The notes beneath the pieces were generated by a model, which saw only the letters and a list, made by a program, of their open reading frames with translations, was not told the origin of the DNA and did no database searches. Source: an uncultured bacterium (GTDB taxonomy: Bacteria > Eisenbacteria > RBG-16-71-46 > CAZHEV01). Taken from it: a stretch of 64,000 nt of DNA. Each line of letters opens with the position of its first letter. Within the stretch, counting starts at the first letter, position 1. The DNA is taken from positions 22,732 through 86,731 of the forward strand of contig CAZHEV010000013.1 in the NCBI GenBank assembly GCA_964531335.1, written 5' to 3'. The position numbers were made by a program, and so were the translations under genes. Below are positions 1-64,000 of the stretch, in pieces.

Positions 1-110
1 TCCACGTCGCAGTCGGCGATTACGGCATTGCGCGACATGGAAGCGAAGGCCGCGACCAGAGATGTCTTTCCCGTGCCGCCCTTACCGCTTATGACAGTGA
101 GCTCTTTCAT
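1..110 (-). CDS. P-loop ATPase, MinD/ParA superfamily (start of gene only; continues beyond window start)
   Basis: Reverse-strand ATG at 110-108 preceded by a GGACGGGGA RBS-like stretch; translation MKELTVISGKGGTGKTSLVAAF carries a Walker A motif (GKGGTGKT). Same family as the adjacent 247-1146 gene. Confidence 0.6.
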   Translation of the reverse strand, partial: MKELTVISGKGGTGKTSLVAAFASMSRNAVIADCDV

Positions 111-246
111 TCCCCGTCCGATCTGCTTTGGGATCTCTCCTGCTTGTTTATAGCCGGGGCCCCGCCGCTTGGCATCGCCCTTTTGCCGGTTAAGGCAACC
201 AGTCCCCGATGGCAGCTTTCCGACCGCGACAAGGGCCCCGGCATTA

Positions 247-1146
247 TCAATGGCTTGGGGCCGGTTCTTTGGCTCGGCCCACGATCTCGCTCAAGAGCTT
301 GAGCATGTTCTCTCGCATCTCCGGAATCTCTTCCGCTATCATCTCTCCCCGGGAATAGGCCTCCGCGATCCGGCGGTCGTTCGGGATCCTCGCCAGGATC
401 GGTATCCCCTCGGAGTCGCAATATTTTTCGGTGTCCCCGTTTCCTATTCCGTCACGGTTGATCACCACGCCGAACGGGACCCCCAGCTTCCTGACCATCT
501 CCACGGCGAGCGTAAGGTCGTTCAGTCCGAAGGGGGTCGGCTCCGTGACCAGCAAGCAGAAGTCGGCTCCCTGCACCGCGGCGATCACCGGGCACGAGGT
601 CCCCGGTGAAGCGTCGATGAGCGTCAGCTCTTTGCCGGAGACTGCTCGCTTGACCGCTTTCACCACCGGCGGAATGATCGACTCGCCTACTTTCAGCCGC
701 CCTCCTACGTACTCGATCTCCCCGGCCCTTCCCTTTTCCACCACGCCCACCTCGCGCGGCTCCTCGACGATCGCATCAATGGGACAGGCTATCGAGCAGC
801 CCCCGCATCCGTGGCATAAGTCGTCGAAGACCACCACGCCGCGCGAATGGACGGCGATCGCGTTGAACCTGCATGCCTCGGCGCAGAGCCCGCACAGGTC
901 GCAGGTCTCTGAATCGACCCTAGGCACCGGTCTGGAGACTCGTGTCGTCCTGTGAATCAAAGGACGCAGGAATAGATGTCCGTTCGGTTCTTCCACGTCA
1001 CAGTCGGCATAGCATGTGGCCACGGGGGCTACATGTGCCAGATTGGTGGCCACCGTGGTCTTTCCTGTACCGCCCTTGCCGCTTGCTATTGCGATGATCA
1101 CCTTCGTGTCTCTTTCCTTCGCGCCGGCGTGCGAAACCTCGCCCAT
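247..1146 (-). CDS. MinD-superfamily P-loop ATPase with inserted 4Fe-4S ferredoxin domain (COG1149-like)
   Basis: 299-aa ORF. Walker A IAIASGKGGTGKTT; two ferredoxin-type cysteine clusters (CDLCGLCAEAC and CHGCGGCSIACP). Exact start uncertain. Confidence 0.8.
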   Translation of the reverse strand: MGEVSHAGAKERDTKVIIAIASGKGGTGKTTVATNLAHVAPVATCYADCDVEEPNGHLFLRPLIHRTTRVSRPVPRVDSETCDLCGLCAEACRFNAIAVHSRGVVVFDDLCHGCGGCSIACPIDAIVEEPREVGVVEKGRAGEIEYVGGRLKVGESIIPPVVKAVKRAVSGKELTLIDASPGTSCPVIAAVQGADFCLLVTEPTPFGLNDLTLAVEMVRKLGVPFGVVINRDGIGNGDTEKYCDSEGIPILARIPNDRRIAEAYSRGEMIAEEIPEMRENMLKLLSEIVGRAKEPAPSH

Positions 1147-1271
1147 GCGGGGATGTCACCGGGGAAGCAACCCCGCTCGCAGGGATGCCCGACTCCGATA
1201 TGTGTGATGCACCCAGTCGAAGAGAAAAGTGCCTGGGTGATAACCTGCGAGCGGGCTGCAACCCCGGCTTA

Positions 1272-1646
1272 TTATGTCTCTCTCGTCATCGGCGTCCCGC
1301 ACTTGGGGCACTCCACCTCGTAGCACGGGACCCCTCGCTCGTGAGTCTTTGTTTCTCCGCAGCTCGGGCAGACGCAGTTACCTCCCGGCCCGAAGCCACC
1401 GCCGCCTCCGCGGCCACCGCCGCCTCCGCCGCCTCTGCCCTGGCCTCCGCCGCCTCCGCCGCTACCGCGGCCACCGCCGCCTCTGCCCTGGCCTCCGCCG
1501 CCACCGCCGCCACCGCGACCGGCACCGCCGCCACCGCCGCCTTGTCCGCGGCCACCACCTGCGCCTCCGCCGCTACCGCGGCCACCGCCTGCGCCTCCGC
1601 CGCCTTGTCCGCGGCCACCACCTGCGCCTCCGCCGCTACCTCTCAT
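1272..1646 (-). CDS. Gly/Arg-rich low-complexity protein with C-terminal CxxC...CxxC zinc ribbon
   Basis: Frame chosen because its C-terminus encodes CVCPSCGETKTHERGVPCYEVECPKCG; its ATG (1646-1644) overlaps the stop of the upstream DUF5320 gene (ATGAGAGGTAG), implying translational coupling. The N-terminal two thirds are GGC/CGG-rich tandem codon repeats, so frame assignment is uncertain. Confidence 0.45.
   Translation of the reverse strand: MRGSGGGAGGGRGQGGGGAGGGRGSGGGAGGGRGQGGGGGGAGRGGGGGGGGQGRGGGGRGSGGGGGGQGRGGGGGGGRGGGGGFGPGGNCVCPSCGETKTHERGVPCYEVECPKCGTPMTRET
1390..1640. repeat. GC-rich tandem codon repeat (GGx/CGx) encoding the Gly/Arg low-complexity region
   Basis: Direct reading: repeated ccgcctccgccgc/ggccaccgcc units, open in several frames on both strands. 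Confidence 0.8.
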
Positions 1647-2109
1647 CTCTAGTCTCCAGTTCTTTTATGCGTCCCTGAAGGGCTTGCATCTCCGTCTCCA
1701 TGTCCTTCCTCACGTCACGGAGGTACTGGAGCTCGTCCTCGCGAGAGGGCGCCTCGTACGGGTCCGGATAACCCGAGGGCGCCTCATACGCCATGGGGTA
1801 ACCAGCGAATCTGGGAAAGCCCCTGAAGCCTCCACGGCCCGCGCCGAAGCCTCCACGGCCCGCGCCGAAGCCTCCACGGCCCGCGCCGAAGCCTCCACCG
1901 CGACCGCGGCCCCATCCGCCGGCGCCTCTTCCTCCACCCCAAACGCGTCCTCTTCCGCCTCCCCACGGCGCGAAGCCCCTGCCGGCTCCTCGCATGGGAT
2001 ATGGCGATGGGCCCGTGGCCTCCCTGGCACTGCGAGGACGGCAAAGCCCGAAGCCCCCTCCAGTCCTCGGGCCCATGCCCAGCGGTCCTGTCCTGTCAAA
2101 TCCCGGCAT
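1636..2109 (-). CDS. DUF5320-like protein (Gly/Arg-rich N-terminus, C-terminal coiled-coil)
   Basis: Internal ATG at 2109-2107 with a strong RBS (GGAGGAGG, 8 nt upstream) preferred over the longer track ORF. MPGFDRTGPLGMGPRTGGGFG... N-terminus and ...EDELQYLRDVRKDMETEMQALQGRIKELE C-terminus match my recollection of DUF5320. Confidence 0.65.
   Translation of the reverse strand: MPGFDRTGPLGMGPRTGGGFGLCRPRSAREATGPSPYPMRGAGRGFAPWGGGRGRVWGGGRGAGGWGRGRGGGFGAGRGGFGAGRGGFGAGRGGFRGFPRFAGYPMAYEAPSGYPDPYEAPSREDELQYLRDVRKDMETEMQALQGRIKELETRDER
1825..1887. repeat. 21-bp perfect tandem repeat x3 (gaagcctccacggcccgcgcc) inside the DUF5320-like gene
   Basis: Direct reading; encodes (GFGAGRG)n on the minus strand. 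Confidence 0.9.
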
Positions 2110-2152
2110 TTCGATTACCTCCTCCAGACGCCGACCTATGAAGCCGACTCTT

Positions 2153-2638
2153 TTAGCTGTTCTGTATTCTTCCGTTTCCTCTAGAGCCGCCTCGGCGGCC
2201 CGATCTTCCAAATCCGCGGCCCGCGCCGTTGCGAGCGCCTCGCCTTCCGGAGCCGTCGTCTTCGCAGCAACGTCCCATCCTTCGCCGCTCCCTCCTGGGT
2301 CCCACAGGCACGAGTCCGCCGCAGAACCCATCCTTCGTAAGCCGGCCGGCGAGGAACGCGTCCAGCACATCGTCGACTTCTCCTATAAGTCCGGGGTAGA
2401 CATCGATGCCGTGGCTCACTATGGAGAAATAATCGGACTGGCGAATTCCACCGCACAACAGAACGTCGACTCCGTCGCCCAGCAGAAGTCCGGCACGGCG
2501 CCATCCCTGAACGTCCTTCACGGATCTTTCCGAACGCTCTTCAACCGATTCGCCGTTCGCGCGAACGAGCAAGATGGCTGGAGCGCTGTCGAACCTCGGG
2601 GACACTCTGTTCCCGAAAATTGGAATGGCGATATTCAT
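2153..2638 (-). CDS. NifB/NifX-type dinitrogenase FeMo-cofactor-binding domain protein with Arg/Gly-rich C-terminal tail
   Basis: Start at internal ATG 2638-2636 (MNIAIPIFGNRVSPRFDSAPAILLV...GVDVLLCGGI...); resembles the NifX/NifB C-terminal-domain family. The tail GRRGARNGAGRGFGRSGRRGGSRG is low complexity. Confidence 0.7.
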   Translation of the reverse strand: MNIAIPIFGNRVSPRFDSAPAILLVRANGESVEERSERSVKDVQGWRRAGLLLGDGVDVLLCGGIRQSDYFSIVSHGIDVYPGLIGEVDDVLDAFLAGRLTKDGFCGGLVPVGPRRERRRMGRCCEDDGSGRRGARNGAGRGFGRSGRRGGSRGNGRIQNS

Positions 2639-2753
2639 ATTGCTACCCTCGTTCCCTAATAAGACGCACGATCCATGCCACTTCCCTTGCACTTATCTAG
2701 CTCTTTGTTTGTCAAGGGATTAAAGGTGCCCGTGGTTTCGGCGCCGCCGAGTA

Positions 2754-2808
2754 AAAGTAGCAATAATGCTACTTTCTCGCATGGTAAAGGTGGCAATCCT
2801 GCTACTTT
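2754..2808. promoter_or_regulatory. Candidate operator: perfect 9-4-9 inverted repeat AAAGTAGCA-ATAA-TGCTACTTT (2754-2775) plus a second half-site copy GCAATCCTGCTACTTT (2793-2808)
   Basis: Direct reading; lies in the divergent intergenic region between the NifX-like operon (minus) and the lyase gene (plus). Confidence 0.35.
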
Positions 2809-3097
2809 GTCGTGAGAGTATTCGATGGCCGGGGTCGGGCGTTGATCGGCGGGGAGCGCGAGAGCCCGCCCGTTCGGTGGCCGTGAAGACGAAAGGATAT
2901 GGGAGGGGACGCGCAGCTCGGCGCAACGGTCCCTTGCGGCCCGCATGTGCGCGGCCGGCCGTTTCAATAACACAAGCGCCGCCCGGGGTCCGAGACCGAA
3001 TGAAGAGCCGGGGTGACTGGGGGGCTACAAGCTGCTATTGTGCTTTGTGGTCGCCGCCCCGCGGGGGGGCAAGAGGTGATAGGAGGGCTTCTAGGAA

Positions 3098-4765
3098 ATG
3101 CATGACTCGGCCAAGTTCTTCATAGACAAGTTCCGGGAACTTATCGCTCTGGCGCCCGCCCTCGGTCGCTATTACGCGCCGAGGCCCTACAGAAACGCCG
3201 CCGTGCGCTTCAGGAACCCCGATTGCGCGATCGGGGACTTCGAGGCGAGATACGATATCGCCGAAAGCACCGGCTTCAACGTCTTCATGTTCCCCTCGAA
3301 CATGATACCGGGTTGCGACCTGCTCTCGGACTCGGGCACCTCCACTATGACTGTCAAGCAATGGGCGGAGATGATTCAGGGCGATGAGGCCTATGGCTCC
3401 AACGAGGGCTTCCAGGAGCTCAAGGATCAGATCGTCGACACCTTCGGGCCGCAGTGGGCACAGCTCAAGTCGGAGAACGAGGTTCTTTTCTTGTTCCATC
3501 AGGGACGCGCCGCCGAGCACGCGATGTTCACATTGCTGGGCGGGGAGCTGGGGCGGCGCGCCGGCGAGGTCGGACCGCTTGCCGGGTCATCTTTCATGAG
3601 CGAGATCCCGGAGGACTTGAGAAAGAGCATAACCGATGAGATCGAGGCCATAGAGAGGCGCATGCACAGAACGGGGGTGGCGGGCAAACAGGTCGAGTTT
3701 TTGATTCCGAGCAACGGCCATTTCGACACCACCCAGGAAAACATAGAGGACAGCTTCATCGTGCCGCTCAACCTGCCCTGCAAGGAGCACATGGCCAAGG
3801 ACGAGGCGTTTCCCTTTCGCGGGAACATGGACATCGACGCGCTCGAGCTGCTCCTGGAACATGCCGGCGATCGCGTTCCTCTCGTCATACTCACGATCAC
3901 CAACAACACGGGCGGAGGCCAGCCCGTGTCCATGGCGAACATAAAGGCCGTGAGCGAGGCGGCGCATGAGCACGGAGTTCCCTTTATCTTCGACGCGTGC
4001 CGGTTCGCCGAGAACGCCTGGTACATCATGGAGCGCGAGGAAGGGTTCCGCGAAAAAGGGATCAGGCACATAGTCCGCGAGATGTTCAGCTACGTGGACG
4101 GATTTCACATAAGCCTCAAGAAAGACGGTCTCGTCAACATGGGCGGCGGGCTGCTCATAAAGCCCGACGGATTGATGGATGAGAAATACCCCGCCCTGAA
4201 GGACAAGCTGACGGACTGGCAGATCATGGTCGAAGGGCATCCCACGTACGGAGGCCTTGCGGGCAGGGACATAAAGGGCGTCGCTGAAGGACTAAGGACG
4301 ATAGTCAGAAGAGAGTACCTCGATCACCGGATAGGCCAGGTCGAAGCCTTCGGCCGAAAGCTAAGCGAGTACGGAATCCCCATAGCGAAGCCCATAGGGG
4401 GACACGCGGTCTACATAGACATAGACGAATTCTTCGACGGCCAGAACGTCAAGGACGAAGACTATAAGGGGATCGCCTTCACCGCGCTGTTGCTCGTGGC
4501 CGGCCACCGCCTCTGCGAGCTCGGGGTGCTTGCCTTCGGCCGCTACGATCCAGAGGCCGGCGTGGAGGTCCCGCCCAGCCCGAGAGTCAACTACGTGCGC
4601 GCCGCCGTTCCGCGATTGGCATACGAGGATCAGGACCTTTTCTCCGTGGCCGAGGCGGTGAGAGTCCTGCACGAGCACCGCGACCGCATACCGGCAATGC
4701 GGATAGTGTACGGCAGGGACCTGACGGTGCGGCACTTCAAGAGCAGGTTCGAGTTCGCGGGCTAG
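3098..4765 (+). CDS. Beta-eliminating lyase, tryptophanase/tyrosine phenol-lyase family (PLP-dependent)
   Basis: 555 aa; RBS AGGAGGG before ATG. Family motifs: DSGTSTM, GNMDIDALELL...TNNTGGGQPVSMANIKAV, DACRFAENAWYIMERE, PLP-lysine context SLKKDGLVNMGGG. Longer than canonical TnaA (N-terminal extension and an internal insert). Substrate not assignable. Confidence 0.85.
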   Translation: MHDSAKFFIDKFRELIALAPALGRYYAPRPYRNAAVRFRNPDCAIGDFEARYDIAESTGFNVFMFPSNMIPGCDLLSDSGTSTMTVKQWAEMIQGDEAYGSNEGFQELKDQIVDTFGPQWAQLKSENEVLFLFHQGRAAEHAMFTLLGGELGRRAGEVGPLAGSSFMSEIPEDLRKSITDEIEAIERRMHRTGVAGKQVEFLIPSNGHFDTTQENIEDSFIVPLNLPCKEHMAKDEAFPFRGNMDIDALELLLEHAGDRVPLVILTITNNTGGGQPVSMANIKAVSEAAHEHGVPFIFDACRFAENAWYIMEREEGFREKGIRHIVREMFSYVDGFHISLKKDGLVNMGGGLLIKPDGLMDEKYPALKDKLTDWQIMVEGHPTYGGLAGRDIKGVAEGLRTIVRREYLDHRIGQVEAFGRKLSEYGIPIAKPIGGHAVYIDIDEFFDGQNVKDEDYKGIAFTALLLVAGHRLCELGVLAFGRYDPEAGVEVPPSPRVNYVRAAVPRLAYEDQDLFSVAEAVRVLHEHRDRIPAMRIVYGRDLTVRHFKSRFEFAG

Positions 4766-5056
4766 GGGCCGCGACGATCGGCCCGGTGCGCATCTGGTGG
4801 CCCCAAAGTCGTTCCTCTAAGGAGCTTATCGGTTGCCTCGACGGCAGGCCCCATCCGCGTATCGCCCTCTGAGAGCGTCGCGCTGGCCGCACCATTCATT
4901 CACGCCGCCCTTATCGCGGCGCCGCTAATTAGCGTGTCAAGCTCATGAAAATGGTGTACAATCCGGGCGTAGAGCCGTGGGAAACGCCTAGCGGTCCTTG
5001 GGGCGCGCCACGCGAGCCCCATCGGTTTTCCATTCACGGGTGACGAAGGGAGGCGG

Positions 5057-6106
5057 ATGACGATGGAAAAGGCCAACTTGAACTGGGGAGAGCTCCCCTT
5101 TGGGTACAGGCGTACCGACTGCCACATTGAGTACCGCTTCAGTGACGGCAAATGGGATGATGGGAAACTTGTCGATGACGACAGGCTGGACCTCAGCATC
5201 TCCGCCACCTGCCTGCATTACGGCCAGCAGTGCTTCGAAGGGGCAAAGGTTTTCGAGACCAAGGACGGAAGGGCGCTGGCCTTCAGGATCGAGAAGAACG
5301 CCGAGCGAATGGCGTACTCGGCGAACAAGATCCTGATGGAGCCCTTGCCGGTCGAAAAGTTCGTCGAGGCCGTCTTCAGAGTGGTCGACGCGAACCGCCG
5401 GTTCATCCCTCCGTTCGGCAGCGGAGCGAGCCTCTACGTCAGGCCTTTGTTGATAGGCACCTCGCCTCTGATAGGCGTGAAGCCTTCGACCGAGTACCTC
5501 TTCTTGATCTTCGTAAGCCCCGTCGGGCCGTACTTCAAGACCGGGCTGAAGCCCATCAAGCTGATAGTGGAGGAGTCCTTCGACAGGGCGGCTCCCAACG
5601 GGGTCGGCGACGCCAAGGTGGGCGGCAACTACGCCGCGGGGCTGAGGGCCTCCAGGAAGGCGCAGGAGGCGGGATACACCGAGGTCCTCTATCTCGACGC
5701 GGCGAGGAAGGAGTATCTGGACGAGTCCGGTCCCGCCAACTTCTTCGGAATCACTCCGGACAACAATTACGTAACGCCGGAATCGCCGTCCATCCTGAAG
5801 AGCATCACCAACATGAGCCTTAGGACCCTGGCCGAGGACCTGGGCATGGGGGTGGAGCGGCGGCCCGTGCACGTCAACGAGATATTCTACTTCAAGGAAG
5901 CCGGATGCTGCGGTACCGCGGCCGTCATTACCCCCGTCAAGAGCATCACCTTCAGGGACAGTACTGTAACTTACTGCGAGCGAGACGAGGTAGGCCCGTC
6001 GTCGAAGAAGCTCTATGAAACCTTGACCGGCATTCAAATGGGCGAGGTCGAGGACAAGTACGGATGGACCACCGAGATCCCCGTGGGCTCCAAGGTGGGC
6101 TCCTAG
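5057..6106 (+). CDS. ilvE: Branched-chain amino acid aminotransferase (class IV aminotransferase)
   Basis: 349 aa; RBS GAAGGGAGG; overall resemblance to IlvE (FGTSPLIGV, GDAKVGGNYAAGL, EAGCCGTAAVITPV). Confidence 0.9.
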   Translation: MTMEKANLNWGELPFGYRRTDCHIEYRFSDGKWDDGKLVDDDRLDLSISATCLHYGQQCFEGAKVFETKDGRALAFRIEKNAERMAYSANKILMEPLPVEKFVEAVFRVVDANRRFIPPFGSGASLYVRPLLIGTSPLIGVKPSTEYLFLIFVSPVGPYFKTGLKPIKLIVEESFDRAAPNGVGDAKVGGNYAAGLRASRKAQEAGYTEVLYLDAARKEYLDESGPANFFGITPDNNYVTPESPSILKSITNMSLRTLAEDLGMGVERRPVHVNEIFYFKEAGCCGTAAVITPVKSITFRDSTVTYCERDEVGPSSKKLYETLTGIQMGEVEDKYGWTTEIPVGSKVGS

Positions 6107-6130
6107 GGGGATCCCGCCCAGACACCGCTG

Positions 6131-6159
6131 TTGACATCACACTCGCCCCCGCGCATAAT
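6131..6159 (+). promoter_or_regulatory. Near-consensus sigma70-type promoter TTGACA-17-CATAAT
   Basis: Direct reading: TTGACA at 6131-6136, 17-nt spacer, CATAAT at 6154-6159; about 230 nt upstream of the 6388 gene. Confidence 0.4.
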
Positions 6160-6387
6160 GGCTCCTCGGTTGGGAGGGAATCGCGCGGGGGCGTCCCGCG
6201 TAGACCCTGTTTTCGGCTCGTTAAGCTCGTTTGAGACACATAGACTGGACCCCTCGGCCGCCCCGGATCACTCGTGCCCGGGCAGCCCCGGGCGTCATTC
6301 CCTAAGCTGACAGCAGGCTCCGCCTTACATAGCCATGTGAACAAGCAGTGCTTTGCCGTGTGTCCCTGCAAACTCGGGAGGTAAGCC

Positions 6388-8340
6388 ATGAGACACGTTT
6401 CGGTTGGAAGCCGCTTCGTTTACGCCGTCCTAGCCGGAGCCGTTCTCCTCGGTCTGTGGAGCCGCCCCTGTCAGTCTGATGACTGGAAGGGTCTGGCAAA
6501 GAAAAACTCCTTTTGGGCTGAGCTCAAGCGCGAGCACGGGGCCGCGGCGGGGGCGGTCATGTTGCTCGAGGAGGCCGAGACCCGAGTCAGGATCGAGCGC
6601 GGCTACAGTCAGACCAAGACTTACTACACTTACGTGGCCGCGATCTTGGATCCCGTCGAGGCCTACGAACTGGGCGAGTGGCGGGTTTGGAAGCTGCCAT
6701 CCAGCGCCATCGGTGATATCTCAGCTAATACATATCTAAAGTCAGGCAAGAAAGTCTCGGTTAGATCCGATGACGTTCGCGAGGCCAAGTCGGGCGACGC
6801 TACCGTGTACGAGTTCGCTCTGCCGCACTTCAAAGAGAACTGCATAGTCGAGGTCAAATACTGGATTGCCAATGAGGGCTGGTTCGTGGGTACCGAATGG
6901 CTCTTCGGCGGCAGCCACCCCACGCAGGTCTCGAGGCTGAGGCTCCTGTTTCCGGCGTGGATCGCCGAAATCAGCGCCTCCGATTGGCCCCAGGCATACG
7001 CTGCCAGAAGGGCGGTTCCAAAGCCGAAGTTCGACAGGGAGTTCACGACCGACGGGGACGTGGTGAGCTTCACATGGGAGCTCAAAGACCTGCCCGGAGT
7101 CCGGGAGGAGCCCTATATGCCGCCCGTGCGGGATCTGGTTCCGGCCGTCAAGATCGGGGCGACGCAGAAGGGGTTCCCCTGGGACCAGGCGTGCCGGTGG
7201 TATTTCGAGACCTACCTCATGGAAAGACTCGACCCCAAGCCCGAGATAAAGCAGTTGGCGATGAAGCTGTCCTCCGGAAAGGGCTCTCGAGAGGCCAGGC
7301 TTCGGTCCCTGTACGATTACGTGCGAAAGAACGTGCGGTACACGGACATTCCGCTTACCAAGAGCGGCATCTGTCCGAAGCACCCCGAGACGGTCTTGAG
7401 GAACGCGAACGGAGACTGCAAGGATCAGGCGACCCTGCTCGTAGCCCTGGCCGGGGCGATAGGACTGCCGGCCAAGTGCGCTCTTGTGCGGACCAGGGAC
7501 CTGGGTGAGGTCGAGGAGCGCATCACCGACCTGGGCGCGTTCAACCATATGATCGCGGTGGCCGACTTGGACGGGGCCGAATACTGGCTCGACCCGACCG
7601 CCACGCCCTGCCCGTTCGGCGAGCTGCCCCTCCAGGACCAGGGCGTGCGCGCTTTGGTCATAGATGAAGGCGGCGACTCCGGTTTTCGCACGACGCCGGT
7701 GAGCGGCCCCGGCGATAACAGCACGATGACCTGGACGACGGCGGTGCTGGGGGAGGATGGTTCGATCGAGGCTGAAATACGAATGTGTCCGAAGGGCCAA
7801 CACGCCTCAGGATGGCGACATGTTCTGAGCACGGCGAAGGACGAGGACATACAGAGATACCTCAATTACAGGTGCAAGGGCGCAGAGATCAAGGAGTGGT
7901 CTGCGGAAGGGGGCGAGATGTACGGCGCCGATCTCGAGTTGCGATGCAGCTTCGAGAAAGCCGACTTCGCCACCGTGGCCGAGGACATAATAGTCTTGAA
8001 GCCGGCTGTCTATTCCGAGCCGGACCTATGTAACAGATTCTCAGGCGATCGCAGAGAATACCCCATCAATATGCTGTCAATGGCATGTTGGGTGGATTCG
8101 GTGACGGTCGTGATTCCGGACGGATACGGGATCCAGGAGCCCCCCGAGCCGGTGCGCTTGGAAGGGCCCCTCGGGGAGTTCGAGATGAGCCTGGCCGTTC
8201 ACGGGGACGAGCTCAGATGCTACCGGCGCTTCGAGATCGACACGCTGGTGTGCGGCAAACATCAATACCCCGACCTCAGGGAGTTCCTGGGCCGGATTCG
8301 CAAGTGTTGCGGCAAGGGCATAGTGCTGAAGAAGGTGTGA
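6388..8340 (+). CDS. DUF3857 / transglutaminase-like domain protein with N-terminal signal peptide
   Basis: 650 aa; hydrophobic N-terminus; transglutaminase-core-like Cys region (NGDCKDQATLLVALAGAIGLPA) with downstream His/Asp. Confidence 0.75.
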   Translation: MRHVSVGSRFVYAVLAGAVLLGLWSRPCQSDDWKGLAKKNSFWAELKREHGAAAGAVMLLEEAETRVRIERGYSQTKTYYTYVAAILDPVEAYELGEWRVWKLPSSAIGDISANTYLKSGKKVSVRSDDVREAKSGDATVYEFALPHFKENCIVEVKYWIANEGWFVGTEWLFGGSHPTQVSRLRLLFPAWIAEISASDWPQAYAARRAVPKPKFDREFTTDGDVVSFTWELKDLPGVREEPYMPPVRDLVPAVKIGATQKGFPWDQACRWYFETYLMERLDPKPEIKQLAMKLSSGKGSREARLRSLYDYVRKNVRYTDIPLTKSGICPKHPETVLRNANGDCKDQATLLVALAGAIGLPAKCALVRTRDLGEVEERITDLGAFNHMIAVADLDGAEYWLDPTATPCPFGELPLQDQGVRALVIDEGGDSGFRTTPVSGPGDNSTMTWTTAVLGEDGSIEAEIRMCPKGQHASGWRHVLSTAKDEDIQRYLNYRCKGAEIKEWSAEGGEMYGADLELRCSFEKADFATVAEDIIVLKPAVYSEPDLCNRFSGDRREYPINMLSMACWVDSVTVVIPDGYGIQEPPEPVRLEGPLGEFEMSLAVHGDELRCYRRFEIDTLVCGKHQYPDLREFLGRIRKCCGKGIVLKKV

Positions 8341-8506
8341 CGGCGCGGGGCGCCCTATATCTGCCGGAGATACTGTATCTTCATGAAGTACTGGCGGCTT
8401 GTCTGGGTCCAGCCCCGGCGGCCGTCCTCGGCGATCTTGCGGTGAAATAGGTGTTGAAGAGATCGCCGCCCTCCTGGAAGAAGGGCCGCATGGGAAGGCG
8501 ATGAGA

Positions 8507-9421
8507 TTATCCCCGGTCCCTTGTCTTCTTCAGCTTGTCCTTGGCCTTGGAGAGCGAGCGGGCCCGCCTCTGGATCCCGGCCCAAGGGTCCTCTCTTTGC
8601 GAGAGGCGCCGAAACAGGCTCTTGATATCGTACTTGGCCGAGCTCAGGCCCTTTCCGCCCAGCTCGTCCCAGTCCAGGGGCGTCGCCACCGGCGCGCCCA
8701 CCTTGGCCCGGACCGAGTAAGGCGCGACGCCGCTTTGCGCGTAGGCGTTTCTGTTTACGTCTATGAAGACGCGACCGCCCCTTTTGTTCTTCCTCTGCTC
8801 GGTGGTGCGGTTGTCCGGGTCGAGCTCGACGGCCAGTTCGGCGATGTGGTCCGCGAGCTTGCGCGTCGTGTCGAAAGTCGGACCTCTCCTTATGGGCACG
8901 ACCACGTGCAGTCCGGTAGATCCTGTGGTCATGACGTGCGGCACCAGCCCCGCCTCTTCTACTATCTCCCTCAGGGCCCGCGCGGTCTCGCACGCCGCCT
9001 TGAACCTGTCCCCCGGCGGATCTATGTCGAATATCATCCTGTCGGGGCGGCGGGGCCTATCGTGCTTGCATAGCATCGCGTGAAACGTGATACAGGCCTG
9101 GTCGGCCAGATAGACCAGGTCGGCCGTCTTCTCGCAGACGACGTGCCTTACCGTTCCGCCTTCTTTCTTCAGCGTGACGCCCTTTAGCCACTTGGGGAAG
9201 TAGTCAGATCGCTTCCTCTGGTAGAACTCCTTGCCCCCGAGCCCATCCGGCAGTCTCTGCATCGTGACGGGACGGCCCTTTACGTGATCGAGCATGACGT
9301 CCGCTATCCGGCGGTAGTAGTCGATGAGATCGTCCTTTGTAACGCCTGAGTCCTTGAACAGGACCTTGTCCTCGTTCGATGTCTCGACTGTGATCTTCCC
9401 GAAGGTGTGTTTGCCGGCCAC
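8507..9421 (-). CDS. LigD polymerase (primase-polymerase) domain protein, stand-alone
   Basis: GTG start at 9421 with RBS GAAGGAGG 10 nt upstream; motifs IFDIDP (DxD) and TTGSTGLHVVVPI typical of NHEJ PolDom. Confidence 0.8.
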   Translation of the reverse strand: MAGKHTFGKITVETSNEDKVLFKDSGVTKDDLIDYYRRIADVMLDHVKGRPVTMQRLPDGLGGKEFYQRKRSDYFPKWLKGVTLKKEGGTVRHVVCEKTADLVYLADQACITFHAMLCKHDRPRRPDRMIFDIDPPGDRFKAACETARALREIVEEAGLVPHVMTTGSTGLHVVVPIRRGPTFDTTRKLADHIAELAVELDPDNRTTEQRKNKRGGRVFIDVNRNAYAQSGVAPYSVRAKVGAPVATPLDWDELGGKGLSSAKYDIKSLFRRLSQREDPWAGIQRRARSLSKAKDKLKKTRDRG

Positions 9422-9426
9422 AGTGT

Positions 9427-9840
9427 CTAAGCCTCCTTCACGACTTTCTTGGGGCTCTTGTCCGATCTCAAGCCGAGAAAGCTGGGATGGCGGAGCCTCT
9501 CATCGCCCGTCCACCCGGTGAAGCTGACCTCGGCCACGAGCTTGGGGCTGACCCAGTGCGCGTCGGTGTCCTTGTCGATGCCCTTGTCGAAGGGGCAGGT
9601 CTCGCGCTCGATGGAGCGGAGCCCCTTGACGCCGCTCCGCCTTGCCTCCTTCGTCTGCATCCTGGGCTGTAGCCTCTTGAAGCTCGTGCGCGATCCCTTG
9701 AAGGCCATCACCTCGCCGCCGGCATCTCGGTGGCGTTGTATCGCCGGCGTCTTCGCCGGTCGCGTCGAGGCCCTCGACCCATCGCCGGGCTTCGGGCCCA
9801 TCAGCGGGCAGCCAGGGCCTCGTCGCGGCCCATGAGCCAC
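9427..9840 (-). pseudogene. Remnant of an ATP-dependent DNA ligase (LigD ligase, C-terminal OB-fold only)
   Basis: Only the last part matches ligase (...RETCPFDKGIDKDTDAHWVSPKLVAEVSFTGWTGDERLRHPSFLGLRSDKSPKKV); no adenylation-domain motifs in any frame between 9427 and 9907, and 486 nt is too short for a ligase domain. Frame differs from the PE gene. Confidence 0.5.
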
Positions 9841-9907
9841 CGGCGACCCTCCAGCCCATCGCGGGGAGCCAGTGCCTCCTCGCGGCGGTAACCGGGCTCA
9901 GCGCCGG

Positions 9908-10552
9908 TCAGTTCTTTCCCTCAGCCTCCTCCGCTATCTCCTCTATCGTCTTTCCGCTCAGAACGGACTCAGGCTCCGTGCTCACCGGGTTCCTGCGCGC
10001 GTCCGCGTCGTCGTCCTTCATCTTGATCAGCAGCCAGTTGTTCTCGCCGCCGCCCATCTTCGTCTTGACCAGCGCGTATCCGCCGCGGAGCTTCTTTCCT
10101 TCGAGACGCATTTCTATGCGGCCGTCCTCGAAGCATTTGTCCATGGGGATCTCATCTCCGTCGTCGTCTTCCTTTATGTTCTTGTATCTGCCCGTGTCCC
10201 AGACGAGCACGGTCCCCGCGCCGTAGTTGTCCTCGGGTATCACCCCCTCGAAGTCCGAGTACTCGAGAGGATGATCCTCGGTCAGCACGGCAAGACGCTT
10301 CTCGCGGGGGTCCGTGGACGGCCCCTTGGGCACCGCCCAGGATTTCAAGACGCCCTCTATCTCCAAGCGGAAGTCGTAGTGGAGCCTGCTCGCGTCGTGC
10401 TTCTGGATCACGAAGATGGGCTTACGTCCGGAGCTGCCCTTGGCCGGCTTAGGCCCCCTCTTGCCCGTTGTCCGCCTCTTTTCCTTTCCCGAGGGCTCCG
10501 GGGTCGACTTGAAATCGCGCTTTTTTTGGTACTCCTTGAGTTCCTTGGGCAT
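9908..10552 (-). CDS. LigD 3-prime phosphoesterase (PE) domain protein, stand-alone
   Basis: Internal ATG 10552 (MPKELKEY...); motif FVIQKHDASRLHYDFRLEIEGVLKSWAVPKGPS is the hallmark PE signature. Confidence 0.8.
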   Translation of the reverse strand: MPKELKEYQKKRDFKSTPEPSGKEKRRTTGKRGPKPAKGSSGRKPIFVIQKHDASRLHYDFRLEIEGVLKSWAVPKGPSTDPREKRLAVLTEDHPLEYSDFEGVIPEDNYGAGTVLVWDTGRYKNIKEDDDGDEIPMDKCFEDGRIEMRLEGKKLRGGYALVKTKMGGGENNWLLIKMKDDDADARRNPVSTEPESVLSGKTIEEIAEEAEGKN

Positions 10553-10621
10553 CTTTCGGGCTCCCTTGGCGTGAACGGGTGCTTGCGGCCTACTGATCAA
10601 TGGCCTGCGGCCCGCCCGGGG

Positions 10622-11350
10622 TCAACCCAGATAGTCCAACAGCTTCCGGGCGTCATCGACGGCGTAGGCGTTTTGATCGTTGTCGAAGTAACAGTAGACG
10701 TCCAGCCCCTCTCCGTTCCAGTCCGATATCCTGCGGGCCCACGCGCGCAGCGTGTTGCCGTGATAGCTGCCCTCGTACGCCCCCTCCGGGCCGTGCAGGC
10801 GGACGTACACGAAGTCGGCCGTGACCTCGTGCGGAGTCTCGCGCCTGTTCAGCTCGTAGATGCAAAAGGCCGCGTGGTGATCGGATAGGATCTCGTAAAT
10901 CTGATCGTCCCACCAGCTCTCATCTCGAAACTCGAAGGTGTACCTCGTTCCAGAGGGCAGTGATTTCAAGAAGGCGACGAGCCTCTCGGGGTCCGCTTTC
11001 CAGCGGGGGGGAAGCTGGAAAAGGACGGGGCCCATCTTGCCCTTCAGCCCGGCGGCCTGCGAGAAGAAACGCTCGACCGGCTCCTTTGGGTCCTTGAGCT
11101 TTTTCATGTGGGTGATGTACCGGCCGGCCTTGACGGCGAAGAGGAAGTCCTTCGGCGTGCGCTTTCTCCAGTCCTCGAAGGTCTTCTTCCCCGGCAGATT
11201 GTAGAAGGAGTTGTTTATCTCGGCGGTCTTGAAGTGTCCCCGGTAGTGCTCCAGCCACTTCTTCTGAGGCAGGTCCTCCGGGTAGAAAGGGCCCTGCCAG
11301 TGCTTGTATATCCATCCGGAGGTTCCGATATGGTACTTGCCCTTTGCCAT
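10622..11350 (-). CDS. DUF72 (YecE-like) family protein
   Basis: 242 aa; MAKGKYHIGTSGWIYKHWQGPFYPEDLP...WLEHY...FKTAEINNSFY; RBS GGGAG. Confidence 0.85.
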   Translation of the reverse strand: MAKGKYHIGTSGWIYKHWQGPFYPEDLPQKKWLEHYRGHFKTAEINNSFYNLPGKKTFEDWRKRTPKDFLFAVKAGRYITHMKKLKDPKEPVERFFSQAAGLKGKMGPVLFQLPPRWKADPERLVAFLKSLPSGTRYTFEFRDESWWDDQIYEILSDHHAAFCIYELNRRETPHEVTADFVYVRLHGPEGAYEGSYHGNTLRAWARRISDWNGEGLDVYCYFDNDQNAYAVDDARKLLDYLG

Positions 11351-11474
11351 GATGATCTCCCGGATGTGCGACTCTTCCGGCTGGCTTCCATCCCGGGCAC
11401 AGGCGGCCGCGGGCGTGTAAACGCGGTCGCGGAGCTCGCGCCGGCCCCGTTTTCTGTGACCGGCGTCCGGGAGC

Positions 11475-13004
11475 CTATGAACCCCTCTTGCCGGCCCGGG
11501 TCGTCTTAGCCGCGGTGCCGGAGGATCGCTTTCTGGAAGCAGTGCGCCGCTTTATGTAGAAGTAATAGCTGAGGAATTTCTCCAGAAAGTCGTCGGCCGC
11601 GCCGCTCTTGTCGTTGTACGCCACCGTCTCCTTGCCGATCATGAGCGCCGCGTAGGCCAGCTTGTCCCTGGGCCCGCCTTGCATGTTGTCCCGATAGTCG
11701 CGGTTCAGGGTGTTAACCTGAACGACGCCGTCCGAGAACCTGCTGTGACGCCTGCCGCCTTCTTCAAAGGCCGCCTCCATATAGTTCATTCTCGGGCCTC
11801 TTGGAGTGGGACGATCTCCAGGCTCCTTTGGGGGACTCTCGGGCATCCTGAGCTGGCCCTTCTTTTCCAGCTTGCGTTGCTTAATTGTCTTCTCCGATTT
11901 CTTTCGCCTACGCTTGGCCAATCCGCCCGGCAGCTCCAGGTCGGTGAACTCATCAAGGTCGAGAATCTCCCTGGCGAGCTTGAGCGCGCGCTTCTGGACG
12001 GAGGAGAGCTCTTTCTCCTGCTCTTCCTTCAACCTCATCTCGACCTCGGCCTCGATCTGCGGAGCGTGCCTGTCGAGGAGGCTAAGGAAGGAGATCCAGT
12101 CGTCATTGTCCTCGAAACCGGTGCGAGCGGGCAGCGGTTGAAGGAAATCGGCGTCGATGAAGCCCTTCACGTAGCCTGAGGCGTAGATGCTCTCCTCGAG
12201 GCCGTACGCATCGGCCTGGGAGACGTCGTCAACGATCACCACGCCCGTGTGGCGTATGTTTACCTTCCCCTTTCCTGAGGGATCGAAATAGAGCTCGATG
12301 CCCAAGGACTTCTCCTGCTCGCCGGGTACCGGTATCCGCTCCAGCCCGCCTGCGATTCGAGGGAGGTCGATGACCGACGGCTCGACAACATAGCGATTGC
12401 CGCCCTTCAGAATCTCCACCTCCAGCCACCCCCTTCGGAGATGGCTGTCGAATCGCTCGGCGAAGACCCTGCGGAGCCTCGAAGGATCCAATGGACCCCT
12501 GGGCTTGGTGGGATCCAACTTGAGCTCGGAGATGACGATTCTCTGGCCCGGCGCGGACAGGGATTCCTTCTTCAGCGCGCTGCGGAACTCCGCCTCAGGA
12601 CTCCCCTCCCGCAGGATTACTTTTAGCGTTTCGTCCTCGCCGTCTTTTCTGGACAGAAACGTGCACTTTCGACCGATCTGCTGAAAGCTGAAGATTCCAA
12701 TGCCGAGCTGTCCGATCTGGGGCACCTTGGTGCGCCTCTTTGCGGAGTCGGCCACTCTGTGCAGGGCCGTCTCGAACTCCCCGCGAGCCATTCCATAGGG
12801 ATAATGGATCTGAACGGAGCGCTTGGTCAGGTGAAAGGAGACCCTACAGACGGGGAGGGCGTTGCCGCTCTCGGCGGCCTTGAGGTGCTCGTCGATGGCG
12901 TTGCTTATATGCTCCTTCACGGCGTCGGCGGGGTTGCGGTAGAGCGTCCCCAGCCACTGAAGGGCGTTTGCGACGTTGAGCCTTATCGGCACTCGCTTCG
13001 GCAT
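11475..13004 (-). CDS. GHKL (Hsp90/MutL/MORC-like) ATPase domain protein, function unknown
   Basis: 509 aa; Bergerat-fold boxes: N-box EHISNAIDEH, G2-box GQLGIGIFSF; charged, coiled-coil-like middle (KEEQEKELSSVQKRALKLAREI) and C-terminal region without recognisable motif. Confidence 0.65.
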   Translation of the reverse strand: MPKRVPIRLNVANALQWLGTLYRNPADAVKEHISNAIDEHLKAAESGNALPVCRVSFHLTKRSVQIHYPYGMARGEFETALHRVADSAKRRTKVPQIGQLGIGIFSFQQIGRKCTFLSRKDGEDETLKVILREGSPEAEFRSALKKESLSAPGQRIVISELKLDPTKPRGPLDPSRLRRVFAERFDSHLRRGWLEVEILKGGNRYVVEPSVIDLPRIAGGLERIPVPGEQEKSLGIELYFDPSGKGKVNIRHTGVVIVDDVSQADAYGLEESIYASGYVKGFIDADFLQPLPARTGFEDNDDWISFLSLLDRHAPQIEAEVEMRLKEEQEKELSSVQKRALKLAREILDLDEFTDLELPGGLAKRRRKKSEKTIKQRKLEKKGQLRMPESPPKEPGDRPTPRGPRMNYMEAAFEEGGRRHSRFSDGVVQVNTLNRDYRDNMQGGPRDKLAYAALMIGKETVAYNDKSGAADDFLEKFLSYYFYIKRRTASRKRSSGTAAKTTRAGKRGS

Positions 13005-13024
13005 TCAGGCGTTCCCGTTTCGTA

Positions 13025-13219
13025 CTACTCTGTGTACGCGCTTAGCCGGACCATGATTATCGCGTCCGACTCGCACCTCCAGCCGGCCACCTCGGGTCCG
13101 GCATATTCTCCGAACTCCTCGCTCCAGCTGAAGGCCGTGATATGCGAGCATGTGACCGTGCCTGTCACTTTGTTCTCCACGTAGAATTCATTGTATTTGC
13201 CATAGATAAGAATGCCCAC
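13025..13219 (-). CDS. Small hypothetical protein (64 aa) directly upstream of the GHKL ATPase
   Basis: ORF with coding-like third-position GC bias; stop 20 nt before the GHKL start; no recognisable motif. Confidence 0.3.
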   Translation of the reverse strand: MGILIYGKYNEFYVENKVTGTVTCSHITAFSWSEEFGEYAGPEVAGWRCESDAIIMVRLSAYTE

Positions 13220-13463
13220 AGCACTTAGACTCCATTGTTTCGCGTCCCAGGGTGTGGTTCTGACCGCGCTCGCATGGGGGCCTCCTCATGTTACCCGTCG
13301 GGGCGTGTGGTGTGCTGGATTGGTACCACAGAAAACCGGCGGAATCAAGGGGATGCGCGGTTTTTCGCCGGGCCTGCAACGACGTCTCAACCGGGAAACC
13401 GCAAGAAAAGAGCAGGGCTCCGAGTTAGCCTCGCGGACCCTGCTCCTAGATGTCTTGCTTGAC

Positions 13464-13482
13464 GGGCCGGTGGCTCCGGCCC
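13464..13482 (-). terminator. GC-rich hairpin GGGCCGG-tggct-CCGGCCC just after the TadG-like gene stop
   Basis: Direct reading; 7-bp perfect stem; no U-tract, so terminator function is uncertain. Confidence 0.25.
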
Positions 13483-13499
13483 GTTCTCAGTTGGCGTAT

Positions 13500-14732
13500 C
13501 TACTCCACGAGCCTGGTGAGGAAGACGAAGCCGCCCGAGAAGCCTCCGCCGGTGACGGCGTCCGGATCCACGATCTGTAACAGCCGGCCGTAGACCGTGG
13601 TGGTGTTTTTGCTCCTCATGTCGCTCACAAACCAATGTGAGATCTTGACTATGGTGACAACCTTGTCGGATGAGCCCTGCACGTCCCCCGGGTGGAAGAA
13701 GGCTATGGCGCCGATCCGCGGGCAATATATCGTCTCGTCGTGGCTGTGTCCCTCGATCTTGCCTGTGTCCTCGTTGTAGGAAGAGGTCGGGCATTCGTCG
13801 ATGATGGTTGATGTACCTTGCTTCGTAGGACCCTGCATGTTGCCGTACTCGAGCCGTACCCTGTCACCTATCTGGACCAGGTAGGGGGACTTGTTAATTA
13901 TGAAATTCCTGTAGGCCGCCGCGCCGCTCTGAGGCCTCTCGCCCGTGTAGTAGTCGAGCGGAGGCCACCTCGTCGGGTAGAAGAACCCCGCCGTGAGCGC
14001 ATCCTGCGGAGTTCCCTGCTTGAGCACAAGCTCGAGCCCAGCGTCGTTGAAAGGCGAGGGCGGCCCCGTGCCGTATCCCGTAAGGATCGGATCGTAGAAG
14101 TCGCCCACGTCGTATTTCTTGTTGTTGTTCAGGTCGGCGTAGGGCTCGCCGGGATCCCACTCGCCGTTCTTGTTGAGATCGTCGAAGGGCTCGGGCTCGT
14201 CCCACACGCCGTCGCCGTCGTTATCCTGGAAGCGGTCGGGGAGGATCCACGGGAAGAACCCTCTCGTGCCTCCCGCGCCCACAAGCTGCGCCGTGGCGTC
14301 GGCCGAGACGTCCGCGATGTTGTCCCCGAAAGGCTTGATCAGTCCTATGAAATAAGTGCGAAGCGGGTCCTGGGTCGCCTCGGTCCTGTGGGTTCTGACC
14401 GTGACTTCCACAGCGGACGGAAACGATACGTCGGCTTCCGTAATCTCGACCGCGCCGATAGTGTGCTCTTTGAACGCGTTGTTCAACGCGGCCACCTCGA
14501 TCGCCACGTTCGTCGCGTTATGTTCGCGCTGATTGGAAGTCGTCGCGCCACTGGGCAGTAGCTCGTGCACGGCGGCAAGACACGCCGCGTCGGCGGCGTT
14601 TTGTAGCTGGGTCTTGGTTGTCTGGATCGCAGACATGTCTATGGCAAGCACCGCGGCGCCCATTATGAGGGCCATGGAAACCGCAACCCAGATTACCGCG
14701 ATGCCCCGTTCATCCTTGGCGATCTTTTTCAT
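13500..14732 (-). CDS. TadG-like (Tad/Flp pilus-associated) protein with Asp-rich Ca-binding-like repeats
   Basis: Start ATG 14732 with RBS GGGGGA; N-terminal MKKIAKDERGIAVIWVAVSMALIMGAAVLAIDMS typical of TadE/G-like proteins; DNDGDGVWD / NKNGEWDPGE repeats. Confidence 0.7.
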   Translation of the reverse strand: MKKIAKDERGIAVIWVAVSMALIMGAAVLAIDMSAIQTTKTQLQNAADAACLAAVHELLPSGATTSNQREHNATNVAIEVAALNNAFKEHTIGAVEITEADVSFPSAVEVTVRTHRTEATQDPLRTYFIGLIKPFGDNIADVSADATAQLVGAGGTRGFFPWILPDRFQDNDGDGVWDEPEPFDDLNKNGEWDPGEPYADLNNNKKYDVGDFYDPILTGYGTGPPSPFNDAGLELVLKQGTPQDALTAGFFYPTRWPPLDYYTGERPQSGAAAYRNFIINKSPYLVQIGDRVRLEYGNMQGPTKQGTSTIIDECPTSSYNEDTGKIEGHSHDETIYCPRIGAIAFFHPGDVQGSSDKVVTIVKISHWFVSDMRSKNTTTVYGRLLQIVDPDAVTGGGFSGGFVFLTRLVE

Positions 14733-14847
14733 GACTTGTCCCCCGATCTTTCGATCTCGGGTGTTTCCGCCGTTTTCACGATCCAAGACCCGTCCTTGGA
14801 CAGTGAGCCTCGAAGGCGATCTATTCCTCAAACTCGCAGATCTATGC

Positions 14848-15279
14848 CTATGAAGGTGGACTTCCCGCCTCGTCCTTCATCACACATCTGGCCGACAAAG
14901 GTATGGTTCCGGGGATTATCCCCAGAATAGGCCCCGCAAAGAACTCGAAGTCGTAATTGACCACCACCTCCACCGTGGCCAGCGTGCTGGGAGTGGTCGA
15001 CCACGTCAACTCAATGTCGCCCGAATCGAGCACGATACCGGCCGTGGAAAGGACATCGTTTATCCTTTGATAGACGTCCGTGGTGCCGCTCTTGCCGGTC
15101 ACGGCCATAACCCGGGCGCCCTCCCGGGCCGCCGTGTGCAAAAGATTGCTGTGCCAGAAAATGCGTCCGAAGTCGACGATCCCGAAAAGGACGATGAGAA
15201 GGATTGGCAGCACGAACGCCAACTCGACGACGGTGCTTCCAGAGCGCGAGCGCCTCAATCCGGATACAAACCTCTTCAT
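14848..15279 (-). CDS. TadE-like pilus assembly protein
   Basis: Start ATG 15279 with RBS AGGAGGTG; N-terminus MKRFVSGLRRSRSGSTVVELAFVLPILLIVLFGIVDFGR is the TadE-like motif. Confidence 0.75.
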   Translation of the reverse strand: MKRFVSGLRRSRSGSTVVELAFVLPILLIVLFGIVDFGRIFWHSNLLHTAAREGARVMAVTGKSGTTDVYQRINDVLSTAGIVLDSGDIELTWSTTPSTLATVEVVVNYDFEFFAGPILGIIPGTIPLSARCVMKDEAGSPPS

Positions 15280-15870
15280 GTGAACGCACCTCCTGAAGGC
15301 ACTACCTAAGGTACTCTTCAACAGGTATTACCACGATGCTTAATTATACCACAGCACCCTGTAAACCGACAACTTCGGAGGTTGGGGGGGCCTGCGAGGC
15401 CCCCTGCCGCGCCGTCATCCGGCGGGCTGCATGACCCACTCCCCGACGATCCTATTAGATTGCCGCCTTTGGCGAAAGATGCCGTCCTTCCCACTTTTCC
15501 CCGAGGCGTACCGGGCCCCCGGGGCGCGACCCTGGTGGGGGGCTGTCCGTAAGGCCCTGTCTTCCATAACAATCGGCAGCCATGCCGCCCCTATTTGGGA
15601 AAAGAGTCTTCGGCTATCCGCCCGGGTGGAATCCAGGCTTACTGCGCCCGCCGGGCGGCCTCAAGCGGCAAAAATTAAGCCACCCTGCTCGTTCGCCTGC
15701 CGTGGCGGCCGGTGACGTTTCGGACCTTGGGCAACCCCGGGGCTCAGAAAGTTGCTGAGGCCCCCTCCCTTGCGGCCTCCGGGGACGGATGGTCCGAGCC
15801 CGCCCCGCTTGACACAGGCGCCGACAGAATGGACATCAACCGGCAGTTCTGGCCGGACAGCGGAGACAAG

Positions 15871-16428
15871 CTATCTGAACTTCGCTTTCAGTCTCCCCCA
15901 GGACGATCTCTCGACCGGCACCTCTCCCACGATGACTACGATTCCCCTGCGGGTCGTATGCGGTATCGCGTTGTTGGAGCCGTCCCTGAGCTCGCTTTCT
16001 TCTATCTCCACGTAGGTCTTGCCTTCCGTGATGGCCTTGAAGGTGACCGTGAACAAAACTCCCGGTGTCATCACCACACCTCCAAGTATGGCCCCGCTGA
16101 CCTCGACGGTGCCGGGGCCGAAGGAGGTGTCGGAGTAGAAGAATGTCTCCTCTTCGCACTCCGCTGGCAGCGACCCTTCCTCCACAGAGACAAGCTCCAG
16201 GGAGTCGACGTCGAATGAGAACAAGATATCGTATCCCATAAGCTCGGTGGTATCGTCCTCGACATAGAAATGCAGGCCGAACTCGGTCCCGATGTCGACG
16301 ACGACCGAATCGGCCCGGACCGAGAGCTCCTGAGCCCACGGTGCACTGTGCGGCATGATCAAGCCGGCGGCCAGAAACAGCAATACCAACAACGATCTTG
16401 ACCTATCGAGGAACACGGCGGTCTCCAT
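15871..16428 (-). CDS. Secreted protein, cohesin-like fold suspected
   Basis: 185 aa with signal-peptide-like N-terminus; beta-rich composition; domain call is from memory only. Confidence 0.45.
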   Translation of the reverse strand: METAVFLDRSRSLLVLLFLAAGLIMPHSAPWAQELSVRADSVVVDIGTEFGLHFYVEDDTTELMGYDILFSFDVDSLELVSVEEGSLPAECEEETFFYSDTSFGPGTVEVSGAILGGVVMTPGVLFTVTFKAITEGKTYVEIEESELRDGSNNAIPHTTRRGIVVIVGEVPVERSSWGRLKAKFR

Positions 16429-16434
16429 TCTTGC

Positions 16435-17286
16435 TTACCTTGTCAGTATCAGCTTTCCTTTGAATTCCATCTCCTGTGTCCTCAGGACGGCCACATAGAC
16501 TCCGGCTGACACATTAACGCCGGCGTCGTTCTTCCCGTTCCATGAGAACGTGTTCGTGCCGCTTCCGAGCGGCCCGCGGTAGAGTCTTCTGACCACCCCT
16601 CCGGCGACGGAGCATATGAGGAGCTGTATCGTGTCGCCGGACCTGAGGCCGGCGCCGGTCGGCGGGGTGAAGGTGAGAGTGGCGACGGAATTGAACGGGT
16701 TGGGACGGCACCTGAAAGAGCTGGACGCGGGAATGCCCTCTCCGATTCCCGCCGCGGAGTTGACCCAGATCACAGCCGGGGCCGCCAGATCGACGGAGAG
16801 CTCGTTTCGATCTATGTCGTATACTTCCGCCTCGGCTATGGCTACCGGGCTCGAGCCGTTCTGCACGCCTTCAAAGACGAGAATGTAAAGCTCGCCCGGA
16901 GCCAGGATGAAGCTCCTGTGCCCAAGGACACAGTCCTCCACCCTCAAGCTGTCCGGCGCGATCAGCTCCCAGTTGAAAAAGGTCGAATAGGGGGCGTTCG
17001 CGTAAAGCTCTCCTTCTTCGACGGTAGTGCAGCTCACCACGCTTGGATCGAAGTACAACGTGCAGAACACGCAGCTCAGCGAGTCGACCGCGTCGTCAAC
17101 CACAACGCTCAGGGTGCAGCTTTGGCCCGGAGCGATGCAGGAGCTGGAAGGTTCCAGGGACAGCGTGGGAGAGGCGTCCGAGGCGTGACACCTGCTGGCG
17201 CCTAACACCGCCGTGAAAAGCCAAAGCACAAGGATCACGATCGGTATCCGTGCGAAATCCCCTCTATTTTCCGTCGCGTTTGCCAT
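16435..17286 (-). CDS. Secreted protein with C-terminal FlgD-Ig-like / T9SS-type sorting domain
   Basis: 283 aa; signal peptide; C-terminus CRPNPFNSVATLTF...GVYVAVLRTQEMEFKGKLILTR resembles the Por-secretion tail / FlgD-Ig family. Confidence 0.6.
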   Translation of the reverse strand: MANATENRGDFARIPIVILVLWLFTAVLGASRCHASDASPTLSLEPSSSCIAPGQSCTLSVVVDDAVDSLSCVFCTLYFDPSVVSCTTVEEGELYANAPYSTFFNWELIAPDSLRVEDCVLGHRSFILAPGELYILVFEGVQNGSSPVAIAEAEVYDIDRNELSVDLAAPAVIWVNSAAGIGEGIPASSSFRCRPNPFNSVATLTFTPPTGAGLRSGDTIQLLICSVAGGVVRRLYRGPLGSGTNTFSWNGKNDAGVNVSAGVYVAVLRTQEMEFKGKLILTR

Positions 17287-17567
17287 TGGGCTAACTCCCG
17301 GTACGGTGGCCTATGTTGGGCCCGCCGCCGCTTCATTGACTCCCCGTTGAGCTGACCGCAGACGCGGCGGCTTGCATGGCGCCCGCTACCGCCGCGTCGG
17401 TCCCAACGCGGCGGCCCAGCTGGGCTGGGCGTCAACGCCGTGGAGCCTGCTGCGTCGGCTCCATGGTGGTGGTCCTCACTGTAGCGATCCCACCGCGCCC
17501 GCGCCTCTTCGGCACAGGGCGAGGCGGAGGGCGGCGTGGCCGCCCTCCGCGCTCTCGACGCCTCCCG

Positions 17568-20500
17568 CTAGCGAAGCAGGATCATCTTCCTGGTGGCCGT
17601 GAACTCACCGGCGTCGATGCGGTAGAAGTACACGCCCGCGGGCACTATGGACCCGCCGGCGTCACGGCAGTTCCACTCGACATCGTGCCTTCCGGGGCCT
17701 CTTGTCTCGTCCACGAGCGTCCTCACCAGGCGCCCGCTCACGTCGAAGATGGAGATCGTGACCCGGCCGGCCTTCACTATATCGAAGGCGATGGTGGTCG
17801 CGGGGTTGAACGGGTTGGGATAGTTTTGCATCAGGGCACAGGTCTTGGGCGTGAACCTAGGGCCGAAGTCCTCGGCGCCCTGTATCTGGAAGCTCCTGTT
17901 CCCGATATCCCTGACCTCGATCTCGCCAAGCCTCGGCGAGCCTTCCGCGTCTCCGGCCTTGACGGTTATCCTCGCCACCTCGCCTGAGCTCTTGATCGGC
18001 ACGTTCACTCCCAGGGCCGCCACGCAGATATCCACGACGGACCCTTCTTTGTCGATCGTGCCGAAGAACAGGCTCTCGCCGCCGCCGAATATGCCGCCTC
18101 TTTCGATGGCCTCGATGGCGTCAGTCCCCGCCTCGAAGCTGACCCTGAAGCCTTTCAGGCTCTTGGCCCTGTTGTCGAGCCTGACCGAGAGAACGACATA
18201 TCCCTCCGGAGCGGAGGCATCTTCGATCTCGACTAGCTCGAAGCCGACCAGATCGTCGAGCTGCTCCCCGAACTTGCCCAGCTCAGCCAGCGTGATGGTC
18301 AGGCCCTGCGGGGCCACCTTGCCGTAGATCATGGCGAAGATCATCAGGTCCTCGAAGTTCACCACGTCGTCGGGCAGGGGGATGCCGTAGCTCGAGTTGT
18401 CGTCGGTGGGACCGAAGTCGCACTCGTTGTTCCAGCCGCCTCCTCCCTCGGAGACCGCGAAGGTCGAGGAGAACACGACCAGGTCGCTTGAGTTGACCAT
18501 GCCGTCGTAGGGACTATTGACGTCGCCGAGCCAGTAGCTCGTCGCCCTGTCCGCCGCTCCGGTGTCGAAGGCCGAGTAGTTGCCGGCCAGGTCGTATGAG
18601 AAGGCGGAGAAGTAGTAGATGTCCCTTCCGACCGTTACCGAGTCGTCGTAGGCCTCGGCCGTCACCTGGGCCACGAAGTCGCCCCCCGTCTCGTCGACGG
18701 GGTAGGCTGGGGCGGCCGTCGCGTACTCGGGGTAGTCCGTCCAGCCTGTCCTTCTCAGCTCCACCCCCGCGAAGGTCGCGTCGCCCACGGGGTTGGTCCA
18801 GGTGAGGTGTACCTTGTTGTGACCCGGGGCCGCGGCGAAGTCCGCAGGCGGATCGGGTGCGACGGTGTCCTTGTTGAACTGCCAGCTGTAGGTGTCGGGG
18901 GTGCCCTCGCCGTTCCAGTTTCCGGCATCGTCGGCCACCCTGAAGTAGACGGTGTGGCTGCCCTCGGACAGTCCCGCGAAACCGGGTAGGACCCAGCCGT
19001 CGTCGTTCCACTCGGTCGTGTCGATACCGGTGAACAGCGCGACCCAGCCGTCGGAGTCTATCTGGTACTCGGCCGTGTCGAGGTTTATGTCGTCATCGAA
19101 GCCGAAGTTGCTGAAGACGGGCGCGGTGTTGTACCAGCCGCCCTCCGCCTCGGCTATGGGCTCCATGGTGGGCACGGTGCAGTCTATCCTGACCGACCCG
19201 TTCGTCGAAGAGGTGGTCAGGGGGTTGTTGTCGAGGTCGCGGAGCTTGAAGTCGGTTACGGCGATGTCGCTTATCCCCTCGGCCACCGGGGTCAGCTCGA
19301 CGCTGAACAACACTCCGTTTCCGGTCGCGCCCGCGTCGCCTCCCAGGATGGCGCAGCTCACCTTGTAGGAACCGTCACCGTTGTCTACCGGATAGAACTG
19401 GGTGGTCCCGACGGAGGAAAGATACGAGCCCTCGGTTATGTCCGCGTTCGCCGAAGCGACCGTGGCGACCGCGTTGTCCACCGCAAAGGTCAAGTCGTAC
19501 CCGCGCACCTCTTCGCTCAGCCCGGCCCGCGTTATGACGAAATCGACGGTGACGTGATCGGTGCAGTTCGTGGTGACGTAGTCGGGCACCACGCCGGCAT
19601 GGTTTGTCGATCCCAGCCAGGGGTCGAAGTCGATGTAGTTCGTCACCGAATCGCCCAGGGCGCCTGCGTTGAGCGTCTCGTGCGCCGGGCCCGAGGCGTC
19701 CCCCCACCAGTTGTACTCGCCGTCCACCGTCATGTAGTCGCCGTCGGAGTACATCCCGAAGTTGTTGCCGGAGAGGAGGTTGTAGTTGGCGTCGGCGTTC
19801 GTGAAGATCGCGGTGGTCGGATCGTACGACACGAACCCTATCCCGATCTCGAAGCCCGTCACCTCGTTGCGGTCAACGGAGATGTCCAGGTCGTCGGGCA
19901 GGACGCCGGCCCACGCGATTATCCCGTAGCAGGCGGTGTTGTCGGTGCCGCTGAAGGTCACCACGTTCTCCGTGATGGTCATCGAGTGGGTGGCGGCCGT
20001 GCCGAAAAGCATGCTGCTTGCGCCGCTCTCCGGCTCCTCCAGCGGATCGAACGGCGAGGGCGGCAACTCCACGGGATCGTATATCAGTATCCCGTAGCTT
20101 CCGTCGCCGATGTTCTCGATGGTGAAGTCGTTGTCGCTGACGTTCATGGAGCTCGCCGCGTAGTCGTATATGCCGACCTGCGCGCCGGTCACCGTGTTGC
20201 CGGTAATGTCGAGGCTCGCGTAGTAGCTCAGTATGCTCGACGCCACCCAGCTTGCGCCGTCCCAGCCTATACCCGAGATCGTGTTGTCGTGGACCGTCCC
20301 CGATCCCTGGGCGGCCCAGACCTGCACCCCGTTCTGGGCTGTGACCGTGGTCGTGCCCGCTCCGGTTATGGTGTTGCCGGTCACGTCGACGGTCAGCGGC
20401 GTGTCGGTATCCGCGTTCAGCGCCATGGCGTTTTTCTGGAAATCGACGAAGGTGCAATCCGACACGTTTATGTTCCTGGAGACCGTGTCGTCGTTCCAGC

Positions 20501-21542
20501 TGTACAGCCCCACTCCGTGCTGGGTGCCGCTGAACGGCGTGTCCATGATTCCCGTTATGACGCAGTCATCCACCGTCCCCCCGGCGTTATTGAACGCGAT
20601 GCCGTAGAATCGGTAGTTGTCGTTGCCCTTGCCGGCGCCGTCGACCGTCAGGTGCTCCAGCGTGACATTTGCCGTGTCATGTATGTACACGATGGGATAA
20701 TTGTCTTTGCTCGTTGTGAAGTACTTCGCAAGAACGTCCGGAGAGAGTATGACGCTCGCGCCGCCTCCTCCGCCTCCGGAGACGGTGAGGTCCTTGGTTA
20801 TCTCGACCTGCTCCTCGTAGGTTCCAGCGGCCACCATCACAGTGCCGCCGTCAGCCACAGCGTCCACGCCTTCCTGGACTTTGGCAAAGGCATCGTAATC
20901 CCAGACGTGGCCGTCGTTTGCGCAGCCCGCGCAGTAGTCATCGTCGACGTAGGCCGTGTTGGGCGGGCCCGTGTCTATGCGGATCCTGTCCACGTAGAAG
21001 ACACCCGTGCCGTAATCTTCCGGCTCCAGGACTACGGCGACCGAGGCGACGTTGCCGCTGTTCGCCCAACCCGAGATGTCCATTGAGTAGTAGACCCACT
21101 CATAGGTCTTTGTCGCGTTGGAGATCTTTGGGCCGTCGACGTAGCCGCCCCACTCGTCATAGACCCTGAGGAAAAACTTCTCGCCGGAGTTGCCCAGCGG
21201 ATCGTCGTCCGGATACATGCCCATGAACCTGCACGACACGTTGCTGAAGCCGCTCCAGTCCTGCACCGAGGCGAAGGTCATGGTCACCCCGGTCCAATAG
21301 GGGCTCGCATTGTTGTGATAAGAGATCTTCATCGACTGGGTGCTGACCTCGTAGCCGGGGGTCTTCACGAAGACAGTGTCCTTGGTGTCGGATACCACCC
21401 AGGATGATCTGAGGTCGGCGTCGTCGACGTACGCGTCGAACTCATCGACGTCCTGAATTGCGGCGTCGGCGCCGGCGGGAATAAGGACGCCGGCGAAGAA
21501 GATCACAATCAGCAAAGAACAGATAACTGCAGAGAATCTCAT
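17568..21542 (-). CDS. Large secreted beta-helix repeat protein (1324 aa) with C-terminal FlgD-Ig-like / T9SS-type sorting domain
   Basis: RBS GGGAGG; signal peptide MRFSAVICSLLIVIFFAGVLIPAGADA; parallel beta-helix-like repeats; C-terminus YPNPFNPATTIAFDIV...GVYFYRIDAGEFTATRKMILLR. Confidence 0.75.
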   Translation of the reverse strand: MRFSAVICSLLIVIFFAGVLIPAGADAAIQDVDEFDAYVDDADLRSSWVVSDTKDTVFVKTPGYEVSTQSMKISYHNNASPYWTGVTMTFASVQDWSGFSNVSCRFMGMYPDDDPLGNSGEKFFLRVYDEWGGYVDGPKISNATKTYEWVYYSMDISGWANSGNVASVAVVLEPEDYGTGVFYVDRIRIDTGPPNTAYVDDDYCAGCANDGHVWDYDAFAKVQEGVDAVADGGTVMVAAGTYEEQVEITKDLTVSGGGGGGASVILSPDVLAKYFTTSKDNYPIVYIHDTANVTLEHLTVDGAGKGNDNYRFYGIAFNNAGGTVDDCVITGIMDTPFSGTQHGVGLYSWNDDTVSRNINVSDCTFVDFQKNAMALNADTDTPLTVDVTGNTITGAGTTTVTAQNGVQVWAAQGSGTVHDNTISGIGWDGASWVASSILSYYASLDITGNTVTGAQVGIYDYAASSMNVSDNDFTIENIGDGSYGILIYDPVELPPSPFDPLEEPESGASSMLFGTAATHSMTITENVVTFSGTDNTACYGIIAWAGVLPDDLDISVDRNEVTGFEIGIGFVSYDPTTAIFTNADANYNLLSGNNFGMYSDGDYMTVDGEYNWWGDASGPAHETLNAGALGDSVTNYIDFDPWLGSTNHAGVVPDYVTTNCTDHVTVDFVITRAGLSEEVRGYDLTFAVDNAVATVASANADITEGSYLSSVGTTQFYPVDNGDGSYKVSCAILGGDAGATGNGVLFSVELTPVAEGISDIAVTDFKLRDLDNNPLTTSSTNGSVRIDCTVPTMEPIAEAEGGWYNTAPVFSNFGFDDDINLDTAEYQIDSDGWVALFTGIDTTEWNDDGWVLPGFAGLSEGSHTVYFRVADDAGNWNGEGTPDTYSWQFNKDTVAPDPPADFAAAPGHNKVHLTWTNPVGDATFAGVELRRTGWTDYPEYATAAPAYPVDETGGDFVAQVTAEAYDDSVTVGRDIYYFSAFSYDLAGNYSAFDTGAADRATSYWLGDVNSPYDGMVNSSDLVVFSSTFAVSEGGGGWNNECDFGPTDDNSSYGIPLPDDVVNFEDLMIFAMIYGKVAPQGLTITLAELGKFGEQLDDLVGFELVEIEDASAPEGYVVLSVRLDNRAKSLKGFRVSFEAGTDAIEAIERGGIFGGGESLFFGTIDKEGSVVDICVAALGVNVPIKSSGEVARITVKAGDAEGSPRLGEIEVRDIGNRSFQIQGAEDFGPRFTPKTCALMQNYPNPFNPATTIAFDIVKAGRVTISIFDVSGRLVRTLVDETRGPGRHDVEWNCRDAGGSIVPAGVYFYRIDAGEFTATRKMILLR

Positions 21543-22008
21543 CTGGCCACCTCCCGTTTCGACCCGCGGGCGCGGGTCCGGCCAATGAAAGCAACTCTAC
21601 GTTGCCACCCTCGTTGTGCACCTACGCTACGATCTGTGAAGTGGATTCAAGGTCCTAACGGCAAGACCTCCTTTCCTCCCGCGTGAGCCGACGCCGCACG
21701 GACGCGGCGGCCGGCATTCAGGCTGACAAGAGTCCCCCCTCCGGGGCCTGAACATGGGAAGGCGAGTCTTTCCCCGGAAAGGGCAAGCTTGCCTGGCACG
21801 AGGGGACAACCCATCCTCATATGATTCTGGGATGTGTTCAATGCAAGCGATTTCGAATAAAAACAATACCACATGCGGGCTCGTTTGTCAACGTATGAAT
21901 TGCGTTTTTCTTGATCAAGCTGCGGATCTTGCGATCAAGTTTGAATTCTTTACCGCGCACTGAGGAGGGGGCAGCCCGCGGAACCGTTCTGAGCCGTCAA
22001 GAAATCGG

Positions 22009-22037
22009 TTGACCCGAGCTTGGCTATTTGGCATAAT
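22009..22037 (+). promoter_or_regulatory. Near-consensus sigma70-type promoter TTGACC-17-CATAAT upstream of arsR
   Basis: Direct reading: TTGACC 22009-22014, CATAAT 22032-22037. Confidence 0.4.
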
Positions 22038-22070
22038 GTCCAAAGACGGGCGCATAGGAGGTCGGTGGCC

Positions 22071-22391
22071 ATGGACAAAAAGACACAGGCGCGTTTCGAG
22101 GCCAGAGCCCAGATCATCAAGGCAATGGCTCACCCCACACGGCTCTTCATCGTGGACGAGCTGTCCCGCCATGAGAGATGCGTGTGCGAGCTGACCGAGA
22201 TGGTCGGCGCCGATGTATCCACAGTATCAAAGCACCTCTCCCTGTTGAGGAACGTGGGCATTGCTGAAGATGAAAAGCGCGGCTCCCAAGTCTTCTACAA
22301 GTTGAAGATGCCTTGCGTCCTGAACTTCTTCTCCTGCGTGGAGTCGGTGTTGGATTCAAGGGCCAAGGAGTGGGCGAAGCTTGCCAGGTAG
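22071..22391 (+). CDS. arsR: ArsR/SmtB-family metalloregulator with CVC metal(loid)-binding motif
   Basis: Start ATG 22071 with RBS GGAGG; HTH region with HERCVCELTEMVGADVSTVSKHLSLLRNVGI (Cys-Val-Cys as in As(III)-sensing ArsR). Confidence 0.8.
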   Translation: MDKKTQARFEARAQIIKAMAHPTRLFIVDELSRHERCVCELTEMVGADVSTVSKHLSLLRNVGIAEDEKRGSQVFYKLKMPCVLNFFSCVESVLDSRAKEWAKLAR

Positions 22392-22509
22392 AGGCTCTTT
22401 TTTTCGGCGGACATCTGGCGATTCAGCCAAGAAACCAAAGGTTGAGCGCGAACATGAGACACGAGCCGAACTCATTTGCTCAAAGGGATATTCGGAGAAG
22501 ATCACAACT

Positions 22510-22818
22510 GTGAAGAATCGGAGGAAATTCGCCCGGCCGGCGGGGATCTTCCTGGTTGTGTACTTCCTTCCCTTGGGAAACGTGAAGGTTGAAAACGCCA
22601 TCCTCGAGGCTTTCCGGCTTCTGCAGTGGTATGCGATTCACCACACCCTCGCCTGCGTGGTCCCGGCCCTGTCGCTTCTCAGCCTGTTGGTTGTCTGCAA
22701 GGTCCTGGGCGGCCGGAAGACCCTTGTCTTCTCGGTGCTGACGGTAGTGAACTCTTGTTGGCTGTCTGTTTGGAATGTTCGCCTGGCAGAGAACCAGACG
22801 AAACCGCTGGGGTTATAG
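22510..22818 (+). CDS. Small hydrophobic protein (possible permease fragment)
   Basis: In-frame GTG 22510 with GGAG 12 nt upstream; the longer track ORF starts at a TTG overlapping arsR; hydrophobic segments; no confident family match. Confidence 0.3.
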   Translation: MKNRRKFARPAGIFLVVYFLPLGNVKVENAILEAFRLLQWYAIHHTLACVVPALSLLSLLVVCKVLGGRKTLVFSVLTVVNSCWLSVWNVRLAENQTKPLGL

Positions 22819-22840
22819 CTTTGGAAAGGACAAACCACCA

Positions 22841-23071
22841 ATGAAGACCATTCAAATCCTGGGCACCGGCTGTCCCAAGTGCAACCAACTGGAAGAAAAC
22901 GCCAGGAAGGCCGTAGAGCAATCAGGCGCAGGGTACGACATCAAGAAGATCACCGACTTGAAGGAGATCATGAAGTTCGGGGTCATGATAACTCCCACGC
23001 TCGCGATCGACGGTCAGGTCAAGGCGTCCGGGAAGGTGCTGTCGGTTGATGAGATTCTGGAGCTCTTGTAG
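22841..23071 (+). CDS. Small thioredoxin-fold protein (redox-active disulfide protein, TM0996/MTH895-like)
   Basis: 76 aa from ATG 22841: MKTIQILGTGCPKCNQLEENARKAV... CPxC active site. Confidence 0.75.
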   Translation: MKTIQILGTGCPKCNQLEENARKAVEQSGAGYDIKKITDLKEIMKFGVMITPTLAIDGQVKASGKVLSVDEILELL

Positions 23072-23179
23072 CGGCATCAGTACGAACGACCGATCGAAGC
23101 CGTCTTGTTCAAGGATAGTGGATTTCACGGTTGCGCCGGCCCGCCGGTGGAGCCCCTGTATAAGGAGAGACCACGTCAA

Positions 23180-23971
23180 ATGGTCAGGATACGCCTGCAT
23201 GTTATACGTAAGAAGCGAGCCCACGCGACCGAGCTTCTTCTGAGCGCCCTTCTTCTCGCCTTCGGCGTCGGGCTCTTTCTCGAGCTCACTTGGCCGGCCT
23301 TGGCCGAAGCGAGAACAGGCGGGCCGCGCCCCATGTCGATGAACATGCAGGAGCCGTTGGATCAGAATGCAGGGCCTGAGAGCTCCGGCCCGATCGCGAT
23401 CGGTTCGGACGCCCGCTCGGCGCCATCTGACACGTCGAGCCAATTCGCCGCGGACAGGGCCGCGCGTGCGGGCTCTCCCGACAGCCTGAACGAGGCGGCA
23501 ACCGATCCGGAGGTGAAGCCAGGGCCTCCCGACAGCCTGGTCGCCCTCTACTTTCACCGTACTCTGCGGTGTGAGGACTGTCTCCTGATGGAGATCTACA
23601 TCAGGGACGTTCTGGAGAGTGACTACCTGGACCCTTTGCTGGAGGGAACACTGCGCTGGCGCTCTCTCGACTACGAGCAGCCTGAGCACGCCGGCAGCGC
23701 CGAAAAGTACCAATTCGGAGGTCCCGCCCTTGTCCTTTCCCATTGGTCGGGGGGTAGGGAAGCCTTGTGGGCGAGAATGGACGAAATATGGCAGTGGGTC
23801 GACTACCCGGATGCCGTGGCGGACATGCTTCGTGCTCAATTGCGCGAATGCCTGGCCGGGACCTGCCGGCACGATGAATTCCACATGCCCGACGCCGGTG
23901 ACGCGCGGGCTCCGGGAGATACCACGCGGGGATCGCAAGAGAGGACGGGAACGGACAATGACCAAAGGTAG
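23180..23971 (+). CDS. Hypothetical membrane-anchored protein with CxxC motif
   Basis: ATG 23180 preceded by AAGGAGAG; N-terminal hydrophobic anchor; motif YFHRTLRCEDCLLMEIY; no family recognised. Confidence 0.45.
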   Translation: MVRIRLHVIRKKRAHATELLLSALLLAFGVGLFLELTWPALAEARTGGPRPMSMNMQEPLDQNAGPESSGPIAIGSDARSAPSDTSSQFAADRAARAGSPDSLNEAATDPEVKPGPPDSLVALYFHRTLRCEDCLLMEIYIRDVLESDYLDPLLEGTLRWRSLDYEQPEHAGSAEKYQFGGPALVLSHWSGGREALWARMDEIWQWVDYPDAVADMLRAQLRECLAGTCRHDEFHMPDAGDARAPGDTTRGSQERTGTDNDQR

Positions 23972-24401
23972 AAGGATAGCGGTAGTCGGGCTCGTCCTGG
24001 CCGCCGTCGTTGTGGCGTTTGTAATGAAGGAGGCCCGCCGGGACAGCGGGGGCTCCGAACCCGGCAGGACAGCCGGCAATGCGGCGGGCGCCGTCGCGAA
24101 GCCTGAGACCCTTCCCCGGCTTGTCGACCTCGGGCGAAACCAATGCATCCCGTGCAAGATGATGGCTCCGATTCTCGAGGAGCTGAAGAATGAGTATGCC
24201 GAACGGTTCGTGGTCGAGGTGATAGACGTCGGGGAGCATCGGGACGCCGCCGCGAAGTACGGCATAAGAGTGATACCGACCCAGATCTTCTTCGACGCCT
24301 CCGGCGACGAGCGGTTTCGACATGAAGGCTTCATGTCCAAGGAGGACATACTGGCCAAGTGGGAGGAGCTCGGGATCGACGTGAAACTTGAAGACTCATG
24401 A
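23958..24401 (+). CDS. Membrane-anchored thioredoxin-family protein (TlpA-like)
   Basis: ATG 23958 (overlaps upstream gene); N-terminal TM; thioredoxin-like CIPC active-site context. Confidence 0.7.
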   Translation: MTKGRRIAVVGLVLAAVVVAFVMKEARRDSGGSEPGRTAGNAAGAVAKPETLPRLVDLGRNQCIPCKMMAPILEELKNEYAERFVVEVIDVGEHRDAAAKYGIRVIPTQIFFDASGDERFRHEGFMSKEDILAKWEELGIDVKLEDS

Positions 24402-24419
24402 GACGGAGTGGAATTACCG

Positions 24420-25118
24420 ATGGAGAATCTCTTTAACAGTCTGACGGACGCCGTTCAAAGCTCCGCTCCCGTGGCCTTGGCGGCGTCGTTCGTTTGGGGA
24501 ATCTTGAGCATCCTGCTGAGCCCCTGCCACTTGTCCAGTATCCCGCTCATCGTGGCTTTCATGGGCGAGCACGGGGACAGGTCCGGCGGACGAGCTCTCA
24601 GGATATCCACGATGTTTGCGCTGGGGATTCTCGTGACGATAGGCATCATCGGCGTGATCACCGCGATGATGGGCCGGATGCTGGGCGACGTGGGCCCTTA
24701 CATTAATTACCTCCTGGCGCTCATCTTCTTTCTGCTGGGCCTTCACTTCCTCGGGGTCATACCCATGCCCTGGTCCGGCGGCGGTCCGAGGGCATCCGCG
24801 AAGCGGGGCGTCTGGGCGGCGTTCGTTCTGGGCCTGGTCTTCGGCGTGGGCGTGGGGCCGTGCACCTTCGCGTACATGGCCCCCATGTTGGGCGTGACGT
24901 TCAAGGTGGCGGCGGAGAGCTGGCTGTTCGGGGTGGCGCTTCTCTTGCTATACGGCGTGGGTCACTGTTCCGTGATTGTCTTGGCGGGCACTTCGGCGGA
25001 GATGGTGCAGCGCTACCTCAACTGGACCGAGGCCTCCCGGGGCGCAGTGATGCTGCGTCAGGCTTGCGGAATTCTCGTGATCCTAGGAGGAGTATACCTG
25101 ATATACACGGCGCCGTGA
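24420..25118 (+). CDS. ccdA: Cytochrome c biogenesis / thiol-disulfide transporter CcdA (DsbD transmembrane domain family)
   Basis: Polytopic membrane protein with the two conserved Cys (LLSPCHLSSIPL and GVGPCTFAYMAPM) characteristic of CcdA/DsbD. Confidence 0.8.
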   Translation: MENLFNSLTDAVQSSAPVALAASFVWGILSILLSPCHLSSIPLIVAFMGEHGDRSGGRALRISTMFALGILVTIGIIGVITAMMGRMLGDVGPYINYLLALIFFLLGLHFLGVIPMPWSGGGPRASAKRGVWAAFVLGLVFGVGVGPCTFAYMAPMLGVTFKVAAESWLFGVALLLLYGVGHCSVIVLAGTSAEMVQRYLNWTEASRGAVMLRQACGILVILGGVYLIYTAP

Positions 25119-25188
25119 GGTCGGGCCTCACGGAAACGGCATGTCGTTGCGCGACCGGGCACGGCGGCCTGCGATTCAGGAGAAGAAC

Positions 25189-25602
25189 ATGGAGGATACA
25201 AGCCGAGAGACCATCAGAGGGAAACAATACGATCTTGTGTTCGCCTGCTCCGGCGCATGCGACGTGGGACTAATCGCCGATGGGGCGGCCCGTTTGCTCA
25301 CGGAAGAGAGGATTGCGTCCATGTGCTGCATCGCTGCAATCGGCGCGGGAGTGCCGGACATCGTGGAAAAGGCACAGGCCGCACGGCGGATGGTCGCCAT
25401 CGACGGGTGCTCAAGCGAGTGCTCGAGGAAGATCCTGGAGAAGGCGGGATTCGAGGGGTTCGCTCACATTCAGCTTGAATCGTTCGGCATGGAGAAAGGC
25501 AAGACGCCGGCAGGCCGCGAAAAGATGCAAAGAGTGAAGGGTCTCGCCGCGTTGGAGCTTGCCCCCGGCGCGGGACGGCCACCGGGGTGCTGCTGCTCCT
25601 GA
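25189..25602 (+). CDS. DGC-domain putative zinc-binding protein
   Basis: ATG 25189 with RBS AGGAG; motifs FACSGACDVG, AIDGCSSECS, C-terminal PPGCCCS. Confidence 0.7.
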   Translation: MEDTSRETIRGKQYDLVFACSGACDVGLIADGAARLLTEERIASMCCIAAIGAGVPDIVEKAQAARRMVAIDGCSSECSRKILEKAGFEGFAHIQLESFGMEKGKTPAGREKMQRVKGLAALELAPGAGRPPGCCCS

Positions 25603-25682
25603 GCGTGAGTTGCGGCATGTGGCCCGACGGCAATCTCTAAGGTGTGGGAGAAGACGAACCGCCGGCGGAGGGACGGAAGGTA

Positions 25683-26945
25683 ATGAAGGACGGCAAGAAC
25701 TGGAAAGCGACTGCCCTGCTGTCAACGATCGTGTTGATTTCGATCACGCTGATCGCCTGGATAACGGGCTACTGGGTGCTGACCGCCCTGCCAATAGGCT
25801 TTCTATTCGGGTTCTTCCTGGAGAAGGCCGATCTCTGCGGCTCATCGGCTTTCAGCGAGGCCTTCATGATGAAGGACTGGAGAAAGCTCCAGGGCATATG
25901 GGTCGTGGCGGTGGCGAGCATGCTGGGCTTCGCGCTCTTGTCGGGGCTGGGCTTGGTGAAGCTCAATCCCAAGCCGCTGCTCTGGGCGAGTTACATCGTC
26001 GGCGGCCTAGTGTTCGGGATCGGCATGGTCCTGGCCGGCGGATGCGTAAGCGGCAGCCTCTACAAGACCGGGCAGGGGAATCTCAATTCCATGGCCGCTC
26101 TCGTTGGAATCCCGCTGGGCGTGGCGGCGGTCGAGTACGGGCCGCTCAACGGCATCCACAAGGCCCTCAGAAGCCTGGTTGTCAATAACAGCGACGGAAG
26201 CTCGGTCACCCTCAGCTCAGTGACGGGGCTGCCCTACTGGTCGCTGGCTCTTATCATCGCCGCAATCACCGTTGGGACGGCCCTCCACTTGAGGCGCACT
26301 TCCAGGAAGAGCAAAGCTATGCCGGATGCCAAACCCGGCGACATGCCTTTCTTGACGAGGGCCATTGCAAGACCTTGGAAGCCCTGGCAGGCGGGAATAC
26401 TGATCGGCATCCTTGCTTCTTTTGCCTACCTGTCCTCGGCGGCCAGCGGAAGAAATTATCCCTTTGGAGTCACGCACGGACCGATGCACGTCAACCTGTT
26501 GATTACCGAAACCTCTTTGACCCATATCTACGCTCCCAAGCCCAGCCCGCCGGTCGCCGCGGCCGCTGAACGGGAGCAGCCAAGCCGGACGCCCGCCGGC
26601 GCGCAAGCAGGAGCGGCAAAGGCCAAGCACGAGGGCTCCAAGAAAGTCTCATGGTGGCTGATCCTTGAAGTTTGCGCCCTGGTTCTGGGCTCCTTTGTGA
26701 GCGCGCGGCTCTCGGGAAGGGCCAGGCTGTCTCCCAAACCCCCGGAGCAGACCGTGGTCGCCTTCTTCGGCGGCCTGATGGTCGGCACCGGAGCCGCCAT
26801 AGCCGGAGGCTGCGTCGTGGGAAATATTATGAGCGGCCTCGCCCTTATGAGCGTGGGCAACGTGATCTTCGCGGTGGTTGTTCTGGTTGCCAATTGGGGC
26901 ACCACGTACTTTTACATGATGGGGCGGCAGCTCCCCGTGAGGTAG
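25683..26945 (+). CDS. YeeE/YedE-family sulfur-compound (thiosulfate-type) transporter
   Basis: Two repeats each carrying the hallmark GGC motif (VLAGGCVSGSLYK and AIAGGCVVGNIMS); polytopic membrane protein. Confidence 0.85.
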   Translation: MKDGKNWKATALLSTIVLISITLIAWITGYWVLTALPIGFLFGFFLEKADLCGSSAFSEAFMMKDWRKLQGIWVVAVASMLGFALLSGLGLVKLNPKPLLWASYIVGGLVFGIGMVLAGGCVSGSLYKTGQGNLNSMAALVGIPLGVAAVEYGPLNGIHKALRSLVVNNSDGSSVTLSSVTGLPYWSLALIIAAITVGTALHLRRTSRKSKAMPDAKPGDMPFLTRAIARPWKPWQAGILIGILASFAYLSSAASGRNYPFGVTHGPMHVNLLITETSLTHIYAPKPSPPVAAAAEREQPSRTPAGAQAGAAKAKHEGSKKVSWWLILEVCALVLGSFVSARLSGRARLSPKPPEQTVVAFFGGLMVGTGAAIAGGCVVGNIMSGLALMSVGNVIFAVVVLVANWGTTYFYMMGRQLPVR

Positions 26946-26951
26946 AGACGA

Positions 26952-28262
26952 GTGAATGGCGAGTGGGTTGTCGTGATCCTCATCGTCCTGAGTCTATTCG
27001 TCGTTCAGCCATCCACCGCGCAAGAGTCAGACGCGGATTCCTCCCATTCGCGCATCGAGCTGCGATCGCATTCCGGACAGGTGAAGGTCCGCTTGGGCGC
27101 GGAATTCAACTTCGACTACCTCGGTTTCGACCGCGGCGAACAAAGCATCCCCGGTGTCGGAGCGCAGGAAAACGACTTCATGGTGAAACGGGGCAGGATA
27201 TACCTGGCCGGGAGCCTGCACCGTCAAATCGACTTCAAGATCAAGGCGGGCCTGGAGCTTGAAGGCACGCCGCTCATCGACGCGTACGCCGCACTCCACT
27301 TGCCCTGGGGGATCGACGTGCGCGCGGGGCAGCTAAAGGTCCCCTTCAGCGAGGAGCGCCTGCGAAGCTTCTCTCGGCAGCCCTTCATGGAGCGCGGACT
27401 GGCCCACGGCCTCGCGCTGCGCAGAAGCCAGGGAGTCTATTTCTCAGGCCGGCCCGGGCGTGGAGGGGTTCGTGTCGACCTCGGCACGGTGACGGGAGAG
27501 AGCCTCCACGAGCACAGTACGGATGATGAGTTCGAGTACGTAGGTAGGGTTGCGCTTGTACTCGATCAGATCTTCGCCGGATTTCCCGGGGCCGGTGCAG
27601 TGCGTGCGGCTGCGGCCCGGGGCGGGCGCCGTCCTGAGAGGGGGCCGACGAATTCTTTCTTCGGAAAAACGATGAACGGGCTGGAGTTCTTCACCCCCGT
27701 GCCTGTAAGCGGCCTGCGCACCCGCTACGAGGCGGACGTCGAGTTTCAAAGGCGGTGGTTGTGGGTCGCCGCGGAGTGGATGGGCGTGGAGGAAGAGCGA
27801 AACGGTGTGGCGGTCCGGCTTGACACCGACGGCGATGGGATTGCGGATGATAGCGTGGTCCGCGATCTCAATCCGCTGCTCGAGCGCGGGTGGATGGCTT
27901 ACGCGGTATTCATGCTCACCGGAGAAGACGCCGACGATTGGGTGGTTCCGAAGCGCAGGAGTGGCGCCCTGAGCCTAGCTCTAAGATACAGCACCGTCGT
28001 TTTTGATTCACAGCAGGACCGGATTCGCGCGGGAACGCCCGGCCTTTCCGGAGTCGAGGTCAGCGACGCGTCAGAGGCACTGGGCCGTCCCAACATCGAC
28101 GAAAGCGTGAACGACCTTTACGTAGGCTTGAACTGGTACGTTGCATCTGGCGTGTTTGTGCAGACCGCGGCCGTGTGGCAGTGGTTCGAGTACTCATCGC
28201 CGTATGGCGGGGGCGACCGCTCAGACGTCAATTACCGGGCGAGGATGGGCGTGGTATTCTAG
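26952..28262 (+). CDS. Outer-membrane porin, OprO/OprP (phosphate-selective porin) like
   Basis: GTG start; signal peptide ...VVQPSTAQE; beta-barrel-like composition; C-terminal aromatic residue (F). Confidence 0.65.
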   Translation: MNGEWVVVILIVLSLFVVQPSTAQESDADSSHSRIELRSHSGQVKVRLGAEFNFDYLGFDRGEQSIPGVGAQENDFMVKRGRIYLAGSLHRQIDFKIKAGLELEGTPLIDAYAALHLPWGIDVRAGQLKVPFSEERLRSFSRQPFMERGLAHGLALRRSQGVYFSGRPGRGGVRVDLGTVTGESLHEHSTDDEFEYVGRVALVLDQIFAGFPGAGAVRAAAARGGRRPERGPTNSFFGKTMNGLEFFTPVPVSGLRTRYEADVEFQRRWLWVAAEWMGVEEERNGVAVRLDTDGDGIADDSVVRDLNPLLERGWMAYAVFMLTGEDADDWVVPKRRSGALSLALRYSTVVFDSQQDRIRAGTPGLSGVEVSDASEALGRPNIDESVNDLYVGLNWYVASGVFVQTAAVWQWFEYSSPYGGGDRSDVNYRARMGVVF

Positions 28263-28446
28263 AGTTCCATGACGGCATCATCACGATCCGCGTCCTCTGC
28301 CACAACGGCCCGCTCTTGCTCGAAGACAAGTGTATCCGCTGCGGACTGTGCGCGTCGGCGCAGGCGCTACGACTTCAACCACGGAACCGGGTCCTTGCGC
28401 AGCGGGCACCATCCATAACCGGGATTGTCGACAAATCACGGGCCCC

Positions 28447-29124
28447 TTACTTCCGGCGATTTTCCGGGCTGTTGGCACGGCATTCAGGCAGGACACCCAA
28501 ACACCCCGCCAGTGCCAGTAGGTATTTGTCTCGGGTGCTCTCATGGATGCTGCTCGTGAACGCGCCGAGCCAGGGGAACAGATAACTGTCTTCAAAGTGA
28601 CATTGACGAAGTATCAGGCGTTCCCCCTCCGCCGTGTCGCCGCCGTCCAGCGTCCCACAGGCCCTTTCCAGCAAATGACCGCTGAACTCCAACTCGACGG
28701 CAAGGTGGTCCGGAAGCTCGCACTGTTGCTCTGAGATGACCAGCCCTTCTTCCTCATACAGACGCTCGACCTGCCGGGTCGTGTCGCCGTAGATGTGCCG
28801 GCCCGGCTCCAGGTAGACTGAACCATAAGGAGGCGACGGGACGGACGCCGGGCCGATGAACTGCCGGGTGTAGGCTACCTGCAGGTCCTCCCGTGATCGG
28901 GATTTCAACTCGGATTGCAAGGCCTCAATTGCGACGGTGTCCGGGACTCCAAGCGATTGAACCGCCCGGCGGAGTCTGGGAACAAGCTCCGCGCTCAGGA
29001 AATCCTCAGGCTCAGGAAGGCAACACAACGCGGATAGAATCAGCCTGATTTCGGCATGCTCGCGCAAGTTCGCGCTCAGCGCCGCCATGTTTCGGGATCG
29101 TTCACAAAAAGGTTCATTGATCAT
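28447..29124 (-). CDS. TorD/DmsD-family redox-enzyme maturation chaperone (ArrD-like)
   Basis: YTRQFIGP...PPYGSVYLE...ELPDHLAVELEF motifs typical of TorD-like chaperones; start could be 29124 or 29088. Confidence 0.75.
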   Translation of the reverse strand: MINEPFCERSRNMAALSANLREHAEIRLILSALCCLPEPEDFLSAELVPRLRRAVQSLGVPDTVAIEALQSELKSRSREDLQVAYTRQFIGPASVPSPPYGSVYLEPGRHIYGDTTRQVERLYEEEGLVISEQQCELPDHLAVELEFSGHLLERACGTLDGGDTAEGERLILRQCHFEDSYLFPWLGAFTSSIHESTRDKYLLALAGCLGVLPECRANSPENRRK

Positions 29125-29151
29125 AGGGACTTACAATCCGGTTCACCACGA

Positions 29152-29916
29152 TCACGCGTTCTTTCGACCGGAGAACTCGCCTACGTAGTAAACATTCGGC
29201 TCCGTGCCCGCGTCTTCCCGCAGCCTGAATGCCTTCTGACGCTTCATAGCCTCCCGGACTTCCGCTTTTGGGTCATCGAGATCACCGAAGATCCTCGCGC
29301 CCGCCGGGCAAGCCTCGACACATCGCGGAGCCTCTCTCAGCTCGACACGATGGGCGCACAGGATACATTTTTCAACGACGTCCGCGCGCCGCACGTTGTC
29401 ATAGTCGGGATGACGGTACAGCGTTCTGTGCGGCGGTGTTTGCCGCGATAAGCCGGCTACCTCCGCACCCGACGAAGTACCGCCGGGGATGACTTCCCTC
29501 TTGCCGGAGTACAGGGCATGAGCCACGCCGTTTTCATTGAAGCTGATCACGCTGTACTGTCTACCCTCGTCATCGACATCAAGAGCGCTGTAGGGACACG
29601 CTTCCTGGCACGACTGGCAGCCGATACAGCGCTCGTCGTTGTGCATGGTTATCCCGTCCGGCGTCTTGAACATTGCCTTTGGCGTGACCGGACACGCCTC
29701 GACACAAGCCGCCCTGCTGCAGTGGTTGCAGAGAACCGGCATGGTCGTGTACTTGACATCGGGAAATGTGCCCTCTTGAGTGATCAGGAAATCAGCCCAA
29801 TTGAATGTCTGCCCGTTCGCACGATCGCCCGTGTTGTTCTCCGTCTTACAGGCGATGGCGCACGCCCCGCAGCCGACGCATTTGTGGAGATCTATAACCA
29901 TTCCGTACTGGGCCAT
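29152..29916 (-). CDS. Molybdoenzyme iron-sulfur subunit with four 4Fe-4S clusters (ArrB/PsrB/DmsB-like)
   Basis: ATG 29916 with RBS GGAGG 9 nt upstream; four Cys clusters (CVGCGACAIAC, CNHCSRAACVEACP, CIGCQSCQEACP, CILCAH...CVEACP). Confidence 0.85.
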   Translation of the reverse strand: MAQYGMVIDLHKCVGCGACAIACKTENNTGDRANGQTFNWADFLITQEGTFPDVKYTTMPVLCNHCSRAACVEACPVTPKAMFKTPDGITMHNDERCIGCQSCQEACPYSALDVDDEGRQYSVISFNENGVAHALYSGKREVIPGGTSSGAEVAGLSRQTPPHRTLYRHPDYDNVRRADVVEKCILCAHRVELREAPRCVEACPAGARIFGDLDDPKAEVREAMKRQKAFRLREDAGTEPNVYYVGEFSGRKNA

Positions 29917-29944
29917 GGCGTCCATCCTCCAATTGAAGCGCGTG

Positions 29945-32470
29945 TCAGATCTTCTCGATCTTTACGCCGGTAAAGCCTCCATTGCGAGCCGTGCTCCCGG
30001 AAAGGCGGTCATAATCGGCCGGCATTATTTCGTTGTTGTTCACTCCCCTGGGGATCTTGCCGAACTCAGCCGAGGCAAAGCGGCCGTAAGCCCAATGCCC
30101 CTGCCCGTAGCACTTGGTCGCCACTCCAGGGGGTATCCCTTCCCAGGGTTTCGCTTTTATCTCAAAACTGCCGGTCACCGAGGATACGAGAACCCTGTCT
30201 CCATGGTTGATTCCCAGCCGAGCCGCATCTTTGGGGTTCATCTTCAGCACGTCGTCCCAGCTCTCATCGCCGGGATCGACCTTCTTCATCTCGTGGTACC
30301 AGGTTGTGTTTTGGCTGCGCCCTTCTCTGTTGAGCCGTGATTTGTGATCCAGGAATACGAACGGGTACTCTTCGACATCGCCCCATCGGAAGGGTGGTTC
30401 GTAGTGCGGAACAAAGGCCTGCTCACCACGCGCCGTGTACTTACAGCTCTCAAGGATGTCATCCACGCTCGTCGCATGCTTGTCGGCGTGGGCCTGGAGA
30501 GCCTTCTTGAGCGTTTCGCTGTAGAACTCGAATCTGTGCGTCTCGGTCTTGAACTTTCCCCAACGCTTCTTGTAAGGATATGGGTCTGAATTCCACATCC
30601 CGCGCTTCCTGAGCTCGTCCCAGCCTGCGATGCCGTCGCCATCGTGACCCGCGGCGTCCATCCAAAGCGGGGACAAGTAATACTTGGTTGAATAGAGCGC
30701 GAACTCCCGCTCGTTTGACGGCGACTTGCCGGTGTCCACGTCTTTGAACTCCTGCTTGAAGTAGTCCAGGAGATTCGGGAATCCCCTCGCCGCCAGACGT
30801 TCGGCGATCAGATACGGTATCTCCGTCTCGTCGATCTTGACGTTCCAGAGGGGATCAACAACGGGCTGAAGCAATGAGGCGTATGCGAAACGGTTTTGTT
30901 TGCCTTTGACCCATCCCCATTTTTCGAAAGTAGTCATTGCACACGGCAAGACGATGTCCGCAAACATCGTCATTTCCGAGGCGTTGGTCGTTAGATGCAC
31001 AAAGAACGGGATCTTCCGCATCGCCCTCTCCCAACGCCGGGCACCGGTACACGAAAAGGGAAAATTGCACATATAACCGATCGCAAGCTTGATATCATAT
31101 GGATCTTCTTCAAGGATCCCGGTTGCGGCATTGTTGGTCACGACACCGCCGCCCGGCTTTCCTTCCTTGAGAGAAGGGAATTCCTTATAGCCGCGCTGGT
31201 CGATCTTCTTGTGCTTCAGCTTTGCGAGGTCGTCCAGGTAAGCGTCGATTTTGGGCATCTTGAGAACCGGGACATGGGCCTTGTCCATCGTACCGCCCTC
31301 GTTGTCAACGGAGCCCAGCAGACCATTCAGCGCGTGAATGGCCATTGCTGCATAGCTTCCGCGGACCTGCATGCAGGAACCCGGGCCGAGCCAGACGGCG
31401 ACATTCGGCGAAGCGTGCCCGAGACCACGCGCGACACGTCTGATCTGATCGGCGGACACTCCGGTGACTCCCTCGGCCCACTTCGCGGACCGGTCCTTCA
31501 ACTCGATGTTCCACCATGCCGCGAGCCCGTGGGTGTGATTCTCCGTAAATAGAACCTCATCTACGGTCTCTCCCGGCTTGAAACGGTTCTTTTCATCGTT
31601 GAAATCGCCGACGAACTCCCGGTTCCAAGCGCCGTTTACAAGAATCTCATGCGCCAGAGCCACTGCCAGCGCCCCATCCTCGCCGGGCTTTACCGGAAGC
31701 CATTCTTGAGCTTTGATGGCTGAGGTGTGAAGTCTCGGATCGACGACCGCCAGTGTTCCGCGGTCAACCACCCCGTGAAGTCTCTTTATGGCAGCAGGCA
31801 CCATTCTGTTCGAAGCGACGGGGTCGCACCCCCAGACAAGAAGGTACGCGCACTTGTCGAGATCGTAGTCGCGGTAGTCCCAGAGTCCCTCCGTAAAATA
31901 AGGGCCGAATTTCTCGGCTTCGGCGCAGATTGCACTGTGTGAGATGTTATTCGGCGATCCGATAATCTTGGTCATCGCTTCGTAGATCACGTCACGCATG
32001 TAAGTGTATCTTCCCCGCAGCAGCAGGTACTTATGCGCCTCACCCGACCGCCGTAGTGAGAGAATCCGCTCCGCTATGGTATCCAGCGCCTCGTCCCAAG
32101 TGATGGCAACGAACCGCGGGTCCTCACCGCGACCCTTATTCGGGTTCGTGCGCTTCAAGGGGGCCTTTACGCGATCAGGGTCATAGACTTGCTGCAGTCC
32201 AATGTGGCCACGAGGGCAGCAGACACCATCGTTCTGCTTCGAGTGCCGGTTTCCCTGTACCTTGACGGCCCGGCCATTCTGAACGAAGACCTCGAGCGGG
32301 CACCAAGTCGTGCACCCCTGGCACGTAGTGGGTATCCACTCACCAGCCGCTTCTTCCACACGAAAACTCTTTTTCACCGAAGCCAGCGCGTTCAGGCGGA
32401 AACCACCCGTCGTCAACAACGCGCCGGCGGCGGCGGCGGACTTGAGGAAGTCACGCCTCCGAATCCGCAT
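29945..32470 (-). CDS. Molybdopterin oxidoreductase catalytic subunit, DMSO-reductase family, Tat-exported (ArrA/ArxA/PsrA-like)
   Basis: ATG 32470 with RBS GGAGG; twin-arginine signal MRIRRRDFLKSAAAAGA; N-terminal Fe-S motif CQGCTTWC...C (C-x2-C-x3-C-x26-C). Substrate not assignable from sequence alone. Confidence 0.85.
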   Translation of the reverse strand: MRIRRRDFLKSAAAAGALLTTGGFRLNALASVKKSFRVEEAAGEWIPTTCQGCTTWCPLEVFVQNGRAVKVQGNRHSKQNDGVCCPRGHIGLQQVYDPDRVKAPLKRTNPNKGRGEDPRFVAITWDEALDTIAERILSLRRSGEAHKYLLLRGRYTYMRDVIYEAMTKIIGSPNNISHSAICAEAEKFGPYFTEGLWDYRDYDLDKCAYLLVWGCDPVASNRMVPAAIKRLHGVVDRGTLAVVDPRLHTSAIKAQEWLPVKPGEDGALAVALAHEILVNGAWNREFVGDFNDEKNRFKPGETVDEVLFTENHTHGLAAWWNIELKDRSAKWAEGVTGVSADQIRRVARGLGHASPNVAVWLGPGSCMQVRGSYAAMAIHALNGLLGSVDNEGGTMDKAHVPVLKMPKIDAYLDDLAKLKHKKIDQRGYKEFPSLKEGKPGGGVVTNNAATGILEEDPYDIKLAIGYMCNFPFSCTGARRWERAMRKIPFFVHLTTNASEMTMFADIVLPCAMTTFEKWGWVKGKQNRFAYASLLQPVVDPLWNVKIDETEIPYLIAERLAARGFPNLLDYFKQEFKDVDTGKSPSNEREFALYSTKYYLSPLWMDAAGHDGDGIAGWDELRKRGMWNSDPYPYKKRWGKFKTETHRFEFYSETLKKALQAHADKHATSVDDILESCKYTARGEQAFVPHYEPPFRWGDVEEYPFVFLDHKSRLNREGRSQNTTWYHEMKKVDPGDESWDDVLKMNPKDAARLGINHGDRVLVSSVTGSFEIKAKPWEGIPPGVATKCYGQGHWAYGRFASAEFGKIPRGVNNNEIMPADYDRLSGSTARNGGFTGVKIEKI

Positions 32471-32513
32471 AGCAACCTCCAAGGGGGCATGTCATTGTGC
32501 TTGGCATCGAAGC

Positions 32514-33023
32514 TCAACGCTCATCGCCGACCTGGCTGTCTCGATGCTCCGACCATCCGCAACATTCCCCGTCTGTCTCACGGCAGTCCGGGCTCCCTGG
32601 TTCAAGCGCCGGGGGCAACGATTCCGGATCTCCCAGGTCGGCAATGGTGATCTCGCGCGCGGCCGAATAGAAAGCGTCTCTGGCTCGGCCCCAGGCGCGA
32701 TCAAACTTGCACGGATTCTGCTCCGTACAGTCACCCAATCCGAGTCGGCATCCAGTCTCTCCATGCAAATGCTCAATGCCTTCTATCACTTCCAGTAGAG
32801 AGATCTTGTGCGGAGGCCGGGCCAGCCCGTAGCCTCCGGTGAAGCCCCGCTTTGAAGTGACAAATCCCAGGTCTCTGAGGGAATGAAGGATCTTGGCCAA
32901 ATACGGGCGTGGCACGTTAGCGCAAGCCGCGAGTTCCTCCCGTTTCCGCAAAGGCCCTATACAGAACGCCAGGCAACGTAGAGCCCTGATGGCATAGACC
33001 GAGGAGTTCGATAGTCCGAACAT
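32514..33023 (-). CDS. Rrf2-family (IscR/NsrR-like) Fe-S transcriptional regulator
   Basis: ATG 33023 with RBS AAAGGAG; MFGLSNSSVYAIRALRCLA N-terminus; three-Cys cluster CRLGLGDCTEQNPC. Confidence 0.8.
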   Translation of the reverse strand: MFGLSNSSVYAIRALRCLAFCIGPLRKREELAACANVPRPYLAKILHSLRDLGFVTSKRGFTGGYGLARPPHKISLLEVIEGIEHLHGETGCRLGLGDCTEQNPCKFDRAWGRARDAFYSAAREITIADLGDPESLPPALEPGSPDCRETDGECCGWSEHRDSQVGDER

Positions 33024-33061
33024 TTTTGACTCCTTTCCGTGTGAACCTAGCATTTATGACC

Positions 33062-33071
33062 TTGATATCAA
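33062..33071. promoter_or_regulatory. Perfect 10-bp palindrome TTGATATCAA in the Rrf2 upstream region
   Basis: Direct reading; AT-rich divergent promoter region. Confidence 0.3.
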
Positions 33072-33401
33072 CTATTTTCTTGATTTACATATCTAAAAAG
33101 CGATGAAAGGCGGCGCCGCCGGTTGCCTGACGAACCGGCCGGCACTTTCTTCCCGGCCTTCCGGCCCGACCGGGGCCGACCCGGCACCCCACTCGCATCG
33201 ACGGGATGCCCCCACCGTCCACCCTGGAACTCTGTGCGAGAAGACCGACGGGCGGGGAACCAGGAGCGCCTGATCTGAGTGCAGGGGGTGGTCCGCTGGG
33301 CCAAACCCAAAGGGCCATCAGTCTGAATCCCACAGTGCTGGTCACACTTCTGGGGTCATTCCGCGCGGGGCGCGGTGCCTCTGCGCGGTGCCTTTTTTCT
33401 C

Positions 33402-33450
33402 TTGACCGGGATGCAGGGCCTCTGCTATAATTCGATATGTGTGCACATAT
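33402..33450 (+). promoter_or_regulatory. Promoter TTGACC-18-TATAAT followed by a perfect inverted repeat ATATGTG-TG-CACATAT (candidate ArsR operator)
   Basis: Direct reading: TTGACC 33402-33407, TATAAT 33426-33431, palindrome 33435-33450, RBS GGAG 33451-33454, ATG 33463. Confidence 0.45.
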
Positions 33451-33462
33451 GGAGACTGACTT

Positions 33463-33909
33463 ATGCGCGATTTCATGACCATAGCGAAGGCACTCTCGGA
33501 TCAGAACCGGATCAGGATGCTCATGGCGCTCTCCGGGGGTGAGCTCTGCGTGTGCCAGATCACGGAGCTCGTGGGCCGGTCTCCTTCTACCGTATCCAAG
33601 CATATGTCCATTCTGAGGCAGGCGGGTCTTGTTGAAGGAAGAAAGGTCGGCCGTTGGGTCTATTACAAACACCCGGATCGCGACGTTCCCGACCTTGTGC
33701 GCGGCACTCTGAAGTGGGTGCGCAGCTCCCTGGCGGAAGATCCGCATATACTCGCGGATGTGAAACGCCTTGAGGAGGTCTTGAAGCTCGATCCCGAGGT
33801 TTTGTGCCGAGGGCAGAGCATGACGTGTCAATCCTCTCCCGGACGATCATCGGCGAAGGCCGGGACCCGAAAGCGCGGGGTAGATCGCGCGCTCAAGCGC
33901 GCGGGATGA
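33463..33909 (+). CDS. arsR: ArsR/SmtB-family metalloregulator with CVC motif
   Basis: LMALSGGELCVCQITELVGRSPSTVSKHMSILRQAGLV; Cys-Val-Cys as in As(III)-responsive ArsR. Confidence 0.8.
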   Translation: MRDFMTIAKALSDQNRIRMLMALSGGELCVCQITELVGRSPSTVSKHMSILRQAGLVEGRKVGRWVYYKHPDRDVPDLVRGTLKWVRSSLAEDPHILADVKRLEEVLKLDPEVLCRGQSMTCQSSPGRSSAKAGTRKRGVDRALKRAG

Positions 33910-34131
33910 TCTGGGCCACCGTGGTATCGGATCGGCCCGGCCACCCGCGGCGGCGGCCCAGCGATGCACACACTGAGCAACGCCACGCAATTGCCGGCAC
34001 CGCGCTGGTGGCCGCGGTTCAGCGGCGGATACCGAACGAAGTTGTGCGGTTGCCGGCGCCGGCATCATCAAGGAGGCATTGCAGGAAACGGCGGCCGACC
34101 TAAACGAACGGGAGCTTGGAGGAGAGGAGCC

Positions 34132-34995
34132 ATGGGAAAGAAACTGTTGTTGGCAGTATCGATTTGCGCTGTAGCCGCGTTCGTCGTGTACGCGGCGGTG
34201 AACATCCGGGGGATGGAACCGGGATCGGCCGGCGCAGCGGCTGATTTGCCACAATCTGCGGGCGTTTCCCGTGAAGGGCCCGCCGCCGCTGCCGGCGAGC
34301 GGCTGGAAGGATCCGGCGACGGCATGGCCGCGCTGAGAGACGCCGCCGAGGAGGATAAGTATGCTTTCGCCTTCTTCTATAAGGACGAGGATGAAGGCAC
34401 GCAGGAGATGAGGGAGTTGTTCGAGACGGCGATGGAGAAGGTCACAGATCGTGCCGAGCACGTGATCCTCAACGCCGCCGACCCTTCGGAGAAGGACATG
34501 ATCGAGAAGTACGGAATTGACCGATCACCCATGCCGTTGGTACTGGCGTTCGCTCCCAACGGTGCACTGACCCGGGGGCTTCCCAGATCCTTCACCGAGG
34601 AGCAGATAATGAGCTGCTTCGTGAGCCCGTGCATGGAAATGTGCCTCAAGGGCGTGCAGGACAGCAGGCTTGTCGCGGTGTGCGTGCAAAACGGCTCAAC
34701 GCGGTTCAACGAGGAGGCGATGGCTGGAGTGCGGGCATTCATGACGGATCCGCGGTTTGCCCGGATGACCGATCTTGTCATGTTGGACCCCAGCGATCCG
34801 GATGAAGCCACGACCTGTAAGAGGTTCAGCGTCGATCCCGACACCGACCAGGCGATAACCCTTCTGCTCGCGCCTCCGGGCAACATCATCGGAAGATTCA
34901 AGGGGGCGACCGACAAGGACGACATGGTCTCCATTCTGACGAGAGCCACGTCCGGCGGATGCGGTCCGGGCAGCGGCTCTGGATGTTGCCCCTAG
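34132..34995 (+). CDS. Hypothetical exported protein with Cys-rich C-terminal tail
   Basis: ATG 34132 with RBS GGAGGAGAGGAG; N-terminal signal/anchor MGKKLLLAVSICAVAAFVVYAAV; C-terminus GGCGPGSGSGCCP; internal CMEMC. Confidence 0.5.
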   Translation: MGKKLLLAVSICAVAAFVVYAAVNIRGMEPGSAGAAADLPQSAGVSREGPAAAAGERLEGSGDGMAALRDAAEEDKYAFAFFYKDEDEGTQEMRELFETAMEKVTDRAEHVILNAADPSEKDMIEKYGIDRSPMPLVLAFAPNGALTRGLPRSFTEEQIMSCFVSPCMEMCLKGVQDSRLVAVCVQNGSTRFNEEAMAGVRAFMTDPRFARMTDLVMLDPSDPDEATTCKRFSVDPDTDQAITLLLAPPGNIIGRFKGATDKDDMVSILTRATSGGCGPGSGSGCCP

Positions 34996-35013
34996 TAGCC
35001 CGGAGGTAACGAA

Positions 35014-36234
35014 GTGAAACTAAGAAAAATCGTCTGGCAGGAGATGTTTCAGCGGAAGTCCCAGCTTGCCACAAGCCTGATCGCCGTGCTTCTCGGCATC
35101 GCCGTGGTCGTCTCCATCAAGAACATCACCTTCTATTCCGAGAAGGCCGTGGCCAGGGAGCTCGACGCCCTGGGCACCAACATTCTCGTCCTGCCCAAGT
35201 CCGCGTCGATACAGGACTACTACAGCGCGGACATGCAGGATGACGAGTTCCCCGAGGAGTACATAACGCGCCTGGCGACCTCCGACCTCCAGGGACTGGA
35301 CAATCTGTCGCCGAAACTGTCCCTGCCGGTGGAGCTCAACGGCGCCGCTTTCACGCTGACGGGGATACTTCCCAAGAATGAGTTCAGCGCAAAGGCCATG
35401 TGGGCGGGCGCGGGCATCTTCTCGCGGCCGGAGGGCTGCGGTCAGATAGCCGGAATGCCGTCGGCCGCGGACCCGCCGGCCAAGGAGACCTTGGTCCGAA
35501 AGAGGGTCATCGACACCCTCGGTGACAATGAAGCCCTCGTGGGCGCCGACGTGGCGGCCCTGTTGGGGGTCGAGGAAGCCGACGAGCTGGCGATTCTGGG
35601 CAGGACATTCTCGGTAACCGCGGTCCTGCCGCAGACCGGCACCGTGGACGATTCCCGTATCTTCGCCCACCTGCACACTGTCCAGAAGCTATCCGGAAAG
35701 GGCCCCGTGGTCAACGCCATCGAGATCGTGGGCTGCTGCAACGAGATATCCGGGGGGCTGGTGCAGAAGATCAACAGGCTTCTTCCCGAAGCGAGAGTCG
35801 TCACGATCACCCAGGTCGTGGACACGCAGATCAAGACGAATCAGATGATGTCCCGGCTATCGATGGTCTTCCTGGCCATCATTGTTGTCGTCGGGGGAGC
35901 GAGCATAGCCAACTACATGTATGCTAACGTGTATGAAAGGCGCCGTGAGATAGGGACACTCATGGCACTGGGCGCGGGGTCCGGGATGATCTTGAAGCTT
36001 TTCCTTTTGAAGGCCCTGGCGATCGGGCTCGCCGGCGGAATCGGCGGTTATGCGCTGGGCACGCTGCTGGCGGTGACCTTGGGGCCGCAGTTCGCGCGCG
36101 TCCCCGTGCTGCCCATGCCGGTTCTTATCGCCTGGGCGCTCGGCATCTCCCTGATTTTGGCCCTCGCGGCGAGCTATCTCCCGGCCAGGCGCGCCGCGCG
36201 CCTTGACCCGTGCGAGACGCTCCAGGAGATGTGA
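35014..36234 (+). CDS. ABC transporter permease, FtsX/MacB-like
   Basis: 406 aa; N-terminal TM, large periplasmic loop, C-terminal TM bundle. Confidence 0.8.
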   Translation: MKLRKIVWQEMFQRKSQLATSLIAVLLGIAVVVSIKNITFYSEKAVARELDALGTNILVLPKSASIQDYYSADMQDDEFPEEYITRLATSDLQGLDNLSPKLSLPVELNGAAFTLTGILPKNEFSAKAMWAGAGIFSRPEGCGQIAGMPSAADPPAKETLVRKRVIDTLGDNEALVGADVAALLGVEEADELAILGRTFSVTAVLPQTGTVDDSRIFAHLHTVQKLSGKGPVVNAIEIVGCCNEISGGLVQKINRLLPEARVVTITQVVDTQIKTNQMMSRLSMVFLAIIVVVGGASIANYMYANVYERRREIGTLMALGAGSGMILKLFLLKALAIGLAGGIGGYALGTLLAVTLGPQFARVPVLPMPVLIAWALGISLILALAASYLPARRAARLDPCETLQEM

Positions 36235-36905
36235 TCTTGATAAAGTTGGAAGGCGTAAGCAAGAGGTACAACCACCGCGGAAGAGCCGTCACGGCGCTTG
36301 ACGAGGCGACTTTCGAGATCTCCAGAGGGGACTTCGTTTCGGTCGTCGGACCCAGCGGAAGCGGCAAGAGCACGTTTCTTCTGATACTGGGCGGCATGCT
36401 TTCCCCGTCGAAAGGGCGGGTTCTATTGGATGGGAGCTCGATTTATGACCTCGCCCAGGACGCACGCGCCAAGCTAAGGAAGACGAGAATCGGCTTCGTG
36501 TTTCAGACCTTCAATCTAGTGCCGTACCTGTCGGCGATGGAAAACGTCCAGATTCCCCTGTTCCTCGCGGGAATGGACGAGCCCGGCCAGAAGGACAGGG
36601 CCGCGGCATTGTTGGGACGAGTGGGCCTCTCGGAGAGGCTTGACCACAAGCCGTCCGAGATGAGCGTTGGCCAGCAGCAGCGCGTGGCTCTCGCAAGGGT
36701 TCTCGCCAACGACCCCGAGGTTGTGCTCGCGGACGAGCCGACGGGCAACCTCGATCCCGAGACCGGGGAGCACGTCCTCGATTTTCTCTGCGAGATCAAC
36801 GCGGAGGGGAAGACGGTCGTCATGGTGACTCATGACCCGCGCGCCGCCGGGAAAGCGAGAACCGGCCTGAGATTGAGCCAAGGCGCGCTGGTGTCCTTGA
36901 GTTAG
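36231..36905 (+). CDS. ABC transporter ATP-binding protein (MacB/LolD-like)
   Basis: GTG 36231 overlapping the upstream stop (GTGA); Walker A GPSGSGKST, signature-like MSVGQQQRVALAR, Walker B VVLADEPT. Confidence 0.85.
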   Translation: MILIKLEGVSKRYNHRGRAVTALDEATFEISRGDFVSVVGPSGSGKSTFLLILGGMLSPSKGRVLLDGSSIYDLAQDARAKLRKTRIGFVFQTFNLVPYLSAMENVQIPLFLAGMDEPGQKDRAAALLGRVGLSERLDHKPSEMSVGQQQRVALARVLANDPEVVLADEPTGNLDPETGEHVLDFLCEINAEGKTVVMVTHDPRAAGKARTGLRLSQGALVSLS

Positions 36906-36926
36906 CGGGTATGTCGCGGAGCGGAT

Positions 36927-38126
36927 ATGTCAGGGCGCAAGAAGAAGGCCGGGTCACAAGCGGGACGTGAGAGGACGAGCCCTCAGAGGGAGAAGGTGAA
37001 GCGCCGCCGAATGACGAAGTTGGCCTTTACACTCTCGACCGTCATCGTCGTAGCGGCGGCGGCATGGATCGCGTTGGGCTCCCGCGGCGAGAAGTCATGG
37101 AGCCCGTCCTCGGCCTCGGAGCTGTTGCAGTCGGCGGCCACGGCGCCGGATGATGCGGAAACAGGCGCTCGGGCCGGCGGAGCCCCGAAGATTGTCTTCT
37201 CGGAGACATCGTACGATTTCGGCACCTTAACCCAGGGGGCTGACGTATCGCACGCTTTCGTCGTGCGCAACGCCGGAGACGCGCCGTTGAAGCTGCTTGA
37301 CGTGGGGGGATCGTGAGGATGCACGGTTGCCGTCCTCACGGAGACGGACATTCCCCCGGGCGGGGAAGGAGCAATCGAGGTCACGTTCAAAACAGGCAAC
37401 AGGAAGGGAAAGCAGAAAAAGAACATCAAGATAGTGTGCAATGATCCTGCGAGCCCCAAGAACGTGCTGGTTGTCACGGCATTCATCCAGGTTGAGTTCG
37501 ATTTCGCGTCCGGCAGCCTCTATTTCGGCAGCGTGCCGAGAAACGAGACGGTGACCAAGAGCGCTTTCATACAGATCCTGGATCCTGACAGGACGGAAAT
37601 CACGGACATAACCACGTCATCCCCCTACGTTGAAGCGAAACGCCTGAAGGATCCCCCGGCGGGACACGAGGGCGAAGTTGAAATCCGGGTGACCATGTCA
37701 CCGGGACTGCCCCCGGGCAGAGTCAATGAGACGGTCACCGTTCGGTCGAACTTGAGCTCCAAGCCCGAGGCCAGGTTGCGTGTGAGCGGGGTAATACTCG
37801 GAGACGTCGAGGTTGCTCCGGACGCGCTTAGATTCTTTTACAGCGAGTCCGAGGGGGCGGAGAATCAACTACCCCCTCAGAAGCTCGAGGTTGTCAATAG
37901 GTCAACCGAGGCGCCACTGAGAATCTTGGAAGTCAAAGATCCTCAAGACAGGCTGGAACTGGAGCTTGAGGCGATCGAAGACGGTCGGAGATACGAGGTA
38001 ACGGCGACATTGAAGAAAGAGGCCCTCGGCGCTCAGGGTGTCGCTACGGGCTTTATTCTCATTACTACCGATAATCCCGAACAGCGGGAAATCACCGTTC
38101 GATATAGTATCATTAGACGGAAATAG
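36927..38126 (+). CDS. DUF1573-repeat protein interrupted by one in-frame TGA (37314-37316) at a conserved Cys position
   Basis: The 36927-37316 and 37434-38126 track ORFs are in the same frame; read-through gives ...KLLDVGGS*GCTVAVLTETDIPPGGEGAIEVTF..., matching the family SCGCT core as I recall it, with TGA where TGC/TGT (Cys) is expected. Confidence 0.6.
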
Positions 38127-38495
38127 TGGGCGCGTGTCGTCATGACTTGGCTTGGAAACTCGAGCACGGCATGGCGATGTCGCAACTTCGCGGCCTCCGG
38201 GGCGGAGGTTGCAACACATAGAGGGTAGTGTTCTGAGTTGGGAGTTTCTGCAATGTCCTTGTGCTGGTTGCCGCGCGGGTCCTGTCGCCGATTATCCCCC
38301 ACCGTCCTCGCGAAGCCTGCGGGCGGTGGGGGGCCCCCTATCGGCGCCACCCGCGCGAAAAATGTACAAGAACTTCCAACTCAGCATACTGGAAGCGACA
38401 AACACCCACAACTCGGCGGCTCCGGGTCGAAGGTTGTAGGGGGAGTACCGTTGGACGCCGAGTGAGCAATCAAGAGACGGAAGGATGTCACAAGG

Positions 38496-38936
38496 ATGCC
38501 ACTGAGAATACTGTTTCTGTGCACCGGGAATTCGTGCCGCAGCCAGATGGCCGAAGGTTGGACGCGACATCTCAAAGGCGACGTGGTGGAGCCGTACTCG
38601 GCCGGGATAGAACCTCGCGGAATCGATCCCCGCGCCGTGACGGTAATGGCGGAGGTCGGCGTGGATATTTCGAGGCAGAGCTCCAAGCACGTTGACGAAT
38701 TCAAAGGCACAGCCTTCGATTTCGTCGTGACCGTCTGCGACCATGCGAGCGAACACTGCCCGATCTTTCCTGGCGATACCCAAGTGGTGCACGTGGGTTT
38801 CGAGGATCCTCCCAAGCTGGCGGAAAACGCCGAGACCGAAGAGGAGGCGCTCGGCCACTACAGGCGCGTCAGAGACGAGATACGGGCATTTGTGCAGACG
38901 CTGCCGGCTGCCTTGGAAGGAGACGGGAGACAATGA
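38496..38936 (+). CDS. arsC: Arsenate reductase, thioredoxin-coupled LMW-PTPase type
   Basis: CX5R motif LFLCTGNSCRSQMAEG and downstream Cys pair VCDHASEHCP. Confidence 0.85.
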   Translation: MPLRILFLCTGNSCRSQMAEGWTRHLKGDVVEPYSAGIEPRGIDPRAVTVMAEVGVDISRQSSKHVDEFKGTAFDFVVTVCDHASEHCPIFPGDTQVVHVGFEDPPKLAENAETEEEALGHYRRVRDEIRAFVQTLPAALEGDGRQ

Positions 38937-39838
38937 AAGACACCGATATAGACCGCGGGAGTGACGGGAGCAGGGACGCCGATATAGACCGCGGGAGTGA
39001 CGGGAGTGAGCGGAAGGACGCGCGCGGCATCGTGCGCGAAGAATACGGCAAGATCGCCCGGCAGGGCGGCTCCTGCTGCGGGCCGTCACCTTGCTGTGGA
39101 GGCGCTTCCGCTGATTCGGTCGCCGCGAAAGTGGGCTACAGCCAAGAAGAGCTCGCCGGGCTGCCGCATGGAGCTAACATGGGGCTCTCCTGCGGGAACC
39201 CGGTCGCGATCGCGTCGCTGCGGCCGGGGGAAGTCGTGCTCGACCTGGGCGCGGGGGGCGGCTTCGACGTGTTCCTTGCAGCCCGCAAGGTGGGCCCTTC
39301 GGGACGCGCCATCGGCGTGGACATGACGCCGGACATGGTGGACAAGGCCCGCCGCAACGCGGAGTCCTTCAGAAGTGCGACGGGGCTCGACAACGTCGAG
39401 TTCCGTCTGGGCGAAATAGAGCACCTGCCCGTGGCGGACGCGTGCATAGACGTGGTAATCTCCAACTGCGTCATCAACCTCTCGCCGGACAAGCCTCAGG
39501 TGTGGGCGGAGATCGCGCGCGTCCTCAAGCCCGGTGGACGGGTATCCGTCTCCGACCTGGCGCTCCTGCGGCCGCTGCCGGACGCGGTGCGTGAGTCGGC
39601 GCAGGCCTTGGTCGGCTGCATGGCGGGGGCCGTGCCGGTGGATGAGACGCGCGAGATGACGCGGGAGGCCGGACTTACAGAGGCCGTCTTTGAAACCAAT
39701 TCCGACTACGTGGATCAGATGGCCGAGTGGTCCGACGCAACCTACCGCGAGATCGCCGCGGGGCTGCCGCCGGGGGCCCGGCCGAGCGACTTCGTGACCA
39801 GCATGAACGTCACGGCGTCCAAGCCCGTTACGGAATAG
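38933..39838 (+). CDS. arsM: Arsenite S-adenosylmethionine methyltransferase
   Basis: ATG overlaps arsC stop (ATGA); SAM-MTase motif [16 protein letters not shown], conserved Cys ([19 protein letters not shown]). Confidence 0.85.
38943..39006. repeat. 36-bp tandem direct repeat x2 at the 5-prime end of arsM (28/28 identical core ccgatatagaccgcgggagtgacgggag)
   Basis: Direct reading; encodes [11 protein letters not shown] twice. Confidence 0.9.
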
Positions 39839-39848
39839 GAGTGCGACG

Positions 39849-41039
39849 ATGGCGACTGAAGCGTGCATCAAGAAGGAGGCCAAGGGCCTCAGCGCGTTTG
39901 AGAGATACCTGACGGCCTGGGTGGCGCTCTGCATCGTGGCGGGGATCGCGCTCGGCAAGGTAGCGCCGGGCGTGGCTACTTTTCTGGACGGGTTGGCGAT
40001 CTACGTCGACGAGGCCCCGGTCGTCTCCATTCCCATCGCCGTCTGCCTGTTCTTCATGATGTACCCCATCATGGTGAAGATCGACTTCGCGGAGGTCCTA
40101 AAGGCCGGCAAGAACGCGAAGCCCGTGGGCCTTACGCTCTTCGTAAACTGGGCGATCAAGCCCTTCACCATGTACGCCATCTCGGTCTTGTTCCTCGGCG
40201 TGCTGTTCCGGGGGCTGATAGGTGCGGACGCCGTGGATCTGGTAAAAATGCCGCTCGGCCTCGACCTGCCCGTGGGGGCGGAGCACGGGGTGGGCAAGGT
40301 CGTGATCGCAGACGGGGTCAGGATGCTCGAGGTGCCGCTGTGGCGCAGCTACCTCGCCGGCTGCATCCTGCTCGGCATCGCGCCCTGCACGGCGATGGTG
40401 CTCGTCTGGGGGTTCCTGGCCAAGGGGAACGACGGCCATACCCTCGTCATGGTGGCGATCAACTCGCTGACAATGCTGTTTCTCTACGGCCCGCTTGGAG
40501 GTTTTCTGCTCGGCGTCGGAAGGCTGCCCGTGCCGTGGCAGGCGCTCCTTCTTTCCATCGGCGTCTATGTCGCGCTGCCGCTCGTGGCCGGATATGCGTC
40601 CAGGAGACTCATCGTTCGCGCCAGGGGAGAGGAGTGGTTCAAGGAGAGATTCCTGCACGTGATGACGCCGGTCACCATCACGGCGCTCCTTGTGACCCTG
40701 GTCTTGCTCTTCTCCTTCAAGGGCGAGACGATCATGTCCAACCCTTTGACGATCCTGTGGATCGCCATCCCGCTTTTCATCCAGACCAACCTGATATTCT
40801 GGATCACCTACGGACTGGCCAGGGGGCTGCGTCTTGAGTACCGTGACGCCGCGCCTTCGGCGATGATCGGAGCCTCGAATCACTTCGAGGTCGCCATCGC
40901 GACGGCGACCATGCTCTTCGGGCTTTCCTCGGGGGCGGCGCTTGCAACCGTGGTCGGGGTGCTCATCGAGGTGCCCGTGATGCTGATGCTGGTCCGGATC
41001 TGCCTTCGCACCAGCGGATGGTTCCGTGCGCCCTCGTGA
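39849..41039 (+). CDS. acr3: Arsenite efflux permease, ACR3 family
   Basis: RBS TAGGAG; polytopic membrane protein; N-terminal [23 protein letters not shown] typical of Acr3. Confidence 0.85.
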
Positions 41040-41555
41040 CCCGTACCCGGGCTAATCGCGGCAGCGCGCCCTGGTGGCCGGAAAGACCGCCGAAGAAGCC
41101 CGAGAGTGATCCGCCGAGAAAGAGATATCTGCGGTCGAATTTGAGATCCCGCACTCGGGGCAGCAGCTCGAACAGTGAGAACGCAAGCATGAGTGCTCCC
41201 ATGACCAGCTTGATAGGGGTGATGACGGCCGTTCGATCCCCCAGCTCATACCTTGCGATTTCTCCGCGATTTCTCCGAAATGGGCCACCCATCCCAGTGC
41301 GGCGGCGCCGGCGAAGGCCGCCGCGACGGCGGGGATGCCGAACCTGGTGACCAGGGACAGGTTCGCGTGCTTTCCCACCACGGCGACTTTGAAGGCGTTG
41401 TTCGCTCCGTGAACCACCGCCGTGGCCCCAACGGCGACTTCGACCGGGAAGAACAGAGCGAATACCGGCAGGAGAAGTGTCCCCAGACCGAACCCGGAGT
41501 ACAGAGTCAGTGCCGAGGCGAAAAACGCGACGGATGCGACCAGTGCCGGCTCCAT
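40963..41555 (-). pseudogene. TauE/SafE (TSUP) family sulfite-exporter-like permease, frameshifted and apparently 3-prime truncated
   Basis: N-terminal half lies in the frame of track ORF 41052-41732 (MEPALVASVAFFASALTLYSGFGLGTLLLP...), C-terminal continuation in the frame of ORF 40963-41292 (RYELGDRTAVITPIKLVMGALMLAF...). The frames are separated by an 11-bp tandem duplication; the 3-prime end overlaps acr3 convergently. Confidence 0.6.
41255..41276. repeat. Exact 11-bp tandem duplication (gcgatttctcc x2) causing the TauE frameshift
   Basis: Direct reading of 41255-41265 and 41266-41276; removing one copy restores ...WVAHFGEIARYELGDRTAVITP... in a single frame. Confidence 0.9.
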
Positions 41556-41572
41556 CTCATCCTCCCAACCGG

Positions 41573-42988
41573 TCAAGCTGCGGGCCAAATCCAGACTACG
41601 AGTACTGAAACGAACAAGATGGAGGAAACCAGGAGCCCGGAACGCGCCGCTGCGAGCGAGTCTGCGGGGATGTCGCGCATCCATCGCGATGCCCGCCACG
41701 CGAGCAGGATCGCCACTGCGAGCATCGCCCATCCGACGGTCGAGAGGCCGAGCAGTCCCGCAGGCATGGCGATTCCGTGGTCTCCGATTTGTCGGAAGGT
41801 TTCCATCCCATTCGGATCGCTAACCGCCAGAGGCAGGTAGCCGCCCCATGAAGCGACTTTGGCTGCGGCCTTTGAGACGTGCGCCGCGGCTACGACCGGA
41901 GCCGCTCCCGTCGCGGCGGCGAGCAGAAGCGTCCGAAGACCGCCGCGGTGGCCCATGAGGTAGCCCAGCAGGGAGACGGCGGCCCACACCAGAATGGGGA
42001 AAATGACAAGGAACCACAAAGCCTCGAACCATCCGAATTCAACCATCGGCAGGAGGGAGTTCAGCCGCTTCGGCACGGCGTGAAATCCGGCGTCGAGCCA
42101 CTTTACTTCTCCTATGACTTCATGCGCCACGAAGCCGAGAGCGACCAGCACGAAAGCGGCCTCGAACGGCAGGAGCAAAGACCTGCGCCGGATCGGCGAG
42201 TCGGATCGCGCAAGACCGAACCCCATGTTGTCGTAGGGACAGACCTTGGCGCATTGGAGGCAGAGCACGCAGCCGTCGGACGGTTTGCGCCGAAAGGGTG
42301 CCAATAGCGACGGGCAGCTTCGCTTGTCAAAGCGGTCGCGGTTCGCGGGACGAATACAATCCTTGGTGCCGCAGGAGTCGCAGAGGGATGGATCGCGGGC
42401 CTCAAGCTGGATCGGGGTGTAGCGGCCGTACACGGAGAGCAGCGCTCCGGCAGGGCAGAAAGCGCGGCAGAATGAGCGGTGATCGCTGAAGACCAGCCCC
42501 GCGACAAACGCCGTAGCTGCCAACAGGAGAAGAAAGATCGACGTGTAGTGCGGCATTCTATGGATGGAGAATCCCGCGACCAGAAGTTGGAGCAGGAGGT
42601 AGATGGTTACGATAATCCAGCCGGCCCGCAGGAACCTCCCCAGCCGTGGGCGCGGCCGTCCGGCTCTGCCGGCGATGGCGTTGCCGATCCGGTTGACCAT
42701 CTCCAATGGACAGACCGTGCACCAAGCCCGTCCAAAACCCAACGCAATCGCGATCATCAGCGGCCACCAAAGCCCCCAGACGACCAGAGTGGTGAGGTTC
42801 GTCTTTCGCAGGGTCAGCAGCTCATCGTCCTTCATGCCGGTACCGATGCCCAGTCCGTTTATTGCCAACAAGGCGACCGCGACCAGGGCAAGCGCTTGCA
42901 TCGTCACCGGAAACGCAGCGGACATGAGAAAGCGGCGCACAGGCTTCCATCTTAAGACGTCGAATCTCACTTGGGATTTTTCGGTCAT
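41573..42988 (-). CDS. Polytopic membrane 4Fe-4S binding protein (NapH/MauN-like polyferredoxin)
   Basis: ATG 42988; multiple TM segments plus Cys clusters (CTVCP, CRAFCPAG, CDSCGTKDC, CVLCLQCAKVCP). Confidence 0.65.
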   Translation of the reverse strand: MTEKSQVRFDVLRWKPVRRFLMSAAFPVTMQALALVAVALLAINGLGIGTGMKDDELLTLRKTNLTTLVVWGLWWPLMIAIALGFGRAWCTVCPLEMVNRIGNAIAGRAGRPRPRLGRFLRAGWIIVTIYLLLQLLVAGFSIHRMPHYTSIFLLLLAATAFVAGLVFSDHRSFCRAFCPAGALLSVYGRYTPIQLEARDPSLCDSCGTKDCIRPANRDRFDKRSCPSLLAPFRRKPSDGCVLCLQCAKVCPYDNMGFGLARSDSPIRRRSLLLPFEAAFVLVALGFVAHEVIGEVKWLDAGFHAVPKRLNSLLPMVEFGWFEALWFLVIFPILVWAAVSLLGYLMGHRGGLRTLLLAAATGAAPVVAAAHVSKAAAKVASWGGYLPLAVSDPNGMETFRQIGDHGIAMPAGLLGLSTVGWAMLAVAILLAWRASRWMRDIPADSLAAARSGLLVSSILFVSVLVVWIWPAA

Positions 42989-43241
42989 TGTCCGTACCGT
43001 CCGCCGTCTTCTCCGAGCACTATCTCGCGGTGGAGCTCCTCGATCTGTGCGCGCAGGTGGGCGAGCACTTTCCGGCCGTTCTCGGTCGGCGAATATTTCC
43101 TCCTGGCTCGCAGGCCGCTTCCGGGGTCGGTCTTGCACTTGATCCAGCCGCGATCTTCCTGACCACCAAGCTCGTCGAATCGTTCCCCGGCCTGGACTTC
43201 TCCCTTGCCGGGCCGGGCATGTCCCAGGGCTGCCGGCTTTC

Positions 43242-44387
43242 TCATGGGCGCCCTGGGCCGGCGAGGCTCTTCCACGCCTTGCTCAACAGTACCACCGCTT
43301 GGCGGACATCGTCGCTCGTCGTCGCCCGACCGAGTGAGAGGCGAACGGAGCCGAGCGCGTCCTCGGCGGTGAGGCCCATGGCAAGTAGCACCGCCGAGGG
43401 AGCCTCCCCGCCCTCGTGGCACGCCGAGCCCGTCGACGCGGCGAGCCCCGGGGCGCCGCCGAGCACGGCGCTGCCGCGCACGCCGGGAAACGTCACGTTC
43501 AGAGTGTTGGGCAGCCCCAGCGCCTCGTGGCCGTTGAGCGCGATACCCGGGATTTTTGCCCGCAATAGCAACAATAGCTCGTCCCGCAGAGCCCGGGCCC
43601 GCGCCGATTCCTTCGCCAGAGACCTGATCGCAATCTCGCATGCCGCGCCGAGCCCGACTATCGATGCCACGTTCTCGGTGCCCGGCCGCAGGCCTCGCTC
43701 GTGACCGGCGCCGCGCAGCACCGGCTCCACGGTCACCCCATCGCGGACGTACAGCGCCCCGACGCCCTTCGGGGCGTAGAGCTTGTGTCCTGCGATGGAC
43801 AGGAGGTCCACGCCGAGTTCATCCACTTGTACGTCGATCTTGCCCACTGACTGGGCCGCGTCGGTGTGCAGCAGGGATCCGGCGTCGTGAACCGCTCGCC
43901 TCACCTCGGCGATCGGCTGGAGCGTGCCGGTCTCGTTGTTGGCGTGCATCAGCGTAACGAGAACGGTCTCCTCGGTCAGTGCCCGGCGCACATCCTCCTC
44001 TCGGACACGTCCGGTCTCGTCGACCCCCAGCCAGGTGACTGCCAAGCCGCTTCGTTCGAGCAGCCTGCAGGGGTTAGCAGTCGCCGGATGCTCGACGACC
44101 GAAGTGACGATGTGCTTCCTGTCCGGGCGGGAGGCCGCCGCACCCCGGATCGCGAGGTTGTTCGCCTCGGTGCCGCCCGACGTGAACACGATCTCGGCGG
44201 GCGCGGCGCCGATGAGCGAGGCGACGCGCGCCCGCGCGGCCTCGACCGCTTCGTGCGCCCGTCGTCCGTACGCGTGACCGCTCGACGGGTTGCCGAAGTG
44301 CTCCCGCAGGTACGGCAGCATCTCGTCCACGACCTCGGGCAGGAGCGGAGTGGACGCGTTGTGATCGAGGTAGATGGGATCGCTCAT
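43242..44387 (-). CDS. Cysteine desulfurase (NifS/IscS family, PLP-dependent)
   Basis: ATG 44387 with RBS AGAGGGGGA; MSDPIYLDHNASTPLLPEVV...TSGGTEANN..., PLP-Lys context SIAGHKLYAPKG, active-site Cys region STGSACH. Confidence 0.85.
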   Translation of the reverse strand: MSDPIYLDHNASTPLLPEVVDEMLPYLREHFGNPSSGHAYGRRAHEAVEAARARVASLIGAAPAEIVFTSGGTEANNLAIRGAAASRPDRKHIVTSVVEHPATANPCRLLERSGLAVTWLGVDETGRVREEDVRRALTEETVLVTLMHANNETGTLQPIAEVRRAVHDAGSLLHTDAAQSVGKIDVQVDELGVDLLSIAGHKLYAPKGVGALYVRDGVTVEPVLRGAGHERGLRPGTENVASIVGLGAACEIAIRSLAKESARARALRDELLLLLRAKIPGIALNGHEALGLPNTLNVTFPGVRGSAVLGGAPGLAASTGSACHEGGEAPSAVLLAMGLTAEDALGSVRLSLGRATTSDDVRQAVVLLSKAWKSLAGPGRP

Positions 44388-44553
44388 GACTCCCCCTCTT
44401 GCGATGTTCTCTTGTATGCAGCGGCCGCGACGAACGCGGCGCCGGGCGTGATGGTGGCAGCCGGCATGTGATCGAGCGGCGCGGAACGGCGCCGCCCGTC
44501 GCGAGCCCGCGTGTCGCGCCGGCACGCGTACGTCCTCGGGAGCATCGCCTGCA

Positions 44554-45765
44554 TCACAGCCCGGTCGCGAGCTGCACGGTCACCACGAGGTGATCCTGCA
44601 GCGCCGCCGCGCTAGGGTCTCCTTCCCGCTGCCCTACGTAGGTGCCTTCCACACTGAGCTTGTTGGCGTGGCCCGAGAAGAAGTAGTTCAAGCCGAGGCC
44701 GCCGACATGAGTGTTGTGGTCGCTGTCATCGACGTGAATCAACTCGTAACGCGCGAAGGGCTGAAGCCGACCGGGTCCGACTTCGCCCGATATAAGGTAG
44801 CCGCCCCTGAAAGACACGACGTCGGCCTCGGTCCCGGGGGAGAGGGCCGTGAAGTTGACGGTGCCGGGAGCGCCGCGGATGTTAATGTAGGACCCAACCA
44901 GCGTCAATCCTCCTCCGCCGCCGATGGGCCGGTCGTAGTGGACGTCGGCGGTCCATGAGAAATAGTCGTCTTCGCCTGTATCGAAGGTGAGCTGCTGGGA
45001 GTCAAAGCCGCCGCCGATTGATAGGACCTGCCGTTTGCCGAGGTAGGTGCCCTGGTTGAACCAGCCGGTCTCGGGCTCCAAAAGAGACAGGCTCAAGCGC
45101 CCCGCGATGCGAGGGGCGCCGCCGGGATTGCGGGTCTCGTCGTCCACGCCGTCGGCGACCATGAGGCGATACTGCGCGAGCCCGCCCTCGATGTTTCCCC
45201 ACAGTGTGGCGCCGTCATCGCGGCCGACCGTGCTCGGGTAGAAGATCCCCCCGCGATATCCGCCCTGAATCCAGTCCAGATCGGTGGTGAGGAGCGCCTT
45301 GGTCGAGGTCGTTCCGTAGTTTCGAGTGAAGGGGATGTACATCCGCCCGACCTGGAGCTGCATCGCGCCCTCAAGGAGTTTGACGTAGACCCATCCGTCT
45401 CGAAGTGCGAGCCCGGTGCCAAGGCCCACGCCGGGTTTGTCCAGGCCCCTCTGTCCGAAACGGTCCCCGGCGATGTGGACGAAGAAACCGTACCAGGGGG
45501 TCGCCGTGCCGTTCACGGACAGGTACACTCGCCGCAGCAAGAAGTCGTGGAGATCCTGATCCGCGTCGCCGTCCGATGCGTCCTGTACGTACTGGTACCA
45601 TCCCTGCGCCCACAGACCGATGCTCAATGAGCGGTCTCCGTCGCGATATATCTCCTCTGCAAAAGCGGCGCCGGAGGCACCGAGCGCCAGTAGAACGGCC
45701 AGACCTGCCGCGACGGGCACGGTCCTCGACTTGCGGCTGCGAAATGTTTGTCTTGGTCTGCCCAT
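44554..45765 (-). CDS. Putative outer-membrane beta-barrel / porin-like protein
   Basis: ATG 45765 with RBS GGAGGA; signal peptide ...AAGLAVLLALGASGAAFA; Gly/Tyr/Thr-rich beta-like composition. Family not resolved. Confidence 0.45.
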   Translation of the reverse strand: MGRPRQTFRSRKSRTVPVAAGLAVLLALGASGAAFAEEIYRDGDRSLSIGLWAQGWYQYVQDASDGDADQDLHDFLLRRVYLSVNGTATPWYGFFVHIAGDRFGQRGLDKPGVGLGTGLALRDGWVYVKLLEGAMQLQVGRMYIPFTRNYGTTSTKALLTTDLDWIQGGYRGGIFYPSTVGRDDGATLWGNIEGGLAQYRLMVADGVDDETRNPGGAPRIAGRLSLSLLEPETGWFNQGTYLGKRQVLSIGGGFDSQQLTFDTGEDDYFSWTADVHYDRPIGGGGGLTLVGSYINIRGAPGTVNFTALSPGTEADVVSFRGGYLISGEVGPGRLQPFARYELIHVDDSDHNTHVGGLGLNYFFSGHANKLSVEGTYVGQREGDPSAAALQDHLVVTVQLATGL

Positions 45766-45778
45766 GCTCGATCCTCCG

Positions 45779-46132
45779 TCAAAACACCAGGATTCGGTCG
45801 GCCCACAGGGTCCACTCGGTAAGCTGGTCGAGGGATCCGCGTTTCGTTCCCTCGGCGAGATCGTCGAGCGCGAGGCCGCGGGCGTCCATACAATTGGCGC
45901 AGACACCGATCTCGCCCTTCTTGTTGCTGACCGCGCGCAGCATGCGCTCGAGGTTGTAATACCCGTTGGGGGTCTGCTGCCCGGCCCTGGCGCAACTTGC
46001 CGCGTCGCCCATGAGGAAGACGCGGACCTCTTCTCCCTCGCGCTTGACGAGGGAGCCCGCCAGGCGCAGGCCGTTGTAGCTCCGTTCAGTGCCGTAGGGC
46101 GCGTCGTTCAGAATAAAGAGGGTTTTGCTCAT
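45779..46132 (-). CDS. DsrE/DsrF-like sulfur-relay family protein
   Basis: 117 aa; MSKTLFILNDAPYGTERSYNGLRLAGSL...FLMGDAASCA pattern. Confidence 0.7.
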   Translation of the reverse strand: MSKTLFILNDAPYGTERSYNGLRLAGSLVKREGEEVRVFLMGDAASCARAGQQTPNGYYNLERMLRAVSNKKGEIGVCANCMDARGLALDDLAEGTKRGSLDQLTEWTLWADRILVF

Positions 46133-46812
46133 GATTGGTCCTCGATAGCATTGGTTTCGACGGCCAGACCGCGGGCGCGCCAGTCGGTCACTCCCTCCTC
46201 CATTCGGATGGCGTAAAAGCCTTTTTCGCGAAGCGCCTCGACGGCCTGCACGGATAGCACGCAGTAGGGCCCCCGGCAGTAGGCGACGATGTCTTTATCC
46301 TTGGGAAGCTCGGCCAATCTGGATTCAAGCTCCGTCAGGGGAATCGATATCGCTCCCGGGATGTGGCCTGCGCTGTACTCCTCGACGGGCCGCACGTCGA
46401 TTACCGTGACGCTCTTGCTTCGAACGCGCTCTATCAGTTGCGCGCGATCGACGGCCTCGAGTCCTTCCCGACCGTCGAGGAAGCGACGAGTGATCTGTTC
46501 GATGTCGGCGAGCCGCTTCTCTGCAAGGAGGCGCATGCTTCGGAAAAAGTCACATACCGCCAAGTCGGCGATCTTATAGGTGACGTAGAGTCCCTCCTTG
46601 CGGCCCTCGATGAGGCTTGCTCCACGCAGGACGTGCAGATGGCGGGAGGCGTTGGCGACCGTCAGGCCGGATTCTTTGGCCAGCGCCTCGACGGTCCTCG
46701 GGCCCTGGCAGATAAGATCCAGCAGCTCCAGCCGTTTGGGGCTGGAGACGGCCCTTCCGATCCGCGAAAACTGCTCGTAGATATCGTCTTTGAAGCGCCT
46801 GTTGGGGTTCAT
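46129..46812 (-). CDS. ArsR-family HTH regulator fused to a rhodanese domain (BigR-like persulfide-sensor candidate)
   Basis: N-terminal wHTH (LELLDLICQGPRTVEALAKESGLTVANASRHLHVL), C-terminal rhodanese with active-site loop AYCRGPYC. Confidence 0.8.
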   Translation of the reverse strand: MNPNRRFKDDIYEQFSRIGRAVSSPKRLELLDLICQGPRTVEALAKESGLTVANASRHLHVLRGASLIEGRKEGLYVTYKIADLAVCDFFRSMRLLAEKRLADIEQITRRFLDGREGLEAVDRAQLIERVRSKSVTVIDVRPVEEYSAGHIPGAISIPLTELESRLAELPKDKDIVAYCRGPYCVLSVQAVEALREKGFYAIRMEEGVTDWRARGLAVETNAIEDQS

Positions 46813-46852
46813 GGTAGCCCTTTCTTCTTGTGCTACTCAAGCGAATAAGCAA

Positions 46853-46881
46853 GTAATAGAATAATCTGGCGTCCGTGTCAA
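46853..46881 (-). promoter_or_regulatory. Minus-strand sigma70-type promoter TTGACA-17-TATTAC upstream of the ArsR-rhodanese operon
   Basis: Direct reading of the reverse complement: TTGACA (46881-46876), 17-nt spacer, TATTAC (46858-46853); about 40 nt upstream of ATG 46812. Confidence 0.35.
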
Positions 46882-46963
46882 GACGAAAGATGGTTGTTGC
46901 TGGGAACGCTTGTTCCTCATCTTTTTTCGCCGCACCCGCGCGAACACCTTCGGTCTCAGGGCG

Positions 46964-49900
46964 TTACCTGATAGCCCGGGAGCCGGCATCCCTTTCCTTA
47001 CCGAACATCCTGTAGATGGCGGGCATTAGAATCAGGGTGAGTGCGTTCGCTGAGAGCACTCCCCCGATCACGACTGTGGCGAGCGGGCGCTGCACCTCAG
47101 CCCCAACGCCGGTGTTCAACGCCATCGGAAGGAACCCCAGGCTGGCGACCAGCGTCGTCATGAGAACCGGTCTCAGGCGCAAAAGGGCGCTTTCCTCGAT
47201 CGCCCGCTCGATGGGAAGACCGTCGGCGATCATTCGCTGCATGGTGGAGACGAGTACCAAGCCGGCGAGCATGGCGACCCCGGAGACCGCGACGAATCCC
47301 ACGCCGGCCGACACTGTAAAGGGCATCCCGCGGATCCACAGCGACAGGAGCCCTCCAAGGGTTGCGAAGGGGGCGCCCGTGAAGATGAGCAGCGCGTCCC
47401 GCAGGGATCCCGTACTCGTGTAGAGGAGGAAGAGGATCAGGAGGAGCGCCAGCGGTACGACGATCATCAGGCGATGGCGCGCCCTCTCCATGTGTTCGAA
47501 CTGTCCGGCGAATGCCATGTAGTATCCCGCGGGGAGTTCGACCTCACGATCGAGCCGCTTCCGCGCCTCACCGACAAAGCCACCCACGTCGCGTCCCCTT
47601 ACGTTGCACTGCACGACGATCCGCCTCCTTTGCCACTCGCGCGTGATTGTCGACGGCCCTTCGACCTGCCGGATGCGCGCGAGCTGTTCGAGGGGAATGC
47701 GCCCGCCGGCCGCCGTTGGGATGAGGATCCGCCGCACCGCGTCAGGATCGCTTCGGTATCGCTCCGGCAGTCGCACCGCGAGATCGAAGCGTCGCTGACC
47801 TTCGCGTATCTCCCCGACGGTCACGCCGCCTATAGCCTCCACGACTTCGAGAACATGCTGTGCCGCGACGCCGTGGCGCCCTACGGCATCTTGATCGACT
47901 TGGATTTCGATTACGGGCTGGCCCGTGATCTGTTCCACGTACACGTCGGCCGCCCCGCGAATGCCGCCGATGACGGCGCCCACCTCCGCGGCTTTTTCTC
48001 GAAGGATGTCGAGATCGTCGCCGAAGATCTTTATCCCCACGTCCGTGCGAATCCCGGCGATCATTTCATTCACCCGCATCTCGATCGGTTGCGTGAAGAT
48101 GAGGCGCATCCCGGGCAAACCGGAGAGCTCCAGGCTCATGAGCTCGACCAGTGCCTCTTGGCTGCCGGCTCTCGTCCACTCGCCCCTCGGGGCCAGCGTG
48201 ATGAAGACATCGGAGAGCTCTATCCCCATGGGGTCCGTCGCCACCTCCGCCGTGCCCGTGCGGACCCACACGTCGCGAACCTCGTCGGGGTGCTTCTCGA
48301 GGATTATCTTCTCGATCCGGCCGCCGTAGCGAACGGACTCCTCCAGGGAGATCCCGGACAGCCGGACCGTGTTTATCACAATCCCACCCTCGGAGAGGCG
48401 CGGAAGGAATTCCGAGCCTATTCGCGTGGCGAGGACCGCCCCACAAGCGAGCAGCAGAAGCGCTCCGGCCAGGACGCGCCGACGGCGCCTGATCGCATAG
48501 CGAACCACCGGGCCATAGATGCTTTTTGTGGCGCGAGCGATTCTGTTCTCCTTGGCCTCCGTACGATTCCGCAGTACGAGGCTCGCCAAAACAGGCATGA
48601 GGGTGAGCGAGAGAACCAGCGAGCCGGCGAGCGCGAAAAGCAGAGTGAGGGCCATAGGTCTGAAGAGCCTTCCCTCCACGCCTTCGAGTGTCAGGACCGG
48701 CAGGAAGACGATGGCAATGATCAGCTCTCCGTACATCGTGGGTTTGCGGACTTCAGTGGCGGCCTCGCGGACGGTGTCGATCACCGAACGGCGGCCTTCA
48801 TGATGAGCCAGGCGCCGGACGCAGTTCTCGACCGAGATTACCGAGCTGTCCACGATGAGGCCGAAGTCTATGGCACCGAGACTCATAAGGCTCCCCGCGA
48901 TGCCGAACTTGACCATGCCGTTAACCGCAAAAAGCATGGACAGTGGAATCGCCGCCGCGACGATGAGCCCGGCGCGTAGGTTGCCCAGGAGAACAAAGAG
49001 CACGGCGATGACCAGGAGCGCTCCCACTAGCAAGTTCTCCTCTACGGTATGGAGGACTTTGTCGACGAGGTCCGTTCGCTCGTACAGGGGTTTCACCTCG
49101 ACTCCCTCCGGGAGCGTCTCCCGGATCTCCGCCATTCGCTCGCGGAGGCGTGAAGTCACCTCGTGACTGTTCTCCCCCATCAGCATGAAGGCGAGCCCCA
49201 GCACCACCTCCCCACGCCCGTTGGCTGTGACCGCGCCTCGGCGAATCTCATGCCCCTCGCGCACCTCGGCAACGTCTCGGACGCGGATCGGCACTCCGTC
49301 CTCGGCCGTGATGAAGATGTTCCCGATCTCCCGGAGATCCGTCGTCAGACCGATGCCCTGGACCAGGTTCATCTCGCCCGCCTGCGCGATGTATCCGCCT
49401 CCGACAACCAGGTTGTTCTTCTCAAGCGCTCGAAGCACGTCGTCCAGCGTCATGTCGTATTTCACGAGGCGCACGGGATCGGCAAGTACGTGGAACTGTT
49501 TTCGCTTTCCTCCCCACGTATTGACCTCGGCCACCCCCGGAACCGATTGCAGCCGCGGCTTGATGACCCACTCGTGCAGCGTCGTGAGCTCCATGAGGGT
49601 GTGGCTCTCGCTTGTTACCACGTAGTGATAGATCTCCCCAAGCCCCGTGGCTACGGGGCCCATCTCCGGGTTAGGGGTCCCGTCGGGAATCTCCACCGTC
49701 TGCAGGCGCTCCATGATGAGCTGCCGCGCGAAGTAGATGTCGACGTCCTCTTCAAAGGTGACCGTCACCTGGGACAGACCGAATTTCGAGATCGACCGCA
49801 CTCCCTCCAGTCCCGGTAGGCCGGCGATCGCCCGCTCGACGGGGAAGGTGATCTGTTGCTCGATTTCCATGGGCGATAGTGCCGGCGCCGTAGTGTTGAT

Positions 49901-50044
49901 CTGCACCTGCACCGGAGTGGTGTCCGGGAAAGCATCGATCGGCAATCGGAACAACGTCCTGACGCTTACCGCAGCCAAGACGACGGTCAAAACTATGACC
50001 AGAAATCGGTGGTTCAGAGACCACGAAATAATCGCGCTTATCAC
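46964..50044 (-). CDS. RND efflux permease, heavy-metal-efflux (CzcA/CusA) family
   Basis: 1026 aa; GTG start with RBS GAGGAG; 12-TM RND architecture; N-terminus MISAIISWSLNHRFLVIVLTVVLAAVSV...AFPD typical of HME-RND. Confidence 0.9.
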   Translation of the reverse strand: MISAIISWSLNHRFLVIVLTVVLAAVSVRTLFRLPIDAFPDTTPVQVQINTTAPALSPMEIEQQITFPVERAIAGLPGLEGVRSISKFGLSQVTVTFEEDVDIYFARQLIMERLQTVEIPDGTPNPEMGPVATGLGEIYHYVVTSESHTLMELTTLHEWVIKPRLQSVPGVAEVNTWGGKRKQFHVLADPVRLVKYDMTLDDVLRALEKNNLVVGGGYIAQAGEMNLVQGIGLTTDLREIGNIFITAEDGVPIRVRDVAEVREGHEIRRGAVTANGRGEVVLGLAFMLMGENSHEVTSRLRERMAEIRETLPEGVEVKPLYERTDLVDKVLHTVEENLLVGALLVIAVLFVLLGNLRAGLIVAAAIPLSMLFAVNGMVKFGIAGSLMSLGAIDFGLIVDSSVISVENCVRRLAHHEGRRSVIDTVREAATEVRKPTMYGELIIAIVFLPVLTLEGVEGRLFRPMALTLLFALAGSLVLSLTLMPVLASLVLRNRTEAKENRIARATKSIYGPVVRYAIRRRRRVLAGALLLLACGAVLATRIGSEFLPRLSEGGIVINTVRLSGISLEESVRYGGRIEKIILEKHPDEVRDVWVRTGTAEVATDPMGIELSDVFITLAPRGEWTRAGSQEALVELMSLELSGLPGMRLIFTQPIEMRVNEMIAGIRTDVGIKIFGDDLDILREKAAEVGAVIGGIRGAADVYVEQITGQPVIEIQVDQDAVGRHGVAAQHVLEVVEAIGGVTVGEIREGQRRFDLAVRLPERYRSDPDAVRRILIPTAAGGRIPLEQLARIRQVEGPSTITREWQRRRIVVQCNVRGRDVGGFVGEARKRLDREVELPAGYYMAFAGQFEHMERARHRLMIVVPLALLLILFLLYTSTGSLRDALLIFTGAPFATLGGLLSLWIRGMPFTVSAGVGFVAVSGVAMLAGLVLVSTMQRMIADGLPIERAIEESALLRLRPVLMTTLVASLGFLPMALNTGVGAEVQRPLATVVIGGVLSANALTLILMPAIYRMFGKERDAGSRAIR

Positions 50045-50056
50045 GGGATCTCCTCT

Positions 50057-51613
50057 CTACGCACCGGGATCCACTTCGCAGCAGCCCGCGCCGATACTCC
50101 CCTTGAGGATTTCCGTCTTTAGAAGAAAGCTTCCCTGTGTAACGACCTCTTCGCCGGTCTTGAGCCCGCTGAGAACCTCATAAAACCTCCCCGCCGCCGA
50201 GCCGAGGTGAACCTTGCGAGGTTCGTACAGCATCTCGGATTTCTTCACGAAAACCACGTTGCAGCAGCCCTCCCACTGCACCGCCGTTTCAGGCACCACA
50301 AGCGCCTCGTGCCGGTCGTGTACCGAGACAATCGCTTTCGCGAACATGTTCGCGCGAAGGGCTCCGTCGCTGTTGTCCAGCAGGACCCGGGCCCTAAGCG
50401 TTCGAGTGTGTGGGTCCATCTGAGTGCTCACCCATGTAATCTCCCCGGCGAATGCCTCTCCGGGGAGCTCGTCCACGCGCAGGACGACCGCTTGCCTCTC
50501 ACGGACCTCGCGAACCTCGGACTCGTACACGTCGAGGAGCGCCCACATTCCGGAGACGTCCGCAATCGAATAAAGCGTTTTCGACGGCTCCACAACCTCG
50601 CCCACGACGGCGTCTCGTCCCACCACGACGCCTGAGAACGACGCGGTGAGGGTGTAACGGGCGCTCGTGTCTCCGGTCCGCGCGACTTCGTCGACCTGTC
50701 TCTCCGACAGACCAAGACTGAGCAGCTCTTGCCGGGTCTTTGAAAGCGCAATGCGGCTCTCGGCGAGTCTCCCCTCTGCTTCAAGGACGTCCCTCTCGGT
50801 CGATACACCCCGACCGAGGAGATTGCTCTCCCTTGAGTGATTTTTCTCCCATTGATAAACGGCGCTTGCCGACTGAAGGTAGGCGGCCTTCGCCGCGCCG
50901 AGAACCGCGGAGGTCACCGTCACCAGCGCATCACCTCGTTCCACTCGGTCGCCCAGGTCCCTGTGAATATCCGCGATAACGCCCGGGACCTGAGACGAGA
51001 GCCGGGCGTAGCGGTTGCCGTCATAGGCCACCACCGCGTTACACTCAACTGTCTTTGTAATCGGCCGGCGTTCGACCCTGGCGAACTCCAGCCCCGCGTC
51101 CCGGGCGATGTCCGGAGTTTCGAAACGCACGACGAGGTCTTGCGTTGAGCAGGAGACCGAAGGTGGCTTTCGGCTCCGTGGGAGATCTTCGTACTCGGAC
51201 GTTGAATCGAACGGCGCGGCGGCCGGCGCTGACGCGTCCGAGGACTCTGTTGGACCGCTCTCTTCCTTCTTCTCAGGAGCAAGCTCCGGGTTGCAGATGT
51301 AACACTGAGATTCCGGGCGATCGTGCCCTCCGCACCAGTCGCCGGTCGCCTTGAACGCGGGAATGAGCGCCGGATTGCACTGATAGCAGAGGGCCTCGGG
51401 AACGCCATGCTCACTGCAGTGTCCCAGCTTCTCGATCAAGCTCGGGTCGCAGAAGGGACATTGGGCCTCGGCGATCTGGTGCTCATCACAGAACGCGCCG
51501 GCCTCACCTCTCGCCTTTCCGCCGCCGTCCTCATCGCCTCGGTCACAGCCGGTGCCGGACCATCCGATTACTATCACCAATAGCGCAGTCATGATACGTG
51601 CACGTGTCATCAT
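50057..51613 (-). CDS. RND efflux periplasmic adaptor (CzcB/CusB-like) with N-terminal Cys/His-rich metal-binding repeats
   Basis: Start overlaps upstream stop (ATGATGA) with RBS AAGGAGGG; three N-terminal modules (C..H...CPFCDP / HCSEH...CYQCNP / WCGGH...CYICNP); membrane-fusion-protein core downstream. Confidence 0.8.
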   Translation of the reverse strand: MMTRARIMTALLVIVIGWSGTGCDRGDEDGGGKARGEAGAFCDEHQIAEAQCPFCDPSLIEKLGHCSEHGVPEALCYQCNPALIPAFKATGDWCGGHDRPESQCYICNPELAPEKKEESGPTESSDASAPAAAPFDSTSEYEDLPRSRKPPSVSCSTQDLVVRFETPDIARDAGLEFARVERRPITKTVECNAVVAYDGNRYARLSSQVPGVIADIHRDLGDRVERGDALVTVTSAVLGAAKAAYLQSASAVYQWEKNHSRESNLLGRGVSTERDVLEAEGRLAESRIALSKTRQELLSLGLSERQVDEVARTGDTSARYTLTASFSGVVVGRDAVVGEVVEPSKTLYSIADVSGMWALLDVYESEVREVRERQAVVLRVDELPGEAFAGEITWVSTQMDPHTRTLRARVLLDNSDGALRANMFAKAIVSVHDRHEALVVPETAVQWEGCCNVVFVKKSEMLYEPRKVHLGSAAGRFYEVLSGLKTGEEVVTQGSFLLKTEILKGSIGAGCCEVDPGA

Positions 51614-52944
51614 AGCCCTCCTTGCTCATCGTAGGGACCGCGTCCCACGAGGCTCATGAGCTCGGCTTCGGCGGCGCCGAGATCCCTCTTAAGCTCCAGA
51701 CCTCTCAGGCGCATCTCGGCGAGCGTTCGTTGTGCGTCGATCAGGTCCAGGAACGGGAGGCGTCCGGCGCGGTATCCTTCCAGCGCCTGCTCCATGCCTA
51801 TCTCGGCGGCAGGCTCCATTCTGTCTCGGGAGATCTCGAGCTGCTCTCCCGTGGTAAGGAATTGCCGGAATGCGACCGCCAACTCGGCAACGAGGCCGCT
51901 CTTCACAGACCTCTCGTCTTGCTCCGCCAGCGAGACCAAGGACCGGCGCTCCGTGACTTCCCCCTGCTTGCGATTGAACACCGGAAGCGGTAGGGCGACC
52001 CCCGCTTCAACAAATCCTTCGTCGGATGCTCCAAACCGCCCGTATGAAAAGAAGAGGTTCAGGTCTGGAACACGGGCGGCCTTGGCGACGCGAAGGGTTG
52101 CCTGGGCGGCCAATACACGTTGTCTGCTTTCCAGAATCGCGGGATGTGTCTTGAGGAGCTCAGCGGTGGCCTCCTCGACGTCCCACTCCACGAGCGGGGG
52201 CTCGAGCCTGCCGCCAAGTCGATCAGGCGGTATCCGCAGGCCCCCAAGGAGCGCGGCGAGTTCTGCTGCCGCTCTTGCCCGGCCCGCCGCCAGTCGCCGC
52301 CGTTCCATTTCGAGCTCGTATACTTCCAGAAGCGCCTTGGTCACCTGGGATTCCGGGACGGCACGGAGATCAAAGCGTGCTTCGGCAATCGCGCGCGTGT
52401 CATTCGCCACGCTCAGAAGCTTCTTGAGCTCCAAGTCCGCCTCATTAAAGAAAAGTAGCTCGACCCAGAGTGTGTGAGCCTGCCTGAAAACCTCTCTTCG
52501 CGTCCGCGCGAGCGCGTGGTACGTTGCTTCCCGATCGGCCATGGCCGCGGCTCGGGCCGCGCCGCGGCGTCCGCTTATGATGAGAGGCTGGGCGAACTTA
52601 AGCTTGTCCTTCCGGTCCCCGCGGTCTTCGAGTGAAACCTCTTCGGCCGCAAGCTCAATGGAAGGGTTTGGATAAACACCGGCCTGCCTGACTCGTCCTT
52701 CGGTTGCCTGTACTCCGCTCCGAGCGGCGGCAATCGCCGGGCTGGTTAGATCGGCAAGCTGAAGCAGGTCGGCAAGCCCGACCGTCTCCTTTTCAAGGAT
52801 TAATCGGACCTCGTCTTGGATGCCGCGCGCCTTGCGGTCAACATCATCCTTGTCGGCCCCCACGTCACCTGTTTGGTCCCCTCTGGCGGCCGTGGCGACG
52901 AGGAGCAGGAAAAAGAACAGAAATACAGGTTGCTTCTTGGCCAT
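51610..52944 (-). CDS. Outer-membrane efflux protein (TolC/CzcC family)
   Basis: ATG 52944 with RBS GGAGGG; signal peptide MAKKQPVFLFFFLLLVATAARG; TolC-like repeats. Confidence 0.8.
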   Translation of the reverse strand: MAKKQPVFLFFFLLLVATAARGDQTGDVGADKDDVDRKARGIQDEVRLILEKETVGLADLLQLADLTSPAIAAARSGVQATEGRVRQAGVYPNPSIELAAEEVSLEDRGDRKDKLKFAQPLIISGRRGAARAAAMADREATYHALARTRREVFRQAHTLWVELLFFNEADLELKKLLSVANDTRAIAEARFDLRAVPESQVTKALLEVYELEMERRRLAAGRARAAAELAALLGGLRIPPDRLGGRLEPPLVEWDVEEATAELLKTHPAILESRQRVLAAQATLRVAKAARVPDLNLFFSYGRFGASDEGFVEAGVALPLPVFNRKQGEVTERRSLVSLAEQDERSVKSGLVAELAVAFRQFLTTGEQLEISRDRMEPAAEIGMEQALEGYRAGRLPFLDLIDAQRTLAEMRLRGLELKRDLGAAEAELMSLVGRGPYDEQGGL

Positions 52945-53031
52945 GCGGAATCCCTCCATAGCAAGACCCACGCGCCGGACGTCTATCCGGTCGCTTCAGG
53001 GCTCAACGCTGTCATAACGAGAAGGAGAGAT

Positions 53032-53409
53032 TCAGGAACGTGGAGGGTGGTAGATCCCGTCGGGGGTCACAGAAGAAAAGTCTTCGCGGCATTGGGGCAT
53101 GGAGCTTGAAAAGCGGTTTATGCAGCCCAGATCAACCAGTTGCGCTCCTTGTACGAAAACCATCCCAAGGCAGCATGGCAAGGGACAATCGTCGCAATTG
53201 TTCGGACAGCAGCCATCTTCGAGCGGCAGCCCGGTTCCATCCGCCGGCACGGCGGGGCACCGTTCGTCCGGGGCACAGCAAGGGATGTCACTACTATCCT
53301 GATCAAGGCCGGGACTCCGGCCGCTCAGGACGGCTGAAGGAAGCAAAGCCACTACCAGCGAAACGGCGATCACTGCGGCAAGTGGGCTACATTTTCGTGC
53401 TACCGGCAT
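53032..53409 (-). CDS. Small secreted Cys-rich protein (putative periplasmic metal-binding)
   Basis: ATG 53409 with RBS GAGGG; signal peptide; mature part has about 12 Cys including CC pairs (IPCCAPDERCP, DGCCPNNCDDCPLPCC). Confidence 0.45.
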   Translation of the reverse strand: MPVARKCSPLAAVIAVSLVVALLPSAVLSGRSPGLDQDSSDIPCCAPDERCPAVPADGTGLPLEDGCCPNNCDDCPLPCCLGMVFVQGAQLVDLGCINRFSSSMPQCREDFSSVTPDGIYHPPRS

Positions 53410-53927
53410 CGTGCCCTCGTGGACATGCGGATTCAAGTTCTCCTGAGTCAGTGGAACCATCAGGCCTCAACGTCTTACTATACCCCTCAGATGGGACTTT
53501 ATGCAAGCCTTAAACACGTGGGTACCATCGAGGTTCCAGAGCGGAGGATTGCAACGCCATGGGGCCACGAGTGCGCCTTTATTGTCTAGGCGTTGTTCGT
53601 TGCCTCAGAGTAGAAATTGTCGCTGCTAACACGTGCGTACTGTGGCTCTTCTTCGGCGTGAGATCCCGAGGAAGCCGGCGACACCGTCTTCGATCCCGCG
53701 GACAGGTTGCAGTCGGTGTAGATAGTCAGTTGCCCTGGGCCCGTCCCACGGCGCCCGCAGCTCCCCTCGATGAGCCTCTTCACAAAGCCATGTCGGTGAT
53801 TAGACAGGGCTTTGACGCCGATTCCGGCGACTGTCCCAGGTCTGAGGTAGGACGTTGTTCGCATTGAGACAATCCGGCTCCACGAGGAAGATCCGCTGAT
53901 CGAGTAAGCCTCCATCGCAGTCTTGCG

Positions 53928-53956
53928 TTGACATCAGACACATGGGGTACTAAAGT
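53928..53956 (+). promoter_or_regulatory. Sigma70-type promoter TTGACA-17-TAAAGT upstream of the third arsR-family gene
   Basis: Direct reading: TTGACA 53928-53933, TAAAGT 53951-53956; RBS AAGGAG precedes GTG 53989. Confidence 0.4.
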
Positions 53957-53988
53957 ATCCGCGTGGATGCTTAACTTAAGGAGCCTAC

Positions 53989-54327
53989 GTGCACGAACCG
54001 GAAAAACTGGCCCGCGTTTTTAAGGTGCTCTCCGTGGAAACGCGGGTTCGCATGATCGATCTGTTGAAGGATCGGTCCCTCTGCGTAAACGCGCTGGCCC
54101 GCGCCTTGGACATCACCCCCGCGGCCGTCTCGCAGCATCTGCGAGTGCTGCGGGACGCGGACGTCGTGACCGCGGACAAGCAGGGTTATTTCGTACACTA
54201 CCGACTGAACGAGACAACGCTGGCTGAGTGGAAAGAGGCAATGAGAAGGCTGCTTGAGATGAACGTCAAGGGGCGTCCCCGCCTCTCGGAGGGAAAAGTG
54301 CATCGGGTCAGGAGGTCACGTTCATAG
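53989..54327 (+). CDS. ArsR/SmtB-family transcriptional regulator (single Cys, no CVC motif)
   Basis: GTG start; wHTH VLSVETRVRMIDLLKDRSLCVNALARALDITPAAVSQHLRVLRDADVV. Confidence 0.8.
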   Translation: MHEPEKLARVFKVLSVETRVRMIDLLKDRSLCVNALARALDITPAAVSQHLRVLRDADVVTADKQGYFVHYRLNETTLAEWKEAMRRLLEMNVKGRPRLSEGKVHRVRRSRS

Positions 54328-54527
54328 CTGGGTCCGGGGCGTCTCACCGGGGAGATGGTCTGCGAGAGTCCCAATCATGAAGGAGTGGGACGCGGATCGA
54401 CTCATGGCGGTTTGACCCCTGGCGCGGCGGACGGGCAATGGAGAATGAGATTAACTCGGGCATTTGATTCATTTGAGTGAGCGGCGCCCGGACGTTCCGA
54501 TGCGCAAAACCAAAAGGCTCGAGTGTG

Positions 54528-55508
54528 ATGAGAGACGATCGTGTCATCGAGGTGTCCGGCCTGGCCAAGCGTTTCGGCGACGTCGTGGCCGTTGACGGCG
54601 TTACCTTCGACGTGCGCCGCGGGGAGCTGTTCGGCTTTCTCGGCCCCAACGGCGCCGGCAAGACGACAACGATCAACATGCTCACGGGGCTGGCGCGCCC
54701 CACCGCGGGTTCGGTCGAGATCGGGGGGATCGACTGCACGTCCGATCCCAGGGCGGCCCAGCGTCTCATCGGCGTGGTCCCGGACGAAAGCAACCTCTAC
54801 CCCGAGCTCACGGGTTTCCAGAACCTGTGTTTCTGCGCGGCGCTGTACGGGCTGGGCAAGACGGAGCGGCGGGCTCGCGCCCGTGAGCTTCTGGACGATT
54901 TCGGCTTGGCCGGGGCTTCGGACCGCAAGTTCGACGGCTACTCCAGGGGCATGAAGCGCAAGCTCACGATCGCCGCGGGGATCATTCACAAGCCGGAGAT
55001 ATTGTTTCTCGACGAACCCACCACGGGGATCGACGTGGCCGGCGCGCGCCAACTGAGGCGGATGATAGCCGAGCTTCACCGGAGGGGGACCACGATCTTC
55101 CTAACCACCCACTATATTGAGGAGGCGGAGCGTCTCTGCGACCGCGTCGCTTTCATCGTGTCCGGTCGCATTGTCCGAATAGACACCGTCGAGCGCCTGG
55201 TCCAGCCGATCCAGGCGAAGCACGTGGTGCAGATCGCCTGCGCGAGCGCGCCGCCGGACGTACAAGGCGACCTCGCCGAGTCATTCTCCGGCCTGGATTT
55301 CTCCCTCGCCGGGCCCGGCCTGATTCGAGTGGAGGCGCACGAGCCCATCCGCGTAGGGCCGCTGATCCGGTTTCTCGAGGACGGGGGGGTCGAGGTCTCA
55401 GAGGCCCGAAGGCTCCGGCCGTCTCTGGAGGACGTCTTCGTGGGGATCACCGGCATCGAGGCCGACGCCATGCGCAGGGAGAAGGAAAGAGCGGGAGGCG
55501 CCCGATGA
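54528..55508 (+). CDS. ABC transporter ATP-binding protein (ABC-2 type)
   Basis: Walker A GPNGAGKTT, signature YSRGMKRKLTIA, Walker B ILFLDEPTTG. Confidence 0.85.
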   Translation: MRDDRVIEVSGLAKRFGDVVAVDGVTFDVRRGELFGFLGPNGAGKTTTINMLTGLARPTAGSVEIGGIDCTSDPRAAQRLIGVVPDESNLYPELTGFQNLCFCAALYGLGKTERRARARELLDDFGLAGASDRKFDGYSRGMKRKLTIAAGIIHKPEILFLDEPTTGIDVAGARQLRRMIAELHRRGTTIFLTTHYIEEAERLCDRVAFIVSGRIVRIDTVERLVQPIQAKHVVQIACASAPPDVQGDLAESFSGLDFSLAGPGLIRVEAHEPIRVGPLIRFLEDGGVEVSEARRLRPSLEDVFVGITGIEADAMRREKERAGGAR

Positions 55509-56242
55509 AGCTCTGGATCGCCTTTTGGAGCATCCTGGGCAAGGACATGCGGACCTACTACCTGAAGCCGCCGAACGTCACGTGGGGGCTCATCTTTCCG
55601 CTGGCGTGGACGGGCATGTTCTTCATCAAGTCCGGAAGCGGTCTGGACAGCATACCGGAAGTGCTTCCGGGCGTGGTGGCGATCTCGGTCCTTTTCGGCA
55701 CGACGTCGGTGCTGGCGGTGACGGTCACTTTCGAGAAGAAGAGCCGCTCTTTCGAGCGGCTGTTGCTGGCGCCGATTCCGCTTGAGCTTCTGATGCTGGC
55801 CAAGACGAGCGGGGCGATTCTCTTCGGCGTTGTCAACGCCTTCGTGCCCGTCATCATGGCGGCCTTTCTCGCGGATCTGTCCCAGGTGTCATGGGCCGCG
55901 TTCGTCGCGGCGGTATTCATGATCGCGGTCGCATCGACCTTTCTGGGCCTTTTCATCGCTGTCGCGGTAAGCGAGGTGTTCGAGGCCCAGACCTTCTCCA
56001 ACTTCTTCCGCTTCCCCATGATCTTCCTGTGCGGGCTGTTCTTCCCGATAGAGAAGCTGCCGGTGTTCTTGAAGCCCCTGTCCTACGCGCTTCCCCTGAC
56101 CTACGGGGCCGACGTGCTGCATGGGGCCGTACACGGCCGGCACACCATGCCCTTTTCGCTCGACCTAGCCGTCCTCGGCGCGTTCTGCGTCGGTCTGTTC
56201 GCGGTGAGCCTGCGCAACATCAAAAGGAGCTGGATTGCCTGA
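55505..56242 (+). CDS. ABC-2 type transporter permease
   Basis: ATG overlaps ATPase stop (ATGA); six predicted TM segments. Confidence 0.8.
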   Translation: MKLWIAFWSILGKDMRTYYLKPPNVTWGLIFPLAWTGMFFIKSGSGLDSIPEVLPGVVAISVLFGTTSVLAVTVTFEKKSRSFERLLLAPIPLELLMLAKTSGAILFGVVNAFVPVIMAAFLADLSQVSWAAFVAAVFMIAVASTFLGLFIAVAVSEVFEAQTFSNFFRFPMIFLCGLFFPIEKLPVFLKPLSYALPLTYGADVLHGAVHGRHTMPFSLDLAVLGAFCVGLFAVSLRNIKRSWIA

Positions 56243-56267
56243 TCGCGCGGCCGGCGATGAATTCTTG

Positions 56268-56783
56268 ATGCAAGCCGCGGGCAGGGGCGATCTGGAGGCT
56301 TTCGAAGAGATCGTCCGGCGCCATCAGGCCTGGGCCTGGAGGGTGGCGTATCGATTTCTCGGGCATGAGGAGGACGCAGCCGACGTGGTCCAGGACTCCT
56401 TTCTGCGGCTTCTCGACGCCGGGAATCGTTATCGGCCCGCCGCTTCGTTCAAGACCTACCTGTATCAAGTCGTCTCCCGCCTCTGCCTGGACAGGGCGAA
56501 AAAGAAACGGCCTGTTTACGTGAAGGAAGTTCCGGAGATTGCAGATCCGAGCCCTCACGCCGATGAAACGATGGTTCAAGATGAAACCGCCGCGGCCGTG
56601 CGGGCCGCCCTCGACGCCCTGCCGCCCAGGCAACGCATGGCCGTTGTACTCAAGTATTACGAAGGGCTGAGCTACACGGATATCGCCGGGGCCATGCGGA
56701 TAACCGTCAAGGCCGCGGAGCGGCTTCTCGCCAACGCGAGACAGAGCCTCCAGTGGTCCTTGGCGCGCCTAAAGGGTGATTAG
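56268..56783 (+). CDS. ECF-subfamily RNA polymerase sigma factor
   Basis: Region 2 (DLEAFEEIVRRHQAWAWRVAYRFLGHEEDAADVVQDSFLRL) and region 4 (LDALPPRQRMAVVLKYYEGLSYTDIAGAM) motifs. Confidence 0.8.
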   Translation: MQAAGRGDLEAFEEIVRRHQAWAWRVAYRFLGHEEDAADVVQDSFLRLLDAGNRYRPAASFKTYLYQVVSRLCLDRAKKKRPVYVKEVPEIADPSPHADETMVQDETAAAVRAALDALPPRQRMAVVLKYYEGLSYTDIAGAMRITVKAAERLLANARQSLQWSLARLKGD

Positions 56784-56946
56784 CCGGAGGGGGGACTCCG
56801 TTTCCGTCGTTCTTCGGTCAGAGGACCTTTCGGTCACAGGATCTTATGGATTCGAGGGGGGAGGCGGATGGAAAACCGGCGATGGGGTGGATTTTTCGCG
56901 GGGGTTTTTCGGGAGTTATTCGTTTAAGGAGTGAGAGGTGATAGCA

Positions 56947-57447
56947 ATGTTCGCTTGTTCCAGACATCGAAAGCGCCTGGGAGCCTACCTGGACGGAGAG
57001 CTCTCGGGGCCCGAACGCGCATCGGTCGAGCGGCACCTGGAGACGTGCGAGTCGTGTCGATCGGTCCTGTCCGGCCTGAAGGAGCTGGGCCCGCTTCTGG
57101 GTGCCTTTGACGCGCCGCCCGTTCCTTCGGGGCTGACCGGGAGGGTGATGGCGGCCGCGGTGCGTCCCGAGCGCGAGGCGACGACGGTGGGCTGGAATCC
57201 GTTGAAATGGTGGCGTATGAGCTCCCGTCCGATGCGTTGGGCGGCCGTCGGCATGCCGGTTGCCGGCCTGATTGTCGGGTTCTTGCTGGGATGGACATCC
57301 GCGCCTCCGACTGAGCCTGCCACGGCCGGCGCACAGCCGGATCCACTGGAAATCTATCAGATTGACTACCTCGGCGACTCACCGGCGGGCTCGCTCGCGG
57401 ACAGTTACCTGGCCCTTGTGGCGGCCGGCGAAGAGGAGGGACGCTGA
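56947..57447 (+). CDS. Anti-sigma factor with zf-HC2 zinc finger and one TM segment
   Basis: N-terminal CSRH...LGAYLDGEL...HLETCESC motif; central hydrophobic segment. Confidence 0.7.
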   Translation: MFACSRHRKRLGAYLDGELSGPERASVERHLETCESCRSVLSGLKELGPLLGAFDAPPVPSGLTGRVMAAAVRPEREATTVGWNPLKWWRMSSRPMRWAAVGMPVAGLIVGFLLGWTSAPPTEPATAGAQPDPLEIYQIDYLGDSPAGSLADSYLALVAAGEEEGR

Positions 57448-57449
57448 CC

Positions 57450-57977
57450 ATGTGGAAGAAGATCGGCCCCTTGATGGTCATGCTCTCGATATCGCTCAAT
57501 GCCGTCTTCGTTGGAACCTGGGTGGTGCAAGCGGCCAGGGAAGGGGGGGGCGGACCGCGAGGGCACGGCCAGGCGTGCGAAGGTGTCTCGTGCCCGTTGC
57601 ATAGAAGCCTCGGCGTCACGGATGAGCAGTGGGGGCGATTGGAGCCTCGCTTGTCCAGGTTTCTGAGCGATTCGGAATCCCTTTGCCGGGATATTCGCCG
57701 CGCTCGCGGCGAGCTGATCGACCTGATGGCATCCGCTCTGCCCGATCGCGACGCGATCAGGGCGAAGCAGGAGGAGATACTCAGCGGCCAGCGCGGGATT
57801 CAGGATATGATAATCGCCCACCTGCTCGCGCAAAAGCGGACGCTCACCGAGGAGCAGCAAGCAAAGCTTTTTCAGATGATAAGAGAGAGATCGGGATGCG
57901 CCGCCGCAGGGGCCATGATGTTCCCCGTCTCTATCCCCGAAGTGGAATCCCGGGCGCCCGGGGAGCCGCGCGACTGA
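57450..57977 (+). CDS. Periplasmic LTxxQ-motif protein (Spy/CpxP/ZraP-like stress or metal sensor)
   Basis: RBS GAGGAGGG; signal peptide; LTEEQQAKLFQMI matches the LTxxQ motif. Confidence 0.6.
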   Translation: MWKKIGPLMVMLSISLNAVFVGTWVVQAAREGGGGPRGHGQACEGVSCPLHRSLGVTDEQWGRLEPRLSRFLSDSESLCRDIRRARGELIDLMASALPDRDAIRAKQEEILSGQRGIQDMIIAHLLAQKRTLTEEQQAKLFQMIRERSGCAAAGAMMFPVSIPEVESRAPGEPRD

Positions 57978-58139
57978 GCGGTGAATCTACCTTGGATAGG
58001 GCTCGGTCTACGCCGAAACCCGTTTTGCCGGGTTGACACCCCACTGTGTTTTCCCGGAGCTCCGTCGTGATCAAGACGTGAAGTTGTGTGAGAGAGCGTG
58101 CTACCGAGGCACGACACCAGACAGAAAGGAGGTGATGTA

Positions 58140-58502
58140 ATGAGAAAATTGTCTGTCTTTCTGATCGTCGCGGCTTTGACCGCGGGAGCCATCTTTGCGG
58201 TCCAGGCTTATTCCGGAAGCGGCGGCGACGCGGCGGTCGGTGCCGACGCGACGGCTTCGGTCCGGAGCGGGGGCGAAGTCACCGCACAGGCGGCGCACTG
58301 CCCGAAGCACGCCGACTGTCCTCGGGACTGTGAGGGTTGTCCGGGGAACTGTGAGGATTGCCCCGGGAACTGCACCAACTGCCCCGATTACGAGGACAAC
58401 GACAACGACGGCCGGTGCGACCATCAGAGGAAATGCCACTCCGCCGATTCGCGGAAGGGATGTTCGGGCCACGCAGGCGGTAGCTGCGGGCGGCACAGTT
58501 AA
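58140..58502 (+). CDS. Small secreted Cys/His-rich protein (putative periplasmic metal-binding)
   Basis: ATG 58140 with RBS AAAGGAGGTG; signal peptide; HCPKHADCPRDCEGCPGNCEDCPGNCTNCP...CDHQRKCH. Confidence 0.5.
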   Translation: MRKLSVFLIVAALTAGAIFAVQAYSGSGGDAAVGADATASVRSGGEVTAQAAHCPKHADCPRDCEGCPGNCEDCPGNCTNCPDYEDNDNDGRCDHQRKCHSADSRKGCSGHAGGSCGRHS

Positions 58503-58699
58503 AGGTCACGAGCGGCCGCGCCGACGGGCCGCCGTGATCGTACGAGGCTAAACGACGGGCACACCTCGGCGAGAAGCCGCGGTGTGCCCGTTCTTCGCCG
58601 CGCGGCGGGCTGTGGACTTGAGGACCGGAAGCTCAATCATGTCGAAGCCCACATGGGGGCCGGATCTTTGTTTGGTGCGCGTTGGGAGAATCAGCCTAG

Positions 58700-60091
58700 A
58701 TGAAAAGCATTGTGATTCTGATGTTGTGCGTCGCATGCGGTGGATGCGCCGTCATGCGTCCCACCGATCCTTACCTTCCCGTAAACTTGCCGGGCCATGC
58801 CACCTCCGCGCGCGCGCAGCCCGAATCGCCCCCCGATTTGCCGGAGGGAGCGATGACACTGCGGCAGGCTGTCGGGATCGCGCTTGCCAATAATCCGGAG
58901 GTCGCCGCGTCGGGCTGGGACGCCGCGGCGGCGGGGGCGCGTTTGGACCAGGCTTTCAGCGAACGGCTGCCCAGGCTGGGCGTGGCCGGCGGGTATTTCC
59001 ATCACCTCGATCCTCAGAGGGTTTTGCCCGTGGGCCAACCGGGCGATCCGGCCATATTGAGCGAAGACGTCGTCACGGGGGACATAGTCCTTTCCATGCC
59101 GCTTTTCACGGCAGGGAGGCTGACGAACCGGGTGAGGGCGGCCGAGCTTCTTCAATCGGCCGCGGACCACCGGCTCGCGCGGTTGCGCGAAGAGCTTGTC
59201 TTCAACGTTTCCAGCCTTTTTTTCGCCATTCTCGCCCAGCGGCACGTCATCGAGTCGCTCGAGTTTTCGAAGCGGGCGCTTGACGAGCACATAGAGCGCG
59301 TTGACGCACTCGTGAAGGCGCGGAAGGCGGCCAGGGTGGATCTGATGCGCGCGGAGGTGCGATTGGCCGACGTCGAGCAGCGTCTTGTCGGAGAGAAAAA
59401 CACGCTGACCGTTCAGCGCCGCGCCCTCATCAATCTCCTCAACCTGCGTGATGATACGGATGAGATCGTGCTGAAGGGAGAGCTGAAGTCTCAGGCGATC
59501 GCGCCTGTCCCGGATCTTGAGACCGCCCTTGCGGCCGCCGGGGGAAAACGGGACGACTATTCGGCCGCGCGGTCGGCTCTCGAGGCGCAAGCGCGGAACG
59601 TGGACGCGGCCAGAGCCGGACGCTGGCCGACGGTTTTCCTTCAAGGCGCCTATGGCCCGCGTTGGGCCGCCGGATCGACTACCGGCTCCGGAGACGAGCT
59701 CGGCGACGTGGGCCGTATCGGCCTGGCCGTGGAAGTGCCGCTTTTCGAAGGCGGAAGAATCGGCGCGGAGGTCCGCGAACGGCGTGCGGAGCTGGCTGCG
59801 GCGCAGAAGAGGCTTCGCAGGCTCGAGCTCCAAGTTCGGCTCGAGGTCGAAACCGCGTTGCTCAATGTGAGCTCTTCTCGGGAGCGCGTGGACGCCATCG
59901 GAAGGGCCATCACACAGGCGCGGGAGAGCCTTCGCATCGAACGCCGGAAGTACGACCTCGGCAGGGGGGCCATTGTGGACGTGCTGGACGCGCAGGCGGC
60001 CCTCTTGGAGACGGAGACCACTTACTACCGGGCGCTGGCCGAGCATCATACGGCGTTCGCCCAACTCAAGCTGGCAATGGGTGAAGAATGA
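58700..60091 (+). CDS. Outer-membrane efflux lipoprotein (TolC/CzcC family)
   Basis: Lipobox-like LMLCVACGGCA; TolC-like repeats. Confidence 0.8.
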   Translation: MKSIVILMLCVACGGCAVMRPTDPYLPVNLPGHATSARAQPESPPDLPEGAMTLRQAVGIALANNPEVAASGWDAAAAGARLDQAFSERLPRLGVAGGYFHHLDPQRVLPVGQPGDPAILSEDVVTGDIVLSMPLFTAGRLTNRVRAAELLQSAADHRLARLREELVFNVSSLFFAILAQRHVIESLEFSKRALDEHIERVDALVKARKAARVDLMRAEVRLADVEQRLVGEKNTLTVQRRALINLLNLRDDTDEIVLKGELKSQAIAPVPDLETALAAAGGKRDDYSAARSALEAQARNVDAARAGRWPTVFLQGAYGPRWAAGSTTGSGDELGDVGRIGLAVEVPLFEGGRIGAEVRERRAELAAAQKRLRRLELQVRLEVETALLNVSSSRERVDAIGRAITQARESLRIERRKYDLGRGAIVDVLDAQAALLETETTYYRALAEHHTAFAQLKLAMGEE

Positions 60092-61386
60092 AAAGACGTA
60101 GCGTACTGATATCTCTGGTCGTCGGCGTGATCGCCGCGTCGGTCTTTTTCCTTTTGCGCGCCGGGCCCTCCGGAGCTCCCGAATCGAGCCAGCCGGCAGG
60201 GCGCAGGAAGACCCCCCAGGTGCGCGTAACCACCGCGTCGAGTGCAACGATATCCCGCGCGTTGGAACTGACGGGCTCGGTGGAGCCTTACCGCGTCGCC
60301 CGACTCGCCTCGCCCGCAGAGGGTCCGGTTATCGATATCCGCGCGCGCGAGGGTGACCGGGTGACGGCCGGGGAGGTACTGCTCTCGATCGGTAGAAAGA
60401 GAGGAATCGACGCGCTGATAGCCTCGCTGCGGGAGGAACTCAAGAAAGATGAGGAGAACCTGCGTCGAACCGAGGCGCTCGTGCAAAGTGAAGCCCTCCC
60501 GGCCGAAGAGCTCGATCAAGCCAGGGCGTCATTCGAGAAGGTCAAGGCGCAATTGGTCAAGGCTGAAGAGGCGGCTCTTGATTACGCGATCGCGGCCCCC
60601 TGGGACGGGGTGGTTTCGCGAGTGATGGTCAAGGACGGCGAGTTCGTGGCGCCACGCGCGGAGTTGCTGGAAATGTACGATCCCGCCAGCCTGGTGATTC
60701 GCGCGGCGGTCCCGGAGAAACACGCCGTCGAGATCATGACCGGCATGCGCGTCAGTGTCATGTTCGACGCGTTTCCGGGGAAAGTGTCGGCGGGCAGCGT
60801 GGCCCGGGTCTATCCCTATCTCGACCCGCGCCTGCGCAGCCGGGCGGTGGAGATAGTGTTGGACCGAGCCATCGACCTTCTGCCCGGCATGTTCGCCAGG
60901 CTGAAGGTGCTTGTAGAGACCGTGGATGACGCCGTCGTCGTGCCGATCGAAGCGGTCGTCTCCACCCCCGGGGGCCCCGTCGTCTTCGTGATGGACGAGG
61001 GCAAGGCATCCCGGCGTTTGGTCAAAACCGGCATAGAGGAAGGCGCCCGCATTCAGATCGTCGAGGGAGTCCGTCCCGGCGAGAAAGTCATCGTCGCAGG
61101 GAACGAAAAGCTCAAGGACGGGGCCGCCGTCAGCATCGCCGGGGAAGCAGGCGAGGATGGGTCCGAAAAGGCGGTCGCGAAGCGCCCCGGGGACGGGATC
61201 AACCCCGGAGGCGGGATCGGTCCCGGTGACGAGATCGGTCCCGGTGACGAGATCGGTCCCGGAGGCGAGATCAGCCCCGGGGACGAGATCGGTCCCGGTG
61301 ACGAGATCAGCCCTGGTGACGAGATCAGCCCTGGTGACGAGATCAGCCCTGGTGACGAGATCGGTCCCGGAGGCGGCCGGCAATGA
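60088..61386 (+). CDS. RND efflux periplasmic adaptor with C-terminal (PGDEI[GS])n repeat tail
   Basis: ATG overlaps upstream stop (ATGA); N-terminal TM, coiled-coil and beta-barrel MFP core; C-terminal tail encoded by about ten 18-bp tandem repeats. Confidence 0.8.
   Translation: MKRRSVLISLVVGVIAASVFFLLRAGPSGAPESSQPAGRRKTPQVRVTTASSATISRALELTGSVEPYRVARLASPAEGPVIDIRAREGDRVTAGEVLLSIGRKRGIDALIASLREELKKDEENLRRTEALVQSEALPAEELDQARASFEKVKAQLVKAEEAALDYAIAAPWDGVVSRVMVKDGEFVAPRAELLEMYDPASLVIRAAVPEKHAVEIMTGMRVSVMFDAFPGKVSAGSVARVYPYLDPRLRSRAVEIVLDRAIDLLPGMFARLKVLVETVDDAVVVPIEAVVSTPGGPVVFVMDEGKASRRLVKTGIEEGARIQIVEGVRPGEKVIVAGNEKLKDGAAVSIAGEAGEDGSEKAVAKRPGDGINPGGGIGPGDEIGPGDEIGPGGEISPGDEIGPGDEISPGDEISPGDEISPGDEIGPGGGRQ
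61189..61368. repeat. 18-bp tandem repeat array (about 10 copies, consensus ggtgacgagatcggtccc) at the 3-prime end of the adaptor gene
   Basis: Direct reading; in-frame, no spacers. Confidence 0.9.
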
Positions 61387-64000
61387 AGATAACCCGTTTC
61401 GCCGTCCACCGCCGGCTGGCCACCGGCGCGATCGTCGTAGCCCTGGTGGTGCTTGGGCTCTACGGCCTGTGGCGGTTGCCGGTGGACTTTCTGCCCAGCG
61501 TCACCTACCCCATGATCAAGGTCCACGTTTGGTGGCGTGGGGCGACGCCGGAGGAGATAGACAAGAGCATCGCCGATCCCATCGAGCGGCAGATGGCCAC
61601 GGTGGACGACCTGGACTTCCTGGAGTCCTCCTCCATCGAGGGCATGTACACCCTTCTAGCCAACTTCAAGTACGGCGTGGACGTGAATGTGGCCTACCAG
61701 GACGCCCTGGCGGCCATGGCCCGTGTGGCGCGCGAGCTGCCGGAGGACATGGAACCGCCGGTGGTCATCAAGGCCGACCCGTCGCAACTCCCCGTCGTGC
61801 AGATGACCGTCAGCAGCGATCAATGGGATTTGGTCGAGCTGCGCAGGTGGGTGGATGAGTGGCTTCAGGATCAGCTCCTGGCCGTGCCTGGCGTGGCCGG
61901 CGCCGAGATCGTGGGTGGACTCAAACGGGAGATCCGCGTGCACCTCGACCCGCGGGCGCTGGAAAAGCACGGTCTGACCCTGCCCGGCGTGCTGAATAGG
62001 CTGAGGGAGGAGAACGTCGAGCAGTTCGCGGGTAGAGTCACCACCGGCCCGAAAGAGATCATCGCTCGGACGATCGGCGAATTCCGAAGCCTGGACGAAA
62101 TCCGCGATATCGTCCTGGCGGGCAGCGGCGCGGCCAAACTCCACCTGCGGGACGTGGCGGACGTCCTGGACGCCGCCGAGGAGGCGCGGGTCATCACGCG
62201 GCTGGACGGCGATCCGTGCGTCAAGCTCAGCGTGCTCAAGCAGGCGGACGCCAACACCGTCGAGGTCGCCGAGGCGGTCAGCCGGCGGATACGGGAGCTC
62301 GGCCCGGTCCTGCCCCAGGGCCTCCTGCTGGGCATGGTCGAGAACCAGGCCGACTACGTGAACGCCGCCCTGGCCGGCGTTCGCAACGCGGCCGTCGAAG
62401 CGGCCGTGCTCCTGATCTTCGTCGTGTACCTGTTTCTGGGCTCCTGGAGACAGGTCCTGGTCATGGCACTGGCGCTGCCCATCACGCTGATACTGAACTT
62501 CGGCCTGATGAACCTGGCCGGTTTCTCGCTCAACATCTTCTCTCTGGGCGGGTTGGTCGTCGCCATCGGCGTGCTGCTGGACAACTCGATCGTCGTAATC
62601 GAGAACATCACGCGCCGGCGGCGCATTAGGCCCGACGAGCCCGTCGACGAAGTGGCGGTGGACGCCACGGCCGAGGTCGGCCCCGCCATCGTGGCGGCCA
62701 CGCTGTCGTTTATGGCCTTGTTCGTGCCGTTCCTGCTGGTGCCGGGATTGACCAGCCTGCTCTTCCGCGAGCTGATCCTCGTCATCGCGGGCATAGTGGT
62801 CATCAGCCTGGTCGTGGCTATATCCGTCACGCCGATGGTCACAGCGACTATCTTGGACAGGCGCTCCTCTGTGACGCGCGCTCCGACGCGCTTCGAGCGG
62901 TTCTTCGACCGAGTGACGGACGGCTACGGCCGGGTGCTGGACCGGGTGCTGCGTGCCAGGCGCCTCGTCATTCCCGCCTTCGGCCTGATTCTTTTGGCAG
63001 CCGTGCTCTCGGTGGGCCGGCTGGGAAGCGAATTTCTGCCGCAGGTCGACGACGGCCGCGTCATGGTCAAGGTGAGGTTGCCCACCGGGGCGTCATTGAC
63101 CGAAACCGACCTGGTGCTGCGGCGGATCGAGCAGGCCATAGCCGGGGACGATCTGATCGAAAGCGCCTTCACTCTTGCCGGCGGCAGGGTGTGGGGCCTT
63201 TACACTTACGAGATAGGCAACGAGGGCGAGATGAACATCCAGCTCGTGCCCCGTTCCAAGCGTAGGCTTTCCACCGACGAGTACATAGCGCGCCTGCGGC
63301 CCATCGTGGGCAAGATTGACGTCCCCGGCGGAAAAACTATGGTGACTCAGATGAAGGTAAAGGGCATCCGTAAACTCGGGGACGCCGACATCGAAGTCAA
63401 GATCAAAGGTCCCGATATCGCTACGCTGTACGGGCTTGCCCGGCGCACGGTGGAGGCCATGAACGAGTTGGAGCATTTCACGAACGTCTATGTATCTATG
63501 GACATGACCAAGCCTGAGTATAAGGTGAGCATCGACCGGACGCGGGCCGCGGAGCTGGGAGTGTCGACTGCCGATGTCGCGGAGACCTTGCGATCGCTCA
63601 TAACCGGCGCGGTGGCCACTCGGTACCGCGAGGGAGACGAGTATTACAACATCCGGGTGATGGTCCCGGAGAGCAAGATCACGTCGCGCGGGGACGTCGA
63701 GAACCTGCCGCTGAGCTGCGCCCAGGGAGGTTACCTGCGGGTCGGGGACGTGGCCGAGGTGGCTCAGGCCGTCGGGCCGGTGGAGATCGTGCGTGAGGAC
63801 CAGGTCAAGCAGGTCATAGTACGCGGCGACGCAGCCGGTGTCAGCGTCGGCAAGGCCCTGGCGGAGCTTCAAGACGCCCTGGCGAAGGAGGGACGGCCGG
63901 TAGGCTACGAGCTCTCCTACGGCGGCCAGGCCCAGATGATGGCTGAGATGAAACGGACCGTTCTCGCCATTCTGGCCTTCGCGGTGTTCTTCTCGTTCAT
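61383..64000 (+). CDS. RND efflux permease (HME/AcrB superfamily), 3-prime truncated by window end
   Basis: Frame from ATG 61383 read open to the window end by manual translation (MKITRFAVHRRLATGAIVVALVVLGLYGLWRLPVDFLPSV...); RND-type TM and periplasmic domain pattern. Confidence 0.85.
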   Translation, partial: MKITRFAVHRRLATGAIVVALVVLGLYGLWRLPVDFLPSVTYPMIKVHVWWRGATPEEIDKSIADPIERQMATVDDLDFLESSSIEGMYTLLANFKYGVDVNVAYQDALAAMARVARELPEDMEPPVVIKADPSQLPVVQMTVSSDQWDLVELRRWVDEWLQDQLLAVPGVAGAEIVGGLKREIRVHLDPRALEKHGLTLPGVLNRLREENVEQFAGRVTTGPKEIIARTIGEFRSLDEIRDIVLAGSGAAKLHLRDVADVLDAAEEARVITRLDGDPCVKLSVLKQADANTVEVAEAVSRRIRELGPVLPQGLLLGMVENQADYVNAALAGVRNAAVEAAVLLIFVVYLFLGSWRQVLVMALALPITLILNFGLMNLAGFSLNIFSLGGLVVAIGVLLDNSIVVIENITRRRRIRPDEPVDEVAVDATAEVGPAIVAATLSFMALFVPFLLVPGLTSLLFRELILVIAGIVVISLVVAISVTPMVTATILDRRSSVTRAPTRFERFFDRVTDGYGRVLDRVLRARRLVIPAFGLILLAAVLSVGRLGSEFLPQVDDGRVMVKVRLPTGASLTETDLVLRRIEQAIAGDDLIESAFTLAGGRVWGLYTYEIGNEGEMNIQLVPRSKRRLSTDEYIARLRPIVGKIDVPGGKTMVTQMKVKGIRKLGDADIEVKIKGPDIATLYGLARRTVEAMNELEHFTNVYVSMDMTKPEYKVSIDRTRAAELGVSTADVAETLRSLITGAVATRYREGDEYYNIRVMVPESKITSRGDVENLPLSCAQGGYLRVGDVAEVAQAVGPVEIVREDQVKQVIVRGDAAGVSVGKALAELQDALAKEGRPVGYELSYGGQAQMMAEMKRTVLAILAFAVFFSF

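Follow-up and report, generated by a model that had tools for sequence, protein, structure and literature searches.

Which of two neighbors is the newcomer at this locus: an arsenic resistance module, or the DNA that ends in a cut gene beside it? In the window analyzed here (the whole stretch of 64 kb, to which all coordinates refer), arsC, arsM, and acr3 lie next to a truncated gene of the TauE family. A cut gene beside a resistance operon suggests cassette insertion, and the preliminary description proposed that the ars module (38127-41060) had been acquired by insertion into a pre-existing sulfur operon. The main value of the present analysis is a correction of that reading: synteny with relatives indicates that the ars genes are resident and that the neighboring block is variable.

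We first describe the two neighbors. The three ars genes, each identified by Pfam and NCBIfam profiles, are intact and closely packed on the forward strand, as had been described. arsC (38496-38936) and arsM (38933-39838) are joined by a 4-nt overlap (ATGA), and 10 nt separate arsM from acr3 (39849-41039). arsC encodes an arsenate reductase of the low-molecular-weight phosphatase type (probably thioredoxin coupled); it matched Pfam LMWPc (2e-18; 67 bits, cutoff 23) and scored 142.4 bits against TIGR02691 (pI258 family, thioredoxin coupled), below the equivalog cutoff of 174.3, and its translation shows the CX5R loop (CTGNSCRS) and a cysteine pair of the Cys82/Cys89 type (CDHASEHC). The arsM product, an arsenite S-adenosylmethionine methyltransferase, scored 317.4 bits against NF008823 (cutoff, 263) and matched Methyltransf_31 (SAM-methyltransferase fold) at 4e-36. 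A cysteine-rich N-terminal region and the VGCMAG cysteine are visible in its translation, and we take these cysteines to have the roles established for CmArsM. A 36-bp stretch of arsM is tandemly duplicated in frame (38939-38970 and 38975-39006); this duplication is specific to the window, and the 12 residues that it adds are missing from ArsM of L048, the closest relative. Acr3, an arsenite efflux permease, is complete to its natural C terminus: it scored 381.3 bits against TIGR00832 (equivalog cutoff, 282.8), covered model positions 1 to 327 of 327, and shares the C-terminal SGWFRAP with its homologs, which are 396 to 397 amino acids (aa) long. ArsC is thus predicted to reduce arsenate, ArsM to methylate arsenite, and Acr3 to export arsenite. 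In gene order, tight spacing, full-length matches to the family models, and the enzymes and transporter encoded, these genes resemble chromosomal arsR-arsC-arsM-acr3 operons, the classical form of which is seen at L057 and L058 (Acr3 87% identical to that of the window). Unlike classical operons, they have no arsR directly upstream and instead trail a five-gene cluster led by a regulator gene, ArsR1, and in relatives of the window the ars genes are followed by another arsR, which has its own promoter.

The neighbor of acr3 is a TauE/TSUP pseudogene (41062-41555, reverse strand, convergent to acr3) that retains codons 1 to 161 of ~262. Once a frameshift is repaired, all 161 of these codons can be aligned, from first to last, with TSUP/TauE proteins of 262 to 263 aa at 75 to 80% identity, and the similarity ends after GHQGAL at base 41062. 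A junction of 22 bp (41040-41061) separates the last codon homologous to TauE from the stop codon of acr3. Homologs of full length continue past this point, and the truncation near acr3 that had been suggested is thus borne out, at residue 161 of 262. The reported overlap of TauE with acr3 (40963-41039), on the other hand, is an artifact of open reading frame (ORF) calling, in which a frame outside the homology runs into acr3 antisense. The genes themselves do not overlap, and for annotation we recommend marking 41062-41555 as a pseudogene and leaving out the mechanical ORF at 40963-41292. A second lesion, absent from the preliminary description, is an 11-bp tandem duplication (GGAGAAATCGC, present twice at 41255-41276) that shifts the frame after codon 96. 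On the uninterrupted TauE frame, PF01925 scored 31.4 bits (cutoff, 32.6), and the gene falls short of the full-length form of ~240 to 265 aa with two halves of four transmembrane segments each. The missing 101 C-terminal codons were found nowhere in the 64-kb window, including upstream of arsC, either by three-frame translation or by tblastn with five full-length homologs, searches that covered the whole window, including the DNA beyond the ars genes.

The TauE remnant resembles TSUP/TauE-SafE anion exporters (4 + 4 transmembrane segments) in its N-terminal 161 residues and in its position after a gene for a NapH-like polyferredoxin, an arrangement found in many phyla; it differs from functional members in that its second half is missing and its frame is shifted. 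We found the polyferredoxin-TauE pair in at least 10 other loci and in one NCBI assembly. In those other loci, TauE is always the downstream gene, never adjoins ars genes, and is full length (234 to 265 aa) wherever the contig reaches. The remnant deviates from the family at 5 of 82 invariant sites (0 to 5 in intact homologs), and because it is undecayed at these conserved sites, its inactivation appears to be recent.

Comparison with relatives identified the piece of DNA that is present or absent. The closest relatives that we found are four assemblies, L048 to L051, in which Acr3 is 94% identical and the DNA 84 to 90% identical to the window. Their gene order runs ArsR-288aa-FtsX-ABC-DUF1573-arsC-arsM-acr3 and continues directly with ArsR2-ABC-ABC2, a group that in the window sits 12.9 kb further to the right of acr3; the arsR2 promoter (TTGACA...TACTAAAGT) and gene, which directly follow acr3 in the relatives, occupy 53926-54327 on the forward strand (gene at 53989-54327). 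The four assemblies are collinear with window positions 23544-27099, 33394-38224, 38389-41033, 53951-54259, and 54514-56812 at 79 to 90% identity, and window positions 41034-53950 have no counterpart in their collinear contigs. The DNA to the left of arsC, the ars genes, and the DNA beyond the gap thus form one contiguous stretch in these relatives, at 84 to 90% nucleotide identity. The sequence of L048 is a clean join of what in the window are the left junction (the end of acr3) and the right junction (the arsR2 promoter), and its acr3 stop codon overlaps a TTGACG hexamer. A third lineage, L052/L060, has kept DUF1573-arsC-acr3 together with a 90-nt remnant of arsM, and the left flank of the ars genes is common to the three related lineages. 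Since the L048-L051 stretch is contiguous without the 12.9-kb block (41040-53925, right end approximate; reverse strand) and the third lineage keeps the ars genes, what varies in presence is the block and not arsC-arsM-acr3; the persistence of DUF1573-arsC-acr3 and the arsM remnant in L052/L060 likewise points to the ars genes as ancestral at this locus. The right flank of L052/L060 is a third, unrelated content (DUF3034-peptidase), and this lineage cannot therefore polarize the event. We favor the reading, with a probability of roughly 0.72, that the ars genes are resident and that the block is a variable piece between acr3 and arsR2, at the edge of which TauE was cut.

The preliminary description was right that a breakpoint lies directly 3' of acr3 and cuts TauE, and its truncation 22 bp from the acr3 stop codon would fit an insertion of a three-gene ars cassette into a sulfur operon. 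Over larger evolutionary distances, too, ars modules (Acr3, 85 to 89% identical) occupy different contexts, namely, arsR-arsC-arsM-acr3-EamA at L057 and arsR-arsC-acr3-arsR-arsP at L054, and synteny at the locus itself is not identical among relatives. However, such an insertion is already contradicted by L048-L051, in which the ars genes are contiguous both with the DNA preceding arsC and with the DNA that in the window lies 12.9 kb further on; the 3' half of TauE does not lie on the other side of the supposed cassette. The two ends of 38127-41060 share no repeat, and no transposase or integrase accompanies the genes; a repeat search returned only short, chance-level pairs bounding either the ars genes or the block. 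Among the plasmids of PLSDB there is no near-identical cassette, single ars genes matching at 65 to 73% only. The comparison of GC content and codon usage between the ars genes and their flanks that had been proposed was run and showed no difference. The GC content of the ars region is 0.639, versus 0.61 to 0.63 in the backbone and 0.629 in the block; all segments correlate with one another at ~0.9 in tetranucleotide usage, and neither GC, GC3, nor tetranucleotide usage set apart any of the segments compared (ars genes, block, Arr block, and backbone). Taken together, these results make insertion of an ars cassette highly improbable.

The inverted repeat that had been offered as a further sign of a cassette has another origin. 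The 369-bp noncoding stretch between the DUF1573 gene and arsC (38127-38495) is as described, and the repeat within it is confirmed: its arms, CTGAGTTGGGAGTT (38233-38246) and AACTTCCAACTCAG (38371-38384), are complementary at 13 of 14 positions and match only these two sites in the window. The repeat is not a free-standing pair bounding a cassette, however, and is instead the outer stem of a 164-nt palindromic element (38225-38388) with imperfect terminal inverted repeats of ~20 nt. This element folds as one long hairpin (ΔG, -93 kcal/mol; z = -6.7), and none of 200 shuffled sequences was as stable. It is missing from the same site in L048, where the backbone part of the intergenic region (38127-38224, forward strand) aligns up to ...CATAGAGG and the alignment resumes at 38389. 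The inverted repeat 5' of arsC is thus part of a separate small insertion and does not mark the ends of a cassette. The element resembles miniature inverted-repeat transposable elements (MITEs) and ERIC or REP sequences in being small, noncoding, and intergenic, in having terminal inverted repeats and a single hairpin, and in having an empty orthologous site. Unlike those families, it is seen in a single copy in the 64-kb window and in none of 60 related loci, shows no clear target site duplication (...CATAGAGG|...|CTGGAAG), and has no match in Rfam.

Between this element and arsC lies a 107-nt region (38389-38495, forward strand) that differs from L048 at 4 of 107 positions. This region is 96% identical, versus 88% for the ars genes themselves, and likely is the arsC promoter/operator, from which the ars genes would probably be driven. 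Folded as a potential structured RNA leader, it was not more stable than shuffled sequences (z, +1.2), so we treat it as promoter/operator DNA. Consensus scans of 38000-41700 found nothing that resembles a promoter, nor a terminator where acr3 meets TauE, and no known RNA family (Rfam) was detected in 37800-41800 at E values up to 1. Directly 5' of arsC in all three lineages (window, L048, and L052) is the backbone gene of the DUF1573/OS_HP2 family (36927-38126, forward strand), which contains an in-frame TGA (37314-37316). This TGA and its flanks (LLDVGG[S/P]-U-GCTVAVLTE) are kept in all three, and on this conservation the gene product is probably a selenoprotein. ArsR1 (33463-33909, forward strand; Pfam HTH_5, 1e-16; collinear with L048 3862-4308) is an ArsR-family regulator and the first gene of a conserved forward-strand cluster of which acr3 is the last. 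The resident cluster, with predicted functions in arsenic and thiol/selenium handling, would comprise ArsR1, a 288-aa thioredoxin-like protein, FtsX, ABC, the putative DUF1573 selenoprotein, arsC, arsM, and acr3.

The block itself carries genes of sulfur transfer and metal efflux. From the TauE remnant rightward, these encode the NapH-like polyferredoxin (41573-42988), followed by a small ORF; a NifS-like cysteine desulfurase (43242-44525), followed by a porin; DsrE (45779-46132); an ArsR-rhodanese protein (46129-46812); and an RND pump (46964-50044) with a membrane fusion protein (50057-51613) and an outer membrane factor (51610-52971), after which ~950 bp contains small Cys-rich ORFs. The block is like flexible genomic islands in its accessory genes (RND metal efflux and sulfur transfer), its lineage specificity relative to close relatives, its sharp edges, and its presence/absence polymorphism at a fixed site. 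It is unlike typical islands in that it has no integrase, tRNA gene, clear att repeat, or compositional bias and in that one of its edges cuts a gene of its own. The block has no match in PLSDB. No integrase, transposase, or recombinase was found among the block genes scanned and no tRNA gene in the 64-kb window, and the similarity between the sequences at its two junctions (Smith-Waterman score, 7) did not exceed that of shuffled sequences (mean, 8.1), which gives no significant flanking direct repeat. These negative results, together with a composition that cannot be told from that of the backbone, speak against insertion.

We suggest the following sequence of events. The ancestral arrangement would have had acr3 followed directly by arsR2-ABC-ABC2. 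In the lineage of the window, a block of sulfur transfer and metal efflux genes would then have come to separate the stop codon of acr3 from the promoter of arsR2, with TauE, the last gene of the block, facing acr3; recombination at the junction would have cut TauE after codon 161, and an 11-bp tandem duplication would later have shifted the frame of the remnant. Gain by insertion, rather than loss from the relatives, is our inference, and the joining was presumably illegitimate and not site specific. L048 could instead have lost the block, and its lineage did delete DNA at another variable site, leaving a 48-residue remnant of a porin gene. If the block were ancestral, its deletion from the L048 lineage would have fused the acr3 stop codon to the arsR2 promoter, and TauE in the window would have lost its 3' half, together with adjoining DNA, in another, later deletion. 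The native-like composition of the block fits this course of events, and ~12 nt immediately to the left of the arsR2 -35 hexamer in the window resemble the last acr3 codons of L048 (8 of 12; P of ~0.01 by a binomial estimate), which could represent a short direct repeat that mediated a precise deletion. However, two events would be needed where one suffices, and the junction similarity in the window, as noted, is not above that of shuffles. The best database matches are at most 72% identical for the block polyferredoxin and at most 80% identical for TauE, whereas the backbone Acr3 has 94% identical relatives on four long contigs; no ortholog above those values is found although the L048 lineage is well sampled, which is consistent with absence of the block from L048-type genomes. 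When the polyferredoxin was used to scan genomes and metagenomes, only relatives of at most 66% identity were returned; these show that TauE is as a rule full length, but no empty site can be defined from them. The undecayed state of the TauE remnant also implies a truncation much younger than the 12 to 16% divergence between the window and L048. We consider an ancestral block unlikely on balance. The outgroups with 85 to 89% identical Acr3 and the long L060 contig have contexts too different to polarize the event.

It is also conceivable, but rather doubtful, that the few bases that follow the stop codon of acr3 and overlap with the promoter of arsR2 are a recurrent recombination hotspot. Three lineages have three unrelated right-hand contents (arsR2-ABC, the block, and DUF3034-peptidase), with no recognizable recombinase, and a weak duplication at the far junction, of ~16 nt from the end of acr3, could be the trace of an unrecognized site-specific or microhomology-driven capture.

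The junctions on which the resident position of the ars genes and the variability of the block depend are backed by a separate assembly of run SRR7048218, the one sequencing run from which all assemblies of the window's own lineage derive. In an artifactual assembly, the acr3/TauE junction, or a join within the ars genes, would be a chimera of two genomes that share ars sequence; indeed, the Logan contigs of this run break in arsM (39339) and in acr3 (40562), and the intervening 1.2 kb is bridged by the window contig only. Both block junctions, however, lie inside a single contig, L017 (equivalent to window positions 54657-40562), and the DUF1573-arsC junction lies inside Logan contig L016, both contigs being 100% identical to the window, and the bridged interval is as predicted from the collinear arsM-acr3 of L048. 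A chimera is accordingly very hard to credit.

For a specialist, this is ordinary genome flux at a genomic-island boundary and holds nothing surprising. The locus is a small, well-resolved example of a conserved arsenic cluster remodeled between close lineages and could serve those who deduce the arsenic metabolism of this group from its metagenome-assembled genomes. Apart from the separation of acr3 from the downstream arsR, the remodeling includes changes in which one lineage lost arsM, the 164-nt hairpin entered the control region of the ars genes, and a block for an Arr-like reductase was gained or lost. In the context of this block (29152-32482; compared with the respiratory arsenate reductase ArrAB), ArrA was the best match in a full-length alignment, with 1,121 bits (below the cutoff of 1,600), and ArrB scored 236 bits against a cutoff of 450; the enzyme may be either a diverged Arr or one of the Arx type.

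The decisive search used Acr3 as the query and recovered four long, essentially identical contigs from ENA and JGI metagenomes (L048 to L051), on which Acr3 is 94% identical to that of the window. The gene order on these contigs is thioredoxin, DsbD, DGC, sulfur transporter, ArsR, 288-aa protein, FtsX, ABC, DUF1573, arsC, arsM, acr3, ArsR, ABC, ABC-2 permease, and ECF sigma factor. At the nucleotide level (79 to 90% identity), positions 1 to 3576, 3793 to 8576, 8577 to 11185, 11214 to 11522, and 11609 to 13909 of L048 matched window positions 23544 to 27099, 33394 to 38224, 38389 to 41033, 53951 to 54259, and 54514 to 56812, respectively, and the match extended on to about 58595. Since these matches are collinear, the ars genes and both wider flanks are one conserved backbone. 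The preliminary description had proposed that arsC-arsM-acr3 was a cassette inserted into a sulfur operon; this is contradicted by L048, where the ars genes are contiguous with both flanks. Compared with L048, the window has three extra pieces, at 27100 to 33393, 38225 to 38388 (164 nt), and 41034 to 53950. The best-supported reading is that arsC-arsM-acr3 is resident and that the last of these pieces, a 12.9-kb efflux/sulfur block at the acr3/arsR2 boundary, is the variable one.

The block (41034 to 53950, minus strand) begins with a TauE remnant and is absent from L048. In the direction of transcription it encodes an outer-membrane factor, a membrane-fusion protein, an RND pump, an ArsR-rhodanese regulator, DsrE, a porin, a NifS-like cysteine desulfurase, a polyferredoxin, and the TauE remnant. 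The stop codon of L048 acr3 shares bases with the TTGACG hexamer of the downstream arsR promoter, and in a three-way alignment L048 is a clean join of the window's left junction (...GGTTCCGTGCGCCCTCGTGA) and right junction (...TTGACATCAGACACATGGGGTACTAAAGTATCCGCGTGG...), after which ArsR2 lies at 53989 in the window. To the left of TTGACA in the window, ~12 nt are similar to the final codons of L048 acr3 (8/12 by hand count; binomial estimate, p ~0.01). The window's two junctions, however, resemble each other no better than shuffled sequence does, and we do not claim a target duplication. Of the block genes that were scanned against Pfam, none encodes an integrase or transposase, and there are no tRNA genes in the 64-kb window. 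The RND efflux genes are headed by a 142-aa open reading frame (53032 to 53460, minus strand) with a signal-like N terminus and many cysteines (CC, CxxxC) and with no Pfam match; its product may be a metal-binding accessory protein.

The truncated TauE/TSUP gene starts at 41555 (minus strand) and is similar to TSUP proteins until 41062. At 41255 to 41276 the DNA reads GGAGAAATCGC two times in succession, an exact 11-bp tandem duplication that puts the two parts of the gene in different frames. After removal of one copy, 161 codons can be aligned over their full length with 262- to 263-aa TSUP proteins (75 to 80% identity; E ~1e-70). Similarity ends after GHQGAL at 41062, where the homologs go on with RSAFL and ~100 residues, and 22 bp that could not be assigned to any source separate this end from the acr3 stop codon (41037 to 41039). 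Searching the 64 kb by tblastn with five full-length homologs recovered residues 1 to 102 and 89 to 161, each in its own frame, and nothing of residues 162 to 262; sequence upstream of arsC does not encode the missing residues either. TauE is thus truncated and additionally frameshifted. The truncation had been noted previously and stands, whereas the overlap with acr3 reported at 40963 to 41039 is an out-of-homology frame running to a stop codon. The repaired remnant deviated at 5 of 82 positions invariant in ten intact homologs; as a control, each intact homolog was left out in turn, giving 0 to 5 deviations. The inactivation is thus recent. In the best-supported account, TauE was severed when the edge of the block formed, and the 11-bp duplication came after the truncation.

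An initial synteny search of genome and metagenome collections used the 471-aa NapH-like polyferredoxin encoded upstream of TauE and gave relatives of at most 66% identity. The polyferredoxin gene is followed by full-length TauE in eight loci (L002, L018 to L020, L023, and L025 to L027), and contigs L022 and L024 end within TauE; no ars genes lie nearby in any of these 10 loci. One NCBI assembly (L059) has the order PadR-polyferredoxin-TauE, with a 234-aa TauE. The break point in the window is thus not a natural end of TauE. The membrane polyferredoxin and TSUP/TauE form a recurrent module (window 41573 to 43245, minus strand; L059, L001, L002, and L018 to L027) on contigs labelled Planctomycetes, Myxococcota, Scalindua, and others. 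A PadR-type regulator also lies upstream in L001 (by eye).

Gain of the block in the window's lineage is favored: a single event accounts for the truncation as well as the junction, the TauE remnant is undecayed though the lineages differ by 12 to 16%, and the block genes have no close orthologs in the database, where the L048 lineage is well sampled. Loss from the lineage of L048 is less favored, though the composition of the block is native-like (GC of 0.629, versus 0.639 for the ars region and 0.61 to 0.63 for the backbone; overlapping gene-by-gene GC3 values; tetranucleotide correlations of 0.88 to 0.95 among all segments). A further point for loss is that L048 deleted DNA at the Arr site, where 48 residues from the 5' end of the porin gene remain, indicating that the Arr block was lost by deletion in its lineage. 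Insertion of the ars genes is contradicted under either gain or loss of the block, and the same GC, GC3, and tetranucleotide values do not set these genes apart from their flanks. PLSDB plasmids held no similar ars cassette, only 65 to 73% matches to single genes, and nothing resembling the block. The observation holds but concerns something ordinary, a pseudogene at a flexible-island boundary beside a conventional, intact ars operon.

A Logan assembly of run SRR7048218, made independently, has both block junctions inside one contig and the DUF1573-arsC junction inside a second; both contigs are 100% identical to the window. These contigs (L016 and L017) end at 39339 in arsM and 40562 in acr3, leaving the window's contig as the sole bridge over the middle of arsM-acr3, and this bridge agrees exactly with the prediction from the collinear relatives. 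The breaks may reflect variation among strains, or a further ars locus of similar sequence, in the sample.

As first described, the three ars genes (plus strand) are tightly packed: arsC (38496 to 38936), encoding a low-molecular-weight phosphatase-type reductase, overlaps arsM (38933 to 39838) by 4 nt (ATGA), and acr3 (39849 to 41039) follows after 10 nt. Acr3 (381 bits) and ArsM (317 bits) score above the curated NCBIfam cut-offs of 283 and 263; ArsC matches Pfam LMWPc and scores 142 bits against a pI258-type equivalog cut-off of 174. acr3 is complete, covering model positions 1 to 327 of 327 and ending in SGWFRAPS as in 396- to 397-aa homologs. The ArsM N terminus carries an in-frame 36-bp tandem duplication (38939 to 38970 and 38975 to 39006; +12 residues) not found in L048 ArsM. 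This and the 11-bp duplication in TauE suggest that small tandem duplications accumulated in the window's lineage.

In a third lineage (L052 and L060; Acr3 91% identical), DUF1573-arsC-acr3 is present, and homology to the window ends at 41037, followed by an unrelated DUF3034 gene and a peptidase. An 834-bp deletion (L052 and L060 9501 to 11189 versus window 38915 to 39748), with short GGCTGCC-type microhomology common to both endpoints, left only the last 90 nt of arsM; the upstream FtsX and ABC genes are eroded too. L048 and L060, which differ in the right flank of acr3, both occur in metagenome ERZ27256796, so the variable content is population-level variation within one habitat.

The 369-bp spacer upstream of arsC consists of 98 bp common to L048, the 164-nt insertion (38225 to 38388), and 107 nt (38389 to 38495) with 4 mismatches to L048 (96% identity), compared with 88% for the ars genes and 84 to 90% for neighboring coding DNA. 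These 107 nt showed no unusual RNA structure and are most simply read as promoter/operator DNA. The 164-nt element is present in a single copy in the window and matched no Rfam family; its full length folds as one hairpin (-93 kcal/mol; z, -6.7), and its ends carry imperfect inverted repeats of ~20 nt. These features suggest a palindromic element of the MITE or ERIC type that inserted into the control region of the ars genes. The inverted repeat once taken as a cassette boundary is real, but it is the outer stem of this element and marks no such boundary.

The 6.3-kb Arr block (27100 to 33393), found in neither L048 nor L052, encodes a porin, a TorD-like chaperone (28447 to 29124), an ArrB-like subunit (29152 to 29925), an ArrA-like molybdoenzyme (29945 to 32482), and Rrf2. 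ArrA was the best, full-length match of the molybdoenzyme, at 1121 bits against an equivalog cut-off of 1600. Farther along, two DUF1573 open reading frames (36927 to 38126, plus strand) are one gene with an in-frame TGA (37314 to 37316) inside a GGS-U-GCT motif. The last two bases of this codon open a hairpin (GAGGATGCACGGTTGCCGTCCTC). L048 and L052 retain the TGA as well as the protein sequence on either side of it, and the NCBIfam match is OS_HP2 (seleno)protein; the probable product is a selenocysteine protein, divided in two by gene callers.

What the first reader, a model, noticed from the sequence alone, without database searches (positions are those of the whole stretch)
41255..41276. 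Exact 11-bp tandem duplication frameshifts the TauE/SafE permease gene
gcgatttctcc occurs twice in immediate tandem. The TauE-like reading frame switches precisely here (HFGEIA in one frame, GEIARYELGD in the other); deleting one copy gives a continuous TauE-like protein. This is either a recent inactivating slippage event or an assembly artifact.
Basis: seen in the sequence. Interest (0 to 1): 0.45.

Follow-up and report, generated by a model that had tools for sequence, protein, structure and literature searches.

The report
Frameshifted, truncated TauE transporter pseudogene
The exact 11-base tandem duplication is real and does break the reading frame of a TauE/SafE-type membrane transporter gene, but the gene has also lost its last 101 codons, so this is an ordinary, recently dead gene remnant.

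Summary
Observation confirmed. GCGATTTCTCC occurs twice in tandem at 41255-41276 and nowhere else in the window; about 0.045 such exact duplications are expected by chance. The TauE/TSUP gene is on the minus strand (ATG at 41555), and homology to 262-aa relatives jumps frame exactly at the duplication. Removing one copy restores HFGEIARYELG; the homologue consensus is HFGEIARYSLG, and the one homologue checked at DNA level has one copy.

Homology stops at residue 161 of about 262 (window 41062), 22 nt from the stop codon of a convergent, intact ACR3 arsenite-efflux gene. The last 101 codons are nowhere in the 64 kb. Repairing the frameshift would still not give a working eight-helix transporter.

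An independent Logan assembly of run SRR7048218 is 100% identical across the duplication and the truncation junction, so an assembler artefact is unlikely. No read-level test was possible. No single-copy allele and no same-species genome was found. The remnant shows no further decay (1 of 72 highly conserved positions changed, as in intact homologues), so both lesions are recent.

Verdict: an ordinary pseudogene made by known mutational routes. Low interest.

The parts
41255..41276 (-). Exact 11-bp tandem duplication. On the + strand it reads GCGATTTCTCC x2; on the coding (minus) strand it reads GGAGAAATCGC x2. It inserts 11 nt into codons for ..HFGEIA|RY.., which shifts the frame.
41277..41555 (-). 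5' part of the TauE/TSUP remnant, in the original frame: ATG 41553-41555 through the GEIA codons. It encodes the N-terminal part of the protein, about 70-75% identical to 262-aa homologues.
41062..41254 (-). Second part of the TauE remnant, in the shifted frame. It corresponds to homologue residues ~98-161 (RYELG...GGLSGHQGAL). Homology ends at codon CTG, 41062-41064.
41052..41054 (-). Premature stop (TAG) reached in the original frame after 71 out-of-frame codons. The predicted product is 167 aa.
41040..41061 (.). 22-nt junction between the ACR3 stop codon and the last TauE-homologous codon. This is the truncation breakpoint. No terminator-like site was found in the scanned stretch 40800-41800, which includes this junction.
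41560..41566 (-). Shine-Dalgarno-like GGGAGGA, 4 nt upstream of the TauE ATG and just after the stop (41573-41575) of the upstream gene. The translation start signals of the remnant are intact.
   Evidence: read directly from the sequence
41573..42988 (-). Upstream gene of the same operon: a 471-aa membrane protein with a weak NapH/MauN-type ferredoxin match. It is intact.
39849..41039 (+). Convergent, intact ACR3 arsenite efflux gene (TIGR00832, 381 bits, model positions 1-327 of 327). Its 3' end abuts the truncated TauE remnant.

Best explanation
This is a dead remnant of a TauE/SafE (TSUP family, PF01925) membrane transporter gene. It was the last gene of a minus-strand sulfur-handling operon: ArsR-rhodanese regulator, DsrE, porin, cysteine desulfurase, NapH-like Fe-S membrane protein, then TauE. 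It carries two independent lesions. (1) An 11-nt direct duplication of GGAGAAATCGC (coding strand) inside the codons for HFGEIARY. The most likely cause is strand misalignment during replication or repair; the single base C that precedes the unit and also ends it is the only microhomology. The extra 11 nt shift the frame, giving 96 native residues, then 71 unrelated residues, then a stop at 41052-41054. (2) A deletion or rearrangement removed codons 162-262 (about transmembrane helices 5-8) and everything up to 22 nt beyond the stop codon of a convergent arsC-arsM-acr3 arsenic-resistance gene set. Either lesion alone would abolish the eight-helix transporter. Shown here: both lesions, the single-copy state in homologues, the same sequence in a second assembly, and the lack of further decay. 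Inferred: the slippage mechanism, that the truncation is a deletion rather than an insertion, that both events are recent, and the sulfur-export role of the operon. The order of the two events cannot be told.
For: The duplication is exact, unique in the window and unlikely by chance. The Pfam TauE match scores 49 bits against a 32.6-bit cut-off but covers only profile positions 2-165 of 237. The listed best homologues, 67-80% identical, are nearly all 262-263 aa and none covers more than 92% of the 193-aa query. All ten aligned homologues read through the site with one GE(I/V/L)(A/T) copy and continue ...GHQGALRSAFL... for about 100 more residues. The homologue DNA in L018 reads GGAGAAATTGCC AGG TAC GAG, a single copy. 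tblastn shows the frame switch at the duplication, the end of homology at 41062, and no hit for residues 162-262 anywhere in the window. ACR3 is complete and ends at 41039. Logan contig SRR7048218_38195 is 100% identical to window 40562-50988. The 167-aa frameshift product is recorded from NCBI and Logan, and the repaired product is not recorded. The remnant differs from the homologue consensus at 1 of 72 columns that are at least 95% conserved; intact homologues average 1.0 (sd 1.0). None of 15 related loci carrying the upstream Fe-S gene has ars genes beside it, and only L002 has TauE directly after it. In a study of pseudogenes of Candidatus Burkholderia leaf-nodule symbionts, about half of insertions (110/217 outside Ca. 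B. pumila) created direct repeats of flanking sequence (PMC6054270).
Against: No reads were examined, so a sequencing or consensus error shared by both assemblies cannot be excluded. Both assemblies probably derive from the same run. Population heterogeneity, with a minor single-copy allele, also cannot be excluded. No same-species or same-strain genome was found, so the ancestral sequence at the truncation junction is unknown. The Logan contigs break inside arsM (39339) and acr3 (40562), so the assembly graph is not simple 0.5 kb from the junction. One-base microhomology is weak support for slippage specifically.
Confidence: 0.8

Rival explanations
1. The duplication, or the truncation junction, is an assembly or sequencing artefact and the organism has an intact TauE gene.
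For: The source is a metagenome-derived sequence known from one run only. The Logan contigs break 0.5 kb away, inside acr3, which hints at a branch in the assembly graph. No reads could be inspected.
Against: Two differently built assemblies agree base for base over 10.4 kb, including both lesions: the 64-kb window (probably part of the 90,437-nt NCBI contig) and a 14-kb Logan contig. From my own knowledge of de Bruijn assembly with k=31, the 22-nt duplicated tract is shorter than k, so k-mers spanning both copies plus flanks must occur in reads; assemblers do not invent such tracts. A random artefact would also not be expected to be an exact copy of adjacent sequence.
Confidence: 0.07
2. The duplication is real but did not arise by slippage. 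It is the fill-in product of a staggered double-strand break. That could be a target-site duplication left after insertion and clean excision of a transposable element, or an end-joining (NHEJ) repair scar.
For: From my own knowledge, 11 bp lies within the range of target-site duplications made by some IS families such as IS4. The window encodes LigD primase-polymerase and phosphoesterase modules of the NHEJ system. PMC6054270 proposes IS insertion-excision as one source of direct-repeat insertions in bacterial pseudogenes.
Against: No nucleotide of foreign sequence lies between the two copies. No transposase family was found among the roughly 50 ORFs of the window scanned with Pfam or covered by the Logan gene calls. 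The LigD ligase domain in the window is itself mostly missing. Sequence alone cannot separate this from slippage.
Confidence: 0.1
3. The two-copy tract is functional: either a programmed ribosomal frameshift site or a reversible on/off (phase-variation) switch for the transporter.
For: A -1 shift within the tract would restore the downstream frame, with four extra residues. Tandem repeats are in principle reversible by slippage.
Against: No X XXY YYZ slippery heptamer lies in the tract CAT TTC GGA GAA ATC GCG GAG AAA TCG (read directly from the sequence). The homologues examined have a single uninterrupted frame. There are only two copies of a non-simple unit. Even in frame, the gene lacks residues 162-262, so there is nothing functional to switch on.
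Confidence: 0.02

Closest known systems
TauE/SafE sulfite-exporter-like proteins (TSUP family, Pfam PF01925; 'YfcA'-type membrane proteins)
   Same: Residues 1-161 are 67-80% identical to 262-263-aa TSUP proteins from Desulfobacterota, Planctomycetota and other metagenome bins. Family motifs are conserved (SGFGLGTLL..., SGFFGGxSGHQGAL) and the Pfam score is above the cut-off. From my own knowledge, the place at the end of an operon with an ArsR-type regulator, rhodanese, DsrE and a cysteine desulfurase resembles ArsR/BigR-type sulfur-detoxification operons that end in TauE-like exporters.
   Different: The reading frame is interrupted by the 11-nt duplication. The second half of the protein (profile positions 166-237, about helices 5-8) is missing, so it cannot form the 4+4-helix transporter.
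Bacterial pseudogenes made by short direct-repeat insertions and by partial deletion
   Same: A short insertion that exactly copies adjacent sequence, with length not a multiple of three, leading to a premature stop, plus loss of the 3' end. Such direct-repeat insertions made up about half of insertions in a pseudogene survey (PMC6054270).
   Different: Nothing essential. It is notable only for being very fresh, with no additional substitutions at conserved sites, and for carrying two lesions in 500 nt.
Phase-variable contingency genes with tandem repeat tracts
   Same: A tandem repeat inside a coding region whose copy number sets the reading frame.
   Different: There are only two copies of an 11-nt complex unit, not a long tract of 1-7-nt units. 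The repeat is not seen in the homologues examined. The gene is truncated regardless of phase.

Membership tests
TauE/SafE (TSUP) transporter, PF01925 | Significant match to the family profile above Pfam's gathering score | tested here: met
   The frame-corrected translation scores 49 bits, E 8.5e-13, against a cut-off of 32.6. It is 67-80% identical to annotated TSUP/TauE proteins.
TauE/SafE (TSUP) transporter, PF01925 | Full-length architecture: about 240-270 aa, two 4-helix halves | tested here: not met
   Only profile positions 2-165 of 237 and homologue residues 1-161 of 262 are encoded. Residues 162-262 are absent from the window.
TauE/SafE (TSUP) transporter, PF01925 | Single uninterrupted reading frame | tested here: not met
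   The frame switches from -3 to -2 at the duplication, and the native frame stops at 41052-41054.
Pseudogene (frameshifted and incomplete) | Clear homology to a functional family, with a disrupted frame and/or a large missing part relative to homologues | tested here: met
   Both criteria are met: an 11-nt insertion and loss of 39% of the length.
Pseudogene (frameshifted and incomplete) | The lesion is real in the organism, not in the assembly only | tested here: inconclusive
   An independent Logan contig is identical and the frameshift product is on record from two sources. Reads were not available.
Programmed ribosomal frameshift site | Slippery heptamer at the shift site and conservation of the two-frame arrangement in homologues | tested here: not met
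   There is no X XXY YYZ motif in the tract. All homologues examined are single-frame.
Phase-variable repeat locus | Multi-copy repeat tract with copy-number variation among strains or reads and an intact gene in one phase | tested here: not met
   There are two copies only. The gene is truncated in every phase. No other allele was found. Variation among reads could not be tested.
Transposon excision footprint (target-site duplication) | Direct repeat of a length typical of an IS family, with that IS present in the genome | tested here: inconclusive
   The length of 11 nt is compatible. No transposase was found in the window. The rest of the genome was not available.

The most novel reading that the evidence does not exclude
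The 11-nt duplication, the clean loss of the TauE 3' half and the gutted LigD ligase domain 31 kb away may all be scars of error-prone double-strand-break repair in a lineage undergoing active gene loss. The exact duplication would then be a fill-in (NHEJ or transposon-excision) footprint rather than replication slippage. That would make this genome a natural record of end-joining repair in an uncultured bacterium whose nearest relatives for one gene are bins labelled Myxococcales/Myxococcota.
Probability: 0.07. Interest if true: 0.3.

Novelty: already known. Interest (0 to 1): 0.1.

Why it matters
It matters mainly for annotation. The locus should be marked as a frameshifted and incomplete TauE/TSUP pseudogene, not as the 167-aa 'TauE' protein now on record from gene callers. 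The operon should not be credited with a sulfite or organosulfonate exporter. It also gives a small, dated example of how a convergent arsenic-resistance gene set came to abut a sulfur-handling operon with loss of the sequence between them. No open question is advanced by it.

Tried and rejected
(1) Exact-product look-ups with the longest-ORF starts of ACR3, the 521-aa Fe-S ORF, the cysteine desulfurase and DUF72 found nothing. Look-ups with gene-caller starts worked.

(2) The genome-contig scan with the Fe-S protein found no same-species genome. The best hit was 66% identical, and the top relatives are MAGs variously labelled Ignavibacteria, delta proteobacterium, Phycisphaerales and Myxococcales/Myxococcota. 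Strain-level comparison was therefore impossible.

(3) A metagenome-contig scan for either the one-copy or the two-copy allele (CATTTCGGAGAAATCGC N{0,11} AAGGTATGAGCTGGG) gave 0 matches.

(4) The gene neighbourhoods of two of the closest TauE homologues (P0034, P0016) are unrelated to this one, so they say nothing about the ancestral 3' flank.

(5) Searching papers for SRR7048218 gave nothing.

The exact-sequence cluster look-up showed it is not in the collection.

(7) A 14-nt near-repeat bracketing the junction (41028-41041 and 41066-41079, 12 of 14 identical) was considered as recombination microhomology. I rejected it as probably chance, because both copies persist.

(8) There is no compositional step across the junction (GC 0.62-0.65 on both sides), so there is no compositional evidence that the ars genes are foreign.

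(9) Short database homologues (178-195 aa) were checked as possible natural half-size forms. They end at different points, either at contig ends or at their own frameshifts, and are not a conserved short form.

Full report
OBSERVATION. The + strand at 41255-41276 reads GCGATTTCTCC GCGATTTCTCC. The two copies are identical, and the 11-mer occurs nowhere else in the 64-kb window on either strand. Because base 41277 repeats the first base of the unit, the periodic tract is 23 nt long and the unit boundary is ambiguous by one base. Tandem Repeats Finder reports 41255-41277, period 11, 2.1 copies, 100% matches. In 200 dinucleotide-preserving shuffles of the window, the mean number of exact 11-bp tandem duplications was 0.045. 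All other exact tandem duplications with a unit of 8 nt or more in the window have units of 9, 18 or 21 nt. This is the only one whose length breaks a reading frame.

THE GENE. The gene lies on the minus strand. It starts at ATG 41553-41555. A GGGAGGA ribosome-binding motif (41560-41566) precedes it, and the stop codon of the upstream gene is at 41573-41575. With one copy removed, the translation matches Pfam TauE (PF01925) at 49 bits against a cut-off of 32.6. It also finds thousands of relatives. The best 120 listed are nearly all 262-263 aa, are 67-80% identical, and where named are called TSUP family transporter, sulfite exporter TauE/SafE or YfcA.

tblastn of five full-length homologues places residues 1-102 at 41555..41250 in frame -3 and residues 89-161 at 41280..41062 in frame -2. 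The overlap of the two segments is the duplicated tract. On the coding strand the tract reads CAT TTC GGA GAA ATC GC|G GAG AAA TCG C|AA GGT. With one copy removed it reads H F G E I A R Y E L G. All ten aligned homologues read through this site in a single frame, and the consensus is HFGEIARYSLG. The DNA of a homologue in locus L018 has a single GGAGAAATTGCC AGG TAC GAG. The duplication is therefore derived, and it is the cause of the frame switch. As the sequence stands, the native frame gives 96 TauE residues, then 71 unrelated residues, then a TAG at 41052-41054.

THE SECOND LESION. The Pfam match covers profile positions 2-165 of 237. None of the listed homologues covers more than 92% of the 193-aa repaired translation. 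In the alignment every homologue continues ...SGHQGAL-RSAFLxKxGISTEAFVGTNA... for another 101 residues. The window reads ...[20 protein letters not shown]..., which is unrelated. Homology ends at codon CTG 41062-41064.

No frame of the following sequence, and no other place in the 64 kb, encodes residues 162-262. The only other tblastn hits have E values of 0.015 or worse (most above 0.3), and those touching the missing residues are insignificant. Twenty-two nucleotides further on (41037-41039) lies the stop codon of a convergent gene. That gene is a complete ACR3 arsenite efflux transporter (TIGR00832, 381 bits, model positions 1-327 of 327). It is preceded on the same strand by arsM (NF008823, 317 bits) and a thioredoxin-type arsC. 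No terminator-like site lies between the two converging genes.

The TauE gene has therefore lost about helices 5-8, its stop codon and its 3' flank. A single deletion running from within TauE to just past acr3 is the simplest account, but that is an inference. No compositional step marks the junction.

IS IT REAL? The 167-aa frameshift product is encoded on Logan contig SRR7048218_38195 (14,096 nt). That contig is 100% identical to window 40562-50988. It therefore spans the duplication, the truncation junction and 477 nt of acr3. A second Logan contig equals window 30496-39339. Because the Logan contigs break where the window is continuous, the window comes from a different assembly.

The exact-sequence look-up shows the 167-aa product on record from NCBI and Logan, with a longest contig of 90,437 nt. 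The repaired 193-aa product is not on record. From my own knowledge, a 22-nt tract is shorter than the 31-mers that Logan uses, so the two-copy k-mers must be present in reads. This argues against an assembler artefact. It does not replace a read pile-up, and the two assemblies probably share the same reads.

AGE. I compared the remnant with 112 full-length homologues. It differs from the consensus at 1 of 72 columns that are at least 95% conserved. Intact homologues scored the same way average 1.0 (sd 1.0), and 63% of them deviate at least as much as the remnant. Neither segment contains a further stop or indel. Both lesions are therefore young relative to sequence divergence. Their order cannot be told.

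CONTEXT. The remnant is the last gene of a minus-strand cluster. Upstream to downstream, this contains an RND/MFP/OMP efflux set, an ArsR-rhodanese regulator, DsrE, a porin, a cysteine desulfurase, a small ORF and a 471-aa membrane protein with a weak NapH/MauN match. This looks like a sulfur-trafficking or detoxification operon in which a TauE-type exporter would be a natural terminal gene; that reading is my inference from knowledge of ArsR/BigR-type operons. Among 15 loci from other genomes that carry the Fe-S membrane protein (28-66% identity), only L002 has TauE directly downstream, and none has ars genes nearby. The neighbourhoods of two of the closest TauE homologues are unrelated to this one. 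TauE is thus a variable accessory of this operon, and its adjacency to ars genes is specific to this genome.

MECHANISM AND RIVALS. The most likely origin of the duplication is strand misalignment during replication or repair synthesis. Direct-repeat insertions are a common class of insertion in bacterial pseudogenes: 110 of 217 in one survey (PMC6054270). The sequence cannot exclude a fill-in of a staggered break, meaning a transposon target-site duplication left after excision or an end-joining scar. LigD polymerase and phosphoesterase modules are present in the window. However, no transposase was seen in the window, and nothing lies between the two copies.

A programmed frameshift or a phase-variation switch is rejected. 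There is no slippery heptamer, there are only two copies, the repeat is absent from the homologues examined, and the gene is truncated in any frame.

VERDICT. The object is an ordinary frameshifted and incomplete pseudogene of a well-known transporter family. Its value lies in correct annotation only.

Noticed in passing
window 8507-10600 (minus strand): This is a LigD-type NHEJ locus whose ligase core seems deleted. The primase-polymerase ORF (8507-9421) and the phosphoesterase ORF (9908-10600) are complete. Between them lies only a 137-aa ORF (9427-9840) that matches just positions 31-94 of 94 of the ligase OB domain, and no adenylation domain matched in the two minus-strand ORFs scanned there. 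A 58-nt period repeat (2.2 copies, 77% matches) at 9763-9886 sits at the break. It looks like a second degraded gene in the same window.
   Followed up: partly
window 38933-39040 (+): The arsM gene begins with an in-frame, imperfect ~36-nt tandem duplication ([12 protein letters not shown] / [12 protein letters not shown]). TRF also reports an exact 9-nt x2 repeat at 38992-39009.
   Followed up: no
window 38481-38502: An imperfect 11-nt x2 tandem repeat (AAGGATGCCAC, 90% matches) straddles the arsC start codon.
   Followed up: no
window 39339 and 40562: Two Logan contigs of SRR7048218 end inside arsM and inside acr3. They leave 1.2 kb (the arsM 3' end and the acr3 5' part) on neither contig. 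This could reflect a segment shared with other genomes in the sample or a coverage drop.
   Followed up: partly
window 1395-1640, 1825-1898 and 61184-61375: These are coding-region tandem arrays. The first has 9/33/48/63-nt periods (Pro/Gly/Ala-rich). The second is a perfect 21-nt x3.5 repeat inside a DUF5320 ORF (1636-2370, minus). The third is an 18-nt x10.4 array inside an unannotated ORF (60529-61383, minus).
   Followed up: no
window 24408-32482: A second sulfur/oxyanion gene group. It contains a DsbD-like membrane protein, a YeeE/YedE-type sulfur transporter (PF04143) with a porin, and a molybdopterin oxidoreductase with its Fe-S subunit and a NarJ-like chaperone, next to an Rrf2 regulator and the ArsR-headed ars-containing operon. 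It could be a respiratory arsenate, thiosulfate or polysulfide reductase; I did not resolve which.
   Followed up: no
window 41028-41041 and 41066-41079: A 14-nt near-repeat (GCGCCCTCGTGACC / GCGCCCTGGTGGCC, 12 of 14 identical) brackets the ACR3-stop/TauE-breakpoint junction. It is probably chance in GC-rich DNA.
   Followed up: partly
L001 10237-10239 and L007 6775-6789: In two related MAG loci the orthologue of the Fe-S membrane protein gene is itself split into two tblastn segments. These could be frameshifts or assembly errors in those MAGs.
   Followed up: no

What the first reader, a model, noticed from the sequence alone, without database searches (positions are those of the whole stretch)
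41573..46812. Sulfur-trafficking operon led by an ArsR-rhodanese fusion regulator (BigR-like), ending in a decayed TauE gene
Minus-strand order: ArsR-HTH fused to rhodanese (active-site Cys loop), DsrE-like protein, porin-like outer-membrane protein, NifS/IscS cysteine desulfurase, polytopic 4Fe-4S membrane protein, then the TauE/SafE pseudogene. The regulator architecture and TauE partner recall persulfide-responsive BigR-type operons, but the DsrE + desulfurase + membrane polyferredoxin + porin content is not the standard set. This may be an uncharacterised sulfane-sulfur mobilisation or export route, whose terminal exporter is now broken.
Basis: partly seen in the sequence, partly recalled or inferred. 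Interest (0 to 1): 0.55.

Follow-up and report, generated by a model that had tools for sequence, protein, structure and literature searches.

The report
Two fused sulfur-handling gene cassettes
The gene row is real, but it is two separately conserved and uncharacterised cassettes joined by deletion inside a metal-resistance island: an intact sulfur- (or selenium-) sensing regulator with a porin, a cysteine desulfurase and a DsrE-like protein, followed by an iron-sulfur membrane protein whose own regulator and exporter genes are broken.

Summary
A seventh was missed: a 5'-truncated PadR regulator gene (43245-42985) between the desulfurase and the polyferredoxin.

Comparison with about 125 related loci shows two cassettes.
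- **Cassette A** (46881-43242) holds the ArsR-rhodanese regulator, a CxxC DsrE-like protein, an ExtI-type porin and a NifS/IscS-type desulfurase. The set recurs in many metagenomes in permuted order. Its promoter (TTGACA) and operator are conserved across phyla.
- **Cassette B** normally reads PadR, a 470-aa NapH-like polyferredoxin, then often TauE. Here PadR lacks its first ~40 codons. TauE has an 11-bp duplication frameshift and has lost ~96 C-terminal codons at the junction with arsM-ACR3. The polyferredoxin itself is intact.

The regulator has the alpha2/alpha5 cysteine pair of SqrR/BigR-type persulfide sensors plus an invariant rhodanese cysteine loop. A persulfide-responsive reading is therefore reasonable.

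The 'one operon ending in its exporter' reading is only partly right. TauE belongs to cassette B, which has its own regulator and mostly occurs without cassette A. Sulfur versus selenium as the substrate is unresolved. The finding is moderately interesting: both cassettes appear uncharacterised.

The parts
46853..46881 (-). Promoter of cassette A: -35 TTGACA (46881-46876), 17-nt spacer, -10 TATTAC (46858-46853)
   Evidence: Read from the sequence. CTTGACA is invariant and the -10 region is conserved in the upstream regions of 7 ArsR-rhodanese genes from different phyla (alignment A4). The generic scan missed it because the -10 ends in C.
46833..46858 (-). Operator-like element overlapping the -10 and start region (TATTACTTGCTTATTCGCTTGAGTAG). 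It is a degenerate copy of a palindrome conserved in homologous loci.
   Evidence: The aligned position holds a perfect TATTCAAG-N6-CTTGAATA palindrome in L088 and an extended imperfect palindrome in L086. The window copy has a weak left arm.
46129..46812 (-). ArsR/SmtB winged-helix regulator fused to a rhodanese domain (227 aa). C35 sits in alpha2, C87 in alpha5, and the catalytic loop is C179-RGPY-C184.
45779..46132 (-). DsrE-like protein (117 aa) with a CxxC motif. It reads CANC here and CG[TS]C in 11 orthologues.
   Evidence: Pfam DsrE 84 bits. Alignment A3 and the motif scan. One orthologue has TGA at the first Cys position.
44554..45765 (-). Outer-membrane anion porin of the OprO/P-ExtI type (403 aa) with an N-terminal signal peptide ending AFA|EE
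   Evidence: Relatives at 50-55% identity are named ExtI by NCBI.
44388..44553 (-). 166-nt GC-rich spacer between porin and desulfurase. It is unique to this locus; the same junction is about 15-50 nt elsewhere.
   Evidence: The 56-aa ORF called here in L001 has no homologues or domains.
43242..44387 (-). Class I (NifS/IscS-type) PLP cysteine desulfurase, 381 aa, with the active-site loop STGSAC and the GHK lysine
   Evidence: Sequence.
42985..43245 (-). Remnant of a PadR-family regulator gene. Only residues ~41-104 of ~110 are kept (homology 43200-43009), and the conserved SPGTLYPLL helix has been replaced by QAGERFDEL.
   Evidence: Full-length 105-115 aa PadR genes sit at this position in 34 other loci. 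tblastn finds no N-terminal half anywhere in the window. Pfam PadR E = 0.087 here, against 1.9e-18 for the L067 orthologue.
41573..42988 (-). Intact NapH-like membrane polyferredoxin (471 aa, about 9 helices). Motifs: C90xxC93P, C174xxxC178P and two ferredoxin-type Cys clusters (C203/206/211/225 and C240/243/246/250). A C-terminal five-helix extension carries invariant His and Lys residues.
41062..41555 (-). TauE/SafE pseudogene: frameshifted and truncated at the 3' end
   Evidence: Pfam TauE 30.5 bits on the N-terminal piece. Removing one repeat copy restores 58% identity to the L067 TauE over residues 1-162 of 258.
41255..41277 (.). Perfect 11-bp tandem duplication (GGAGAAATCGC twice on the minus strand) that frameshifts TauE
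38933..41039 (+). Convergent arsM (38933-39838) and ACR3 arsenite efflux gene (39849-41039). This block ends 23 nt from the point where TauE homology stops.
   Evidence: NCBIfam arsenite methyltransferase 317 bits against a cutoff of 263, and acr3 381 against 283. Junction.
46964..52971 (-). CzcCBA-type heavy-metal RND efflux genes directly upstream on the same strand. They form the island context and are not part of either cassette.
   Evidence: TIGR00914 CusA/CzcA 1193 bits. Gene calls in L001. The same CzcBA-PadR-polyferredoxin-TauE order occurs in L067.

Best explanation
The stretch is a junction of two independently conserved cassettes inside a metal and metalloid resistance island (czcCBA upstream, arsM-ACR3 downstream).

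**Cassette A (46881-43242)** is intact.
- It starts with an autoregulated ArsR-rhodanese repressor.
- Inferred mechanism: the rhodanese Cys179 picks up sulfane sulfur from thiosulfate, polysulfide or persulfide (or the selenium analogue). It then passes it to, or acts together with, the alpha2/alpha5 pair Cys35/Cys87. This releases the repressor from an operator that overlaps the -10 box.
- The genes it controls are a redox-active CxxC DsrE-like protein, an ExtI-type anion porin and a NifS/IscS-type cysteine desulfurase. The porin would let a charged chalcogen species cross the outer membrane. The desulfurase would make protein-bound persulfide.
- Taken together this looks like a chalcogen (most likely sulfane-sulfur) sensing and trafficking unit.

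**Cassette B (43245-41062)** is what remains of a PadR, polyferredoxin and TauE cassette.
- The deletion that joined it to cassette A removed the PadR promoter and the first ~40 PadR codons.
- TauE was later frameshifted, and its 3' end was lost next to the ars genes.
- The polyferredoxin is undamaged. It has lost its own promoter and repressor, so it is probably read through from cassette A.
- Its role is inferred only. It looks like a NapH/CcoG-like membrane redox protein with cytoplasmic Fe-S clusters that works alongside an anion exporter (TauE or ChrA) in metal or oxyanion stress.

**Shown:** the anatomy, the conservation of each cassette, the lesions and the conserved promoter. **Inferred:** the inducer, the substrate, co-transcription and all the chemistry.
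For: **Cassette A is a conserved unit**
- The porin is followed directly by the desulfurase in L089, L106, L112, L114, L115, L116 and L125.
- An ArsR-rhodanese gene lies upstream in L106, L112 and L115, upstream of the porin without a desulfurase hit in L092 and L093, downstream in L089 and divergent in L091.
- DsrE is present in L089, L112, L114, L115, L116 and L126.
- ArsR-rhodanese plus DsrE also head operons with sulfide- or persulfide-type partners: Pyr_redox_2 flavoproteins, AhpC, a rhodanese with a DsbD/thioredoxin fusion, and an MBL-fold hydrolase with an MFS transporter.

**Regulator**
- C179 and C184 are invariant across 14 sequences.
- C35 and C87 are invariant in the subgroup at 68% identity or more. 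They sit at the end of alpha2 and the start of alpha5 in the model, which has pLDDT above 85 over the HTH domain.
- The rhodanese domain is closest to those of persulfide dioxygenase-rhodanese fusions and of CoA-persulfide reductase.
- The promoter and operator are conserved across phyla.

**DsrE-like protein**
- The CxxC motif is conserved, and one orthologue has TGA at the first Cys position.

**Cassette B is separate**
- PadR lies directly upstream in 34 of 80 loci. TauE lies within the flanks in 12 of 80.
- PadR plus polyferredoxin occur with no cassette A gene in L083 and L084.

**Lesions**
-.

**Polyferredoxin is intact**
- It deviates at 1 of 137 near-invariant columns, among the lowest of 26 family members.

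**Gene spacing supports read-through**
- There are 4-nt overlaps at three junctions and gaps of 13 and 17 nt at two others. No terminator-like site was found on the minus strand at any junction.
Against: - No expression data exist, so co-transcription and read-through into the polyferredoxin are inferred.
- A 166-nt spacer before the desulfurase could hold an internal promoter or a terminator that the simple scan missed.
- The window's operator copy is degenerate and its DsrE motif is CANC rather than CGxC. Cassette A may therefore be regulated or active differently here.
- Cys35 and Cys87 are absent from more distant fusion orthologues (L082, L013, L020, L024, L036). The SqrR-type mechanism cannot be general for the family.
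- A porin is an odd component for a purely cytoplasmic sulfur relay.
- Nothing tested here distinguishes sulfur from selenium or tellurium.
- The two cassettes are neighbours more often than chance would suggest (at least 6 of 80 loci, plus L023). A functional link is therefore not excluded.
Confidence: 0.55

Rival explanations
1. One reading: all the genes form one functional pathway: a sulfane-sulfur mobilisation and export route. The desulfurase and DsrE would load sulfur, the polyferredoxin would process it at the membrane, and TauE would export the product. The exporter is now broken.
For: - The genes are co-directional and tightly packed.
- The two gene sets are neighbours in L013, L017, L020, L024, L036 and L039. 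L039 reads polyferredoxin, TauE, ArsR-rhodanese, DsrE, desulfurase on one strand.
- L023 reads desulfurase, intact PadR, polyferredoxin, then a decayed TauE.
- From general knowledge, TauE-type permeases occur in known sulfide-detoxification operons such as bigR and cst.
Against: - Gene order and orientation differ between loci.
- The polyferredoxin has its own regulator, either PadR or, in about 8 loci, a two-component pair.
- 74 of 80 polyferredoxin loci show no ArsR-rhodanese gene within 10 kb. None of the 38 other porin loci shows a polyferredoxin.
- The polyferredoxin has stayed under constraint although TauE is dead. It therefore does not depend on TauE.
Confidence: 0.15
2. Cassette A handles selenium or tellurium rather than sulfur. 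The porin would admit selenite or tellurite. The rhodanese domain would sense a perselenide. The NifS-like enzyme would act as a selenocysteine lyase or protect against tellurite. The CxxC DsrE protein would be a selenium redox carrier.
For: - The porin's only characterised relative, ExtI, is implicated in selenite and tellurite uptake and reduction (PMC5877670). Relatives at 50-55% identity are annotated ExtI.
- The DsrE-like domain of the selenium-linked protein YedF carries the same CGXC motif (PMC5322559).
- One DsrE orthologue appears to be a selenoprotein.
- Related operons resemble the Tso selenoprotein operon. The NCBIfam TsoR and TsoB models give weak hits, and L087 and L091 carry a rhodanese plus a DsbD/thioredoxin fusion.
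- Methyltransferase genes occur in L086, L092 and L093.
Against: - No selD, selA or yedE gene was seen next to any cassette A locus examined.
- Plasmid relatives pair with MBL-fold hydrolases, which by analogy with bigR-blh could be persulfide dioxygenases. Others pair with sulfide- or persulfide-type flavoproteins.
- The ExtI gene cluster is now tied to polysulfide respiration as well (PMC13510729).
- A selenocysteine in an orthologue marks a redox-active site. It does not mark a selenium substrate.
Confidence: 0.2
3. Both cassettes are accessories of metal resistance. The desulfurase and DsrE would rebuild Fe-S clusters or supply sulfide to precipitate Cd, Zn or Cu. The polyferredoxin would be a CcoG-like metal or oxyanion reductase regulated by a metal-sensing PadR.
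For: - The genes sit between czcCBA and arsM-ACR3.
- Heavy-metal RND genes lie near the polyferredoxin in L036, L058, L060 and L067, and near the porin in L095, L096, L103 and L112.
- L067 reads porin, ArsR, hypothetical gene, CzcB, CzcA, PadR, polyferredoxin, TauE.
- The PadR partner is closest to the Rv3488 family (98 bits against a cutoff of 140). From memory, Rv3488 was reported to bind cadmium (Kumari et al. 2018).
- ChrA-type transporters lie near the polyferredoxin in 7 loci.
- Plasmid relatives of the regulator sit beside copper-resistance genes.
- Distant family members carry cytochrome c or YtkA-like domains.
Against: - Resistance islands collect unrelated cargo, so position in an island is weak evidence.
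- The regulator shows none of the metal-binding ligand sets looked for.
- Most polyferredoxin loci have no metal genes nearby.
Confidence: 0.15
4. The whole row is decaying cargo with no current function.
For: - Two of the seven genes are pseudogenes.
- The window's operator copy is degenerate.
- The DsrE motif is atypical.
- There is an unusual 166-nt spacer.
Against: - Five genes are full length, with all family-invariant residues present.
- The polyferredoxin deviates at only 1 of 137 near-invariant positions.
Confidence: 0.05

Closest known systems
SqrR / BigR / YgaV class of sulfane-sulfur-sensing ArsR repressors (with the E. coli ygaV-ygaP pair as the unfused analogue)
   Same: - Same ArsR winged-helix fold.
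- A Cys in alpha2 and a Cys in alpha5.
- Association with rhodaneses, persulfide-type enzymes and, in plasmid relatives, MBL-fold hydrolases.
- YgaV and the rhodanese YgaP match the N- and C-terminal halves of the protein respectively.
   Different: - The rhodanese is fused to the regulator here.
- The protein scores far below the BigR model (24 bits against 155).
- The Cys pair is not conserved throughout the fusion family, whereas the rhodanese CRGPYC loop is.
- The controlled genes are a porin, a desulfurase and DsrE, not a persulfide dioxygenase and TauE.
Mb0332 / Rv0324 of the Mycobacterium tuberculosis complex (PDB 3gw2 and 2kko, fragment 1-100)
   Same: It is the closest solved relative of the HTH domain (36% identity, TM-score 0.88 on the target). 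From memory, the full-length protein also carries a C-terminal rhodanese domain.
   Different: It is known only as a network-level regulator of bedaquiline tolerance (PMC9480834). No inducer or mechanism has been described, and its gene neighbourhood is different.
ExtI porin of the Geobacter sulfurreducens extHIJKL cluster
   Same: Same OprO/P-like porin family. It is genetically linked to a rhodanese-domain protein. It is implicated in passage of selenite or tellurite, and its cluster is implicated in polysulfide reduction.
   Different: The window porin scores below the ExtI equivalog cutoff (115 against 150). There are no multihaem cytochromes, no ExtH lipoprotein and no bc-type complex here. 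Its partners are cytoplasmic.
NapH / MauN / CcoG-type membrane polyferredoxins
   Same: Cys-x(2-3)-Cys-Pro motifs at the ends of membrane helices, plus two ferredoxin-type 4Cys motifs. Pfam Fer4_5 and NCBIfam napH give partial hits.
   Different: - It scores 45 bits against a cutoff of 213.
- It has about 9 helices, with a conserved C-terminal five-helix extension (AAATGAAPxxAxAHxxKxxAK).
- It has no NapG, NapC or cbb3 partner.
- It has a dedicated PadR regulator.
cst / yrk-type sulfide-detoxification operons of Firmicutes (CstR, rhodanese, TusA, DsrE-like, persulfide dioxygenase, TauE)
   Same: They combine a thiol-based repressor, rhodanese and DsrE-like sulfur carriers and a TauE permease (from general knowledge).
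   Different: The repressor family differs (CsoR-like). They have no porin, no desulfurase and no polyferredoxin. Here TauE belongs to the other cassette.

Membership tests
SqrR/BigR-type sulfane-sulfur-sensing ArsR repressors | ArsR/SmtB winged-helix fold | tested here: met
   Pfam HTH_5 36 bits. NCBIfam HTH_metalloreg 60.4 against a cutoff of 55. Foldseek TM-scores of 0.8-0.9 to ArsR-family structures.
SqrR/BigR-type sulfane-sulfur-sensing ArsR repressors | A pair of cysteines, one in alpha2 and one in alpha5 (PMC11672702) | tested here: met
   C35 is the last residue of helix 25-35 and C87 lies in helix 84-113 of the AF2 model. Both are invariant in 16 sequences at 68% identity or more. Both are replaced in 5 more distant fusion orthologues.
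SqrR/BigR-type sulfane-sulfur-sensing ArsR repressors | Scores as a BigR equivalog (NCBIfam NF040642) | tested here: not met
   24.3 bits against a cutoff of 155. BigR and SqrR structures are absent from the PDB sequence hits at E <= 0.001.
SqrR/BigR-type sulfane-sulfur-sensing ArsR repressors | Polysulfide bridge formation and derepression by sulfane sulfur | not testable with these tools
   Needs purified protein, mass spectrometry and DNA-binding assays.
Rhodanese sulfurtransferase domain | Catalytic Cys at the end of the central beta-strand, followed by the active-site loop and a helix | tested here: met
   C179 ends strand 174-179 and helix 181-196 follows. AYCRGPYC is invariant. Pfam Rhodanese 63 bits.
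ExtI selenite/tellurite-operon porin | Reaches the NCBIfam porin_ExtI equivalog cutoff | tested here: not met
   115.1 bits against a cutoff of 150, although the match covers nearly the full length (17-381 of 404).
ExtI selenite/tellurite-operon porin | Sits in an ext-type cluster with ExtH and multihaem cytochromes | tested here: not met
   No cytochrome genes in the row. The partners are the regulator, DsrE and the desulfurase.
Class I (NifS/IscS) cysteine desulfurase | Aminotransferase class V fold with a PLP lysine and an SSGSAC-type catalytic loop | tested here: met
   Aminotran_5 272 bits. The IscS subfamily model PRK02948 scores 312 against 304. The motifs GHK and STGSAC are present. 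The protein falls below the NifS (459 against 531), IscS and DndA equivalog cutoffs.
DsrE/TusD sulfur-relay proteins | DsrE fold, and equivalence to TusD or DsrE | tested here: inconclusive
   Pfam DsrE 84 bits is met. TusD equivalog 28 bits against 89 is not met. The motif is CxxC (CGXC type as in YedF, PMC5322559), not the single-Cys TusD site.
NapH/MauN family ferredoxin-type membrane proteins | Reaches the TIGR02163 cutoff, and has four helices with two CX3CP motifs and two 4Fe-4S motifs | tested here: not met
   45 bits against a cutoff of 213. The Cys motifs are present, but the protein has about 9 helices and a unique C-terminal half.
TauE/SafE anion exporters | Complete gene of about 250 aa encoding an 8-helix permease | tested here: not met
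   The gene is frameshifted by an 11-bp duplication and truncated after residue ~162. Pfam scores 30.5 against a cutoff of 32.6 on the first piece.
PadR-family regulators (Rv3488-like) | Complete winged helix including the N-terminal helices and the SPGTLYPxL recognition helix | tested here: not met
   Only residues ~41-104 are retained and the recognition helix is mutated. Pfam E = 0.087.

The most novel reading that the evidence does not exclude
Two new functional units are present, neither with a characterised member.
1. An ArsR repressor with a built-in rhodanese 'antenna' that charges its own alpha2/alpha5 sensing cysteines. It controls a dedicated outer-membrane entry and cytoplasmic relay route for a chalcogen species, which could be selenium rather than sulfur.
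2. A horizontally spread PadR-controlled polyferredoxin family. It is 60-70% identical across at least eight phyla and has no solved fold relative. It could be a new kind of transmembrane reductase for metal or chalcogen oxyanions that works with TauE or ChrA exporters.
Probability: 0.2. Interest if true: 0.7.

Novelty: new variant of a known kind. Interest (0 to 1): 0.45.

Why it matters
- ArsR-rhodanese fusions are very common. In the homologue search, 7,992 of 8,000 scored candidates matched, and 198 plasmids of cultured bacteria carry one. From memory, M. tuberculosis Rv0324 belongs to the same class. My literature searches nevertheless found no described inducer or mechanism.
- This locus and its relatives give such a regulator a defined promoter and operator, a candidate sensing chemistry, and a conserved regulon that can be tested.
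- The PadR-polyferredoxin pair is a compact, widely transferred cassette of unknown function, sometimes found in metal-resistance contexts. Identifying its substrate could add a new resistance or respiratory activity.
- The locus also shows how a regulator gene can be lost at a cassette junction while its target gene stays under selection.

Tried and rejected
- **RNA elements.** Rfam and tRNA scans of the whole window found nothing. There is no riboswitch in the 166-nt spacer or the leader.
- **Repeats at the junctions.** The spacer and both junction sequences are not repeated elsewhere in the window or in related loci. No insertion-sequence scar was found.
- **The 56-aa ORF at 44384-44554.** It is called in the Logan assembly but has no domain and no homologue in any related locus. 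I treated it as spurious.
- **Plasmid search.** No plasmid in PLSDB encodes a polyferredoxin relative.
- **Literature.** No paper in the library combines PadR with polyferredoxin, ArsR with a C-terminal rhodanese, or Rv0324 with rhodanese.
- **Source organism.** Cluster look-ups carried no names.
- **Generic promoter scan.** It missed the real candidate because its -10 box ends in C. Its only hit lies inside the porin gene and was disregarded.
- **Arsenate-reductase (Cdc25/Acr2-type) reading of the rhodanese domain.** Rejected. The loop is CRGPYCV, with no Arg at position +6.

Full report

Yes. The minus strand between 46812 and about 41060 carries, in order:

| Gene | Coordinates | Evidence |
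|---|---|---|
| ArsR-HTH/rhodanese fusion | 46812-46129 | Pfam HTH_5 and Rhodanese |
| DsrE-fold protein | 46132-45779 | Pfam DsrE |
| OprO/P-type porin | 45765-44554 | Pfam Porin_O_P, NCBIfam porin_ExtI |
| Class V aminotransferase (cysteine desulfurase) | 44387-43242 | Pfam Aminotran_5 |
| Polytopic protein with ferredoxin motifs | 42988-41573 | Pfam Fer4/Fer4_5 |
| Broken TauE gene | 41555 to ~41062 | Pfam TauE |

The gene starts agree with an independent gene call on an identical 14-kb metagenome contig (L001).

The junctions are tight. There are 4-nt overlaps between the regulator and DsrE, between the desulfurase and the next ORF, and between that ORF and the polyferredoxin. There is a 13-nt gap before the porin and a 17-nt gap before TauE. 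The exception is a 166-nt GC-rich spacer between the porin and the desulfurase.

Three corrections are needed:
- The finding's coordinates stop at 41573, so they exclude the TauE remnant it describes.
- The polyferredoxin starts at 42988 (MTEKSQ...), not at the upstream GTG.
- One gene was missed (section 2).

**2. The missed gene and the two lesions.**

The 86-codon ORF at 43245-42985 is the tail of a PadR-family regulator gene. In 34 other loci a complete PadR gene of 105-115 codons occupies exactly this position. It usually overlaps the polyferredoxin start. Its consensus reads ...EREILLSFWKVHILHHA...GQWVIRELRRHGYEVSPGTLYPLLARMEERGWL...

The window keeps only residues ~41-104 (homology 43200-43009). 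The conserved SPGTLYPLL recognition helix has become QAGERFDEL. No N-terminal half is found anywhere in the window, in any frame.

TauE carries two lesions.
- The first is a perfect 11-bp tandem duplication at 41255-41277 (GGAGAAATCGC twice on the minus strand). Removing one copy in silico restores a continuous frame that is 58% identical to an intact TauE (L067) over residues 1-162 of 258.
- The second is a truncation. Homology stops at about 41062, 23 nt from the stop codon of the convergent ACR3 gene. About 96 C-terminal codons are therefore missing.

**3. The polyferredoxin belongs to its own cassette.**

The protein has several hundred close relatives of about 470 aa. All come from metagenomes or metagenome-assembled genomes and none is characterised. 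They are 56-72% identical across Planctomycetota, Acidobacteriota, Myxococcota, Ignavibacteria, Gemmatimonadota, Chloroflexota, Riflebacteria and others. That pattern points to horizontal spread under strong constraint.

In a library of 1.84 billion cluster representatives, the family profile finds 153 at E <= 1e-30. It is a small, distinct family.

I examined 80 genome loci:

| Neighbour of the polyferredoxin | Loci (of 80) |
|---|---|
| PadR, directly upstream on the same strand | 34 (35 in total) |
| TauE within the flanks | 12 (9 directly downstream) |
| Histidine kinase and NtrC-type regulator (upstream in most; only one of these loci also has PadR) | 9 and 8 |
| ChrA-type transporter | 7 |
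| Heavy-metal RND genes | 4 |

Two loci show PadR plus polyferredoxin standing alone among unrelated genes (L083, L084).

**4. The regulator, DsrE, porin and desulfurase form the other cassette.**

I scanned metagenomes with the porin and looked up three of its closest relatives. The same genes recur in permuted order:
- L089: porin, desulfurase, ArsR-rhodanese, DsrE.
- L112 and L115: ArsR-rhodanese, porin, desulfurase, DsrE.
- L114 and L116: porin, desulfurase, DsrE.
- L106: ArsR-rhodanese, porin, desulfurase.
- L125: porin, desulfurase.

None of these loci contains a polyferredoxin gene. Many are short contigs, so the counts are lower bounds.

The ArsR-rhodanese family itself is very large and well conserved (70-84% identity among the top hits). 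It heads a range of small operons whose other genes all deal with thiol, persulfide or selenol chemistry:
- DsrE plus a Pyr_redox_2 flavoprotein (L082, L085).
- DsrE plus an AhpC-type peroxiredoxin (L088).
- A nucleoside phosphorylase, a methyltransferase and DsrE (L086).
- A rhodanese plus a DsbD/thioredoxin fusion (L087, L091).
- On plasmids of Deinococcus and Rhodococcus, an MBL-fold hydrolase plus an MFS transporter.

**5. How the two cassettes relate.**

They are separable but not strangers.
- Six polyferredoxin loci also carry a full-length ArsR-rhodanese gene with DsrE within 10 kb. Positions and orientations vary (L013, L017, L020, L024, L036, L039).
- L023 reads desulfurase, intact PadR, polyferredoxin and then another decayed TauE.
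- L067 reads porin, ArsR, hypothetical gene, CzcB, CzcA, PadR, polyferredoxin, TauE. This resembles the window with cassette A removed.

The simplest history for the window is a deletion or recombination that brought the 3' end of cassette A up against the middle of the PadR gene. That event removed the promoter and repressor of cassette B.

The polyferredoxin departs from only 1 of 137 near-invariant alignment columns, among the lowest of 26 family members. It is still under selection. It is presumably now expressed by read-through, which is an inference.

**6. The regulator.**

An AlphaFold model (pLDDT above 85 over the HTH domain) gives the following layout:

| Element | Residues |
|---|---|
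| alpha1 | 3-21 |
| alpha2 | 25-35 |
| alpha3 | 41-48 |
| alpha4 | 52-64 |
| Wing | 68-81 |
| alpha5 (long, runs into the rhodanese domain) | 84-113 |

C35 ends alpha2 and C87 lies early in alpha5. A Cys pair in alpha2 and alpha5 is the stated hallmark of all known ArsR-family sulfane-sulfur sensors (PMC11672702).

Both cysteines are invariant in the subgroup at 68% identity or more. Both are replaced in five deeper-branching fusion proteins. The rhodanese loop AYC179RGPYC184 is invariant in all 14 sequences compared.

The nearest solved relatives are as follows:
- For the rhodanese domain: the rhodanese domains of persulfide dioxygenase-rhodanese fusions and of CoA-persulfide reductase.
- For the HTH domain: Mb0332, the M. 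bovis counterpart of Rv0324 (36% identity).
- E. coli YgaV and YgaP match the two halves separately.

The protein is not a BigR equivalog (24 bits against 155).

**7. Promoter and operator.**

I aligned the upstream regions of seven ArsR-rhodanese genes from different phyla. CTTGACA is invariant and the -10 region is conserved. A palindrome overlaps the -10 and start region. It is perfect in L088 (TATTCAAG-N6-CTTGAATA) and imperfect in L086 and in the window. This is the layout expected for an autorepressor.

**8. The other proteins of cassette A.**

- **DsrE-like protein.** It has a CxxC motif, CG[TS]C in 11 orthologues and CANC here. In L013 the first Cys codon is TGA, followed by a hairpin. 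That suggests a selenocysteine form and marks this residue as a redox-active nucleophile. The hairpin's energy is not significant in this GC-rich sequence (z = -1.1). [quoted passage not shown]
- **Porin.** It has a typical signal peptide. It matches the ExtI model over nearly its whole length but scores below the cutoff (115 against 150). ExtI is implicated in selenite and tellurite uptake, and its gene cluster is implicated in polysulfide respiration (PMC5877670, PMC13510729).
- **Desulfurase.** It is a class I enzyme with the STGSAC loop. It passes only a subfamily-level model.

**9. The polyferredoxin.**

It has C90xxC93P and C174xxxC178P at the ends of membrane helices. It also has two ferredoxin-type clusters (C203/206/211/225P and C240/243/246/250P). 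In these respects it resembles NapH, MauN and CcoG, but the napH model scores only 45 bits against a cutoff of 213.

The model (pLDDT 80) shows about nine helices. The C-terminal five-helix half is unique and conserved, with invariant His143, His147, His303, His370, Lys373 and Lys377. The positive-inside rule places the Fe-S domain in the cytoplasm, which is an inference.

No solved structure resembles it. Distant members are fused to a cytochrome c domain, to a weak YtkA-like domain or to a PD40 beta-propeller. These fusions hint at electron exchange with the periplasm.

Its PadR partner is closest to the Rv3488 family (98 bits against 140).

**10. Most likely mechanism, and rivals.**

Best supported (confidence 0.55):
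- Cassette A is an autoregulated unit that senses and traffics sulfane sulfur or another chalcogen.
- Cassette B is a decayed neighbour. Its one surviving gene, a membrane redox protein of unknown substrate, has been captured by cassette A's transcription.

Rivals:
- Selenium or tellurium as the true substrate of cassette A (0.2). This is compatible with the architecture proposed above.
- Both cassettes as accessories of metal resistance (0.15).
- Non-functional cargo (0.05).

What is shown: the anatomy, the lesions, the conservation of each cassette, the conserved promoter and operator, and the placement of the cysteines. What is inferred: the inducer, the substrate, co-transcription and the chemistry.

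**11. Novelty and score.**

The general logic is known: a thiol-based ArsR repressor controlling sulfur-transfer proteins. The fused rhodanese, the regulon of porin, desulfurase and CxxC DsrE, and the PadR-polyferredoxin family all appear to be uncharacterised. My literature searches found nothing on them.

I rate it a new variant of a known kind, with interest 0.45. The main value of the finding is that it defines two testable cassettes and corrects the single-operon reading.

Noticed in passing
L013:2251-2595 (minus strand); TGA at about 2368-2370: The DsrE orthologue next to an ArsR-rhodanese gene has an in-frame TGA exactly at the first Cys of the CGxC motif (VLL-TGA-GSCMDARG), followed by a GC-rich hairpin. 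It is probably a selenocysteine-containing DsrE-like protein. The hairpin energy is not significant against shuffles (z = -1.1).
   Followed up: partly
window 45890-45901 (DsrE motif): The window's DsrE protein reads C-A-N-C where 11 orthologues read C-G-T/S-C and one has TGA in place of the first Cys. It is the only variant of this kind seen.
   Followed up: partly
L023:4386-4745: In a second, unrelated locus (desulfurase, PadR, polyferredoxin), the gene after the polyferredoxin starts like TauE (MIEYVTICTVALPASGL...) and then loses the frame. TauE therefore appears to have decayed independently there too.
   Followed up: no
window 53989-54327 (+) and 53586-53864 (-), with 46964-52971 (-): A plain ArsR-family regulator and a 92-aa protein of unknown family sit upstream of czcCBA. 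The same ArsR, hypothetical gene, CzcB, CzcA series, preceded by an ExtI-like porin in place of CzcC, occurs in L067.
   Followed up: partly
L089:12993-14461, L091:6363-8191, L129:3036-4886: A sterol-desaturase-family (FA_hydroxylase) gene and a VTT/DedA-domain gene (fused to a rhodanese in L091) repeatedly lie beside ArsR-rhodanese genes. This is seen in a Myxococcota metagenome-assembled genome, a metagenome contig and a Roseibium plasmid. It may be another conserved part of the regulon.
   Followed up: no
P0368, P0342, P0380, P0390 (distant polyferredoxin relatives): Some family members are fused to an N-terminal cytochrome c domain, to a weak YtkA-like domain or to a C-terminal PD40 beta-propeller.
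   Followed up: partly
window 38933-39030: The arsenite methyltransferase begins with a duplicated acidic peptide (D[10 protein letters not shown] twice). A 9-bp tandem repeat is reported at 38992-39009.
   Followed up: no
L082:8599-9321, L067:11019-12428, L129:5964-8386: Transposase genes lie within a few kb of the PadR-polyferredoxin or ArsR-rhodanese genes in several loci. In L067 one interrupts a RACo-type gene. This fits the idea that the cassettes are mobile.
   Followed up: no
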